Assembly (NCBI GenBank): GCA_051453625.1
Contig: JBOZIK010000001.1
Location: forward strand, 6,155,517 to 6,219,259
Direction of reading: 5' to 3'
DNA length: 63,743 nt
Origin: Welwitschia mirabilis
Taxonomy: Eukaryota
In this document: positions 1-63,743 of the stretch, one piece after another
Layout of the letters: each line of letters begins with the position of its first letter
Numbering within the stretch: the first letter of the stretch is position 1
The notes under the pieces: model-generated
What the model was told of the DNA's origin: nothing
Database searches by the model: none
Seen by the model: the letters and a program-made list of their open reading frames with translations, nothing else
Position numbers and translations under genes: made by a program

Positions 1-619
1 TAAAGATGAAAACAATTAGATATTTTGGAATTTGTATAGAAAAACTAAAACAATAGAACTAAAAATGAGACAACGAAGAAAACACCCACAAATTTACATG
101 GGAAAGCAATCTAATGGAGAGGGAAAGATTCGCAGGAAGCAGATACAAGGCCTATACTAGGATCTATATCACAAAGGAGAAGGCACTACAAGCATACACA
201 AAGCACCTTCAAAAGCGTATACCTCAGATCTGAACGCTAAAACAAGGTTTTTATTATTGCCCAAGAGCCCACAAGTCTAAATGTCCAACTCCTTAAGGTG
301 TTTCTAACCTCTATAAGCTAACCACTTATAACATGGGCACAATAAGAAGGGTATAAACAATTGTATGAGTGCAATTTCTTTAACAAGCCTGTCCATCATC
401 TATAGTCTCTTCATTCTGGCATATTTGGTTGTTAACAGAGTATAAACACAATCTTTCTGCTTTAAAATGTCCTTAATCTTAATGCTTCAAATATTATATT
501 CTTATTTGACAAGCCTGCCTGTTGTAGGCTTTGCATGTAGTCTGTGGTACACACGACAAATTTCCTAAAAGTTAGACAAATACTCTGCATGAAGGTTGTA
601 TTGACTCCCTGCCTTCACC

Positions 620-1200
620 TTGCTTTTTTCACTCTTCAAGCTTGGTACCCTTTGCCACACTATGCTTTGATTTGCACCAATAAAACCTAGACCCCATGCT
701 TTGACATCATTTGTTCTAAAAACATAGCAACAAAAACAATAAAACAACAGAGAACAAAACAAACAAGCAAGTGGTAAACACTAATACCACAAGACTTATG
801 TGGTTAAGGATATTTCAATCCCATCTTAATGGAATCCCAGACTTTTATATTATCAGAGAAAACAATTACACAGGCTGTCCTTGATGGCTTGCTTTTTTCA
901 TTCTTCAATCTTGGTACACTGCTACACTATGCTTTTCCTTGCACTAACAAACCCTACACCTCATGCTCTGATACCATTTGTTGTAAAAACATAGCAACAA
1001 TAACAATAAAAGAGTAGAGACCAAAACAAACTACGAAGTGGTAAAAACATTGGTTTACATGGTTTGTGATCTTTCTACTCTATGTCAATGGAACAATGCA
1101 AAGCTCTTTTTTATCTGAGAAAAGAAAGACACAGGTTGCCTTTAATAGCTGTATCAGTTATACACTTACTCAGGTGGTGACTCTCATCTTTCCTTGAACA
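620..1200 (-). mobile_element. Tandem short non-autonomous LTR (TRIM-like) units in the bystin intron
   Basis: Reverse tRNA-Met PBS gctctgatacca at 965-976 abutting tttgttg (LTR end CAACA on minus). A degenerate second unit lies about 268 bp upstream (gctttgacatcatttgtt near 698-715). Confidence 0.6.
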
Positions 1201-2733
1201 CACATATGCCATTTCTAGGCTTACATTAGGGTTAAAACCAATCTCAGGGTTAAAACCCTAAAATAATATTGACACCTTATATTTAATAACCCCATAAAGT
1301 AAATAACATATGAGACAGTTTACAGCCCACTTTCAAACATAAAAGTGAATAGAGGAATGAAATAAAGAAGAAGATTGAAAAATATTCTTACATATTATTG
1401 TTTATGCTTTTTATTCATACATCTGGAATCAAATCTTGAAAATCTAGTTCAGATACTCTGCACATTCACAAAGATGTTAGCATTTCGTTTGATAGACGCT
1501 GCACTATGAGATGCCTATTACTTAATTGTTTACAGCCTTCCCTTACTACACACTTCATATGCCAACTCATACTCTTCTTTCACACACTTGCAACATAACA
1601 ATACATATGGAAACAACACCATCCATTGCTTGTAAGTTGTGCCAACGTTGATTTCACTACCAATATTTTAACCGTTGCCTTTGGTGGATCTGTAAATGGT
1701 CTGCAATCATTTAATGCTTTGGAAGAGTAGCAAGATTAACAGCCCCCCAACAACATCGTTAAGATAAATACATTAAGCAAAACAGAAAACAAAAAAGGAG
1801 CACAATAATTTAATGTGATTTGGCATTTTGATGCATACTGCCATGAGAAAACAGAGACATCCAGTCTTTCTTTAATAGCAGAAGATCAATCATAGGACTC
1901 GAATGTCCTTAGGCAAGCACAAGATGTTTTGCTAAATAATGAGTCTTCCATGCAAGAAAATGCTTTGAAGATGCAAAATGTAGACAGTAGCTGCATGCAT
2001 CATTTTTGAGTAGAATCATATCCTTAAGGGCTGGATGCAACCTGAACCAAGAGAGATCGACACTAGTACGTGAGATATCTGACCTCTAAGCAAAATGATA
2101 CATAACACTTTTTTGCTTAACATCTTCATTGTGCATCCAACTCAATTGTCTATTCATGCTGAGACGCATTCTATCACTGATTCATGCATGCCACTGACAG
2201 CTTGTCACATGCATGTCAATACGAATCCTCCAAAAGAGAGACCAAAATGTGTGAGTTTTGTTCTATTTCTTGAACGACGACTTGACCTCTCCACATGTGA
2301 TGCCAAAGTTTTATGTTCCAAAATATAACATGGAAATGATAAAAAAAGAAAAGAGGATATGGCTTCACACTTCAACAGTAAGAATTACGCAGTGCACTAA
2401 ATGGTTTTAAAGCCATTAAATCAATCATTATCTGAGAGGCTTGTAAGTCGTAATTTGTAAACTTCTACTTTTTGTTTTTTGGCCAAAAGTTGTCTTTTGC
2501 AACTGTTATACTATCTTTCTCAAAATGTTACAATACACATATTTACTTAAATTAACAGAGACTTGAGCCTTATTTCAAACATAATTTGATTTGAGTCTAC
2601 ACAGAATTTGACAATATAACTTAGAGTATGTTTTTTTAATGCAAGTGGCTTTCAAAACGACTATTTTTCATAGTCATCTCATCCATATTTATTGACATTA
2701 TATCTGATGTTGTATTTTCTTTTCTTTGCTCAG

Positions 2734-2786
2734 CTATTTTATAAAACTTCTTCTTGATAAAAAGTATGACCTACAATATCGGGTTA
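2734..2786 (+). pseudogene. BYSL: Bystin exon, upstream copy A (cut off by assembly gap)
   Basis: Intact cAG acceptor (2731-2733). Reads [17 protein letters not shown]; three substitutions vs copy B, two non-synonymous (A>D, P>Q). Runs into the N gap at 2787, so functional status is unresolved. Confidence 0.7.
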
Positions 2787-2886
2787 NNNNNNNNNNNNNN
2801 NNNNNNNNNNNNNNNNNNNNNNNNNNNNNNNNNNNNNNNNNNNNNNNNNNNNNNNNNNNNNNNNNNNNNNNNNNNNNNNNNNNNNN

Positions 2887-3196
2887 TAGAGATGGGACAT
2901 GTGTCAAGAGAGGGATGATACCCTCTTTAGGGTTTTGGCTTGTAACCCTAATTGGTTATAACCCTTGGGCTATTTAATGGTGGTGTGAAGGTTGTTTGTG
3001 AGATAGAGAATCGATAGAGCTCTGTAAGGCGTTTTTGTCTGAAGCCTGTTCTTGGCTTGTACTCTTTAAGAAGATAATAGAGCTCTGCACTGCTTTCCTG
3101 TGGTTTTTCCCCTCATTGGGGTTTTCCACGTAAATGTGTCTGCATGTTCTCTTTCTACATTGGTTACTAGCTTTGCTGTTATGTATTTTCATAACA
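2887..3196 (+). mobile_element. 3' part of a Copia-like LTR at the left edge of duplicate copy B
   Basis: TATA-like tatttaa, ggttttccacgtaaat motif and terminal ...ataaCA at 3196, after which copy B begins. 5' end lost in the gap. Confidence 0.55.
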
Positions 3197-4751
3197 GGGG
3201 GGAAGATCTGTAGGAAGCAAGTACAAAGCCTATATTAGGTTCTAAAGCATGAAGTAAGCATGCACAAAGCACCTTCAAATGGGTATACCTCAGGTCTGAA
3301 CCCTAAGACAAGGTTTTTTTTATTGCCCAAGAGCCCACAACTTTAAATAGGCAACTCCTTAAGGTGTTTCTAACTTCTATAGCCTAACCACTTATAACAT
3401 GAGCACAACAAGAAGGGCATAAACAAGGATATGAGTGCAATTTCTTCAACAAGCCTGTCCATCCTTTGCAGACTCTTCATTCTGGCATATTTGGTTGTTA
3501 ACAGAGTATCAACACAATCTTTTCGCTTTAAAATATCATTAATCATGATGCTGCAGATGTTGTAGTCTTATTTGACAAGCCTGTCTGTTGTAGGCTTTGC
3601 CTGTAGTCCTCTGGTACATAGGACAAATTTCCTAAAAGTTAGACAGATATTCTGCATGAACGTTGTATTGACTTCCTGCCTTCACCTTGCTTCTTTCATT
3701 CTTCAAGCTTGGTACCCTTTGATACACTATGCTTTGCTTTGAACCAATAAATCCTAGACCCCGTGCTTTGACACCATGTGTTCTAAAAACGTAGCAACAA
3801 AAACAATAAAACAACAGAGAACAAAACAAACAAGCAAGCAGTAAACACTAATATCACAAGATTTATGTGGTTTAGGGTATTTCTACCGCATCTTAATGGA
3901 ATCCAAAGCTCTTATATTGTCAGAGAAAACAAATACAGAGGCTGTCCTTGATAGCTTGCTTTTTTCATTCTTTAAGCTTGGCGAACTGCTACACTATGCT
4001 TTTCCTTTGCACTAACAAACCCTACACCATACTATGAGACCATTTGTTGTAAAAACATAGCAACAATAACAATAAAAGAGCAGAGACCAAAACAAACTAG
4101 CAAGTGGTAAAAACACTGGTTTACATGGTTTGTGATATTTTTACTCTATGTCAAGGGAACAATGCAAAGCTCTTATTTTATCCGAGAAAGGAAAGACACA
4201 AGCTGCCTTTAATAGCTGTATCGGTTATACAATTACCCAGGTGGTGAATCTCATCTTTCCCTTAACACAAACATCTGATTTATAGGCTCACATTAGGGTT
4301 AAAACCAATGTCAGGGTTAAAACCCTAAAATAATATTGACACCTTATATTTAATAACCCCATAAAGTAACTTAAATAACATATGGGACAGCTTACAGCCC
4401 ACTTTCAAACATAAAAGTGAACAGAGGAATAAAATAAAGAAGGAAGATTGAAAAATATGATTTCATATTGTTGTTTATGCTTTTTATTCATACACCTGGA
4501 ATCAAATCTTGAAAATCTGGATTACATACACTGCACATTCACAAAGATGTTAGCATTTCGTTTGATAGGTGCTGCACTGTGAGATGCCTTATTTCAAACT
4601 TAGTTTGATTTGAGTCTGCACAGAATTTGACAATATAACTTGAGTATGTTTTTTTAATGCACGTGGCTTTCAAAATGACTATTTTCCATAGATATCTCAT
4701 CCATTTTTATTGACATTATATCTGATGTTGTATTTTCTTTTCTTTGCTCAA

Positions 4752-4898
4752 CTATTTTATAAAACTTCTTCTTGATAAAAAGTATGCCCTACCATATCGC
4801 GTTATTGATGCTGTTGTTGAACACTTCAAGAGATTTCTGAATGAGACACGCATAATGCCTGTGATATGGCATCAGTCACTTCTCACATTTGTCCAGAG
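4752..4898 (+). CDS. BYSL: Bystin (BYSL/ENP1) internal exon, downstream copy B
   Basis: Translates (S)[49 protein letters not shown], the conserved bystin C-terminal block. GT donor at 4899. The acceptor reads ...ctcAA (4750-4751), not AG. Upstream exons lie outside the window. Confidence 0.93.
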
Positions 4899-5092
4899 GT
4901 ACAGCTTAACTATAACTGTTTCTGGTTGTGACCATCACATGTCGCTATGTTAACCGGAAGTCATCATTTCCTATAATAAAATACCTGGAAGGCCAAAACC
5001 ATATATGAGCAGGATTCATTCATTCTGAATATAGTATTGCATGTATGCATGAAATAAATCTTACAGAAGGTTTTTGATTTTGAAATATGCAG

Positions 5093-5165
5093 GTACAAAA
5101 ATGAGTTGCTGAGGAATCAGAAGGATGACTTGAAGAACTTGGTCAAATATCAAAAGCATTACTTG
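5093..5165 (+). CDS. BYSL: Bystin exon
   Basis: AG at 5091-5092, GTAAG at 5166. In phase with the previous exon: (R)YKNELLRNQKDDLKNLVKYQKHYL. Confidence 0.92.
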
Positions 5166-5248
5166 GTAAGCAATTTCATGATGGTAATTAAAGTATAAAC
5201 TGAGTATTTAAACGAGTTGTTTACGAATGAAATGATTTTCCCATACAG

Positions 5249-5318
5249 GTTACTCCTGAAATTCTGAGAGAATTGGACAGCAGCAGGAATAGAGGCGAGA
5301 AAGAGGTTATGACTGATA
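5249..5318 (+). CDS. BYSL: Bystin penultimate exon
   Basis: AG at 5247-5248. Reads VTPEILRELDSSRNRGEKEVMTD and ends in phase 1 immediately before ATATCCTTT. Confidence 0.9.
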
Positions 5319-7660
5319 ATATCCTTTTTTTGACTATTGAAGAGTTCCTTTTTGTATTTTATGCAGTGTTTGTTTTGCCATCTTTTTTTGTACCCTGAAA
5401 ATCAAATAACCTGGTTCTATAGTGGCCGGCACACACTTCTGGAAAATCCAACCAAAAAATTACATGTTTTTTTCACTGATACTAACTGTATGCTTCGTTC
5501 AGTTCCACTACAATGGTAAATAAAAAATGCTACACTAATCAGATGCCAGTTAGATTCTCCATCCAGCTTCACAGACACTTCAAGTCAAAAATTTACCCAT
5601 TCTATTCTAAAGTTCTAATAAATAACGATCATTATAGGTCTCTGAGGCCGCATAGCTTAAACCACCTTTGGACACTCTTCTCCAACATGATTCGTCATGC
5701 ACTGTTTTCCCTTCAATCTTTTGATTCCCCTGCCAAATCATGCTTCAAAGACATGCCAAAAAACTCTGCTATCTGTATTTTCTCTCTGTGCCCTTCATAA
5801 CTAGCTGTAGCTCTGACATCACTGCTGAGCCTTGGGGTAAGGGAAAGAAATCCCCCGAGAACTGCCTCACATTATTCCAGAATGGCACTGAATTCACAGC
5901 AAAGTAAAAGATGAGGTATCATCTCCTCATCTTTTCCACATAACTGGCACTGGTTGCTATCAATTATGTTAAGTTGATATCATCTTGTTTTTGTATTTAG
6001 TTGCTGCTCATGTACTTTTATTGTTAACAACTGTAGCTGTGGTGTCAATAATCAATTAGTCCAGATGGAATGAATTCTGTCCCTTTGATATTTACATGTA
6101 GTATTACAAACTTTGCCTCATGAATATTGCTCACTCCTTAATCTGTTTTCTAAATGTTGCTAATTAACATGTGGATTGAACGATGCTCTTACATTTTCTA
6201 TGCCTCTCCAACTTGGCGATGCTTGTATAATTCATGGGGTCACCTAAGTGAATCCATGTCACCATACAAGTCTTTCATCATCATAACTTTAATTCATGGG
6301 ACCTTAAAAAAATCCACATCCCTATATCAGTATTTCTTCACCATAGCTTTAACCATGGTTTATGGGGTGTTCATAAGTTATCATCTTAACTTTCCCATTA
6401 AAGCATAATTGAACCCAAGAAGATGTTTTAAACCCCATGCCCTATTCTTCAGCTTTTACATATTGTTTCCTAATTGGTTGTATGAAGACTTTTTCTACCA
6501 TTATCAGCCCATAGAAATCTCTCTTAGTTTTTTCACTATTAGTGATTAGGTGAAACATAACATTGCATTAAATAGAAGGGTGATGCCTGCAACACACTCC
6601 TTATCAGCGGGAGCCTGTCAGCCTGTAATAACTTCATTCCTTGCCAACCTTGTAGTCTATCATTTATTTTACCTAAATCACTGTCCCATCATGTCTTATG
6701 AATTCTTCCACAATTAATTGGAATTCCTAGTTATTTCATTGGGAATTTATCTTTTTGACATGATAGAATATTTGGCATCTACTGCAATCAATCTTCATGC
6801 ATATTAAACTCATATACTTTACTGTTTTGATAATTAATCAACTAGCCTGTCGCTTCACAGAATTCTCCCAATAAATCATGAATATTATTGACATTTTGGC
6901 TTTCAACCTGAAAAAAATAAGAGAGTATCATCTGCAAATTGGACATGGGAAAAATCGTCACATCCATAAGCTGGTTTCCATCCTACAATTTCCATTTCCA
7001 TTCTTGCTTTTCTAACCCAACCATCTGGGCTTTCCATAGCCAAAACAAAAAGGAATGGTTACAATGGACCACCTTGCCTCGGCCCATTGAAACCAGAAAA
7101 GACTTTCGATCTAAAACCATTAACAAGAATTGGATATCTGCATTGAGTGAAGCAAGCCTGTAAATTAGAATGTTTTGGAAACTTTATTCTTTGTTGTACT
7201 AAACTTATGTAATTCCAGTTAATCCTATCATATGTTTTACTAATGTCTAATTTCAAAGCTGTTTGCTTTTTGTTCCAATGTATTGCTGAATGAGTTAATT
7301 CTTGCACCACCATTATCTCATCAGAGATTTGCCTCCCTTTAATAAACCCTGCTTGTTCCTTATAAACCAAGCTTGGAAATAGTGTTTTAATCCTATTAGT
7401 CAAGAATCTGGAGAGAATTTTATAAAGGGATTTTGCTTTTTTCCCTCATTGATATTATCAATTTTTTTGTGCAGATATGTGATTTGTAGATTTCACTTTT
7501 CTGTTGACCATAGTTTCAGAAGTTAATTTGTAATGTAAATTGTGAATGTAAATATTTGGTTGGATAAAACAATGAAGCTCATTTATACTGTAGTTTTCAG
7601 TACATTTTCTGTACCATAGCAATGGCTATATTTCTTTGTAGTTTTCTTTGACCTTTTTAC
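5319..7660 (+). other. U12-type AT-AC intron (2342 bp)
   Basis: 5' site ATATCCTTT at 5319-5327 matches the U12 donor consensus. Branch-like TTCTTTGAC ends about 7652; 3' AC at 7659-7660. Removal restores the bystin frame exactly. Confidence 0.88.
5450..7430 (-). mobile_element. 5'-truncated degenerate L1-type LINE inside the U12 intron
   Basis: RT motifs EQAGFIKGRQISD, LKLDISKTYDRINW, GPRQGGPL (ORF 7059-7403), SHVQFADDTLLF (about 6915-6950), zf-RVT CQLCGKDEEMIPHLLLCC (about 5895-5955). Frameshifts and stops; ends approximate. Confidence 0.9.
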
Positions 7661-7734
7661 TATCCCCAGTTTCTGTTATTAAGCCAATAGAAGAAGACCG
7701 ATGGGATGTTCCAGCAGTGCCTATGGAAGATTGA
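7661..7734 (+). CDS. BYSL: Bystin terminal coding exon
   Basis: Follows AC at 7659-7660. Joining to 5318 gives in-frame (I)SPVSVIKPIEEDRWDVPAVPMED* with TGA at 7732-7734, resembling the plant bystin C-terminus (EEDRFDIPEVPMEED-type). Confidence 0.88.
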
Positions 7735-7776
7735 GTCTTTCTTAGTGCCCCTCCAAATATTATTTTGACTATTGAC

Positions 7777-7850
7777 TATCCCTAGTTTCTGTTCTTAAGG
7801 CAATTGAAGAAGACTGATGGGCCATTCCAGCAGTGCCTATGGAAGATTGA
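7777..7850 (+). pseudogene. Tandem duplicate of the bystin terminal exon (116-bp period)
   Basis: Preceded by AC (7775-7776). Reads SLVSVLKAIEED*WAIPAVPMED* with CGA>TGA at 7815-7817, followed by the same gtcttt flank. Confidence 0.88.
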
Positions 7851-9289
7851 GTCTTTATTACTATCCATCTGACTGTTATTCTTAATTCAGTATTGGGTGT
7901 ACAATTGTTTCAAAGGATCTGTGAAATGATGTATTTCCATGTTTATTATAAACTTTCAAGAAGAGCATTTCAATGGAATGTTGAAATATTTGTCTGAATT
8001 TCTGAAGAATGTTCAGACTTCTTTTTGCAGGAGGCATGCCTTTCACTGAGTATTGTTTCTTTTTTCTATAATGTCAAAACTTGCAAGTGGAATAAATTTG
8101 GTGAACATTTCTATTTTAGTACATGCACCTGAGACTGTGCATTGGCTATTTTGTAATTCTCAGCTTAGAGCAGGATTTTTCCATTTATCTTTATTTATCA
8201 TTATCGTCTGAGGTACCTGGCTTTTGAGACGTAGGGCTGAATCATGAAGAGACATCAAATTGTATGGGGTATTGCATTCAATATATTGGAAGCTTCACAT
8301 ATTAAATAGAGGTTTCTTCACACAGATCCAAACTGCTGTTGTGCTGCCATAATTCTTGTGATTACAGTTTAGCAGCTACTTTGATTCAGTGCCTAAGCCT
8401 TCATAAGGCCTTATTAGTGGCCACTGCCTTAAGATTTTCATCTGTTTTTGACATAAGTTTGAATAATTTGGCTCAGAAAATTTGTCGAGTTTGCTTGTGT
8501 TTTTTGTCCTCTTTAGAATCAGCAAGCTGAATTCAGCTCTATATTTATTTTGGTCAAATGTATGTAATCTGTTAATCATTCAGCATAAATTAATCGTATT
8601 GGCTTCTATGATCCACAACTGAATCATTACCATTGCAGGCATTTAACAACTTATAGTGCAAGTTGGATGATGAGGTCCCTATACTTTGACGTAAACCATC
8701 ATGTTGCTTGTAAATGTTTGCATGGCTGTTTATGTGATTTTGTTCCTTGAGGACTACAATAGTTTTATTGATTCTGAGAGTTGTTCCAAAAAGCAAATGA
8801 AATAGCAAAGCATTACCGTACAAAAATACAAAGTAGACACAAATTTGGTAAGGTCTTACTCTCTTGTGGACACAAATTTAGTGCAAGGCTTTCATTTTCT
8901 TCAGCTGATTCAGATACCAAACAAAGCATGAAAGAACCATCACATGAGAACGAATCTGTGTGTTATTTTCCTTTATTAACCATTTAAAAAAAAACACCAT
9001 GCATCCAATATACTTCTTGGGGAAATTTTATCATTATCCTTATGCATCTGGATTACCACTGTTACCTGATACCAACCTAATTGATCTCTCTAATTTTTAT
9101 TTCTACCTATAAATACAAACGTAACAACTATAAATTGGTTATGCCAAAGACTATCACATAAACCCTCCAAATAAGGTGGTGTCTATGGTGATGTCACAAA
9201 CAGCAATCTCCTAAATGATACATTTTTTTTGTCCAACAATTCAGAAAGATGCAATGCTTTCCAGCATTATGTCTACAATTGTATGTGAA

Positions 9290-10250
9290 ACATTGTGTAA
9301 TTAATGTTTTACACTTAGAAAATCAATAAGATTTGTGTGTATCAATGATGCATGCATCTAGTTTCTTTCTTTTCCAATGTTTGGCTAACAAAGTGTTACT
9401 TAACATCAACGTGCCTGATCAAACTGGGATTTATTGCATGGTTAGGCAAATGAATAGTAGAGCAATAATGTGTCACCCAAATCAGTTATTTACTTCCCTT
9501 TATAAGTGCTGTATAGTTTGCTCATATAGTTAACCATCCTACAAAAACTAGGAAACAAGATAGCTAGTTGACAACATTTTAGAGATGTAACCAAAGGTGT
9601 GACTTTTTTCTATTGCTATAGAACCAATTTTAGTCAGGATGGAATGCAAAGGCAAACCAAAGATATGTGCCTTTTAAAGTTGTTACAATTCCTATTATAT
9701 AAGCTAATAACTTTGTTACGAATTACAGAATATATCAAACTTCATTGTAACTAGAGGTTGTTGGAGGTTTTCTTTTGCCTTGTGAGATAATTGTGGAAAT
9801 TTGGAAAGACATTGCTATTGAAGTGCTAATAAGAGTACAATCAATGATATTAAACCATTAAGGACATTGGCAACATATTTACATTAATCAAATTGTAGCT
9901 TTAGATGTGACTTAGGGTATGAGTTTTGTGTGGAGATGTTTTTTTCACCTCTCTTTTGAGCTAATGAATCTCATAGATCTCATTGTTGACAACAATCATG
10001 TTATCAACATCTAGCATATCATTTAGACATAATAAGCCCATCATCCTACCTATCCACAGGGATAGGCACTATGGTTTACATCATATCTAGAGTATTGACC
10101 ATTAAACTTATACCATTACCTAAGAGCTTATTACAGTATACAAGCTGATCTTAACTTGCATGCTAAATGTTAGATGCAAGTGGTTCAAACTTTTGGATAC
10201 CACACATAACACATTAGGAGATGGTAGGCATAATTAAATCATTTGTTTAG
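9290..10250 (-). mobile_element. Highly degenerate Copia RT/RNase H remnant
   Basis: Minus-strand RHVDVK*HFVSQ (KHIDVKYHFVR-like, about 9380-9420) and MLDVDNMIVV (LYVDDM-like, about 9990-10020). Confidence 0.55.
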
Positions 10251-11942
10251 GTGATCAAAGTGACTGTACTTTGAGGCGGAGGTATGACCACTAAAATTTT
10301 CAAGTTTGAAACCACCCTTCTTTCCACGTCTTAATCTTGAATATGTAACATTTTATGATAAGAAGAATCGTGATCAATGTTTATGAAATAAAGTTTCTTG
10401 CGTACGCTATCTAACCAATGTAAAACCCATAACATCTTTATTCGTTATTCCATTGTTAATTAACTACCTTATTTAAATAGGAAATTGCTTAACCACTTTT
10501 TTTGAATTAAACATTAAGAATATTCAATCCTCTTATTTCCTTTGCAAAAATTCTAATAGTTCATATTTTAAAAAGATTCAATGCTAAGTTCCTAGTTGAT
10601 ACTTCTTAACGAATATCAATGTGACATTACATAAAATAAACAATACTGTTAGATAGGACCAAAAAATAGGATAATGCTAAATAAGGTTTACATAATTGTC
10701 AAAACGTTGTGTGAAATATGAATGGCTGCCAACTCCTAGCTGTTTATAATGGTTACCTAAAACATATATAGAAACTAAAACAAAAGTGAAAAGGTTTAAA
10801 TCATTCAGCAAACTACCTAAACATGCAAGATCTTGAAGCCTTTGATTATTTTTTAACTAAAAACTCCAAATGTCACAAGGAAAGAAAAATCTCACATTGG
10901 ATTTTCTGCAAGTAGGAATTGCAAGAGGGGGGGAAACTATATATCATAGGTAGATGTTGAGAATAGAGACTGCACAAAAGAAGCCTATGAACATTACACA
11001 ACAAATCCAATTAGAGAAGTTTTTGAAAGTTGTGAGACCTTGGATAGAAGCTTGAAGAAGAATTTAGCTAACTTAAAGTATTGTGCAATCAAAGGAAGGA
11101 ATCTGAAAAGATGACTAATGACATGGTGATTGTTGTTAAATATTTTGCTTGAAACCACATAGATGCTAGAGATGCTAAGAAACAAATAGATAAAGGAAAA
11201 TGTCAATACTTCCTTTGGTTCTTACCCTTGAAGCTAGCAAACAAAATCACATGACTTGGAGGATGGAACATTTGGATTAAATCATGTTTTTTAATAGACT
11301 TGTACAAATATAATGTATACTTGAAACATGAATTATGAAAGTAAAATTCTCAAATACTAAACAATACATTGTGAGTTGTTCTAGTGTGTTAAAAATTTTA
11401 GGACTTATTCAACCAATGGAATATTTGAAGTTCTATAGCATTCTAAATTCAACTGGAGTTGAAAATTCACATGTAATGAAGAGTTTCACTTAACCCTCAG
11501 TACAAAACCTATAAATAGGATCTTTGATACTCATTTTTACTACTTGTAATGCATTATATGATCCTTGGGTTCATTCAAAAAGAGCAATGTATTGAGTTAA
11601 CTTGAAAGGGTCAATGTATTGATTTAAGCTGCAAAGACGAAGTTAAGCGACCTGTAAAACATAAATAATTGGAAAACAAGATTTATTCTACTAGCATAAC
11701 CAAAAAACAATGATGATGTAACACCGAAAGCTACAACAATTGTCTTATTAAAGTATAAATCCACATCTATACATCTAGGGTTAGGGCTTTTCGATTAGGG
11801 TCTTACCCTTATTAATTAGTAAGCTCAATTTGAAAATAGTTGAGGTTTTACATTTATTGCCATACATATGACTTTACTAACTATAGGACAGAGGACTTTA
11901 ATTTTTTAGAAAAATTATAAAATAGCTAAAAGGCATTGAACA

Positions 11943-14520
11943 TGTAACAATAACAAATGAGAAATACCAATAATAAGAGAAATAGACAAAATTTACAGGG
12001 TTTGGGATCTTTCCATCTTATGTTCATGGGATAGTTTAGATCCCTTTATTATCAAGAATATCAATGACACATCTTATCCTTCAATAGTTAGGTACAATCA
12101 ACTCATCATATGTCCTTCAATAGAATAGCATCAATTACAATAGTATAACAAAGTTAATAATAAAACTTAACATTTTCTTTTTTATTATATACATGTGATG
12201 CACTTTAGGATTTTTCCAAGGCATTATCAACCTTCAAAGCTTCAACAACTCAAGGATGGTCTACGCTAACTAAACTTTTGCATGGTTACAAACTTTGTAA
12301 ACAAGTCTGCAAAATTTTCTGTAGTGGTATTTTTTCAACATTTGTATTAAGCATTTTTCGATAGCATTTCCAATGTAATGTTATTGGATATGTTTTCCCT
12401 TGAATGAAATGCATGATTTTTTGTGGGACATATTATGCTTTAATTATCACAGTCAATACAAATATCTTTAATTTTTATTCCAATTTTCAAAAGCTAGTTC
12501 TATAATTAAATAACTTCTCCAAACATTTAGATAAAGTAACATGTTTAGCTTTTATTGTAGAAGCTACAATCATTAATGTTATCTTTCTTTGTGATTTGAC
12601 TATACCAACACATTGAATAAGATCAAATCTTGTTCTTAATTTATACATTTATGAATCTCTTACTTCAATAGATCAAGCCATCAATATATTCCTCTAAAGC
12701 TACATTTCTAATACTTTTAATAACAAAATGAATACAAAAGACAATTCATAAGAAAGATCTTAAAATTCTTCTTATAGAAATTCAATGTTTAAGACTAGGA
12801 TCATGAATTTTCTTACTAATCCAAAAGCATGAACTAAATTAAGATGCATTCTTACCATGACATATAGCGAATCCCCAACTGCTTGTGCATAAGCATTTTC
12901 TTTATTTGACCCATATCTTATTAATTTTAAGGAGATTTCTCTAAAGGTAATATTATTCAAGGGTGTCATGGAGTTGATGTGGATATAAGTTCCCATTTAG
13001 ACTTTGCTACTATGGCATCTGGTGGGTCTCACGCTAGCCACAGTTATGTAGTGGTGCATCCTTAATGCTTGTTGTAGTATTGACATATCTTCATTCCAAA
13101 TAATTTTACTACCTTTACGATATATCTTTTTGACTTACCCATTACTTTCTAGCATCCCTGCTTTTGTTAATTTTTATACTTGAGATATGGTTAGCATAAT
13201 TTAGATCTTTCATGTCAAACTAAAATTCCTGTTATTCTTTGACCTTCTTAATAAGTTTCTTATTGTTTCTAACAATCAACATGTCATTTACATATAATAG
13301 TAATATAACAAAGAAAGACTAAAATTTCTTATAATAGACAAAATGGTTTGCTTTACAACTTAACAAATTCAAAGATGACATATGACAGTCACACTTTTTA
13401 TACCACCTTCTAATGTATTGCTTTAAACCATATAAGAATTTCTGTATAGGACAAACTATATGCTCATTTTTAAGAGCTTTATATCAACCAGGCTGATGCA
13501 TACAATTTTTTTTCTTGAAGATAATCATAAAGAATTGTAGTCTTAACATCCTCAAATTCAAAATCATATGCAACCACTAATGCTTGTATAGAGCAAACTA
13601 AAGTTACTTTGATGAAAAAAGAAAAACCTCATCAATATCTACACCTTTAAATTTCGAGAATCTTTAGCTACAAAATGATTTTGGCATTCTTCAATATTTC
13701 TTGCAAAATTATTCTTTGCCTTGAAATCTATTTGCAACAAACTATTTTCTTATCTTTTGGTTGTTCCATTAAAATTCATATATTGTTCTCATAAAGGTAT
13801 TCCATCTCATTATCAATTGCATCTTTTCACTTTTTATGGTCTTTTTAGTATATGTCTTTTTTCCACATTTTGAGGATCATCATCATCATTATTATGTGGA
13901 AAAATAACTAAAGCAAAAAAAAGTTAAAAGAGTAATGAACTTTTAGAGGGCTTTGAAATTTGACTAGGTCTTCCAGACAAGATTTGTGAGTTAGGGAATA
14001 TTCATTTATATCTTTCAATAAGATCCATTTTTCTTTTATTGCAAGCTTGGTTACTTTTTACTTGAATCCAAATGAAATAATTTCTCTATTATGTTCTCTT
14101 ATTTTAGAATCCTCTCATGCAAAATTATTCGATTCTTAGAATACGACATCATTATTGTAAACAACTCTATCATGATTAAGATTTTAAAGTTTATATTGTT
14201 TTGAGAACATGTCCTTACCCTAATAAAGTATGCATTATTTAGATGTGAAATCTAATTTTGATCTTTGATTAAAGAGGACATGCACATATACATCATAAAT
14301 AGGAAAAAGAGGGGAAAAAATAAAATCTTAAATGTAGCCAATAGGCTTATCAACCTAGACTCTTTAGTTATTTTGCCATTAATGCACAACAATGACCATG
14401 AATATTTTTACTAATATTAAGATATTTTGATACTTATAAATATGTATGTCTTCTCAATAGTTAGTATGTTTGCATGTTAGTATTATACAGTATTATTAAT
14501 AGTTGTTGTAGGTACAAATG
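11943..14520 (-). mobile_element. Degenerate Ty1/Copia retrotransposon (integrase C-terminus, RT, RNase H, probable 3' LTR)
   Basis: ENFADLFTK (about 12295-12325), YAQAVGDSLYVMVRMHLNLVHAFGLVRKFM (ORF 12772-12996), LLLYVNDMLIV (about 13270-13305), DVKTTIL (about 13530-13550). LTR-like reversed end from about 11943. Confidence 0.85.
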
Positions 14521-17194
14521 TCACCTGCCATGAAGAGAAAGGAGAAGAATAGGTAAGCTTAGATTTAGAAACACCCTCTCCTATGTAGCTATTCTTAAGG
14601 AGTAGGAATAGGAACTACCCAACAACAAGCCAAGAATAAAGATTATAAAAGAAGGATGAAAGGTTACAAGGGTATATCTATAGGTAAAGGAGAAATAGTA
14701 ATAGGACTTTGACTAAGGGATGTACAAAAGGATGCTCCATTGCATCCTAGAAATGAGTTATAGGCATCTCCCTAGATTTAGTGCTGCCTGCAAAGGGAAA
14801 CACTGGTTTTCATTAGTATGTTTCCGTTTGCATATGTAGAAGCTTAATATTTAGCATTGTTATGATTGAAAATCTGAAAAGCTATTTTTTGAATACCATA
14901 CTGATTTGTTTGCAAACTAAAAAGTGTTACAAGTTATTGCATTACTTAAAGAAGTAATATCTCTTATTTTTGCTCCTATTTATGCAATTTAACATGAGCT
15001 AGGATATTTAGCAATGTTTAGAATTGAGTATTGTTTCAGAATTTTCTTAAACTTTTATATGTTTCCTTTTATCCCCAAATAATGTATATTATGTACATAA
15101 TAGTTAAAGTAGCAATTTCCAACCTAAATTATTTAAGTTAATCATTGGTAAGAGCTTATCTTGGTAATATAATTTGACCTAAGCTAGTTGGAGATCTGAC
15201 CATCTTAGTTAGTATTTAGTGAGCCTTTGTTTACTCTAATATTAATGATTAAAGCTAGTTTTTAGATTAGCAGCTTTGTATTTCCAATATCTCAATGCAT
15301 AGTTTTATCACATTTTGCATACTTTTATTAAACAAGTAGCTTTTATCAACCATCAAGTTTTGAAGGTAAGAAGCAATTGATAATAATAAGTAGTTATCAC
15401 CACTTTAGCCTAGGGTTTTTTCTTTTATCTAGAGACATTTATCTAACCTTATCCATCAATGTTCTCTTCAGACGCTTCTTAGGAGTTTTAAAAATGGTTT
15501 TCTATTTAAAGGTTTCTTTATTCTTATGAAAAACATCAAGTTTAAAAGCATAATATTCATTGTTGTTATTTGTGCATAAATAGTTAATTTCAACAATTTT
15601 TATAAATTATTAAAACTATTCAAATGCATCAAACTTGTACCTTGAAAAAAATTTAACTATGACTTTGTAGAGAATTTTATAATAAATGAAATTTAAGATT
15701 TGTAACATGAAATTAATGGATAGGAATAAACAAGTTACTATAAACAAGCATTAAGAACTTCTTTTATAAACACTTATTCGATTTTGTTTTTCAAATAGAC
15801 AATTTCATAGAAACGAAAAAAAAAAGTAAAAATACAACTTATAATGTTTCCTTCTTATTTTAAATTATTTATATGGCTTAGTGTTTTGTATTAAATTAGA
15901 ACATTAGAACCTTCAAAGACTATAAATACAAAACTAATTGTATTAGCAAGTAGAATATATAGAGCTTTAAGTTTTATGCCATTCATAATAAGATCTCCTT
16001 TGGAAGTGAGAGATGAAAGTCTAAGAATAGTATACTAACAAATAACAAAATTTTTTGATAAACCTGGTACATGGTAGATGTGACAACATTTTCTACTTAG
16101 TTCATTTTGAAATTGAANNNNNNNNNNNNNNNNNNNNNNNNNNNNNNNNNNNNNNNNNNNNNNNNNNNNNNNNNNNNNNNNNNNNNNNNNNNNNNNNNNN
16201 NNNNNNNNNNNNNNNNNATTTTTACATTTCCAGCACGAAACGTTACTAAGGAATATTAATACGTATAAACTATTTCTTATGACAAATCATATTAAAGAAC
16301 ACATTTGATTTCATGATCTAAACTTTTATCAATATCTAAATCTAAGGACATCATATATAGATCACCTTTTTCTTCTTGTGCAAAAAGATTATTTAATAAA
16401 AAATCATTTTAATCCTTAACCAAAGTATCCACACTATTTGTGTTCATCTTCTAAGAGATTAATAATACTTCATCATATTATAATACCAGTAGGCAACCTC
16501 TCTATTATAGCTTAATTATTTTAATTGTATCTTCTTTATTTAGACATTTCATTTCTTTAATTGATTAAAAAATTGGGATGTTCTCAGTTTATATTTCATA
16601 GGTAAGACTTTAAATGTAGATTTAATAAACTTTATTTGAACCTTTTTACTCAAAAAACTTTTAATAATGTCACTAAAGGAAATTCTTACATAAAAAATAA
16701 ATGTATATTATCTTACTAAAGTAATTATTTTTTTTTTTTTAATTCAATGGGCATGTGTAAACCATTGTATTGAATACATTTAAATAGATAGTAAAATAAA
16801 TACCTTCTAATCTAAGAAATTCAAAGAATTGATGCCATTAAAATAATTTAGTTTTTAAAGATTTCATTGATTACAAATTACATAACTTCATCTAAAGACC
16901 AACAATTATTCTTTTAGAAAGAATGTTCAAAGAGGAGCATTGGTGAATGTTGTTTTAACACTTTATAATTTAGCTTTTTTAATTCTATTTTATTTATTGT
17001 ATTAGGTTTATTACTAAAAGTTTTTCATTAAATTCTATCAACTAAATATCTTTCACTTCATTTTTCAAATGTTGGATTTAACTTTGTTGGACTTTGTAAT
17101 ATTAGTTATTTACAAGTTCAAAATTGTTACCTTTTTAGAAAGTAATCTCTGGTAAAAATTATAACTTGACATGTTCCTTTCATTCTTTATTTAA

Positions 17195-17196
17195 AG

Positions 17197-17235
<39 letters not shown>
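17195..17235 (+). repeat. (GA)n microsatellite at the 5' end of the LINE
   Basis: gagagagag tract directly visible. Confidence 0.9.
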
Positions 17236-17240
<5 letters not shown>

Positions 17241-17299
17241 AATGTAGTAGACAAAAAACTGAGTGAAGGAGGAAGTTAGGGTTCAGGAAGTACCAAATT

Positions 17300-20200
17300 A
17301 GCAGGGGCAGTTTTGGCTCAGAAAATTACAACATGTAGGGGCCAGTATCAGCCTCCAGACAGTTGGGTAATAGGTAAGTCATAAAATTATTTTGTTCTTT
17401 AGATTTGATTTAATGTAGGATTTAAAGGAGGACTTTTGCCCTTGGAATGAAGAAGACTTAGTTCTCAGAGAAGGGAAAAACCCTAATCTTAGACATAGAT
17501 GAAAATGCGTGCTTTGAAATAGAAAAGAAATTTCAATGCAGTTTAATTGAATAGTTTGTTTTGTCTAGTCCAAGGACCAGACTTAATCTCATTAGAGAAT
17601 GACAGCTACAAAATGGACACAGGTTAGTAAATTTAAGGTCATAGCCATGCCAAAAGGATTAGTGCTCTTCCAACTTGATAATGAATGGGATTAAGATGAG
17701 GTAATCATAAGAGGACCACAGTTCTTTGGAGTAAGGGGGTTAGCCCTAGCTAAATGAATATTAAGGATGCAATCGAACCCCAATTTGTAAAAACTATTAA
17801 TATGGATTTATATGCACAAGTTTCCTCTAGAGTTCTGGGATGAATATCTACTAAATAAAATTACTTCTCAGTTTAAAAAACTAATAAAACTAGACAAGAT
17901 AATCTAAAACAAATGAGATTAGTCCTGGCAAGATTTTATATTTGGATTAGCATAGAAAAAACAAAGAATATTTAATCTATTAAGTTTAGATCTCACTTAT
18001 GAGAACCTTCTATTTACATGTAAGACATATGGAAAGTCTAATCACATCTCAGGAAGATGCGTAACAACATAAAAAGATGTATCCATTATGGGAGAAAAGG
18101 CCATGAAAAGGGTAAATGCAGAAAAAGACTTATTGACATCAAAGGAAAATAGAAGGAAACGTACTCTTTTTATGAAAAGCTAGGGCATAATTAGAATGAT
18201 TGTCGACATAAATAGAAGAAAGAAAAAATAATCAAGAATACTAAAGGCTACCCAAGAAAAATTAGGAAAAAGATAGGGAATACAACCCCTTTTGAGACCT
18301 AATGGATAAAGAGCCTAAAGACACTCTGTAACCTCAAAATCCAATAAATACAGATAAGTTAAATGATGTTAAAGTTTAGATGAATGGAATACCTAGCAAT
18401 AGAATACTCTAAGAAAAGAAAACTATAAAAAATGTGGCCAACAACTTGCAAGAAACCTTTAAAGACACATTGGAAAAAGACCAAGGAATGCTTAGAAAGG
18501 GGGAAAAACAAACCTGATGGAGTGCACCACCTAAAATTTCAAGGTATTAGGGTCCTCCTATAAAGAAAAGAACCTAAGAGACTTGATTAGTAAATTTAAC
18601 ATCAATTTGGTTTGCTTATAGGAAACGAAAATGTGAGTTAACATGAAATTAGATAACTCCTAGCAATAGTGGAACATTTTCACCTCTGTAGCATAAGGAA
18701 ACTCAAGAGGACTTATGACCCTTACAAATAAAGAGACAGAATTAGTTAAAAACAATAAAAATAATTTAACTAGATATCTAAAAGAAGAATAATGGACCAT
18801 TACAAATGTTTACAATCCTCAAAACAATTTAGACAAAGCCTCTATGTTGAAGGACCTTCAGAGGGTGATGATGGATAAGGCCAAATGGGTAGTAGTGGGT
18901 GATTTTAATTAATGTCTTCACTATTGAGAAAAAAATGGGAGGTAAAAACTAGAATAGCAGAGGGGCAATAATTCTTAGAGATTTGATGTTGCAAAATGCC
19001 CTATCGGTTGTATTCTTTACAGGATGTAAATACACCTGATCCAACAAGAGGACGAGAGGCAACCATGTGATGTCTAGGATAGACTGAATCCTCGCTGAAA
19101 AGAATATAGTGAAGCTACCAATCGAAGCACAAGATCTAAACAAAATGACCTCGGATCATCAATCAATTAAATATAAAATAGGGTGATAATGCTCCCCAGA
19201 GCCTCTTTTCACAAGGATAAGAAGAGATTTGAATTGAAAAGGAAGATGGAGGAAAAGTTATATAAAATTCAAGCTAAGAAAGAAGATAGAGGAGATCAAG
19301 ACTACCTTCATAGCAAGTAATACCAATGCCTCATGAAACTTCAAGAACTAAACAAAGATGAAAAAAATTATTAGAGGGAAAGATCGAGGATTAAGTGGCT
19401 TAAAAAAGGGAACTAATATACTAAATTTTTCTTTCAGCAGAGCAGATAACAAAATAAGAAGGCTTACCATTAGGGAAGATGTAATTGAAAACAAAGAGAA
19501 AATAGCCAAGAAAATGTAGACCCATTTCAAAAAAATATGGAAATGGAACAATATTGTTTCTTGACATTATTTCAGAGGACAAGGGAGTTTCGGATGAAGA
19601 TAATGCTCATTTAACTAAACCTCTGGTCAAAGAAAAAATCTAGTCAACAATGAGATTAATGAAGAACAACAGATCTCTAAGACTAGACGATTGACCAGTC
19701 GAGCTATTCAAGACTTACTTCTCTATTATAGAGAACAACTTTCATGATGTGATGCAAGATATCCTTAATGATAAATGCATTCCTAGGGAAATTAATAGAA
19801 TTGGGATTATCCTTATTTCCAAAAAATAGGATGCCAGTAAATTAGAAGACTACATACCATTAGGCATCTATAATGTTTTATACAGATCTTTGCAAAAATA
19901 ATGGTGGGTTGTATCACCCTTCTAATTTCCAAGATGATCTCTAAGAACCGAGCAAGCTTTATTTGATTCAGGTACATTTAGGATGAAATTCTCCTAACAC
20001 ATGAAATTATTCATTTTATTAAAAAGTATAAATTTCTTTTACTTATTGCTAAATTAGATATTCCAAAGGCCTATGACTCTATTAGCTAGCAAGCATCAGG
20101 TTGTATTCTTAGAAAAACCAAATTCAACTTAGACATCATTAATCTATGGTTAGATATCCAAGCTTCCCTAAATTTAGAACGGAAGTTAACAATAACAGAT

Positions 20201-21480
20201 CCCATTATTTTTTAGTAGCTTGAGGATTAAGGCAAGGAAATCCTTTATTTCCCTATATCTTTCTATCTCTTATGAAAGTTTTACAAGGATTTCTTAAAAG
20301 AAATAGAGTTACAGGCATCAAAATAAGAAGTCAGATGTTTATTAACAACCACTATGCTGGCGACATAATCATCATAACTCAAGCCTCTTGCTAGTAAGCT
20401 AGAGCTGTTAAGAACTTTATCAATCTTTTTGGGAATGCTACAAGTCTTTAAACTAGATGGAACAAATCTAGAATTTACAAAGTATGCTGAAGTACTACTA
20501 GAAGAGGTGAAATCACCAAAATCCTAAATGGTAATTTTGGATACATTCAGGCATCTACCTTGGAATTCCTTTGTGAAATTGACCCAAGACTCTAACTTGG
20601 AATTTCATACTAGAATGAATCCAAAGGAAATACAATGCCTAATAGAATAAATTCTTTTCCTCTAAAGAAAATATCATCCTAGCAAACTCTTACCTGATAT
20701 CTTATTTTAGATACATTGCTTCCGTTATTGTTCCCCCCAGAGTGCATAATTAAAAAAATCAATAAAATCTTAGAGGACTTTATTTAATTGAGAGGTAAAG
20801 ATAGAAGACGCATTTATCTTTGTAAATAAGAGCTCATTGCTTATCCTAAGGAGTCAAGAGGCTAAGAAGTCCAAAGGCTAGAATATTAACTATGAGTACA
20901 CCAGTTAGAATATGAGAGGAGGGTAGTTCCATCTTAGAAAACACCTCTGCAATATAATAAGAAACTTGATGAACCTAAAAGTTTTCAGTAATAACATAAC
21001 TAAATTGATTCTCATCAAGAAATATGAAAAAAATAAGGCTTACAAAAATTTTTGGAAGCGACAAATTCTAGACAAAATTAATATCTTCTGTTGTCTGAAG
21101 GANNNNNNNNNNAGGAGCCAGCTACTCAAGCATGGCATTTAAGGTCATACCAATTATCTAATATACCAATCTTGTTAAGAAGATGCTCAACACCTTTTTC
21201 ATTAATGCAAATGGAGCTCTGAATTAATGAAAGTTATGACGAGTTATTACAACAACTAGAACATATTTGAGACATGCAAAAAATATGGGATATGCCTGAT
21301 ATTATGGTAGATCTGGCATACACATAATAAAGTAATATTCAATAACATCCCCTTTTTATTTCCTATAAACACCACTAAAAAGATTAAATGGTACTATTAT
21401 CAAATCAATGTAGCTATGGGGACAACTTCAATAATTGAATTGTCAGACCTAAGTTTTTTTTGAAGGATGCACCATGCTCT
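17300..21480 (+). mobile_element. Near full-length degenerate L1-clade LINE (ORF1 + ORF2)
   Basis: ORF1: IIRGPQFFG, IWIYMHKFPLEFW, YENLLFTCKTYGKSNHISGRC (zinc knuckle). Endonuclease: LVCL*ETK, WTITNVYNP, WVVVGDFN, SRID, SDH. RT: KLDIPKAYDSIS, GLRQGNPLFPYIF, YAGD, YLGIPL. zf-RVT-like EDAQHLF near 21180. Many stops. Confidence 0.9.
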
Positions 21481-22789
21481 TAGATAAGGTGCAGGTATCT
21501 GGATGGAAAGTGCTTTTACAAAAGCTAAAAAAAGAACCTAAAGCTAATATTACCCCATTTTATAGAAGATGGAAAGGACAAATAACCATGTCAAGAAGAA
21601 TTTTAATTGAAATTATAAANNNNNNNNNNNNNNNNNNNNNNNNNNNNNNNNNNNNNNNNNNNNNNNNNNNNNNNNNNNNNNNNNNNNNNNNNNNNNNNNN
21701 NNNNNNNNNNNNNNNNNNNTACCCCATTTTATAGAAGATGGAAAGGGCAAATAACCATGTTCAGAAGAATTTTAATTGAAATTATAAAAGACTCTATTTC
21801 CTGCCTTCTGAACATTCCAGCAGCACAGAAAAGAATTTATCTTAAGAGTAGAGGGTAGTGAAAGGCCTCCCATTTCTTCCTAGGAGATGTCCCAAAGCTA
21901 TCTAGTGGTCATATTAGCCACAAAGCACTCCCACACCCATGAGGGCTAAGAGCTGAGATGATTTACCACTACTTTATTTAGTCTAGATGTTGCTCGAATC
22001 TATGATGACTACATTTCATCTTTCTCAAAGCCTTAGATCTAGGATATTAAGTTAAAATTCCTTAATTTTTCATTTAGCATTTACAATAAAAAGATTCTAC
22101 AAGGCATTCAAGTCTTATCATGATTCTTTGAAGAGCTACAAGGGACATGAGAACAAAGGAGGCTCCTTCTCCTCCTCCTTATCAGTGAAGAAATTTATAG
22201 GAGATACCTCCCAAGAAAAATCGAAGAATAAGACCAAGTCTAATGAGGTTCCTCAATCTGAGAGGGATACTAAGCTAGAAAGCTGCCATTCTTAGAGAGG
22301 GACAACTTCATCCCAGGAAGTTTAGACAGAGGAAGTGATTTCATCCCTAGTATAGGAAGAGACAATTTAAGAATATTTCCTAGTCAAAGCCTATGAACAA
22401 GACCACAAGCCTCTAGAGTAAAGACTAAGAGGCATTCCCTCAGAAGGTAAAAGGTAGCCCCAATTCTAGTCAAAAGTCAAAATTTCATTCCCATTAGATT
22501 CCTCCTCTGAAGAAAGAAATTAAGAGCACCATGAATACATTAACATGGCCTATTGAAAAGAGAACTCTTGCTAACAATAATTCATGGATTGTAGATATGC
22601 CCCTTTTTAACCCTAGGAATTTCACATAGATCTTAGCTGAAAGTCATTAATTCAAGTTATTGAAAGAAGGCTCTGAGACTTCATCCAGACAAGAACTAGG
22701 TAGCACGAGTTCAAAGAAGTAAATCATACTTTTTAGATGTTAATAAATGAAATGGGATGATTTTTATTCACACTATAAGAAATATAGGT

Positions 22790-23190
22790 TTTTAAGATGT
22801 TTATTTAACTAAATACCTTCATTATAGGGATTCTTAAGGCATTCAATTTAATAAATGGCTTGAATAAAAATAATTAAAATATTTTTAAGGCATTTTTTTT
22901 TAAACAAACACATTAAAAACCCTTCACATTTTTTAAGGCATTTATTAAAACATGCCTTAAAAATATACATAATTTTAAGGCGTTTATAGGGATTAATGCC
23001 TTAAAATCTATGTGCCTTGGATAAAAACAATGGTAATATTTTTAAGGCATTTTTTTTTTCAAATAAACACCTTAAAAACTCTTTACGTTATTGTTAAGAT
23101 GTTTATTAAGATATGCCTTAAAAATATGTGCAATTTTAAGGTGTTTACAAGGACAAACGTCTTAAAAGCTATGCTTAAAAAATTCATAAA
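22790..23190. repeat. CACTA 5' subterminal repeat array
   Basis: Alternating direct and inverted tttaaggcattt / atgccttaaaa motifs. Confidence 0.85.
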
Positions 23191-23269
23191 ACCTCAACAA
23201 TATAGCCACATGCATTACAAAAAATAAACCTTCACACATATTTTAAGTAATATAAATTGAGATCTTACA

Positions 23270-23620
23270 TAAACTGCTTCACGCATATCTTAGGAGAAGA
23301 AATCAAGCCCCTATAGAAATTGGTTCATGCATATTTCTTAAGAAGAAACTGAGTTCCTACAAAAACTACTTTATGCATATTTATTAAGAAGAAACTAAGT
23401 TCCTATGGAAATTGAGATCCTGTGTTGAGAATTGACCCATGTTGAATTTCCTGTCTTGCATCAAGAATTGGCCTGTGTTAAATCATCCATCCTGTGTCGA
23501 GAATCAGCCTACATCAAATCACCTATCCTACATTAAGAATTAGTCATCCTACATTGAATTGTCCATCTTGTATTGAGAATATGTTGTCCTACATAGAATT
23601 ATTCATCTTGCATGGAATCA
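23270..23620 (+). repeat. Degenerate tandem minisatellites inside the CACTA 5' region
   Basis: Three roughly 50-bp gcatat..aagaagaaact.agttccta units, then roughly 34-bp tcctgtgttgagaatt units. Confidence 0.6.
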
Positions 23621-26600
23621 CCATACTCTCCTCTATCATAAATCATCATACAAGAAAGGGACTAAAAGCTCAGATAATCAGTGAGTAAAGGGAAAACTGC
23701 AGAATAGCGTGTTTAGACTGGGCCACCTTCTTGTTCAAGTCCTTGAATCCCACCACTTTCCTCATTCATATATGTGTGCTTATTTCTTTTAGTTTTCTAT
23801 CCTCTAGATTCAATATTCTAAATATCTCTATAATTAGTAATACACATTAACATTTCTTTTATGCATATTCCTTCAAGTTTAAATACACACATACATATTT
23901 ATTCTTCAAGGCTAAAACAAGTTTAAAGACATATCAATATGTGTAACATAACATGTTCATTTCATTATGAAGAAACAGGAACAATGATTTCAGATTGCAA
24001 TATAAGATGTGTATAAAAGTAACAATGATAAGAATAATGCTCGAAGACAGATGATTTATTTGAAAGTGACGATGATTTTAGATAGCATTTCTAGTTACAC
24101 ATTGTTCCTTAATTTGGAAATAGCATCCTTTCTATAACTTGGTTATAATTGAGTGAACTTCCTAGTCTCCTTGTTATGGCAAGATGAAAATTAGCCTTCT
24201 TCCAAAAAAAAAAAAAAATCCTGGTTATTCCTTTTTTTCTTAATTCATAATAGTCCATATGCTTCAAACTTAGAAAGTATGTCTTAGATCTAAAACATGA
24301 TTTTCTAAAATGATGGTTTACCTAAAATACGATTGCTAAGATGGATAAATAGCTATTGAATTTTCTAGGGTCTAACTACTCTTCATTTTGTCTGTATTCG
24401 TTACACTTCAGAAAATGTAGACATGCAACTTGAAAATATTTTAGTAGGAATAATAGTAAATTCAATGGAGTTTAAGTGAAAATTTGAAAATTTAAAACTA
24501 CCAGGCTTACAAACTAATTAGAGAAGATTTAAATACATCCTTTAATCTTCTAAGCTTTAGCAAGACCTACCCAAGAATCCAAATTTACCCTCCATGATAT
24601 AAAGGATAAGAAAGTTTTTCTAGCATGTTATTTAGAGTTATCTTTAAAGTACTAAAGTATGATATCAAATTATAGTAAATTTTTATGACATTTGGATCAC
24701 TTATTATTTGTTTGATTGATTTAATAAGGTACTCATCAACATTACTTGGATTTGAATAGAGCTTTTGTAAAATCCATTAAATACATGATCATTTCTTTAC
24801 CTACCAAAAGGTGAATTGGACACATTAAAGAGTAGGGGAACGTATGAATTCATTAATTTTAGTGAGATGCATTAGGATTTTATCTATAAGTAGTAGGAAC
24901 AGTCTTTGAGACATTTTGATGAAATATTAGGGGCATTGTAACTTATCATGGATTCCTACACTATTTCACATGAATGAATAAATCCTACATCTTGTATACA
25001 AGAGATTACAATCCACATAAATTGAAATCAATGTAAACTACCTCCAAGAGTTTTATATGCATTTTGGATATATGACATTAAAACAAGTGAAATCAATGTT
25101 ATTTGAAAGGATGGAGAATACTTCTTCATGAATAAATGTTATGTCCCAAGAGCCTGATAATTCTTAAAATGCAATTTATAATTAACAAGGAAATGGTTAT
25201 AAATGTGAATAAAGGACTCTATTAGCGTAGAATGAAAACTATCAACAAGGGAATGGTAAAAAGGTTTATAGGATTCCTCATAGTCTATTATTTCTTTCAA
25301 TTTTCTATTCTTTAGATTCAATATTCTGAATATCTCTATAATTAGTAATACACATATTTGTTGAGAAGAAATGTTTATAATTTTTGATGCCAATGACATA
25401 TGTGATTTTTTATGGTTTTTGGCCTTTTACGTGCCAAACCTAGGAGTTATGTCCTTTGACAAATGATTCATCCCCTTTTATTCAACAGTGACAATTTTAT
25501 ATTAGTGCATGCCCTTAAAAAAGCTTAACAGAGTCAATTAAGAAATGAAACAAACTTTATAAATATAAAACAAAGTAATTCATATGTGTGTGGGGCCTTA
25601 TGACATAATTACATGGTACAAGAGATAGAATGATGTTTAAATTTACCACATGCAAGAAACAAATAAGTGAATGCGTGGAGTTTAGAATGCATACATGATT
25701 TCATATAAGAGCTTTACATTGTCAGTACCACCAATTCAATCCATTTTCTTTATTGTGCACATGATTTGACAATAGTCCTTATATCATATTCATTCATAAG
25801 TATTATGTTTAAGAGTTGCACCATGCATTTGTATAGGGATTCCACTATTTAAATATTATTGCCCTCACACTTGTCATTTGATAATTGTATATGAAACATT
25901 GCATGCTTTAATTAATTCATAATTTTCATTATAAATAATAATATGATGTATCAATTTTGATGAATTATGTAAGATAAATCTAAATGTGGTTGATGGAGTC
26001 CTACCAAATAGTCTAGGCTTTCTCTCTCTTACTTTGACACTTAGGTTACCTGACAGTCTAAAACATAGGTTGGGACTTATAACTATGCCTAGGCAATTGG
26101 GTCTCCTACACATGGGTGTGGGCTTTTTGCCATGTTGAATGTGCACTTGACATTGATTTGGATTTATTAAGAAGAGGCCATGATCATATACCTCATTTAG
26201 AATCTGGATAGGATTTAATCATCAGAACTTCATTAATCAAATGTGCAATCATTGTTTTCATTCTGCTTGTAGCATGTTTGTTTGAATTGCAATGACAAAT
26301 GGGTTAAATAGAAACTTTAATATCCAATAACTCATAAAATGATATCTATCAAATTAAAGTTAGACAATTGAAATACTAAATGATTAATCATTTTNNNNNN
26401 NNNNNNNNNNNNNNNNNNNNNNNNNNNNNNNNNNNNNNNNNNNNNNNNNNNNNNNNNNNNNNNNNNNNNNNNNNNNNNNNNNNNNNNNNNNNNNNNNNNN
26501 NNNNNNNNNNNNNNNNNNNNNNNNNNNNNNNNNNNNNNNNNNNNNNNNNNNNNNNNNNNNNNNNNNNNNNNNNNNNNNNNNNNNNNNNNNNNNNNNNNNN

Positions 26601-28219
26601 NNNNNNNNNNNNNNNNNNNNNNNNNNNNNNNNNNNNNNNNNNNNNNNNNNNNNNNNNNNNNNNNNNNNNNNNNNNNNNNNNNNNNNNNNNNNNNNNNNNN
26701 NNNNNNNNNNNNNNNNNNNNNNNNNNNNNNNNNNNNNNNNNNNNNNNNNNNNNNNNNNNNNNNNNNNNNNNNNNNNNNNNNNNNNNNNNNNNNNNNNNNN
26801 NNNNNNNNNNNNNNNNNNNNNNNNNNNNNNNNNNNNNNNNNNNNNNNNNNNNNNNNGCAACAAAGTCAATAAGATTAAAAGCATTAGGTCATTTTGTTAA
26901 ATAACATATTAGGTCTTAGCAAAGGTTGCCTATATGGCTTAATCAAGGCTTCATTTTTCTAGAAATTGTTAGTTCAAAATTCAATCTATTGTAATTGGTA
27001 TCTTGATATCTTCCTATCAAATGTGGAACTAAAATACTTGTAAATTAGGCGCACCAATTTTGAAATCTCCTTGGTCATAAAGAAAAAATGAATTTGTCTT
27101 CACATTACAACATGGAATGCCTCTTTCATATCTTCATCTCAAACATCTCCTAGTACTATAGTTACATCATCAGATAATAATATTGAAACCATAAAATATC
27201 TTTAAGATTTAAGCCATTGAAAAGCCTAATAGAATTTTANNNNNNNNNNNNNNNNNNNNNNNNNNNNNNNNNNNNNNNNNNNNNNNNNNNNNNNNNNNNN
27301 NNNNNNNNNNNNNNNNNNNNNNNNNNNNNNNNNNNNNNNATCATCAGATAATAATATTTAAACCATAAAATATCTTTAAGATTTAAGCCATTGAAAAGCC
27401 TAATAGAATTTTACTTTTTGTAGAAATGTAGTTTATGTGCCTTACATTTGTGAATAAACTATAAAAGTGAGAAAACAATACTCCTTTTATAATATCCTAC
27501 TCTTTTGACATAACATATAACATGACCCCTTTTATTTTAAGACATTAATAGAAGTGGCAACTTAATCTACAATATCGATCAAATGTTAATAAACCTTATT
27601 GCCATTTAGATTGGTGTTGACATGTAAAAAAGTTAAAACATTAGTAACTTTGGACTAGGGTTACACATTTAGGAATAACATAAGGTAACAAAAATTCAAT
27701 TGAATGGTAGTCAAAGTTTATGTTTATGTTTAAAATTAAAAACTTATGTACTAAATGCAATGTTGGCATGCAAAAAAAGTAAAACATTAGTATATGAAAA
27801 TAACATATGTTTTAAGGACATGAATGAAAATGAGATTTATACCCAAAGTTCAAGACTATCTGAATGGTTTTATATATATAAAAGGACTTCTACCATCATA
27901 TTTTGTTAAGGGGTCTTTCGATTAGACAAACATCCCATATGTTAGACTACCATAGTTGGGTACTTTAACACTATATTACTATTAGACTAGCTAATATTTA
28001 TTCTAGATTCTCACTATTGTTGATGTTCTTCTATGATAGTTTACCTTGTGTTGAGACTATTATAGAAATACATATAATGAAATCATTATATCCATCATCG
28101 TCATCTGATAAATCCATCTATGTGAGGAACAAGGGCTAGATGTTTATGAAGAGGTATTACATATGCAATTACATCTAAAGTTATTCTTATAACTTTAAAA
28201 ATATCATGTACTTATTTGT

Positions 28220-31200
28220 CTAGTATTAATATGTATAGGACATGTAAGAAGTATGAGAATGGTGTAAAGAAGTTCATAGATTTTGCAATTAACAATTCTT
28301 TTAGTTCTCAAGGCATACTTTATGCATGTGTAAAATGCCGCAACCCTTGTTATCGACAATCAAATATAGTTTTTGAGCATCTTTTATGTAAAGGCATGGA
28401 TAATACATACATAAAATAGATTATGCATGGGAAAGAATTAGAATAATGCTATGAAAAATGTAGTAATAAAAATATAATACAAGATGATCCTATTTCCATG
28501 ATGAAATAAGCCTTTATGTTCTTTAATGAGGGGGAGTAATCACATAAAGAAAAAACCATCATGGATTTCTCAAATTCTAATAACTTCAATGGTGATGTAA
28601 AAAAAATGCAAAATATGATAGGTTAATTAAAGAAGGTAAGGAGCCATTGTACCCTAATTGCATAAAATATACAAAGCTTTCTATGATTATCAAATTACTT
28701 ACCATTAAAGGAATGGGTGCATGGTCAAATTCAACATTTTCAATATTGCTTGGTCTCTTTCATGAATTCTTTCTAGAAGGTAATACAATTCCATGTTATT
28801 ATAATCAATTGAAAAGGACACTTCACTCCCTAGGTATGAAATATGATAAATTACATGCATTCCTTAATGACTGTGTGTTATATTAGAAGGAGCATGAGAA
28901 TAAAAATAAATGTGCTCAGTGTGATGCGTCTAGATGGAAATCAAAGAGAGATACCAAGGACAGTAAGCTAGACAAAAGATTACCTATCAAAGTGTTGCAA
29001 TACTTTCCATTAATTCCAAAGCTACAAAGGCTTTATGCATCATTCACAATAGTGGAACATAAGATATAACATTCAAAAAGGTAGATAGACCATGACATAA
29101 TGCAACATCCAACAAATGCTCTATTATAGAAAAATATTAATGAATCATACAATGAATTTAAGCTTGAACCTAGACATGTAAGGCTTGATATTACAACAGA
29201 TGGATTTAATCCTTTTGAGGTGCTTTCCACTTCTTATAGTTGTTGGCAAGTTATGATGGTTGTCTATAACTTACCATCCTGGCTATGCATGACAAGGTCT
29301 TAGGTAATAGTTTCTTTACTCATACCCAGGCCTATAACCAGGAAAAGATATTGATGTGTACCTTCAACCTCTTATTAAAGAATTGAAGCTACTATGGTAT
29401 GAGAAAGTAAAAAAACACTTGATACACTAAAAAAGGAGTTATTTATCAGAAAAGCAGTGCTGTTTTGGACCATAAATGATTTTCCAGCATATGGAAACAT
29501 TTTAGGATGGAGCACGAAGGGGATATTAGCATGTATCATATGTGCTTATAATACCAATTTCCTATGGTTGTCTCATAATAGGAAACATTGTTACCAAGGG
29601 CATAGAAGATTCCTTAATAAAAATCATAGGTATAGACAAATGAATAGACCTTTAAATGGTCAAGTAGAAGAAGAATAAAAAGAAGAACCCACGCCATTAA
29701 GTAGTGAAGAGATTATTTTCCAACTTGATAACATGGATTTTACTTAGGGGAAGTGCATTTTTAAACATTAATAAAAAAAGGCAAAAATGCCAAAACATGG
29801 AAAGCAAGAAAACCATTTAAAGGTCACTCCACCTAGTAAATTTAAAAGATCACAAAATAAATGCAAGAAACCCAATTTGTGCATTCCAGGAGAAGAACAT
29901 AGCAATAGATGAAAAAAGAGATCAATACTATTTAATCTCCCATATTAAAAGGCAATAAAAGTTTATAAAATAATTTAACAATAAATTATTTTACTTTCTT
30001 ATGATTTCATTTAATAACTTTTTTATTTCTAACATGTACACAAAAACATGATATTCAACACAATTTGGATGTTATGCATATTGAAAGAAATATCTCTAAT
30101 AGCTTGGTAAGAAAAATCTTTAACATTAAATAAAAATCAAAGGATAAGCTTGAAGCATTACTTGATCTAAAAGAGCTAGGTCTCAGAGATGAACTTTCAC
30201 CTATTATGATGAGCAATGGTAAAAAGACATTCCTTGCACCTGCTAGTTTTGTGATGTTAGTAAGAAAAAAGAATTCTTTTCTTAATATGTTATCAGAATT
30301 GAAACTTCCAGAGGGGCATGCATCAAATATTCATAGATGTATCCTATAAAAAGAACATAGACTTTCTATCTTAAGAGTTATGACTACCATGTCCTTTTGC
30401 AACTTATTCTTCCCATTGCTTTTCATTACTTGCTTCCATGTAAGGTGCGTCCATTAATAATTCAAATGTTTTTATTATTCAAGGAGATTTATCATAAGGA
30501 AATTAATATAAAAATCTTGGGAGAACTAAAATTAAGAATTTCTATCATACTTTGTGATCTTGAGAGAATATTTCCTCTAACTTTCTTTGATATCATGATG
30601 TATTTACCTATTCATTTGGCAAGGGAGGTCAGGTTTTGTAGACCCGTGCAATATTGATAGATGTATCCTATAGAAAGGTAATAAACATATTTATTTTTTC
30701 CCCCATAAATTTATATTGTTAATAATTATGAACTAACTATGAAGTTTTAACATGTCTACTATTTAGGTTCTTGAAAGTTTTAAAGGGGTATGTCAATGTT
30801 GCGATCCCAAATTGTCATGTTTTAATGGTGTAATTGGAGATGTTTTACAAGCAATAGGATCTCAATTCAATCATTTTCAGGCATTTTATCATGAACTGAT
30901 CCAACAATCTAATTATGACATTAATGCCATATTTTCATCTAGAAAATCAAGAATTCAAACAAGGAATAAAGTGGAGGAAAAAGTGGAGGAGAAGACCAAA
31001 AAAATTATTGTCTTCCCCTTTATCATTCCCAAGACAGCGGGCATGACAACTCGAAGGAGGCTAGCTTAGGCTGACTTGGTGAGGTTGACGTGGCTTGCTG
31101 ACATGGTTGTCATGGTGCATGTCATCCCCATGACACTAGAGATAAGCCATTTATTTGTGAATTCAAATACCAACTGGATTTTGACATGGCTGGCTATGAT

Positions 31201-33180
31201 TGGAAGATGAAGGAGTGTCATGTCCATTGTCATCCCCACAATGACGATAATACAATAGTTTCATAACTTCTTCTTAACCGAGTCAATTAAGGTTTAGTTT
31301 ATGCTTAATGATGCCCCTTCCCCTGTACTAACCTCCCTGACCTGTAACCACCCTAGGAAAGCTATAAAAACCTCCATTTAGCATCATTTAGACATCTTTT
31401 TAGCATTAAAGGATTGGTGACAAAAGCATCTAAGGAGTCAAGGGTCTGTTTCAGCATAGGAGAGATTGTTCTTGGTGATTAGGCTATGGTTCTAACATTG
31501 AGGAGTCACTACCTTGCTGAGGTGATTGTAAGACATTCCATTGATTTAATAAAATGTCTTTATTCTTCTATTCTTATAATGTCTCTTATGATTTGTGTTA
31601 AAGTTGGATTAATACTATTTCTTAGATGAATTCCAAATTAGACACAAGTCATATGGGCTGAGTTGGGTGGCAACAACTCAGAAATTTGGTTATCATAGGC
31701 TTGCATTTCATTTCTCTTTCATAATTTGCATTGTACGATTAGAATATTTGCATTATCAATTTCCTTTTTGCATGACAAAAACACAAAATTGATTTAAACA
31801 TTTGATTGTAATTCAAGTTATATTCTTTCTTATTTATGTGCTTGATTAGATCGTTGCCTTATGCTCTCCAGATTACGATATTCATTGCTTAATTCACCCT
31901 ATACTAACCCTAATTGCAATTTACTTGTTTTAAGAATTGATTACTTTTGAAGTGTAAATTTAGGACACCAATAGTGAAAAAAAAAAAAAGAACAAAATAA
32001 AGGAATGCATTTCAGAAGCTTTTATTATAGAAGAAGCATTAATTTTTTGTAGTAAGTACATGATAAATATCGATACATTAAAAAATTGATTATAATGCAA
32101 TAAAGTTCTCAACAATGACTTCATTGAATCATCTATATATCCAAAAGGAAGATTATTAGGTGCAACAAATAGAATTCTATCGAGTGAAATAGAAAATGAA
32201 CAGGCACATAGATATGTGTTGTTTAATACCTCATGCATTGAATCATATGTGAAGTAAGTCAATCAGGATTTCATTATTTTATTGTTATTATATACATTCT
32301 TAATTTTATTTTTGGATAATCAACATCTACAAGAAATTCGTAGAGGCTTTTCATGAATGACAAAGTATAGAGATCGTTGTACTACTTGGTTTGAAGAACA
32401 TGTAATGTATGATACATTCTATATAAAGTTATTAATGGCTATGCAATTATGATGTCTAAAATATGTATACATATAAATTTTTTGATGTTTTAGATTTACA
32501 TGTTAAGGGAAAAAGCAATGCTTAATGAAGAATAAGAAAAAGAAGTAAAATGGTTGTCACATTGTCCAAGTAGGCATGCATAAAGGTACAAGGAATACCT
32601 AATTAATGGGTATTAGATTTCATGTAAAGGAGAGAAATGCAGAGTTAACATGTTAAAATAGTGGAGTTTCTATTATTACAAATACTCCATGTATATCAAC
32701 TGTAAAGTATAACAATCTCATAAGTAATTATGTAAAATATTATGGTATCTTGAAAGATATAGTCATATTAGATTATAGTTTTATATTTAATGTTGTAATC
32801 TTAAATGTGAATGGTTTGATGTTTTTCAATAAGCTGACATCAAGAAGAATGAGTATGATTTCATGCTTATTAACACAAGTAAATATGTCAGGGCTGATTA
32901 TGAATGAGATGAACCATTCATATTAGCTAGTCAAGCATCACATGTTTTCTATGTAAGGAACATTGAGAATCCTTCATAAAGTATTGTAGCAACATTTAAT
33001 CCAAGATATATTTATGATGAGAGTGAAAATATAGAATTTTCTAAAGTGGAAGAGGATAGGGAAGATAATTTGACATCCTTACACCATAGTTACCTCCTTG
33101 ATAAGGAGAATGATGCTAAAGTTAAAAACATAAAGTGGACTTATATAGATTCAGATGCTATTATGGTTGATGCTTGGAAT
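28220..33180 (+). pseudogene. CACTA TnpD/Tnp2 transposase pseudogene (multi-exon)
   Basis: CVKCRN, DGFNPF, IDVYLQPLIKELKLLW, WTINDFPAYGNILGWSTKG, HNLDVMHIERN, LPEGHASNI, FFDIMMYLPIHLAREV, MYPIER, YYGILKDI, DEPFILASQASHVFYV. Stops and frameshifts; split by a solo LTR at 30797. Confidence 0.93.
30797..31973 (+). mobile_element. Solo LTR (Gypsy/Athila-like family) inserted in a transposase exon
   Basis: Begins TGTTG, ends CAATA (CAACA with one change). TSD gtcaa (30792-30796) / gtgaa (31974-31978). Transposase reads LKGYV before and ECISEAFIIEEALIFCSKY after. Confidence 0.8.
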
Positions 33181-33989
33181 TTACAAGCTTCAGATTGTTC
33201 ACAATACGCATGTTATAAAAGAGTATACATTTATGTTCACTTAGAATATTAAATAATTAATATAGTTTTCATATCTATTTTATCTTATGATATTAATTTA
33301 TGTGAATAGTACTTGTAGCTATGTTATTGAAAGTAAGGAGGACATTAGGGGTGGTTCTTAGTTATCTTTGTTTTCATCTACTAGAGGTATGTTGATCAAG
33401 TTAGTAATTTTTTCTTTTTACATCATGGTATTTATTTTTACATTATTTATAGAATTAGGTTATGAAAATATAAGTTGTAGTTGAAAATATAAGTTAGAAA
33501 ATCAAATTATATTGGAAAATTTTAAAAACCATCATCATGTTCTTGATAGTTTAAAAGAATTAGTACATGCTAGTCTTAATTGATTTAATTTTAATAATTA
33601 ATATAAACTTCTTAACATAGTTTTTTTTAAGATATCCTCTAAGTACAAATATATTCTTTGAATATATTGAGGGATAAGAGCCTTCTTATGGGTATAAGAA
33701 AAAGAGGAAGAAGAAGGAACATGGAACCTTCTAATAGTATAGGATTTACCAATAAGAATATTATTTTTTCAAAATATTTTATGTGTGCATGTATAAAAAT
33801 TAAGTTTTATTTTGAAATATCATTCACTCATAAATAGTTCTTTCTCTATAAGTACTGATAATGTTAATGATTCTCCACAACAAGAGCAAAGAATATCTGA
33901 TACTGTTATAGGTAATAATAGATAGATATTTAAGAGTAATCACTTCATTACTTTATTTTGTTTTTATTAATTAGATTTTTTAATATATA

Positions 33990-35270
33990 GGAGAAGGTGG
34001 TGCTAGCTCCAATTCCACAAAAAGAGGAAAAGCAAAATGCCTTGACTTAGCCAAAATTTGGCCCAATGAGAAGATACAAATGAGATGGAATAAGAAAGGC
34101 TAAGCAATTGGTCCAAATAGAGAAAAATTATCATTCTACTTGGGGAAAATATTAAGGGATAATATAATTACACTGAAAAAATATAAAAATTACAGAGCAC
34201 TACCTAAGCATTTAAAAAATGATTTATGGGATATGGTCAATATATGTTATTATTCAATAATTATTTCATACACACATATAACTTGTGATTATTACATTCC
34301 ATTTTAATACATGTCAAACATATAGCAAAAATTTGAAGTGTCTAAAGAGAATAAGAACTTTGTATTCAAAAAGATGTGTAAACCATGGTGTGAACAAAAA
34401 AATAAAGTGGAAAAGGACTTTTATGATGCTTATAAGAATGATGCAGATAAGCTTGCACATGTTCTTGGGAATTTCAACTACAACAATGGCAAGAGATGGT
34501 GGCATATTTGAGTTTAAACAAATGGCAAGTATGTAAGATGCATCTTAAGAGTTTTAACCTAGAATACATTCTAAAATAATTATAGACATATTCTTAACAT
34601 TCAAATTTTCTATATGTTAATAGGAATTAAGACAAAGAAACAAAAGATGTAATAGGCAACAAGTTTACATCATATCAGTGGAAGAAAACCTATGGAACAA
34701 ATAGAAGATGATATGGTGATAAACTATTGAATTAATAAGAACAAATGTTTTTCCAATGTGTTATTTCTAATGTTAATACTGATTATTATAGAGAGTGAAG
34801 ACATGAGATATTTCAAAAATAATAGATCATGTAAATCTATGGAAAAAATGCATACATTAGGTTAGATGGATCAACAGCTACATCAAAAGCTATTAAAATT
34901 ATTATAAGTAGTAATTACTTAATTTATAATACTCTAAACATACATTGTCTGAACAACTTTCATATCATTTTATGCAAGAGAAAATAAATAAAGTGATTGA
35001 AGAAAATCCAAATAACATGTTAACTACTAGATATGCTTCCATTGCATGTGTGCTAGATCTTGAGTATCCTAGTAGATTTTGTGCTATCCGTGATTTTGTA
35101 ATAATTAAAAGTTTCTTTCTAAGGAAAACATCTTCTATGAGCTCATCTCAAGTTATTCATAATTTAAATGAACTTAGAAAGGAGAATAAGTATTTTAAAA
35201 TAAATTAGCAAGTATGGAAGAAAAAATTTCAAAAATTATGAATATGTTGTAATAAGCAGGTCCTTTGGTA
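33990..35270 (+). pseudogene. CACTA TnpA-like (Ptta/Transposase_24) ORF remnant
   Basis: Exon chain downstream of TnpD with KRGKAKC, WNKKG*AIGPNREKLSFYLG, HISGRK and DHVNLWKKCIH-like motifs; position typical of TnpA. Confidence 0.6.
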
Positions 35271-35407
35271 AGAATGCAACTTCATTTTTTGTAATGTCAA
35301 TATACTTNNNNNNNNNNNNNNNNNNNNNNNNNNNNNNNNNNNNNNNNNNNNNNNNNNNNNNNNNNNNNNNNNNNNNNNNNNNNNNNNNNNNNNNNNNNNN
35401 NNNNNNN

Positions 35408-37897
35408 TGGTATTAATTTTGGACAAGTCCCTATCTTTTATGATAATACTAGTTCTAAAAACATATCTAAAAATTCTGTTCAGCACTTAAGAATCAAACA
35501 TATTAAGATAAGGCACAATTTTTAAAAAGATCAAATAGAAAAAGAACAAATTTCTATGACTTTTGTGAGTATAGATAAATAACTAGTAGATATTTTTACT
35601 AAACCCCTAAATTTTAATACTTTTCCTCATCTGTGAAATGAACTAGGGATTATCTCATTATCCTTTGGCTGATTGTAGGATGATCAACCAAATCCTTGAT
35701 TTGGAATGAAATCCAAGTTGCCCAGACCCTATTAGTTNNNNNNNNNNCAAAAAAGCTAGAAGTATAGAATGGAAAGTAATCATAGAATATAAATTGCATT
35801 ATCTGTTTCACTCTTTTCTATATGCTTTTGTTTGTTCTCTATTTTTGCTCTAATGTGTTTTTCTCTTCTTTGTCATTGATGCCAAAAAGGGGAGAATTAG
35901 TTGTATTGTTAATATGCTTTTAGAAGTAGTCTGCTCTTGATGAATACTTTTACGTTCTACTATCTATTTTAGTGAAATAAAAATGCACTTGTTTTTATGC
36001 TCTTCAATTTGTGTCTCAAAATTTTTAGTGCAAATCTAATTTTCCTATAAACTTAAATTTTTGATACACCAATCATTTAGGATAAAAATGTTATTTCTCC
36101 TATATATGTGTAAGTCCACTTTTAATTATCAATAAACAAAATGTTCAAAAAATAGAATGATTAAGATATGGTTAAAAATTATTTTCCATAAACATTTTAA
36201 CATTTTATAAACTCTCCAAATGTGTACCTCAAAATTGTTTTAATGTTAGTACAAATTGAAACTTATGAAAATGTGTTCATTTTGTATAAAAAGGCTTAAT
36301 ATTTTTAAAAAGCTTAATAGGCACATCGTGAGGGGAAGATTTCTTAATTTTAATATTTTACAACTAAGGAATGTTTACCATCAATGTTAAAGGGGGAGAT
36401 TGTTAGATTATGTATTCCCAATTGATGTTAAACTAATGTTTTCTGTGAAGCAAATTTTATGTATCTTGTGCAAAAAATATTAACCACTTGCAGGTTAGAT
36501 GCTAAATCTAAGAATGTCACATTGTGACCATTAGAAATTTGTCAAGTATACTTATCCTCTTAAGCGATCGACCTAACTTCTAATGGATCAATCGCACTTG
36601 GATCATACTCTCAGAATTGACTTGAATTTAGAGGGATTGACTAGACTTCTAAGGGGTTGACCGGACCTAAGAACTAGTGCTTCTAAATAGATTGTTAAGG
36701 GGTTGATTTTACTTATGAGGGATCGACTAACCTGAGCACTGTGCACCTAATATTCCTAAGCTGATCATCAAGGGGTTGACCAGACCTAATGTAGAATATT
36801 AGAATGGACTTTTATCAAGATAAGCGAGTGACCAAAAATTTATACGGGTGACTGGATAAGGGGTCAGCTGGACCTTAAGGGCTTAATCAGACATGAAAGC
36901 ATAAGAATCTAGAGTGACTGAAAAGTTCACTCGCATGACCTATTTAAGTCACGACACTAAGAGGGGTTGACTGGACATTTAAGGGGTCAACCGACTAGAA
37001 TGAAAATGAAATTATATATTAGTTCTGTATCCATTTTGTAGCCATTTATAGCCGTTGGAAGCGCATTTTTAATTGTAATAACCTAAAAGCCTTTTATTAT
37101 AAATAGTCAAGAGAGAAATCACTAGAAGAACTTTTTGATCTTTGGTTGAATGATTAAAAACTATGATTTATTAGTATACTAGCTTGATATTGTATTCTTG
37201 ACTAAGAAAGGGCTATCATCTATTATATCTGTGGATTCAAGGTCAGATCTTGTACTTCATTATTCATAGTTTGTATCATCCATAAAAGAAGAGCTCTATT
37301 ATATTCATTATACTGAAGAACGAGTGATATCAGTGCACCAAGGTATTTTACCATTACTATCACATCATCTAAATGTTGAGACTTAGCCTCCAAAGTCTAT
37401 TAAAAAGGTTGAGACTTAGCCCATAAAAGTCCATATGTAAAGGTTACAAATGAACCTACAATAACTGGAAAAGTTCATAGAGATCCAGATCGGACTTGGT
37501 AATAAGTTAATCATCGAGAGTGGAGCACAAGATTTCCTAAACCACTATAAAACTTAGATGCATGTGATCAGTATTTTTATGCTTCTTGTTATTTTCATTT
37601 TTCTAAATACTTTTAGTTATATGAATAAGTTTTCTAGTGATTTATCTCAAGTAAGTTTGTATTGTAAGTTTATTTGAATATTTTTCAGAACCTATTCACC
37701 CCCTCNNNNNNNNNNNNNNNNNNNNNNNNNNNNNNNNNNNNNNNNNNNNNNNNNNNNNNNNNNNNNNNNNNNNNNNNNNNNNNNNNNNNNNNNNNNNNNN
37801 NNNNNTGATTTATCTCAAGTAAGTTTGTATTGTAAGTTTATTTGAATATTTTTTAGAACCTGTTCACACCCTCCTCTAGGGTTCTCGATTCCCATTA
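35408..37897 (+). mobile_element. 3' portion of a SIRE/Maximus-type Copia element nested in the CACTA (RNase H tail, pre-LTR region, LTR 36401 to about 37897)
   Basis: RIKHIKIRH..LVDIFTKPL; several PPT-like tracts (aaaaaggggaga about 35884, aagggggagat 36390-36400), then TGTTAG. LTR has ggggtcgac-type repeats and a cctattcacccc end motif. Confidence 0.8.
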
Positions 37898-38349
37898 GTT
37901 ATTTCTCTTAAAATAGCCTTTCTAGAAACTAGGTTGGACTTTAGATTACTTCTCTCTATGAACCTTTTTATTCTTGTCTTGATCACTTACCATCTAGAAG
38001 CATGTTATTGATATGGTCTTCTATATTGTACTTCTCACACTTTCAAGAGTTCTTTCTCTATATTGGCATAAGATGTTTGTATAAACTAGAATCAATAGAT
38101 GTCTTGCTTGATTAACATGTGCTTTCATGTGGATGCTTTAAAAATCATTAGTAGGGATTGGAAACTAAGGATAGATTAAAAAAAACTTCAAGATTCCATT
38201 GAATTGGATGTAGTAGAGAGTTTAAAAAATTGTTAGTTAGTTGTCCCCTATGTTGCAAACATGCCAATAATAAAATATTTTATTTATTTGCAAGCTTTTA
38301 AAAAGATGCATGTATTATAATTGCAAAACTTTACTAAGATATTTTTCAG

Positions 38350-40385
38350 CATAATTTACAATAATGGAAGATCCAGAGGTATTTATCATTTCTCTTAGCT
38401 TATTAATAATTATTTAAAAAAATTTGTTAGTGTATTATATAAAGCATGTAGTCTTCTTATTGCACCTTCATGCTATGCATTTAACTAATTTGGCCTTCAT
38501 TATCTTGACAACATTTTCAACTACTTTAAGCCTCCAGACATTGTGAGAAAAAAAGACTAAATTGGCTCATAAGGTTTCAAATGTAGGTAATTTGTATGCA
38601 ACGTTGTGTAAATCTACTTTCATAAGGTTTTGTGAGTCTATCTAGTATAATGTTGTTAACTTTTATACAATTTTAATAGTAATTTATTAGTAATTTTTGA
38701 TACTTAAATCTTAGAAATTAATTAATCTAACTAATTTGAAAAATATACTTTATATGCATACCATTAAATTTCAGCTACACCCAAAGGAGAGAATTATTAT
38801 AATTATCTTAATGACTATCTCATGAGATCTTAAAGACATAGAATAAATGATGTCTATTTTCAAATGAGCCATACACTATACCTATAGGATGCTAAATATC
38901 ACTACAGAACATGATTTATCCATGTAAATGTACATGAAATATAGGAGTTTTGTCTACGAATGATTATACAGTTTGGGGGTTATAGATATTGGTCTTTGAG
39001 TGGCTCGTTTTTCATGGGTTTCAATGTTGATTATCATCTTTCTATAGACAATGGATATTTCCCATAATGTTGGAACAAAAAAATTCATTGTTTAAGGCTA
39101 GGTATCTATCTAAATGTAGCCTTGATATTTTTTATGGGTATAAAATATTGTCAATTATGGTTGTGGTTTGTATTTATATGCTTGAGGAATGTGGGATGGG
39201 GATATAAAAGAAAGGTAGAATAATTCAATTACTAGTGTTTGATTGAGTAATTTGGCTTCTAAGATGATTTTCATAGAGTAATTAATCTAATAAACTCATA
39301 TTAGAGTAACTATGGTAAAAAAGGCAATGGCTAATAAAAACATATATCTAGGATTACATCTCTTATGTATTTAGCATTACATCTCTAAACCTGACATTAA
39401 ACCTTGTTATGAGAGTTAATTAATAAAACATTCTATCATTGGTATTGTTATCAGAGGTTGATGTTTAATGTTTCTTGAATATAAATAAGAATTATGCATA
39501 GCTTAATATTTATTTCATGAACTTTGGGTGAGAAATGTTCAATAGGAAATTACTCTAGTAATTTCTTGTTCTTATCAAACATAAATACATATATCAATAA
39601 ATCATTTCAAGACACATGTAAGCAGTGTCCAACATACATTTAAAATTACATTGCTATGATGATCACCAGACTTAAAATCAAACTTAGAAAAGTATCTTCC
39701 TCTATAATTTTCTAAATTAAGAATTTCCTTATTCTACATAAGTAATTTGATATCAACTATTATAGCACTTAACCGAGTGTAATTAATGACTATATAAGTT
39801 TTTCATCTTTTTTATTGTAAATGATTTCTTACTATTATAGCATTTAGTAATTGAAATTAACTTTCATTGACTTTGCTACTTTTGTAGCTACTTTATCAGA
39901 AAGGAAGGAAATGTGTATTCCCATTGCACCTTTGTAACTATTAGAAACATAGAGGCATCAGATTCTCTTTCAGTAAAGATCACTTTTAATCTAGAAATGA
40001 TATTGTAAATACTAAGACTTTTTGATCATAGCCTTGATAACTACTTTGATTTCTTTCACTCTCCTTTAAGGTAAAATTAGAAGAATGCTTCTTACATTTT
40101 ATGAAATGTTATTAACTTATTTAGATTTAAGTGTTTCATGACATAAAAGCCTCTGCTTCTAGCATAAAAATGAAAAGACTTTAATGTCTGTAAATTCTTT
40201 CACTATCTAATTTGCTTTTTATGTAGTTGCATATGCTATCCTGCTCTGTACAATGTAGGTAATTTTTAGATGTAGCATGATAGCAGTATGATCACTTTTA
40301 TTGGTTCAGGATCATCATAGATACCATGCATACATGAGGGATTTGATAGGAAAGTAATAGAAGTAGTATAATTACTCACAGGGAT
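38350..40385 (+). pseudogene. Unidentified degenerate exon chain inside the CACTA
   Basis: Segments bounded mostly by AG/GT at 38350-38378, about 38521-38586, 38775-39101, 39888-40070, 40227-40258 and from 40310. Identity and frame not resolved. Confidence 0.45.
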
Positions 40386-40389
40386 ACGT

Positions 40390-40806
40390 TTGATCTCAGC
40401 AAGTTGATTTCAAACAAAGGTTCATCTCACTCCATACTTTAAAATAAGCATATCAAACAAAACTTCAAAATTTCTTAAAATAAATCCTATTGGAAAGGTG
40501 AGAGGTTTTACTTTTACTATTCTAGTTCGGTTGCCTTTGTATGAAGCACAACATTTTACAAATTTATTCTTTATTTGTGATGTCGGTTCTAGTTCGGGAA
40601 ACCCCTAATGGTCCAATTCCTGAAAGCAATGCAATAGCTCACCTTGGTAAAGATCATATCGCTATACATTCTAGTTGTTTTTAAACAATATTTGCGTTTT
40701 CTAATTGATTCTATTTAGTAAAAATTTGTTAAACAACAACTCTTATTTTATAGTTGCATAACTGAAGGGGGATACTAATCTATTCAGATCATCACTTATT
40801 GATTAT
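40390..40806 (+). pseudogene. EEF1G: Captured fragment of host eEF1B-gamma (elongation factor 1-gamma, GST-like N-domain): exons about 40390-40497, 40586-40646, 40754-40806
   Basis: KVHLTPYFKISISNKTSKFLKINPIGK|VLVRETPNGPIPESNAIAHL|VA*LKGDTNLFRSSLIDY| versus plant eEF1Bg MGVSNKTPEFLKMNPIGK VPVLETPDGPIFESNAIARYV ARLK..N.L.GSSLIDY (recalled). GT donors at 40498, 40647, 40807; phases consistent. Confidence 0.88.
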
Positions 40807-41514
40807 GTGAGTGTTAATGTCACTGTGTAATTTCTTTTAACTAATTCAAAGAATTTATTTATTTGAATCTATGTTTTTAATGAGGGAATATGGAATCCTT
40901 AGATATCATCGTACATCCTTTATGTGTGGATTTTATTCTATGTGTTTTTGGTTAATTTAACAATCTTTTCTATATATTCACTAGTTTGGGTCATTCATGC
41001 TAGTTGATTAATTTCTATTTTGGTAATGCATTTTTGCAGTCTTGAAGGATTTATTAAGTTTTATTTTACATTTTTAATAACAAAATAGAAATCCCTTAGA
41101 CATCATTATAAATATTTTACATGTTAATTATTTGAGTTATATCATTAATATTTCACTTTTGGTTTTGCATCATATTTTTTTTCCTTTAATAGTCTTCTCC
41201 ACATATTTATTGGTCTAGGTTATCCATTTTAATTAATTAATTTGCATTCTTCTAATGTATTTCTTGCATCTCTTCATCAGTTACAAAAGGGGAGGTAAAG
41301 CTACATGATAGTATATTATGGATCATGTTCTTATCTAATCACATCAATTAGCATATTCCATACTTCCACACTCTATTACAGAAATCTCCTTGATTGGATT
41401 TTATGTTAACCAAGGTCACCTTTTAGTGAAATTTGTGAGTTTTTATGTCTACTTTTAGCAGTAATTGAAATAACATAACAAAATCTTTTTTTTGGTATTT
41501 TTTCCTCCAAGTAA

Positions 41515-41890
41515 TACCTTTTGAGGTGTTTATTTCATAAAATGCCATAAAAGGATTTTCAAGGCATTTATCTACTAAAATGCCTTAAAAGCCCCTTTGG
41601 GATGTTTTTATTAAATAAATGCCTTAAAAGCTATTTTGAGGCATTTTATTACGTGAACGCCTCAAAAGCCCTATTAAGGCATTTATCTAGTAAAACACCT
41701 CAAAAGGACTTTTAAGGCAATGACTCAGAAAATGTGTTAAAAGATGTTTTAATGAGTGTTTATTTAAATGCCTTAGAAATGTCTTAATTTAAGATGAGTC
41801 TTTGTAAAGCGTTTTGTGAAAAAATGCCTTAAAATATTTTAAGGTGTTTTTAGTGCCTTTTAAGGCATTTTAGAAATGCCTTAAAAGTCG
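41515..41890. repeat. CACTA 3' subterminal repeat array
   Basis: Same aaggcattt / aatgccttaaaa motif family, dense, ending at the TIR. Confidence 0.88.
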
Positions 41891-41905
41891 ATACTTGTTG
41901 TAGTG

Positions 41906-43500
41906 TCATAAGAACATGAAGAGGGAATATTACATGTTGAGTAACATGACAATTACATTCTCATCAGGTAAGAAGAAGCAACCTTAAGTTAAAACTTGTT
42001 ATAGAAGATTTCTTCTTAGAACTCTAAGAAGATCTAATATTGTTTCCAACTTTTTATCAATACTTCCATTATTAGATAACAATTCAACTAAATAAAGTCC
42101 TTGGGTGATTCAACATTCTAAGACCATGGGAAGAAAGCATCTATTTCTGGTACTAGAATGAGCACATTTCCTTGATTCTCTGGTTTTATGGATAATAATG
42201 ATAATTGCAAAATTCAAAGATTCTAACAAACTCTTCTATGCCATAAAAATATCATGTCTAGTACTAGGATTAACACAAACTAAACTTGTAATTCTATGAT
42301 CAATGGTGAGATTTTGAAAGAGGAGACAATAGCTAAAGTTTCAAAATTTTTAAAAACAACCTCATACCACATATCATGAAAACCTAATCAGCGAGGCTTG
42401 TGTGTGAGGTCAAATAATGTATAATAATGAAAGGTTGCAAGTTGTTTTAATGACTGTATCTTGCATGAGTGACAATTTCTAATTTTTGGTTATTTTAGGA
42501 ATTACAAGATCAAATAATCTAAAGCAGGAAACATTAAGGTTCTTTCAATGGTCATATCTTGCGTGAGTGACAATCTTTGATTTTTGCTTATTTTAGGGAT
42601 TAATAGTTTAATAATGAAAACCTGAAGAATGAAATACATATTACTAATTTATGGACAACAATCACAAGTAAAATCTTAATTAGAAGGATTTCTTCCTTGT
42701 TAGGTGAAAGAATTTATAATCTTCCATTCAACACACCAACAAAGAAATAACAACTCATACCTCAGTTTTCCTCAAGTAACTAACCTTTTAAAATCTAATA
42801 AAATCTACATCAACACCATCTAGCTACTAGATGATGATAATTAAGATCTAATGACTCATTTGTGGGATCTTAAGAAAGGGGCCCAATGCAAAAATTTCCT
42901 CTTGCATGTACATGGAAATAATAAAGAAGGTACAGTTCTAAGAGAAAAATAGAAAGGTTGTAACTTGTAACAAGAGTAGTTTTTAGGGGCATATGTTCTC
43001 CAACCAGATTTCTACAAATATCATGTTCTTAAGTAGTATCAAACATTCAAATTTAAGAGGAATGGTCTTTAGCATAGTCATCACTTTGAATAAAAGAAAA
43101 TATCCTAGAAAGAGAGTGTATATACTAATGGCCATAATAAAGATACATGTAAAAATTATTTAAAAGGATCATTTCACTTAAAATATGTCAAAACATAGTG
43201 TTGAGGAATAAGAAAACATAACACTCTCGTAAGGAGTCCGATTTTGAAAAAGAATCTCACTCAAATTAGTAGTCATTAAGAATGGCATACAAATGGGATG
43301 GGATTGGGAACTCTATCTAAAAATATCAAAAACTCACATGATACATGTAGTTTAAATGAAACATGAGAAATATATGGAATTTCTTCATTTTCAAATCAAA
43401 ATTTACATTGACAGCATTACATGTTTCATTTATCATATAAGAAGCAAAATATATTCACAGCTAGAATAGGAGAAGTAATAACCCCAGATCACCATGCATT
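41906..43500 (-). mobile_element. Degenerate Copia remnant (RNase H/RT and integrase traces)
   Basis: S*SSKKKSSITS (SWSSKKQ-like, about 42000-42030), STRHDI (TRPDI-like, about 42250), IQSDDYAK (about 43070-43095). 41906-42656 is repeated at about 48000-48698. Confidence 0.55.
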
Positions 43501-43962
43501 AAAGAAAATAACTTTGTCAATTAATTTTTATAGCTATTTCAAAGAGTTGACATATTAACAGCTTACAGCCCAAGCATAAAATTATGGTATGCATTATAAA
43601 TTTTAAAACTTTAGATCTTGAACTATGTTGTGCATTTCTTGTGTTTAAGGAAAAGTACATTGTGTGTCTAACACCCTATTTTATGTGATTTTATTTGCAT
43701 AATATTTTGAGAAAATAATTGAAGAAATTCACCCATTCCAAAAGCCATAATTTCTTTTTGTGTATTCTAGCATGCCTCTCTGTTGTCTATCTATGTATCA
43801 AAATTATTCTAACTAAAAATTAAGATTTTTTTATCTATCTTTTAAATTGTAGAGAGATGTCATAATATCAAAACTTAGTTTAAATTTTACAAATTAATAT
43901 CGCATTAAATGGAATAATAACATGGAAAATATATCATGACAATGATTCACTCAAACTTCAAA

Positions 43963-45474
43963 TGTAAGGAATGGCTCAAGGGGGTACACCATTTGATGCT
44001 CTACCCACAAGATCGCTCACAAACAAGCGGTGGTCTGCATCTATAAAACACGCTCAGGGCATGGAGATTTCTTCATCAGTGCTTCAGTGCTGTTTCTCAA
44101 GTGTTTGGTTGCTTAACAAGTGGTATCAGAGTGCTTGTTTGATCCTGTCCTCCTGCAGCCACCATCGCTGCCCCTCCTCTTCGTGCCTGTTTTTGGTCAG
44201 AGTGTTTCATTTTAGTTGATGCTGTTCCATCGCGGTTCCACCCTAGATTCGCTTCTTTCAGTTTTCAATTATCTGCGGCATCAATCCTTACGGCCTTCGT
44301 CAACACCCTTGCTCCGCAGTTCTGCCTAAGCTTGTGCCCTTTCAGTCTTCACCGCCTTGTACGTTATCTTCTTTGCAGTGCTTAAGCGACTCTCCGCCTT
44401 ATGCTGCTCTGCTTGCCACTGCTCCTTTTGAAGCGACGGCATGCTATTTGCCTTCTCCATGCTACCCTGAGAGTTTGCCTCCACCGCGCCTCCACATTGC
44501 TCTCCTACATTTCACTGTGACTACCCTGTCAATCAGTTCATGTGCTTATAGACTACTGCCAGCTCTGTCTGCTACACTCACCATTTTCCACGGCCACCTT
44601 CCAGTGTGGCTAATCTCCATCTATGTTTGGTTTGATGCTCTTTTTCCCCCCAGTTTTCATATCGGTTTTTCATCGCGGTTCTTGCCTTTTGGTGTTTCTT
44701 TACCTATGTGACACTCCCACACCTCTGCACACCCTTCTGGTTTATGGCTTGTCCCCACCTATTCTGCCTTTTCGTGTGCTCTTTTCACACCACTGTGGCT
44801 CTGCTCCTTGTAAGTCTTCTCTATTGTAGCTTTCTTTTGGCTTAAGTTTTTTTTTTGTGATGCCCTTTCTTTGGANNNNNNNNNNNNNNNNNNNNNNNNN
44901 NNNNNNNNNNNNNNNNNNNNNNNNNNNNNNNNNNNNNNNNNNNNNNNNNNNNNNNNNNNNNNNNNNNNNNNNNNNTTAAGTTTTTTTTTCGTGATGCCCT
45001 TTCTATGGACACATCACCTTGCTACCTCCGCTCAATGCTCAACCTGTTAGCTACAGCTCGACGCTGACTCTTTAGCCTTGGCGGCTTCTAGACGATCCAC
45101 GAGTTTGTCTTCATGATTCTCTCTATGGTGGTTCTTTCTTCAGCTTCGCATCACCGTTTTGTGCATTTCTGCTATCATCGTTTTTCACAGCCCTGCGCAT
45201 TTGTTTTGTGCATTTTTTCCTAGCGCTCCATGCATTTTGCGTGACTCTTCCACCATGGCTCTTTATTTCACACGCCCATTTGAGCCACAGGGGAGATTGT
45301 AAGGGGTGGCTCAAGGGGGCACACCATTTGATTCTTAGTCCACAGGATCACTCATAAACAAGCAGAGGTCTACATCTATAAAACATGCTTAGGGCATGGA
45401 GATTTTTTCATCAGCGTTTCGGTGCTATTCATCAGTGCTCCGGCGCTGTTTCTCAAGCGTTTGGTCACTTAACA
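43963..45474 (+). mobile_element. Non-autonomous short-LTR retroelement (TRIM-like), structurally complete
   Basis: LTR1 43963-44118 and LTR2 45298-45474, both TG..CA. PBS tggtatcagag 44121-44131; PPT aggggagat 45289-45297; perfect TSD tcaaa (43958-43962 / 45475-45479). No recognisable coding domains. Confidence 0.93.
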
Positions 45475-45520
45475 TCAAAGTATGTTATCATAAAAAGTGC
45501 AAAGCCATCCATGATTTATT

Positions 45521-47664
45521 TCATGAATAGATAATTGAGTTGGATGCACAATTAGTATGTTTAAAGAAAAAAGTGGTTATCTAGCATTTTTCTTGGAGGT
45601 TACATATCTCATGTGCTACTGTCTATTTATCTTAGTTCAGGTTTCATAGATCCCTTAAAGATATGGTTCTACTTAAAAATGATTCATGTGGTTAGTATCT
45701 ACATTTTGCTTCTTCAAAGCATTTTATTACACAGAAGACTCATTATTTAGTAGAGCATCTTGTACTTGCCTAAGGGCATTTGAGTCATATGATTAATCTT
45801 CCGTTATTAAAGAAAGACTCAACATCTCTATTTTCTCATGGGAGTATGCATGAAAATTCCAAATCACTTTCAATTACTATTTTTTTTTTATTTTCTGTTT
45901 TGCTTGATGTTTTCATCTTAACAATGTTGTTGAGGGGCTGTTAATCTTGCTACTTTTCCAAATCATGCAATGATTATAAACCATTTACAGATCCACCAAA
46001 GGCATCAGTTAAAATATTACTACTAAAATTAACATTGACACAGCTTACAAGCAATGGATGGTGTTGTTTGCCTATGTATTGTTATGTTACAAGTGTGTGT
46101 AAGGATAGTATGAGTTGGCATATGAAAGCATATAGTAAGGGAAGTGTATAAACAATTGAGTAATAGGCATCTCATAGTGTAGCATCTATCAAATGAAATG
46201 ATAATATCTTTGTGAATGTTCAAAGTATCTAATCTAGTTTTTTAAGATTGTATTCTAGATGTATGAATAAAAAGCATAAACAATAATGTGTACATCTTTT
46301 CAAACTTCCTTCTTTATTTTATTCCTATATTTATTTTTATGTTTGAAAGTGGGCTATAAACTATCCATATGTTATTAAGTTACTTTATGGGATTATATTA
46401 AATATAAAACATTAATATTATTTCAAGGTTTTAATCCTAACATTGGATTTAAGTTTTAACCCTAATATGGACCTATAAATGGGATGCTTGTATTCAAGGA
46501 AATATGAGATTCACCACCTAAGTAATTATATAACTGATAGAGATAGTAATGGAAGCCTGTGTCTTTTCTTTCTCGAATAAAATAAGAGCTTTACATTGTT
46601 CCATTGACATAGAGTAGAAATATCACAACCATGTAAACTAATGCTTTTATCACTTACTAGTTTATTTTGGTCTCCACTATTTTATTATTATTATTTCTAT
46701 GTTTTTACAACAAATGGTATCATAGCATGAGGTGTACGGTTTGTTAATATAAGAAAAAGCATAGTGTAGTACCAAGCTTCAAGAATGAAAGAAGCAAGCT
46801 ATCAAGGATAGTGTATGTCTTTGTTTTCTCTGATAATATAAGAGTCTATATTCCATCAATATGGGGTAGAAATATCCTAAACCACATAAATCTTATTTTA
46901 TAAATGTTTACTGATTACTTCTTTATTTTGTTCTCTATTATTTTATTATTATTGTTGTTATGTTTTCAAAATAAATGTTGTCAAAGAATGGGTTCTAGGA
47001 TTTATTGGTGCAAAGCAAAGCATAGTGTAGCCAAGGGTACCAAGCTTGAGGAATGAAAGAAGTAAGGTGAAGGTAGGGAGCAAATACAACCTTCATGTAG
47101 AATATTTGTCTAACTTTTAGAAAATTTGTCATATGTACCAGAGACCATTGGTAAATCCTACAATAGACAGGCTTGTCAAATAAGACTATAATATCTGAAT
47201 CATCATGTTTAAGGATATTTTAAAGTAATAAGATTGTGTTGATACTTTATTAACAATCCAATATGCTAGAATGAAGAGACTATAGATGATGGATAGGCTT
47301 CTTGAATAAATTCCCTTCTTGTTCTGCCCATGTTATAAGTGGTTAGGTTATAGAATTAAAAACACCTTAAGGAATTGCATATTTAGAGTTGTGGACTCTT
47401 AGGCAATAATAAAAACTGTGTTCTAGGGTTCAGATCTAAGGTATACTCATTTGAAGATTCTCTATGCATGCTTTTAGTGCCTTATATTTTGTGCTTTAGA
47501 TCCTACTATAGGATTTATACTTATTTCCTATAGACATTTTCCTCTCCATTTGATTGCTTTACCATGTAAATTTGTAGGTGTTTTCTCCATTGTTTCATTT
47601 TTTTGGTTCTATTCTTTTATTTTTTTTATAGAAATTTCAAGATATTTAATTGTTTTCATCTTTA
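45521..47664 (-). repeat. Inverted duplicate of bystin intron sequence 1-2159
   Basis: Reverse complement matches colinearly: 47664 corresponds to position 1, and attgtgcatccaactcaatt at 2128-2147 matches about 45533-45552. Includes the segment deleted in copy B. Confidence 0.92.
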
Positions 47665-47759
47665 TTTCTTTGTTATTCAAGTTTTCACCAATTTTCAAGA
47701 GTAATAAATTAGCTAAAATATGATGTTAGATTAGATTATGATGATAGAAAAACATATTA

Positions 47760-48698
47760 ACCCATTAGTGGAATCTTAAGAAATGAGCCAAATGAGGACA
47801 TTTCCCTTAAACATATGGAAATGACATAAGATCCTATTATGTTTAGGAAATTCTAGAAAGGTTGTGAGAAAAATGCTTTAATTAGGCATCTATGTTTTCA
47901 AACTTAATTTTTAGAAGTACCTAATTTATAGAGATATCTTTTTATAGTTAGCTTTCATGACTCGTAATCAACCAATGTACTATACACTAGATAGGATCTC
48001 ACAAAAACATAAAGAAAGGATATTACATGTTTAATAACATGATAATTACATTCTCATCGAGTAAGAAGAAATAATATTAAGTTAAAACTTGTTCTAGAAT
48101 ATTTCTTCTTTGCACTCTAAGAAGATCTACTATTGTTTTCAACCTTCCATCAACTATTCAATTATTATATAATAATTCAACTAGACAAAGTCCTTGGATG
48201 ATTTAACATTCTAAGCCCATGGGAAGGAAGCATCTATTTCTAATGGTAGAATAAGGGCATTTTCTTGTACCTTTATGTTTATGATAATAATAGAAATTGC
48301 AAGGTTTAAAGATTATAACAACCTCTTCTATGTCATAAATGATAATGTCTAGCATTGGAATGAACATAAACTAAACCTATAATTTTATGGTTATTGATGA
48401 GATTTTGAAAGAGGAGATAATAGCTAAAGTTTTAAGCTTTTTAAAAACAACTCCATATCACATGTTATGAGACCTAATCAACAAGGTTTATATGTATCTT
48501 GCATGAGTGACAATCTTTGACTTTTTCTTATTTTAGGAATTATAAGATCAAACAATCTAAAGAAGAAAACTTTAGAGTTCTTTTAATGGTCATATCTTGC
48601 ATGAGTGGCAATCTTTGATTTTTTTTTTTTTAATTTCAGAATTAATAGTTCAATAATAAGAACTTGAAGAATGACAATACACACTACTATATTATGGA
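47760..48698 (-). mobile_element. Second copy of the degenerate Copia RT/RNase H remnant, interrupted at about 48699 by a SIRE LTR
   Basis: Direct repeat of 41906-42656; similarity stops at ttatgga where the SIRE LTR starts. Confidence 0.6.
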
Positions 48699-48699
48699 T

Positions 48700-51600
48700 T
48701 ATTAAGTTAATATTTATTAATTGAATGTTAAACTAACATTTTCTATTTAGTAAAACATGTTTTACCTTGTGTATAAAATATTAATCATTAAGTTTATAAT
48801 CTAGAATAATTTATTACAATTTAAACCTAAACCTATTAGTTCTTATACCCTATTGAGGGATTAACCAAATTCCTAAGAGATTGATTGAACCTAAAGCTTA
48901 CACTAAAATGAACTAAATTTAGAGGGGTTAACCAGAAACATGAGGGGTCAACTAGATATGAGCATCAAATACTTCACAGATGATCATTAAGGGGTCGATT
49001 GAACACATGAGGGTTGATTGAACTTGAGCATCTAATACTTCATAGCCGATTGTTAAGGGGTCGACCAAATTCCTGAGGGGTCGACCAGACCTAAACATCA
49101 AACTCTTGTAGCCAATCGTTAAGGGCTCGAATAGATTCCTGAGGGGTCAACCAGACCTAGAGTGATGTTTTCACCCTTTATTAATAAGGGACTGACCAGA
49201 TATTTGTGGGGTTAACTAGACCTAGAGCAAAAAATAGTGTTGCAATTTTTCCTAAATAAGGGGGTGACTGGATGAACATGTAAGTGACCAGACTAGTGGT
49301 TGACCAAATCCTAAGGAGCCAACTAGACATGTAGCTATAAGAAATAGGGGTCAACTTGAAGAACATGAGGATGACCCACTTCAATAACGACATCNNNNNN
49401 NNNNNNNNNNNNNNNNNNNNNNNNNNNNNNNNNNNNNNNNNNNNNNNNNNNNNNNNNNNNNNNNNNNNNNNNNNNNNNNNNNNNNNNNNNNNNNNNNNNN
49501 NNNNNNNNNNNNNNNNNNNNNNNNNNNNNNNNNNNNNNNNNNNNNNNNNNNNNNNNNNNNNNNNNNNNNNNNNNNNNNNNNNNNNNNNNNNNNNNNNNNN
49601 NNNNNNNNNNNNNNNNNNNNNNNNNNNNNNNNNNNNNNNNNNNNNNNNNNNNNNNNNNNNNNNNNNNNNNNNNNNNNNNNNNNNNNNNNNNNNNNNNNNN
49701 NNNNNNNNNNNNNNNNNNNNNNNNNNNNNNNNNNNNNNNNNNNNNNNNNNNNNNNNNNNNNNNNNNNNNNNNNNNNNNNNNNNNNNNNNNNNNNNNNNNN
49801 NNNNNNNNNNNNNNNNNNNNNNNNNNNNNNNNNNNNNNNNNNNNNNNNNNNNNNNNNNNNNNNNNNNNNNNNNNNNNNNNNNNNNNNNNNNNNNNNNNNN
49901 NNNNNNNNNNNNNNNNNNNNATTTCGAAGAGTTGACTGATTGTGATAGAAATAGGATTTTTCTAGCCGTTATGAACCCATTTTTTATCTATTGAAAGGTA
50001 TTTTTACTTGTAACATCCTTAAAAGACTTCTCTTGTCTATTTCTTAAGAGTTAAAATCACTAAATAATTTTTAAATAATTGTGAAATCATAGTTGTACTT
50101 ATTGGCATATTCTTTACCTGATCAAAGACAATATAAGAGCTATCATTATTATTGTGTACTTGGTCAAGTTAGTTTCACTGTATGCTTATGGATTGTACCA
50201 TCTTCTCAAGCAGGGTAGTAATACTATTCTTGAGCTAGAGATTAGATGAAACTTATGTATTTTGGCATACCATTATTACTGCTTTACACTCTTGCTAAAG
50301 GTTAAGATTAAGCCTTAGAAAAATACGATCGTAAAGGTTACAGGTGGACCTAAAATACCTAGAAAAAGATTAATGAAGATCCATATCAGGCTTGAATAAA
50401 AGCTGATCATCGAAAGTGGAGTAGGAGGTTTCCTGAACCACTATAAATCTTGTGTGCATCCTGATTAGTATTTTTATGCTTTCTGTTCTTTATTTTTTAG
50501 AATAGCTTCAGCTTTATTTGCATAAATATTTTAATGTTTATTTTAAGTAAAGATATATTTATAAATATTTAATTATTTTTTAAATCCTATTCATCTCCCC
50601 ACCCCTCCGCCCTAAACCCAAGGTTCTTGATCTTGCTTTTAGTATCGAAACTTGGTAGAGTTCATGTTAGATCCTAATAGATCTAGATTTCTAAACCATA
50701 AAAATAAGTAACTCTTCAAATGGTTTTTCCATTGGTCATCCACCCATGCTTGATGAATAAATCTATGCATATTGAAAAGCCCATATGGGGATTCTTCTTA
50801 GATCCTTAGATGCAGACATTGAAGAGGTTATTTACAATGGTTATATTATGACCACTTTGACTAAAATAGATGTTCATGAAAATACCATTATAATAGAAAA
50901 AAAAAGACTAATAAATCCTCACTGATAGATTCAAAACTATCATAGAAATCCATGCTCTTAATGCAATTTTTATGTAGTTTATGTAGATGAGTTTAAATGA
51001 ATTATAAACTATGATCATGCAAAAGAAGCTTAGTACATCCTTAAAATAGCACATGAAGAACATTCATCATTAGGTAGGCAAAACTCCAAATGCTTATTTC
51101 CAAGTTTAAAGACATTTATATGGATGACCAAGAGACACTATAGAAATTCTTTGCCAGACTTATAGACATTGTAAATTCCATGACAAGTCTAGGTAAAAGA
51201 ATGAATAAGGTAAAAGTGATTTAAAAAGTGTTGATATACCTCCAAAAAGATTTACGCCAAAAGTTACTGTAATTGAAGAAATCAAGAATATAGATCTAAT
51301 TACACTCGAGGAATTACAGAATAATTTATAAACTTATGAATTAAAATTTTCTAAAGATAAAAAGAAAGGTATTTATTTAAAATGTATGTAGGAAGAATAC
51401 AAATAAGAAAAATTAGACAAAGATCTTGATGATGATAAAGTTGCCCTACTAGCAAGGAGATTTAAAAAATTTTTACACAGAAGAAAGAAATAAGGTAAGC
51501 CAAGCAGAGGATTAAAAAGAAATCACTTCAAGTTCAGAAAAGATCAAGAAAAAGAAAAGAAGATCCAATGTTATGCTTGAAAAGGCTATGGACACAGGGA

Positions 51601-53108
51601 AAACAAGTGTTCAAACAATAAGAGAGATTATAAAAAGTTAATAACATCTTCATTCATTGCTATATGGAACAACGTAGATGAATAGGATGATAGAAGTTCT
51701 AGCCAAGAAATAAATAAAGATTAAAGTCTTTCATTCATGGCAATTTTGCGTTCATTACAGAACTTACCTTGCTCATTCAAACTAAATGATTTGGTTCTCA
51801 TTAAATAAGATCAAAATGAACTTGAAGGCATGTGTTAGAAACTTTACATGTACTATGAAAAATTGTCAAAATTCATCAATGATCTAAACAAGATTATAAA
51901 GACTCTCACTAAAGAAAAAGAGGAATTAAAAATGAAGTATAAGATGGTTAAATCTCAAAATTTTAATCTTTTTCTAAAAGTAAAGAACTTTTCACATTTT
52001 GTTAGTAAATTTTCAAGTAGTTCAACTAAATTGGAATAGATGCTTGGAATATAGAAAATAGCTCATAATAAGATAGATATTGGATTCATCTCCCAAAGGC
52101 CACAAATCAGCAAAATTAGGTAATATGACAACACAAGTTTATTTTTAAAATTACATGTCATTTTTGTAGTAAGTTAAGCCATTTCAAGTTATTTTTTAAT
52201 GCTTGAAGGTTGATGTTATTTTCAAATTTATTTAGTACCTTTATTTTTAAATTTATTCCAAGAGGAGTTATACCACATCAGTATAAAAGGACTAAGTGGG
52301 TAAAAGCTAATAATTTGAAAAATCTTTTGATTCAAATAGCTTTCAAGATTTCAAAGGGAACTAGTTGGTATTTAAATAGAACCTACTCTAGATATATGAT
52401 AGAAGACAATTCTAGATTCAAATAGCTAGATGACTTCGATAGTAAAGAAGTTACCTTCAGTGATAATGGAAGAGCCAAGATTGAAGGAATCAAAAGCATT
52501 GGTTAAGGTAACTTGCCCAAAATAAATGAAGTCTTATATGTAAATGGTTTAAAGCATAATTTACTTAGCATTAGTCAAATTTGTGATAAAGGTTATAAGG
52601 TTGTTTTCGATAATATGAAATGCAAAGTTAGAAATGACAAAATGAATGATATTATTCTTAAAGCGAATAGAATAGATAATGTCTATAGCATTAATCAATT
52701 TTTTTTGCTTATTATTTTTCTCATGTAAACCAAAAAGAGCTTTGACATAAACATTTAGATCATGAAAATTATGATCATTTAAAAATGATTATTAGAAAAG
52801 ATATTATCAGAGGAATTCCAAAAATTAATATTAAAAAACATGATCTTTGTAAAGCATGACAGAAAGGAAAATAAGGAAGAACATCATGTAAAAGTAAAAA
52901 TTAAGTTTCCATGATAATGCCTTTAGAGATTATTCATATGAACTTGGTAGGAATAGCCTAAACCCAAAGTCTAAGAGGAAAAAGATATTTTTAATGATGG
53001 CTGATAACTTCTCAAGATACGCTTGGGCTTTCTTTCTTGCTAACAAATCTAAAACATATAAACATTAGATTGAAATATGCAATAAAATTCAAAATGAAAA
53101 AGATTGTA
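48700..53108 (+). mobile_element. 5' portion of a SIRE/Maximus-type Copia element (LTR about 48700-50637, gag, protease, start of integrase)
   Basis: LTR similar to 36401-37897; degenerate PBS tagtatcgaaac about 50640. HPPMLDE*IYAY*KAHM, IQCYA*KGYGHRENKC, SWYLNRTYSRYM (WYLDSGCSRHM-like), VLYVNGLKHNLLSISQICDKG, LEIIHMNLVG. Confidence 0.9.
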
Positions 53109-54721
53109 TATTGCAGTGTAAGTTTATGCAATCTTGAAGTCCTTTAGGTAAACCTATAAATCATAACTTGTAGAAAACACATACTATATAAAAGAAGTTC
53201 ACCTGAATGTCATAATCGAATAAAGGCACTAGACTTAAAGTTAGAGAATTAATTTTTCCAAAGTATTTTTAGTCTTTTTGTCTTATAAAAACTAAAATAA
53301 AATACATAAGTAAANNNNNNNNNNAATATGAAATGCAGTCAATGGAAATGGAAATAGATCCTACTTAGATCCTAGTCTTTCTGTCACAAAGACTACTTTC
53401 TCTATAACTTATATCAATTAAGAAGATCATCCACTAGTTTTTAACCACTATAAACTATGAGATCTATCCAAGTAAGAATATGTAACATTCAAGATGACAT
53501 GAGATGGAATGTAATGTAAGTCTACTACTATGAACCAAGGTCAACCTTAATAAAGGTTACCCCTATGATCTAAATAAATCACAGATCTGTCACGCAACTA
53601 TGATGAACTTAAACCATAAGAGACATTCACAATATTGGAATAAGAAATTGTATTAACTCAAAGAGTATTCAGAACATACATCCACTTACAATCAAAATAG
53701 CATCATCTTAATGAAAGAGACTCAGCCTAACACCAAGGAGACTCCTTTCTATAACACTGGATGGACCTCTTGATCTTCAATCCTCTGTCACAAGTATTGG
53801 GTACAAAATATGGTTTAGAAGTAAAGGAGAGTAGGGTATTTATAGTTTTATAATGAAAGTTCTAGAACTATAACCCTAGATGTTAGTGAAGAAAACCCTA
53901 ACAGCCCATATGGGTCATTTGACCCCATTTACAATAATATTTATTTTAGAACATGTAAAAATAGTTGTCGTCTTGACTATCATGGGAATAACTCTAGGGA
54001 CAACACTAGGTGTTACCTGCCTCCATGAGTTCCATGTGCTATTATCAGCCCTGCAAGTTATCTGCTTATGTTACTGGTGTTGTCATCCTAGCTGTCGTGT
54101 GGACGACATAGGAGATGACACTCCTAATACTCCATGTGCTCCATGTGCTGTCATGTACTGCCATGTCATGATGGGTAGCAGAGTTATCGTCCTGACTATC
54201 GTGGGGAAAACAGTGGGAACGATACCTATGCCAAGCTCTTCAAGTAGAGTAAATTAGCCTTCTTCGCCCTTAGTCTTTTTTCAATATGCTAAGTATCAGA
54301 ACTTGCCTGAAATGCCTCAAATTATGTTAAGAATTACGTGTTTCTGTGATCATCCTATCATCTCTCCATAATCAGTAGAATTATATCTAAACTTATATAA
54401 ATGTTTTGCAAAAGTACTCCAAATACACCATCAAATTCTTATAAATTGGCATTGCAACATAGCCCCCTATTTAGCCTTGTTAGTCCCTAACAAAGTAGGT
54501 GATCAACTAGATTACGAGTTAATTTGACTAAAATAATCATTAACTAAAGAAATGGAATTTGAGTTCTATTTATCATGCAGGAATAGATGACAATAATTCA
54601 TTAATACAATTACCATCTTAGTCATAAGCCCCCTACTTAAACACATCATAATAGACCAAAAAAATGTCATACACATAAGCAAATCATAGAATGTAATAGT
54701 GATAGTTTAAAAAAAATACTA
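53109..54721 (-). mobile_element. Gypsy/Athila-like 3' LTR (53109-54459) plus PPT-side internal sequence, inserted in the SIRE integrase
   Basis: On minus, starts tgttgcaatgccaatttat..atggtgtatttggag, similar to the 30797 solo LTR; preceded by gggactaacaaggctaaatagggggcta (PPT); ends caata. Interrupts integrase after IQNEKDC. Confidence 0.7.
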
Positions 54722-57700
54722 NNNNNNNNNNNNNNNNNNNNNNNNNNNNNNNNNNNNNNNNNNNNNNNNNNNNNNNNNNNNNNNNNNNNNNNNNNNNNNN
54801 NNNNNNNNNNNNNNNNNNNNNNNNNNNNNNNNNNNNNNNNNNNNNNNNNNNNNNNNNNNNNNNNNNNNNNNNNNNNNNNNNNNNNNNNNNNNNNNNNNNN
54901 NNNNNNNNNNNNNNNNNNNNNNNNNNNNNNNNNNNNNNNNNNNNNNNNNNNNNNNNNNNNNNNNNNNNNNNNNNNNNNNNNNNNNNNNNNNNNNNNNNNN
55001 NNNNNNNNNNNNNNNNNNNNNNNNNNNNNNNNNNNNNNNNNNNNNNNNNNNNNNNNNNNNNNNNNNNNNNNNNNNNNNNNNNNNNNNNNNNNNNNNNNNN
55101 NNNNNNNNNNNNNNNNNNNNNNNNNNNNNNNNNNNNNNNNNGACAGCATTAAAAATAAGTTGTTTGGATAGATTAGAAAATTTCCACAAAGATCTAACAG
55201 TAATCAATTAGTGGAAAAGTAGTAGAAAAAACAGAAATATGGTAAAAAGTGAAGAAATATTCAGAAAGACATGACCATTATGAAAGAAGCATCATGAGAT
55301 AAAATAATGTAGGTAGTAGAAGAAAGTAATGCATTAGAAGTATGCCTCTAATGTGTCCTAGAAATCATGAGAGTTCAAAATCTATAAGTGGATATACGAA
55401 AAGCCACAAAACCACAAAACCATAGGTTAATTAAAATCCTAGGTCATGTAAAATGAAATTTCTTTAATTTAACTAACTAGATATCAAAATTTGAACTATA
55501 CATGTTAACATATCTAATAAATTAAAAATAAGTTCATAGTTATTAAATGTCTGATAATATTAGCTTGAATAAGGAACATNNNNNNNNNNCATAGTATTAC
55601 AAAGATGATGATCTAATCATACCTTTCTACATCAATAGGATAATATAAGACTACCAAGAAAACCTTTATAATTAGCATACCTTGACATCTTCAATTCCAA
55701 GGTTGCTAATGCAATACTATGACAAAAAATGAATATTGAAGTAGTGCATTATTTTTTAGATTGTTAAAGACATACTAAAAAATTAGTAAAAATGTAATAT
55801 GAAGGTAGAACAAGGTCTACTACATCAATATCAAGCTCTATATTGATATGTCTATAAATTATCCATGTTATCAACATAGTAGCAAATGAAAATTAAAGAA
55901 AAATAAAAATAGGAAACACAAATAATCAGCACACAAGAATTTATATGATTTGGCATCTATCTCACCTAGATTCATAAGAAAGTAGTGCAAACTTGTATTT
56001 TTGAAATCAACATAAATAAGATTCACAAGGTAAAAATGGCCTTTTTAAGAGAATAAAATCCTATTTTCCTTCTATGGAGAGAACAGGGGAAATCCTAAGA
56101 ACAAATAAATTTCAATGTATTTTAAATTGACCTAATTGAAAAAGATACATCGTAAAACATGCTTTGTGTGATTTTGAATTTTAACCACAAAATCGAACAT
56201 AAATATCAATTTAACAGTATAAGAGTGTGATTAAAACATAGATTTGGCTTCACATCCAATGAATTACACCAATAATCCTAATGATCCACCTTTCATTATG
56301 AAGTAGAATTCAACTCAATTATGCTTCATGTAGTGCTTTTGACATCCTAGAACATGAATAACCGATGGCATCAACTCCTCTATTAAGTTCACATGCTACT
56401 TTATCATACTCTTATATCAATAACAAGCTAACACTTTTTGGTTATCTAACCAAAACCACATATGGTAGGGATATCTCCATCATGAGCCTTAATCAAATAT
56501 TTTTCTATTATGTCCTTCTATATGTATGTTTTTCAACTCATAACTTTATAAAGTCTATAATAAAATTTCTGAAGAGAGAAGACAGAAGGTATTTTAGACC
56601 CTTTATATCCTTCTTCACACTTATTTAAGGAAATATGGAACTTTATTCATTTTAAGAACCTTATGAAATCCACTATCCAATTATGTAAAAAGATAAAATA
56701 AGCATATGACCTAAGGCCTCTAAAACCTTCAAATGTTTTTTTTACACCTCCTACCTATAATGTAATAGCTTAAGTATCACACTTATGTTATGAAGTAAAA
56801 TGAACAACAATTCAAGGGATATATGCTCTAATTAAGTATGGAGAAAATTCAAGACCAATATGACATTATGATGCTCATGTTTATGGTTGTACCTTACTAT
56901 GTCAAACATCACATTCTATCACATGAATTACAAATATATTCTTATGAATGAAATATTTGTATGTTAACTAAAACAGTTTTAATCCTTGCAACTCAAGTAT
57001 TTAGCTATCTTACACTACCTTGAATTTTTTAATTTTTCTATGCATGTGTTTAACTATGAATAAAACTAGCTGATAATGTGTTTGAAAGGTAAAAAAAATA
57101 AAACACTTTAACATAGAATAATTTAGATATTTTCTTATATTTTCCTTTGTGAATAACTTATATTTTTTTAGGTTAATTCAAACTCATAAGATTTTTCAAT
57201 AAGTTAGACCTATTTAAGTTATAGATGATAAAGTTATTTAAGCTTTAGAAGAGAAAGAAGGACTTTAACCATAAAACAATAAACATGCAAGTAAATTTGG
57301 AGACCACAAAGAGATAGATCTATGCTATAGCAAGACTCCTGCAACTATTTCTAGAGGATTAACTTTTTTCACTTTATGAAATGTATATTTTTGATTTGAT
57401 AATTAAATAGTCAATAATGTGGACGTTTTCTAGTGATATTGCATTTTATTATCTTAAGACTTGGTCAAATTCTTATTTCATCAACACCTTGGGAACAAAG
57501 GTTGTGATTTATCAAGTATTTCAGTGGACCACTAAGAATATCAACATGAAAATAAATAAGATCTGTTATTATTTGCAAAATAGATTACATATATTATAAA
57601 TAATAACCAATTTAAAATGTAAATCATTACAAATTCAAAAATTTTTTATTCTCACTTACATGATCAGAAGGGGCACTAGAATCTTTACCTTGTTACTTAT

Positions 57701-59207
57701 ACTCTATATATGTCTAGTGTTTATGTTTGCTCTTGCACTTTATACCATGTTATACTTCTCAACATTACATTAGTCATTTCTTTAAAGACAAATTGGATTT
57801 TAACAAAAGCAATAAAAGCAATGACATTTTATTAATAGATGTTTTTGATTCATATATATTTTTTACATAAAGAACATTGAGTCACTTTTAAATTGTGAAT
57901 TTTTACATTTGTTGTATACTATTTGTGAAGTTAGTAATATTGTAAACACAAACATTATAGATAGTATGAATATGATCCAACCTAATATATTTTTTTTGCT
58001 TATTTTTTCCTTGATAACATTAACCAATGTGCATTGGGGAACTGCATCGATAGCATAGAATTTAGCCAAAATCCTTTCATTTTCCTCTCAATTTCCTATA
58101 TTTATCATATCATCACAAAATTTTAGGATATTCACTACAATAATAAAGACATATATCATACTTTTCATGTTAGTCATGTTATCCTAGGAAATTTTGTAGG
58201 TGAGTCAAATCCATCTGACATGGCCAAAAGGTATAAATGCAATGGAATATTATTAAGAATTATTCTATTCTTCTAAAATAAATTAGTAGTCATACAATAA
58301 TGCTATCAATTACTTTAATGTTAGCATGATTCCTAGCTTTAAGCTTATTAACATCATCTTTGTTTCTATATGAATGTACTTTATTTATAACTATATTAAA
58401 CACCTTTCTTGCTAAGGCTAAATCATCCTCATCAGGCCTTCAGAATGAGTAAAATGTTATAAAGCCATAAATAAACATAAAATTATGAAATTATATTAGA
58501 GAATAATATCAATTTAATACCTTTCTCCTTGCATTTCCTTTTTTTCTTTGTGAGCCTTATTTATAATCTTATTTATAAAAGACTCATCCACAAACCATGA
58601 TCAAACCACAATTAAAACTAAATTAAATTAAAACAAATAAATCCATGGTGGTGAACATAAAAAAAAACCAATGTTACATACAAGTATTTGTAATATCATT
58701 TAGGGATAAATTATTTGATGCATAACTACTAGAATCTAAGCTATGATTGTGAGCTTAATATTGGGTTAGAATTTGTATAATGTCATGTGCCTTTAGAATG
58801 TTACATTGACACTTTATATTATGTAACATAAAGATATGTCTGACATGGTTCAAGTTTCTTGAAAACTTTTTGGAAAAATATGGTATGAATAAGATTATAC
58901 ACATGCAATATTCTAGCATCCATCAAACAAAATGCTAGCATCTTTATGAATGTTCATAGTATCTAATCTAGATTTTCAAGATTTGATTCTAGGTGTATGA
59001 AGAACAAATGTTCATAATTACACATAATCATGTTTCACGATATTTCAAGTTCTAAACAATGTATAGGCTTTTGCTTAGGCTTTTGAAAAGCACAATAATA
59101 CTATAGAAGCCTATACAAAAGAAAGAAGAAAGAAAAAAAGGTAATCTTTGATTTTTTAATGCATGAAACCTCCATAAGATTAATGTTTTGAAATGACTTT
59201 GATTAAT

Positions 59208-62200
59208 GCCAAGGCATGTATAAGAAACACAGTTCAAACCTCCAATATCTAAAAATCATTCGATGAGACAATTAAAATTCAAAAATAATATGGATAGTAA
59301 TACCTTGTCATTTTGTTATTGCTGCTTCTTAGTTTTTCTGTGTCTTTTCTTTTTATGTTTATCAAATTGTGAATCTAATTTTTGCTTAATTTTAACTTGG
59401 TATTTGTCTAACCTTTCCATCTGCTTTTTCTTTTCCTTATTTGACCCTAAATCATGTTTAATTAATGTGTCCTTTGGATCCATTACTTAAAAACCTTCTA
59501 AAACACCATAAACATTACATAAATATATATACTGAAATAATAAATTCACTAAATATCTAGCTTTCAAAATGATAGCATTAGAAAAAGATAAAAATGGTTG
59601 TTACAAGTTTAAGGATTGAAAAAAATAAAAAACTAAAATTAACTAGAAAAAGTTAAAATGCTAGAACTAATATAAATACACTTATTACTGTATTTGATGA
59701 AACACTACTAAAAATAGCATAAAATTTCCACATTTATTAAGATTACTATACCTTAGGGACTAAAGAGTTTTATGACACTATGTATAGAAAGAGGTGATTT
59801 GATGCTTATGAATATCTAGTTGATATGATTATAGCTATCATTTGTGACCATGAGATATCTATTCTCTTGAGCTAAATTATTATTGTTACTAATTTAGGTG
59901 GAATTAGGAGTATGCACATCCACTCAACTAATGGTATAGAGAAGTGTGCTTATGGTGTAGCATAGGACATACTAGCTGATATGACTAATGATAGGTAAGG
60001 AGTTTTAATGATACATTTATCATTTACCTATTGGATTATTCATAGAGGATTGATCCACAACATCAACCCTTCCTTCCATGATAGTTATGTCATGGTCACT
60101 CATATTTAGATGTTAGTAGTATTCAGATAGGGGGAGCAAATGGTTTACTGACCTTAATTGAGAGGATACTTAGGAGCATGATTGAGGCTTGACAATTACA
60201 GACTTTAGGATATCCTTGCCTTCTCTTAGCTGTGTCTAAATGCATTGATATACCTAAGCCTATAAGAAAGAAAAAACTCATGCATCTTCAGACTTTAGCT
60301 TGTTACCTATAAAACATGTGCATTCAGATTTTAGAAGAGGTAGAGAGACCTTAGGTATAGAGACATACGATTGGTATCACCCTTGAGCAGATTCAGGCTC
60401 TCCTAGTAGACATTGAAAAGAGAATTAGAGCGATAGTACATTAAATTTTTACCATGCTTGAGTAGAGGATATCTAGAGTTGATAGAAAAGTTTAGCACAC
60501 CTAAGAGTAGTTGACTGATATGTGTCAACACATATTACGCATTGAGCACAGTGTAATACTTAACCTTCCAGAGGTAGTCAGAGTAAAGGAAGATGAGATA
60601 ACATACTCCATTATGACATCACTTAATCCTTATTTTCTTGTAGATCCTGAGCATCCTCCTTCTTCTATACCTGTAGCTAAGCCTATTGTGCATTAAGAAT
60701 TCACTTTGGCACTATGAAGGGAGTGATTTATTATGTTGTATTATGTATCTTTCCTCTATATATTGTATTAAAACTTATTATTTTATATATAGACATGATT
60801 TTTAAGCATTATCATTATGTCCATATTTTATTTTTGAAATATTATTGCACTCAACTAGGTAGCTTGATTAAAATGTTAGAAGAAAATAAGTTACTCTTAA
60901 CCTATTTTTCAATTCATAATTTAAAAACATGGGAAGAAGACTAAAATTTGAATAATTAACTTTAAGAACATAAAATTAAAAATTCAAATAAACCATAATA
61001 TCATTAAAAAATTCTAGTAAATAAAAAACTAGTAAGCATTAAAACCAAGTCATACATGCCTTTTCTCACTAATAGACTCAACATGGGTGGTTTATATGAT
61101 CTAGTTCCTGACATGGTAAATGCACCAATAATGCATAACCTAACTCATACATGATGCACCACATTTTGAAACACCATATAGGGGTACATTGAAGTAACAC
61201 AACATAATCACCTGGTTGTATCAATGGCATTTATGCAACCTTTATAAGATATGTAAGGTGGACTATTTCCTTACTAGCTCTTTACTTAATTCATGTACAA
61301 AGGAGTCACTGAACATCTCTAATTTGCCTTATTAGAGTTCACAATATTGTTGTCTTTTTTGCATCTCTTGTAGCGCAGGTAAGGTTTTATAACTTACTTC
61401 TTTCCTCATTTTAACTCTGTTGTTATTCCTTTCTGCATTCTATAATTTTCCTTGTAACTTCTGAAAATTTTTTTATCTTTATCTTTAATAAAAATAATGT
61501 TGTGATCATTTATAATATTGAAAATATCTGTCATCTAATAATGTTAACGAATTTTTATAAGATACTAAATCTCTTTTACTCTATTGATATGTTGTTAAAC
61601 CTAAAGCTACCAAATAATGTTTGGGTAGTAGCTTAGAGGGTTATATGTAGTTTTTAATTTATCTAGTCATGTCTCTCATCACTTAAAATTTAAATGTAAT
61701 TACTAGTTCATTTCACTTTCTAATGCTTACATGGAAACCTCTAAGATTATGTTCCTTGTTTTACTTTATCTCATGCAAACTTAATGGTTTGATAGTAATA
61801 TGACAATCATACTTAATTAGCATACAACATACTTTTGCATGTACAAGTGAATCCAATTCTTACTAGTTTTTTATTTACTAGATTTTTTTTAAATGATTTT
61901 ATGGTTTATTTGAATCTGCAAGTATATGTTCTTAAAGCTAATTATTTATCTTTTAGGTTTCTCCTCATGTTCTTCAATTATGAATTAGAAAACAAATCAA
62001 GAGAGACTTGTTTTCTTCTAACTTTTTAATAAAGCTACCTAGTAGATCTTGGAAATGGACTATAAAAATTTTGTGCTATTTTCCATTAGTGTTCCATCAA
62101 ATATATTATTATTAAGTTTATCTATGTTAGTTCTAATATTTTAACTTTTTTAAGTTAATTTTAATTTCTCATTTTTTAACCCTCACACTTGTAACATTCA

Positions 62201-62531
62201 TTTTTATCTTCTTTCTAATGCTCTCATTTTGAAAGATAGATATTTAGTGAAATTATTTTTTTAGTATAATTATTTATGTCATGTTTGTGATGTTGTAGAA
62301 GATTTCTAAGTAATCGCTCTAAAGGACACATTTGTTAAACATGATTCACTTGAGTAGGAATTAGATTTACAATTTGATAAACATAGCAAGAAAAGACATG
62401 GGAAACCTAAGAAGTGGAAACAACAAAATGACATGGTATTACTATCGATATTATTTTTGAATTTTAAGTATCTTATGAAATGATTTTTAGATATTAAATA
62501 TTTGAACCATGTTGCTTATATATGTTTTGGT
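59208..62531. repeat. Long interrupted inverted repeat: left arm 59208-59727 plus 60853-61059, right arm 61838-62531
   Basis: Reverse-complement matches such as aattcactaaatatctagctttcaaaatga (about 59543) vs tcattttgaaagatagatatttagtgaa (about 62224) and ctagtaaataaaaaactagtaag (about 61014) vs cttactagttttttatttactag (about 61859). Confidence 0.85.
61060..61300 (-). mobile_element. Possible PIF/Harbinger transposase remnant in the inverted-repeat spacer
   Basis: YKGCINAIDTT (FKGCIGAIDGT-like, about 61215-61247) followed by FQNVV. One short motif only. Confidence 0.35.
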
Positions 62532-63230
62532 TGTAACACCCTAACTTTAATTACCCTAATTAAACATAATTTTTTTAAGCATTATTAACTAACATACACA
62601 ACAAAATGAAGGATTGAATCCTAATTAGATCCTATTAATACATTATAATATTTAAAATAATTAAATAACATAATTATTACTTAACTATAGAATCTTTTGA
62701 TTTACATACAATAATGTTGTTAAAATTGTATCCTATATTTATTTCTAACTTTGTTTTCACCACATAAATGTCTTGTATAAAGTTGATGGAACGTTAACTT
62801 GTTTTATCACATACAATGAATAAGTTTTAGGATAATGCCTAACTAATATGATAGGAGGTTGTATCTCCTATTAATGGCATTCCAACTCAATAACTGGCCA
62901 TCCTCCAGGCATAAGTTGATTCTACTTCAGGTTCTAGACTATACGAACATGGTTGGGCTCAACTCCAAAGGCTTAAACTTTACCTCGATATACCCCTAAT
63001 ACAGGTGATAGGTAGTACGTGAGGTGGACGCATGCTTACAAGTGACCCCCACTTTTTTGAAGCATTTCAAGATGATGCAACATGATCCTTTGATATCAAG
63101 AGCTTGAGATATTAAGTTGGAGGAAGTCCATGCATGGGTAGGGCAGGATACTAGTGATCAGATCCACTTCCAGAAGGGTTTGGAAGTAAAAGTATAATGC
63201 AGTCCACCTTGGTGATAAAATTTAAGTATG
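62532..63230. mobile_element. Probable Gypsy LTR fragment
   Basis: Starts TGTAACACCC exactly where the inverted-repeat arm similarity stops; far end not defined. Confidence 0.35.
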
Positions 63231-63743
63231 AGGATGAATAATTATTGAGTTGGTTTAATTAAATAAATACATCATACAAACACAAGCATACAATATGTGT
63301 ATATTTAATGGATTGTTTACCTAGCAAAAATAATTGTAGTTATCATTGGGTTTATTTCAAGAAAATAATCTTACAAAAGAAAAATATAATGTATAAGCAT
63401 CTTTTTAGTTTTACATAAAAGAAAATCACACATTTTTAGAGTGTAGTAATGAAAATAAATGAAAGAATACATTGCTTCATTCTTCTACATTATAGTAACT
63501 GTTTCAAATAAGACACATTAATGCATATAAGTTCTATCGTAAAAACATGCTTCATTTATAAAACTGAGCCAACTTGAAAATCCTCTTTAACATTGCTAAG
63601 TGTCTACATAAGAATAGGGCTAGGTAAAATATATGCATATCTTATTAGAAAAAAATATTAATGAAGCTAATTAATTAGGCAATACATCTCTAGAATCATT
63701 AAGTAGACATCCCTAATGTTTATGCATGAAAGGAAAGAATAAG

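Follow-up and report, generated by a model that had tools for sequence, protein, structure and literature searches.

Bystin and its last intron in plants

Bystin (ENP1) is an assembly factor of the 40S ribosome subunit. Human BYSL and yeast Enp1 belong to the same protein family and have been solved in pre-40S particles (7mq8, 6g18, 5wlc). The intron studied here, which separates the last two coding exons of a bystin gene in Welwitschia mirabilis, has close counterparts both within bystin and in another gene. According to PMC5932401, intron 4 of CBP20 in land plants is likewise a conserved AT-AC intron of the U12 type that splits a conserved protein core from its C-terminal tail. That paper reports the CBP20 intron as U12-type from bryophytes to angiosperms; for bystin, our analysis of one fern-like contig gave GT..AG ends. 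Within bystin, the last intron of Populus (L010-L015; models P0023, P0041 and P0059) lies at the same codon position and in the same phase as the intron studied here, starts with the same ATATCCTT donor and ends with AC. The Populus intron differs in length (758-780 nt, as compared with 2342 nt here) and in the details of its 3' signals, since its branch A lies 12 nt from the 3' end in a perfect TCCTTGAC box, whereas in our sequence the distance is 9 nt and the box reads TCTTTGAC. The last bystin introns of grass-like (L016, L018-L020) and legume-like (L004, L005, L024) contigs also share the position, the phase and the AT-AC U12 signals, with lengths of only 136-195 nt and 555-723 nt, respectively.

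No paper that names a U12 intron in bystin/ENP1 came up in our literature searches, and the catalogues U12DB, IAOD and MIDB may well list it. Searches for AT1G31660, BYSL or bystin gave 0 matches in the supplements of PMC11347168, PMC6310983, PMC2831892 and PMC5853960; the supplement of PMC5716242 gave one match, in a table of gene identifiers that holds nothing on intron type. BYSL gave 0 matches in the 8 supplementary files of the minor-intron catalogue paper PMC6717393, and this absence hints weakly that the human bystin gene has no minor intron.

The window, that is, the whole stretch of 63,743 nucleotides of W. mirabilis DNA that was analysed, contains 14 runs of N. In this window, we read positions 5319-7660 as the last intron of an expressed bystin/ENP1 gene, a U12-type AT-AC intron in phase 1 that is old and that was enlarged to 2.3 kb mainly by a LINE. 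We estimate the probability of this reading at roughly 0.93.

The bystin gene at the locus

The identity of the gene was established from its protein sequence. The Bystin profile PF05291 matched the translation of 4726-4899 with 80.6 bits, against a cut-off of 28.8, over profile positions 199-249 of 292 (Pfam). The first exon in the window (exon A) shares 92% identity with the best-matching plant bystins, with 1064 of 1071 candidate proteins at E<=1e-5, and it aligns with the human bystin and yeast Enp1 chains of the pre-40S structures (E 9e-17 for the human chain). When two full-length gymnosperm-type bystins were used as tblastn queries, the matches began at about residue 338 and continued to the C-terminus: the window holds the last four coding exons, on the + strand at 4752-7734, and the upstream exons lie outside it. 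The last 120 residues are nearest to gymnosperm-type sequences (80.6% identity to P0002 and 75.6% to Cryptomeria).

The RNA evidence comes from X9 and X12, raw RNA-seq runs from two studies and two of six runs with the same species label, and from the contig runs X1 and X2, whose RNA nature is a guess. Reads and contigs were aligned to window positions 2900-8600 at 90% likeness, and joints were listed from 3 reads upwards. The resulting gene structure is as follows.

4752..4898, + strand: bystin coding exon A (PF05291; joint to exon B with GT..AG ends)
4899..5092, + strand: ordinary GT-AG intron of 194 nt (joint 4898/5093; 25+20 reads in X9, 30+23 in X12)
5093..5165, + strand: bystin coding exon B (tblastn to P0002 and P0066; bounded by read joints)
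5166..5248, + strand: ordinary GT-AG intron of 83 nt (joint 5165/5249; 26+38 reads in X9, 38+32 in X12)
5249..5318, + strand: bystin coding exon C, ending in phase 1, after the first codon base (tblastn; read joint at 5318)
5319..7660, + strand: U12-type AT-AC intron of 2342 nt, 65.2% A+T (joint 5318/7661 in X9, X12, X1 and X2)
7661..7734, + strand: last coding exon D, encoding the conserved acidic tail, with stop TGA at 7732-7734 (tblastn to P0002 residues 438-462)

Exon C is 89% identical to residues 412-430 of P0002 (tblastn). Past exon D, the 3' UTR continues to about 8250-8485, as judged from read depth and contig pieces. Before 4752, loose read ends (62 in X9, 50 in X12) contain the last part of the bystin exon that precedes exon A; transcription and splicing therefore extend over the whole gene. 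In the window, exon A has AA as its acceptor (4750-4751); the reference copy may contain errors at this point, or it may represent a defective allele. We also considered a second U12 intron before exon A and dismissed it, as a pyrimidine tract lies upstream of 4752 and no branch box with an A was present. A search of the whole window with Rfam at the gathering score gave 0 matches, with no intronic snoRNA or the like.

Splicing of 5318 to 7661 in RNA

A reading of the sequence alone had proposed an AT-AC intron at 5319-7660, and the reads that it called for were found. The joint 5318/7661, which has AT..AC ends and skips 2342 bases, was present in 45 reads of X9 (20+25, with 38 starts) and in 41 reads of X12 (21+20, with 35 starts), and it is free of positional ambiguity ('both' = 0). 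Such numbers stand beside totals of 45 and 53 reads (X9 and X12) for the neighbouring joint 4898/5093, and of 64 and 70 reads for 5165/5249. The joined form also occurs in the X1 and X2 contigs. As had been claimed, joining 5318 to 7661 restores the frame exactly: the product carries the acidic C-terminal tail conserved in plants and ends at TGA 7732-7734.

The same reading had named a donor at 5306 and an AG at 7668-7669 as possible ends of a GT-AG intron. No GT-AG joint across 5319-7660 reached at least 3 reads in X9 or X12, including 5305/7642 and 5305/7670, whereas 5318/7661 reads were present. The protein products also speak against these two joints. Indeed, 5305/7670, which has no listed reads, shifts the frame; 5305/7642, which the earlier reading had not named and which is equally without listed reads, stays in frame but inserts seven hydrophobic residues unlike any orthologue.

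One must then consider whether the reads come from this locus, as the window contains several further pieces of bystin.

2567..2786, + strand: older duplicate of the intron end and the 5' part of exon A, stopping at an N gap (93.6% identity to 4586-4804)
7764..7860, + strand: pseudo-exon with a stop in frame, a tandem copy of the acceptor region and of the last exon (87.8% identity to 7647-7744)
57989..59483, - strand: bystin fragment
62346..62450, + strand: bystin fragment

Together with the AA acceptor of exon A and the location of the upstream bystin exons outside the window, these fragments might indicate that the copy in the window is a non-functional duplicate and that a working paralogue at another place is the source of the reads; the junction would then have been demonstrated for the paralogue alone. 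Every read differs from the window at 4800, and a minority form of the 5318/7661 joint carries G for A at 7662 (10 reads in X9 and 2 in X12), which would fit such a paralogue. However, the reads and contigs that cover the exons and the intron hardly differ from the window, the intron contigs of 216-489 nt showing only 0-2 differences. All four exons are open, and the three junctions are used at the exact boundaries of the locus. Moreover, the duplicates inside the window are only 88-94% identical to the main copy, and they differ from it at places where the reads agree with it. We therefore consider a paralogous origin of the reads highly improbable. A pseudogene, as the AA at 4750-4751 and the duplicated exon pieces could suggest, was likewise rejected as the main reading on the grounds that spliced reads cover the locus. 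At 4800, 5649 and 5796 no read agrees with the window, and we therefore take the reads to represent other alleles of this locus.

U12-type signals and the spliceosome class

Introns removed by the minor spliceosome are rare and have a rigid 5' splice-site motif, (A/G)TATCCTT from position +1. The intron at 5319-7660 displays the following signals.

5319..5327, + strand: U12-type 5' splice site ATATCCTTT (sequence; ATATCCTT at the same place in 14/15 contigs from other plants)
7644..7652, + strand: branch-site box TTCTTTGAC with candidate branch A at 7651 (8/9 letters of the consensus TTCCTTRAY)
7659..7660, + strand: AC 3' terminus of the intron (the read joint ends here)

The U12 donor and the branch-like site about 9 nt from an AC acceptor that had been proposed from the sequence are thus located at 5319-5327, 7644-7652 and 7659-7660. 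The donor ATATCCTTT agrees with the rigid U12 motif over positions +1 to +9. The GCATCC note in Sheth et al. 2006 echoes the same 5' motif. The branch box TTCTTTGAC has one mismatch to TTCCTTRAY, the plant U12 branch consensus quoted in PMC5932401, and its spacing lies at the short edge: branch A 7651 is 9 nt from the last intron base, below the optimum of 11-13 nt that PMC3584512 gives for U12 introns, whereas the distance is 10-14 nt in other plants. The same paper describes U12 introns as having no polypyrimidine tract between the branch box and the 3' splice site. Here only 8 nt separate the branch box from the junction, which leaves no space for such a tract. By analogy with other introns of this class, ATATCCTTT would be recognised by U11 and U6atac, and the branch box by the U12 snRNA.

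The donor 9-mer ATATCCTTT occurs 2 times in the window, against 2.04 expected, which is the chance level. It is the exact 5318/7661 reads and the same donor in 14/15 contigs from other plants that place the donor beyond chance.

Type II AT-AC introns, which are removed by the major (U2) spliceosome, occur in animals; according to Sheth et al. 2006, their 5' site is U2-like except for the first base, and a pyrimidine tract marks their 3' end. If 5319-7660 were such an intron, its ends would be explained without the minor spliceosome. However, the U12 motif occupies positions +1 to +9, a U12 branch box adjoins the 3' end and there is no room for a tract; the same U12 motifs are kept in 14/15 other plant loci; and Sheth et al. 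2006 count, in Arabidopsis, 27 AT-AC introns of the U12 type and 0 of the U2 type. Removal by the major spliceosome is therefore extremely unlikely, and we retain the assignment of the intron to the U12 class.

Conservation in other plants

The orthologue comparison, suggested with the sequence-only reading as a check on intron position and type, supports this assignment. Six plant bystin C-termini were aligned, and metagenome contigs were searched with this alignment. The search gave 24 loci, of which 15 were judged genomic because their exons are separated by introns. At the codon position homologous to 5318 and in phase 1, 14/15 genomic contigs carry ATATCCTT directly after the exon end. 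Among them, the legume-like contigs fall into two types and so do the poplar-like ones, and four contigs are grass-like. One of the 14, L017, stops before the last exon. In all 13 that extend to it, a box TCCTTGAC, TCCTTAAC or TTCTTAAC is followed by an AC in frame, at a distance of 10-14 nt from the branch A (13/13). AT-AC U12 signals thus occupy the same site in 14/15 contigs, the exception being the fern-like L022, which is 90% identical to Ceratopteris and Adiantum bystin; its best model, built from protein similarity only, places a GT..AG intron of 175 nt at this position and in this phase.

The protein and transcript records agree with these gene models. AT-AC splicing of the poplar-like loci yields the exact C-termini of the Populus models P0023, P0041 and P0059, and the spliced tail of the grass-like L019 recurs in the transcript-like contig L003. 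As the same donor, position and phase occur in their contigs, the AT-AC intron is common to this plant, monocots and dicots. The intron is old, flowering plants of three lineages having the same intron type at the same codon position. It lies between the sequence for the last part of the bystin domain and that for a short acidic C-terminal tail, which is conserved.

What sets the W. mirabilis intron apart is its length. It had been described as expanded, and this is borne out by the flowering-plant counterparts, which measure 136-780 nt as compared with 2342 nt. The locus adds one well-documented example in which seed plants have kept a U12 intron whose length differs about 17-fold among them.

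A decayed LINE fragment in the intron

Much of the additional length may be accounted for by a transposable element.

6473..7430, - strand: antisense fragment of a LINE reverse transcriptase, decayed and 5'-truncated (tblastn E ~1e-35; Pfam RVT_1)
5896..6434, - strand: possible further LINE remnants, weak, comprising a post-reverse-transcriptase region and a zinc-finger-like motif (colinear weak matches)

Four plant LINE ORF2-like proteins served as queries. The tblastn matches run from 7430 to 6473 on the - strand and cover residues 280-604 of P0123 and 756-1053 of P0130, which corresponds to the reverse-transcriptase domain and about 90 residues beyond it. The domain was identified as RVT_1 at 7059-7445 (- strand; E 7e-13, 49.2 bits against a cut-off of 29.6; Pfam), and the match is broken across frames and contains stops. 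For zf-RVT and the endonuclease there was no match at E<=1, and neither these two domains nor an intact frame of an ORF2 were found. At loose settings, weak remnants appeared at 6434-6390 (E 0.9) and at 5940-5896 (E 32), the latter with a zinc-finger-like C..C...H....C spacing; Pfam gave no match on the three minus-strand frames of the 5896-6434 region.

The intron had been described as holding about 2 kb of a reversed LINE with reverse-transcriptase and zf-RVT parts. The antisense reverse transcriptase stands, over about 0.96 kb (6473-7430), but the 2-kb extent does not, and of zf-RVT there are only the weak remnants. According to these results, the LINE firmly occupies about 1 kb (0.96 kb) of the intron and plausibly, at most, about 1.5 kb. 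In this genome, the intron probably grew to 2.3 kb mainly through the insertion of this antisense element, which has since decayed. A U12 intron of 2.3 kb is within the range known for plants, because, according to PMC5932401, the CBP20 U12 introns measure 76-2733 nt and the U12 introns of Arabidopsis in U12DB reach 3731 nt.

Unspliced RNA and the question of regulation

We then considered whether the intron could limit the output of the gene. Exon depth is near 70 in both X9 and X12 (our own estimate from exon-containing bins). In the intron bins at 5383-6337, outside the firm part of the LINE, depth is 7.5-13.6 in X9 and 3.4-5.6 in X12, and just inside the donor it is 7-8 in both runs. By comparison, the bins of the long upstream intron at 4237-4618 show 0 in X9 and 0.3-1.5 in X12. 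The intron signal comes from this locus, because the intron contigs of 216-489 nt have 0-2 differences from the window. As a rough estimate, the unspliced signal is 5-19% of exon depth, and most reads are spliced.

It has been proposed from the sequence that slow splicing of the LINE-laden U12 intron could regulate the output of this ribosome-biogenesis factor. In such a regulated bottleneck, the enlarged intron would be spliced slowly or retained, would limit bystin or give a tail-less protein, and would in this way tune 40S production. The intron bins, above the nearly empty upstream intron and traceable to this locus, point in this direction. So do two reviews, which describe U12 splicing as about twofold slower and possibly rate-limiting (PMC3584512, PMC4615840). 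However, the majority of reads are spliced, and the unspliced level is generally higher for U12 introns according to PMC3584512; the observed level fits this and does not single out the LINE. Moreover, the read-depth bins of 191 bases leave the short neighbouring U2 introns below resolution. Finally, in minigenes of plant CBP20, the longer U12 introns were spliced better, as PMC5932401 reports. Such a bottleneck is therefore unlikely. The regulatory idea would apply to U12 introns in general, and an effect of slow splicing on bystin output is a hypothesis that our data do not support.

A broader version of the proposal is less likely still. One could imagine that the U12 intron has been kept between core and tail since the seed-plant ancestor because its slow and retention-prone removal acts as a valve, and that in this lineage the LINE strengthens this valve. 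If this were the case, the activity of the minor spliceosome would set the capacity for 40S assembly, and the unspliced poly(A) RNA, roughly 5-15% here, would either give a bystin that lacks the acidic tail or undergo retention or degradation. We regard this scenario as very unlikely. The reading that we prefer is that of a conserved U12 intron, mainly enlarged by a LINE, in an expressed bystin gene.

Consequences for annotation

The intron is real and conserved; it is an ordinary feature of the gene, already implicit in public models. The main use of the finding is in annotation, and it opens no new biological question. The warning that gene finders would misread this C-terminus was justified, as 22/152 public models run straight through the ATATCCTT donor. 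The TGA at 5338-5340 that had been predicted to end such a read-through is not in its frame, which stays open as far as the stop at 5396-5398.

These counts are based on 152 proteins with the exon-C motif among 205 stored bystin-like proteins. The conserved tail is present in 108/152 plant models, and many public records thus already have this intron removed correctly. The 22 read-through models, such as P0216, P0018 and P0172, are recognised by the residues x-I-L after the exon end. In plant bystin models, it is thus the AT-AC intron that decides the presence of the acidic tail, and about 1 in 7 of those inspected fail at it. The remaining 22/152 models have other tails. In our own reading, roughly 13 of these look mis-spliced, with incorrect GT-AG joins imposed on about a dozen, and the others have tails that vary but are genuine.

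Annotation of the AT-AC intron in other plants

The ATATCCTT donor, the 5' splice site of the bystin AT-AC intron, is read through in 22 of the 152 public plant bystin models, with loss of the conserved acidic C-terminal tail, and other public plant models use forced GT-AG joins. P0216, P0018, P0025, P0172 and P0173 are among the affected models; in P0173 the tail is present, but in the wrong frame. A fern-like genomic bystin contig (L022) carries, at the identical codon position and in the identical phase, an intron that differs from that of seed plants in its termini: according to a model based on protein similarity, it is a GT..AG intron of 175 nt (659-833) with the donor GTATAC. This state possibly represents either a U12-to-U2 conversion or the ancestral condition.

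Duplications and variants within the bystin gene

The following segments are repeated:

190-1519 and 3256-4593, tandem duplication inside the long upstream intron, 89.7% identity
2567-2786 and 4586-4804, second pair of the same duplication, 93.6% identity
7647-7744 and 7764-7860, acceptor region with last exon and its degenerate second copy, 87.8% identity

The first copy of the upstream duplication is longer by about 1 kb. The duplication also takes in the 5' part of exon A; the exon A copy, which lies within 2567-2786 and ends at an N gap, has kept its AG acceptor and has two non-conservative changes in the invariant KKYALPYRV motif. According to the RNA, exon A starts at 4752, where the window reads CTCAA/C (4750-4752), that is, AA instead of AG; the older duplicate has CTCAG/C at 2732. 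The window also disagrees with every read of all four runs at three positions, 4800 (G), 5649 (T) and 5796 (T). The AA acceptor and these three mismatches are explained by errors in the assembly, by a private allele, or by the reference individual having a defective acceptor.

The degenerate last-exon copy lies about 30 bases past the bystin stop codon and contains an in-frame stop; it probably accounts for the higher read depth in the bin 7675-7865. In the last exon, G replaces A at the second base (7662) in a minority of the junction reads: 10 in the RNA-seq run X9, against 45 of the main form, two in the second RNA-seq run, X12, and one contig of X2, a run that is possibly RNA. The G form stems either from an allele or from a close paralogue.

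Other elements of the window

Very high read depth was observed in all four runs at 2900-3281, a stretch adjoining an N gap, with a word depth of 24,787-32,837 in X1 (contigs, possibly of RNA) and about 100-128 reads in X9. Loose read ends cluster by the hundreds at 3098-3101 and at 3135. The stretch is a transcribed element that is short, abundant and present in multiple copies.

Further bystin-like pieces resemble the N-terminal third of plant bystins with only about 40% identity:

57989-59483, minus strand, colinear, gapped pieces
62346-62450, plus strand, piece with an internal stop

Both look like decayed partial gene copies.

Follow-up and report, generated by a model that had tools for sequence, protein, structure and literature searches.

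How a stretch of a housekeeping translation factor gene came to lie between what look like the two ends of a CACTA transposon is the question raised by positions 40390-40806 of the Welwitschia mirabilis DNA analyzed here (63,743 nt; referred to below as the window). On the plus strand, this interval contains three short open pieces (40390/40417-40497, 40586-40646, and 40754-40806), each of which has a GT behind it. AAG closes the first piece at 40497, with GTGAGA directly behind it; the second has a CG upstream where an acceptor AG is expected and GTAAAG downstream; the third lies between an upstream AG and a downstream GTGAGT. The lengths of the pieces (81 + 61 + 53 = 195 nt) keep a single frame across the two junctions. 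An earlier note, made from the letters of this DNA, had described three segments with GT donors and compatible phases, and both the sequence and the frames were found to be as claimed. The coordinates of all features are collected in Table 1.

The pieces were identified by the use of full-length proteins as queries. Metagenome contigs were scanned with a degenerate pattern for a nine-residue motif, which yielded at least 120 loci, and 41 open reading frames (ORFs) of 380 to 470 amino acids (aa) surrounding the motif were taken from among the loci listed. Four of the 41 ORFs were submitted to Pfam, and all four contained EF1G (E values of 1e-43 to 8e-41), GST_N, and GST_C. The combination of these three domains is the architecture of eEF1B-gamma. 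When the 41 ORFs were compared with the window by tblastn, colinear matches were confined to 40390-40500, 40577-40642, and 40753-40845; their linked E values were 7e-11 to 4e-10. In a control with 200 shuffled versions of four queries, the best E value was 0.022 and none fell below 1e-3. A profile built from 15 plant-like ORFs with at least 60% identity to one plant eEF1B-gamma sequence (L038) and searched against the six frames of the window recovered the three pieces with i-E values of 4.3e-7, 0.015, and 0.57, and the cargo matched profile positions 23 to 105 only. No further eEF1B-gamma exon was detected by this profile in six frames of the 63.7-kb window, inside or outside the element (next best i-E, 5.1). 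A weak recurring tblastn match at 5426-5551 on the minus strand to the GST_C part (best E value of 0.055, 10 queries) was rejected, as its profile i-E was 5.1 with a negative score.

Splicing of the three pieces in the script gave 74 codons, with the two stops written as X, that aligned over their full length of 74 positions, with no gap, to plant-like eEF1B-gamma ORFs, which indicates that the junctions are correctly placed. The spliced sequence reached an E value of 2.5e-23 against the 41 ORFs. Among the 15 best matches listed, identity was 51 to 59% over the 74 residues. Intron positions and phases were identical between the cargo and plant eEF1B-gamma genes (L018, L038, L070, and L092 and the genomic loci L019 and L090); the cargo differs from these genes by two stops, a lost acceptor, and the lack of the GST_C and EF1G parts. 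The colinear tblastn matches, the profile, and the clean shuffled control therefore substantiate the proposal that the segments correspond to plant eEF1B-gamma.

Queries with single pieces were far less informative. No Pfam family was found with any of four such queries, and two single-exon queries had no match among PDB sequences; 15 PDB matches to exon 1 were all designed beta-trefoil repeats over 14 residues and were taken as chance. A protein homologue search among longer proteins returned 14 candidates, none of them at an E value of ≤10, a representative-protein search with the 31-aa exon 1 piece returned no protein at an E value of ≤0.001, and the ESM Atlas gave no usable match. Single exons thus proved too short for every library, and the identity, as read from sequence, rests on the full-length proteins. 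A rice EF1-gamma-like mass spectrometry peptide given in one source (PMC4320625) overlaps the exon 1 motif and lends minor, weak side support.

To compare the locus with expressed genes of the same plant, two RNA sequencing runs with the same species label (X13 and X16) and two DNA runs (X5 and X7) were mapped to 22400-42300 at 80% likeness. RNA depth in the bin 40328-40991 was 3.4 to 5.8, versus 0 to 0.6 in adjacent bins. Behind 40499, 35 (X13) and 57 (X16) RNA reads overhung the window, and their next letters were those of the donor exon 2 start (VPVLETPDGPI..); before 40753, 25 X13 reads overhung with the donor exon 2 end (..IFESNAIARY). These overhangs indicate that an abundant mRNA of the species is spliced exactly at the two predicted junctions. 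Introns after ..NPxGK (phase 0) and ..ARY+G (phase 1) were also present in genomic metagenome loci of eEF1B-gamma (L090, L117, and L019/L031/L107), and a further intron, after ..SSLI.Y, occurs in the L019 group and in L099. EF1G-region matches lie downstream in L090 and L019/L031/L107 but not in L117. The intron after ..ARY is absent from L099, L072, and L112, and in L099 that after ..NPxGK is missing as well; these intron positions are therefore common but not universal. The retention of introns at the splice positions of the donor indicates a copy made at the DNA level rather than a retrocopy, which is what had been proposed from the letters, and both the read overhangs and the shared intron positions uphold it.

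The two edges of the copy were delimited in the same way. Similarity at the protein level begins at 40390, the start given in the earlier note, and similarity to the donor mRNA begins at 40416, before which 55 X16 RNA reads overhang with coding letters that are missing from the window. Because of these overhangs, and because the first coding exon is unbroken from its start to ..NPxGK in L090, L117, and L019/L031/L107, the copy must begin inside exon 1. The window copy starts inside exon 1 and ends in intron 3, and the 3′ edge of the captured DNA is located somewhere in 40807-41086. The cargo contains the final ~27 to 36 codons of the first coding exon, exons 2 and 3 together with introns 1 and 2, and the first part of intron 3.

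The copy of eEF1B-gamma is decayed. A stop codon in the third segment and a tcg in place of one acceptor had been pointed out in the earlier note; exon 3 does contain a TAA, the first acceptor, before exon 2, is CG instead of AG, and a second in-frame stop, a TGA at 40405-40407, was found in the exon 1 piece, where the tblastn match from 40390 reads through it. By eye, exon 2 differed from the donor mRNA in 11 of its 61 bases and 6 of 20 residues, and the longest run identical to the donor mRNA was 11 nt. Of the RNA reads mapped across the 19.9 kb, at most 17 of 953 (X13) and 5 of 568 (X16) were at least 95% like the window, so that the cargo is not seen to be used. The cargo covers approximately residues 19 to 92 of a protein of ~427 aa, and a functional gene with GST_N, GST_C, and EF1G in one frame was not found, nothing beyond profile positions 23 to 105 being matched in the six frames. 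With this limited coverage and two stops, the cargo encodes nothing useful. After capture, it would have drifted neutrally and is probably silent DNA. A role as a source of small interfering RNA (siRNA) against the donor eEF1B-gamma gene, which had also been suggested, looks weak and is not favored by the divergence seen.

TABLE 1 Features of the eEF1B-gamma fragment and of the surrounding CACTA element (positions in the window; a dot stands for no strand)
Feature	Positions	Strand	Evidence or remark
5′ target site duplication, TCA	22768-22770	.	Repeated at 41906-41908
5′ terminal inverted repeat, CACTATAAGAAATATAGG, canonical end of the family	22771-22788	+	Sequence match
5′ subterminal repeats, AATGCCTTAAAA motif in both orientations	22832-23123	.	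Motif count; 161-bp unit ×2
Transposase remnant, Transpos_assoc	28150-28419	+	PF13963, E 5.7e-13
Transposase remnant, Transposase_21 (tnp2)	29403-29678	+	PF02992, E 1.6e-28
Transposase remnant, DUF4218	30361-30657	+	PF13960, E 8.2e-14
Low-copy internal block upstream of the cargo	38336-40389	.	Depth 10-22 (X7) and 26-56 (X5); thousands at 27.7-37.7 kb
3′ part of the first coding exon of eEF1B-gamma	40390-40497	+	tblastn and profile, i-E 4.3e-7
Intron 1, 88 nt, GT...CG, acceptor lost	40498-40585	+	Sequence and RNA read overhangs
Exon 2, 61 nt, phase 1 at end	40586-40646	+	tblastn and profile
Intron 2, 107 nt, GT...AG	40647-40753	+	Sequence and RNA read overhangs
Exon 3, 53 nt, TAA at 40759-40761	40754-40806	+	Sequence, tblastn, and profile
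Start of intron 3 (GTGAGT) and low-copy tail	40807-41086	+	Paralogous, diverged contigs extend to 41075-41086, and the bin that follows is deeper
3′ subterminal repeats	41541-41886	.	AATGCCTTAAAA motif
3′ terminal inverted repeat, minus-strand CACTACAACAAGTATCGA	41888-41905	-	Identical to the 5′ end at 13 of 18 bases
3′ target site duplication, TCA	41906-41908	.	Same as 22768-22770

The cargo sits in a degenerate CACTA (En/Spm) element of ~19.1 kb that extends from 22771 to 41905. Its termini read CACTA (22771-22775) and TAGTG (41901-41905), and a TCA/TCA duplication of 3 bp flanks both ends (probability of a chance match, 1/64). With as many as 3 mismatches allowed, the window contains no copy of the CACTATAAGAAATATAGG end other than that at 22771, and the minus-strand end CACTACAACAAG... 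terminates at 41905. The two termini are alike at 26 of 40 positions and at 13 of the first 18, the 3′ end being a diverged form. The subterminal motif AATGCCTTAAAA occurred 21 times in the window at up to 1 mismatch, compared to 1.58 expected matches, and 19 of the 21 were located in 22832-23123 and 41541-41886. The first 3′ subterminal repeat (41541) lies 735 bp beyond 40806, in agreement with the ~700 bp estimated previously. Family copies in the DNA runs leave the window after 41887 (132 X5 and 85 X7 records) with an overhang consensus of 18 nt that is approximately the reverse complement of the 5′ end, from which it differs in the last listed terminal base; this consensus places the family terminus where the element ends. 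A candidate for a second CACTA start at 38900 (CACTACAGAA) was rejected, since it shares only 7 bases with the 3′ end and has no subterminal repeats in its vicinity. Between the ends, the three transposase domains are encoded by plus-strand ORF pieces of 89 to 98 aa (91 aa for Transposase_21), and no ORF of ≥110 aa covers the domains at 28150-30657, which indicates that the transposase gene is broken.

The interval 40390-40806 is best explained as a dead copy, made at the DNA level, of the first part of the species' own eEF1B-gamma gene, one that was probably acquired by the ~19.1-kb CACTA element. The acquisition step itself is inferred. The element could have taken up the fragment by template switching, or by the synthesis of filler DNA, in the course of postexcision repair; alternatively, DNA between two neighboring elements could have been remobilized together with them, as proposed for Pack-CACTA elements (PMC6379663, PMC8903248).

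The most serious competing explanation, which we regard as unlikely, is that of a resident pseudogene: an old duplicated or broken eEF1B-gamma fragment would have lain in ordinary DNA, the 3′ end of a CACTA element or a truncated element would have landed alongside, and scaffolding would have joined an unrelated core, so that nothing was captured. The assembly gives this explanation some weight. The window is a scaffolded draft with 14 N runs (e.g., 26395-26856, 49395-49920, and 54722-55141) and gaps of 10, 100, and 420 to 526 N. Five N runs are crossed within the element (26395-26856, 27240-27339, 35308-35407, 35738-35747, and 37706-37805), and only 37806-44875 is gap free; therefore, the cargo and the 3′ end are linked to the transposase part through scaffolding, and structural claims across N runs are provisional. 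The terminal repeats are imperfect, and no empty site was seen among the reads of X5, X7, X13, and X16 on 22400-42300. Joints of ~19 kb (22796/22799/22802 to 41819) were considered as an empty site; their sides of 24 to 31 nt lie in repeats, and they more likely stem from short family members. Also in line with a resident fragment, only ~0.4 kb of the 2.7-kb low-copy block that contains the cargo is eEF1B-gamma-like, and the remainder has no match. Against it, no other eEF1B-gamma exon was found on either side in the 63.7 kb, and the matching TCA duplication pairs with the sole 5′ end in the window. Moreover, the block and both of its flanks recur in several diverged copies. The absence of colinear eEF1B-gamma exons outside the element in this window thus favors capture, as the earlier note had supposed.

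The DNA reads also separate the block from its surroundings. Depth reached thousands at 27.7 to 37.7 kb and was 10 to 56 at 38.3 to 41.0 kb, where the cargo lies in the low-copy block of ~2.7 kb between the transposase region and the 3′ subterminal repeats. Contigs that are 81 to 87% alike extend across the cargo into both of its flanks (X7 records 14 and 16; X5 records 6 and 8). Each of the two organism labels also has a near-identical contig, with 4 differences in 394 for X5 record 7 and 5 differences in 408 for X7 record 15. The diverged contigs across the cargo could reflect segmental duplication rather than transposition. An X5 joint from 38153 to 41798 suggests a relative that lacks the block, and this joint likewise speaks against a resident pseudogene. 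No Pfam family was matched by any of 10 ORFs, of which 8 came from low-copy blocks (three of them from 38336-40389) and 2 from the repeated core. A second low-copy block inside the element, at 23700-27700, had a depth of 4.5 to 42 in bins spanning 23.7 to 27.0 kb, and its five largest ORFs were among those with no Pfam match.

Delivery of the cargo by a nested MULE, hAT, or Helitron instead of the CACTA element is highly unlikely. Such an origin would fit the mosaic nature of the low-copy block, in which RNA reads of another gene match at least one further exon-like piece (~38520-38590); however, no convincing inverted-repeat pair brackets the cargo in 37806-41540 (the best was 28 nt at 75%), and no second CACTA end is present. 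We give less credence still to the idea that the element is a mosaic "gene-fragment collector" whose regions at 23.7 to 27.7 kb and 38.3 to 41.1 kb hold pieces of several expressed host genes, the front end of eEF1B-gamma being one, and whose cargo touches eEF1B-gamma in trans through small RNAs or chimeric read-through. If this were true, the cargo would, under silencing by RNA-directed methylation, affect an essential translation factor gene in trans. Finally, an origin by retroposition, as a processed pseudogene, or a merely fortuitous likeness to a GST-like protein, for which the failure of single exons in Pfam, PDB, and large protein libraries might speak, is refuted by two introns kept at donor splice positions and three colinear matches with E values of ~1e-10 and a clean shuffled control.

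Three other places near the cargo were recorded. At 38520-38590 on the plus strand, an exon-like piece lies between AG and GT and is covered by RNA reads of both runs; a C-to-T difference at 38566 was present in 19 and 21 RNA reads, and the cleanest read had 3 other differences. This piece therefore looks like an exon from a different expressed gene and may represent a second fragment captured within this low-copy block. A 57-nt stretch at 37904-37960 was covered by 29 to 40 RNA reads per side and run, with unrelated letters overhanging on both sides (agreement of 0.99 to 1) and no clean splice signals adjoining; it may be a third gene-derived scrap or a repeat shared with an abundant mRNA. 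The region 40215-40268 forms a direct repeat with the exon 3 acceptor (19 nt, 84%) and another with the donor-site region of the 38.5-kb exon-like piece at 38580-38596 (17 nt, 94%). These short direct repeats may be due to chance or may be a sign of mosaic assembly.

The preferred reading, capture by the CACTA element, places the locus beside several described systems. Pack-CACTA elements of Arabidopsis are reported as CACTA elements that carry host gene fragments (PMC6379663), and the Welwitschia element shares with Pack-CACTA and Pack-TYPE elements, as presented by Catoni et al. (PMC6379663) and by Gisby and Catoni (PMC8903248), the CACTA terminal repeats, a target duplication, and internal DNA derived from a host coding gene. 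The route of capture described there, in which DNA between two neighboring insertions is remobilized, could apply here. In the Pack-TYPE scheme (packFinder), however, an element with a transposase match is classed as autonomous and not as Pack-TYPE (PMC8903248), whereas the Welwitschia element has three transposase-domain remnants. Of the Pack-CACTA label proposed in the earlier note, the internal host coding-gene DNA (eEF1B-gamma) therefore stands, while the transposase-free shell does not, in view of Transposase_21 (E value of 1.6e-28) and two more domains. The presence of these remnants marks the element as a decayed CACTA with cargo and not as a strict Pack-CACTA.

The soybean element Tgm-Express1, as described by Zabala and Vodkin (PMC1947982), is a 5.7-kb CACTA element with five unrelated host fragments, which are spliced into the transcript of the gene hosting the element. 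CACTA-type ends and host fragments carried as genomic DNA with exons and introns are common to both cases; the Welwitschia element differs in its size of ~19 kb, in having kept transposase remnants, in its one verified fragment, and in that no use of the cargo was seen. Complete CACTAs of Chenopodium bear gene fragments (Neprosin and AP2) in the 5′ region upstream of ORF1, according to PMC8978399. They resemble the present element in combining a transposase with short nonfunctional host gene fragments outside the coding region, whereas the Welwitschia fragment lies in the 3′ region and is derived from eEF1B-gamma.

Capture of host gene fragments by CACTA elements is an established class of mechanism, and the present nonfunctional copy is an ordinary further example of it. 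No CACTA capture of eEF1B-gamma specifically was found in a literature search by title; supplementary tables of Pack-TYPE studies may name captured genes. The locus adds one well-documented case of gene-fragment capture by a CACTA element, with splice-junction proof from the species' own mRNA; transposase remnants are still in the element, and the cargo comes from a housekeeping translation factor. The eEF1B-gamma cargo opens no new question. It does carry a warning for annotation: gene prediction software, or gene counting by BLAST, could list a false additional eEF1B-gamma or GST-like gene at this locus.

Two further observations concern other parts of the window. Within the mapped region, RNA depth peaked (up to 15) inside the element at 34019-34850 on the plus strand, with spliced joints from 34239 to 34324 and from 34715 to 34850 in both RNA runs. 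No Pfam family was found on the ORFs tried in this region, and we read the signal as coming from the second (TnpA-like) gene of the family, transcribed in other copies. Outside the CACTA element, a reverse transcriptase fragment (RVT_1; E value of 7e-13) at 7059-7445 on the minus strand represents a retroelement remnant.
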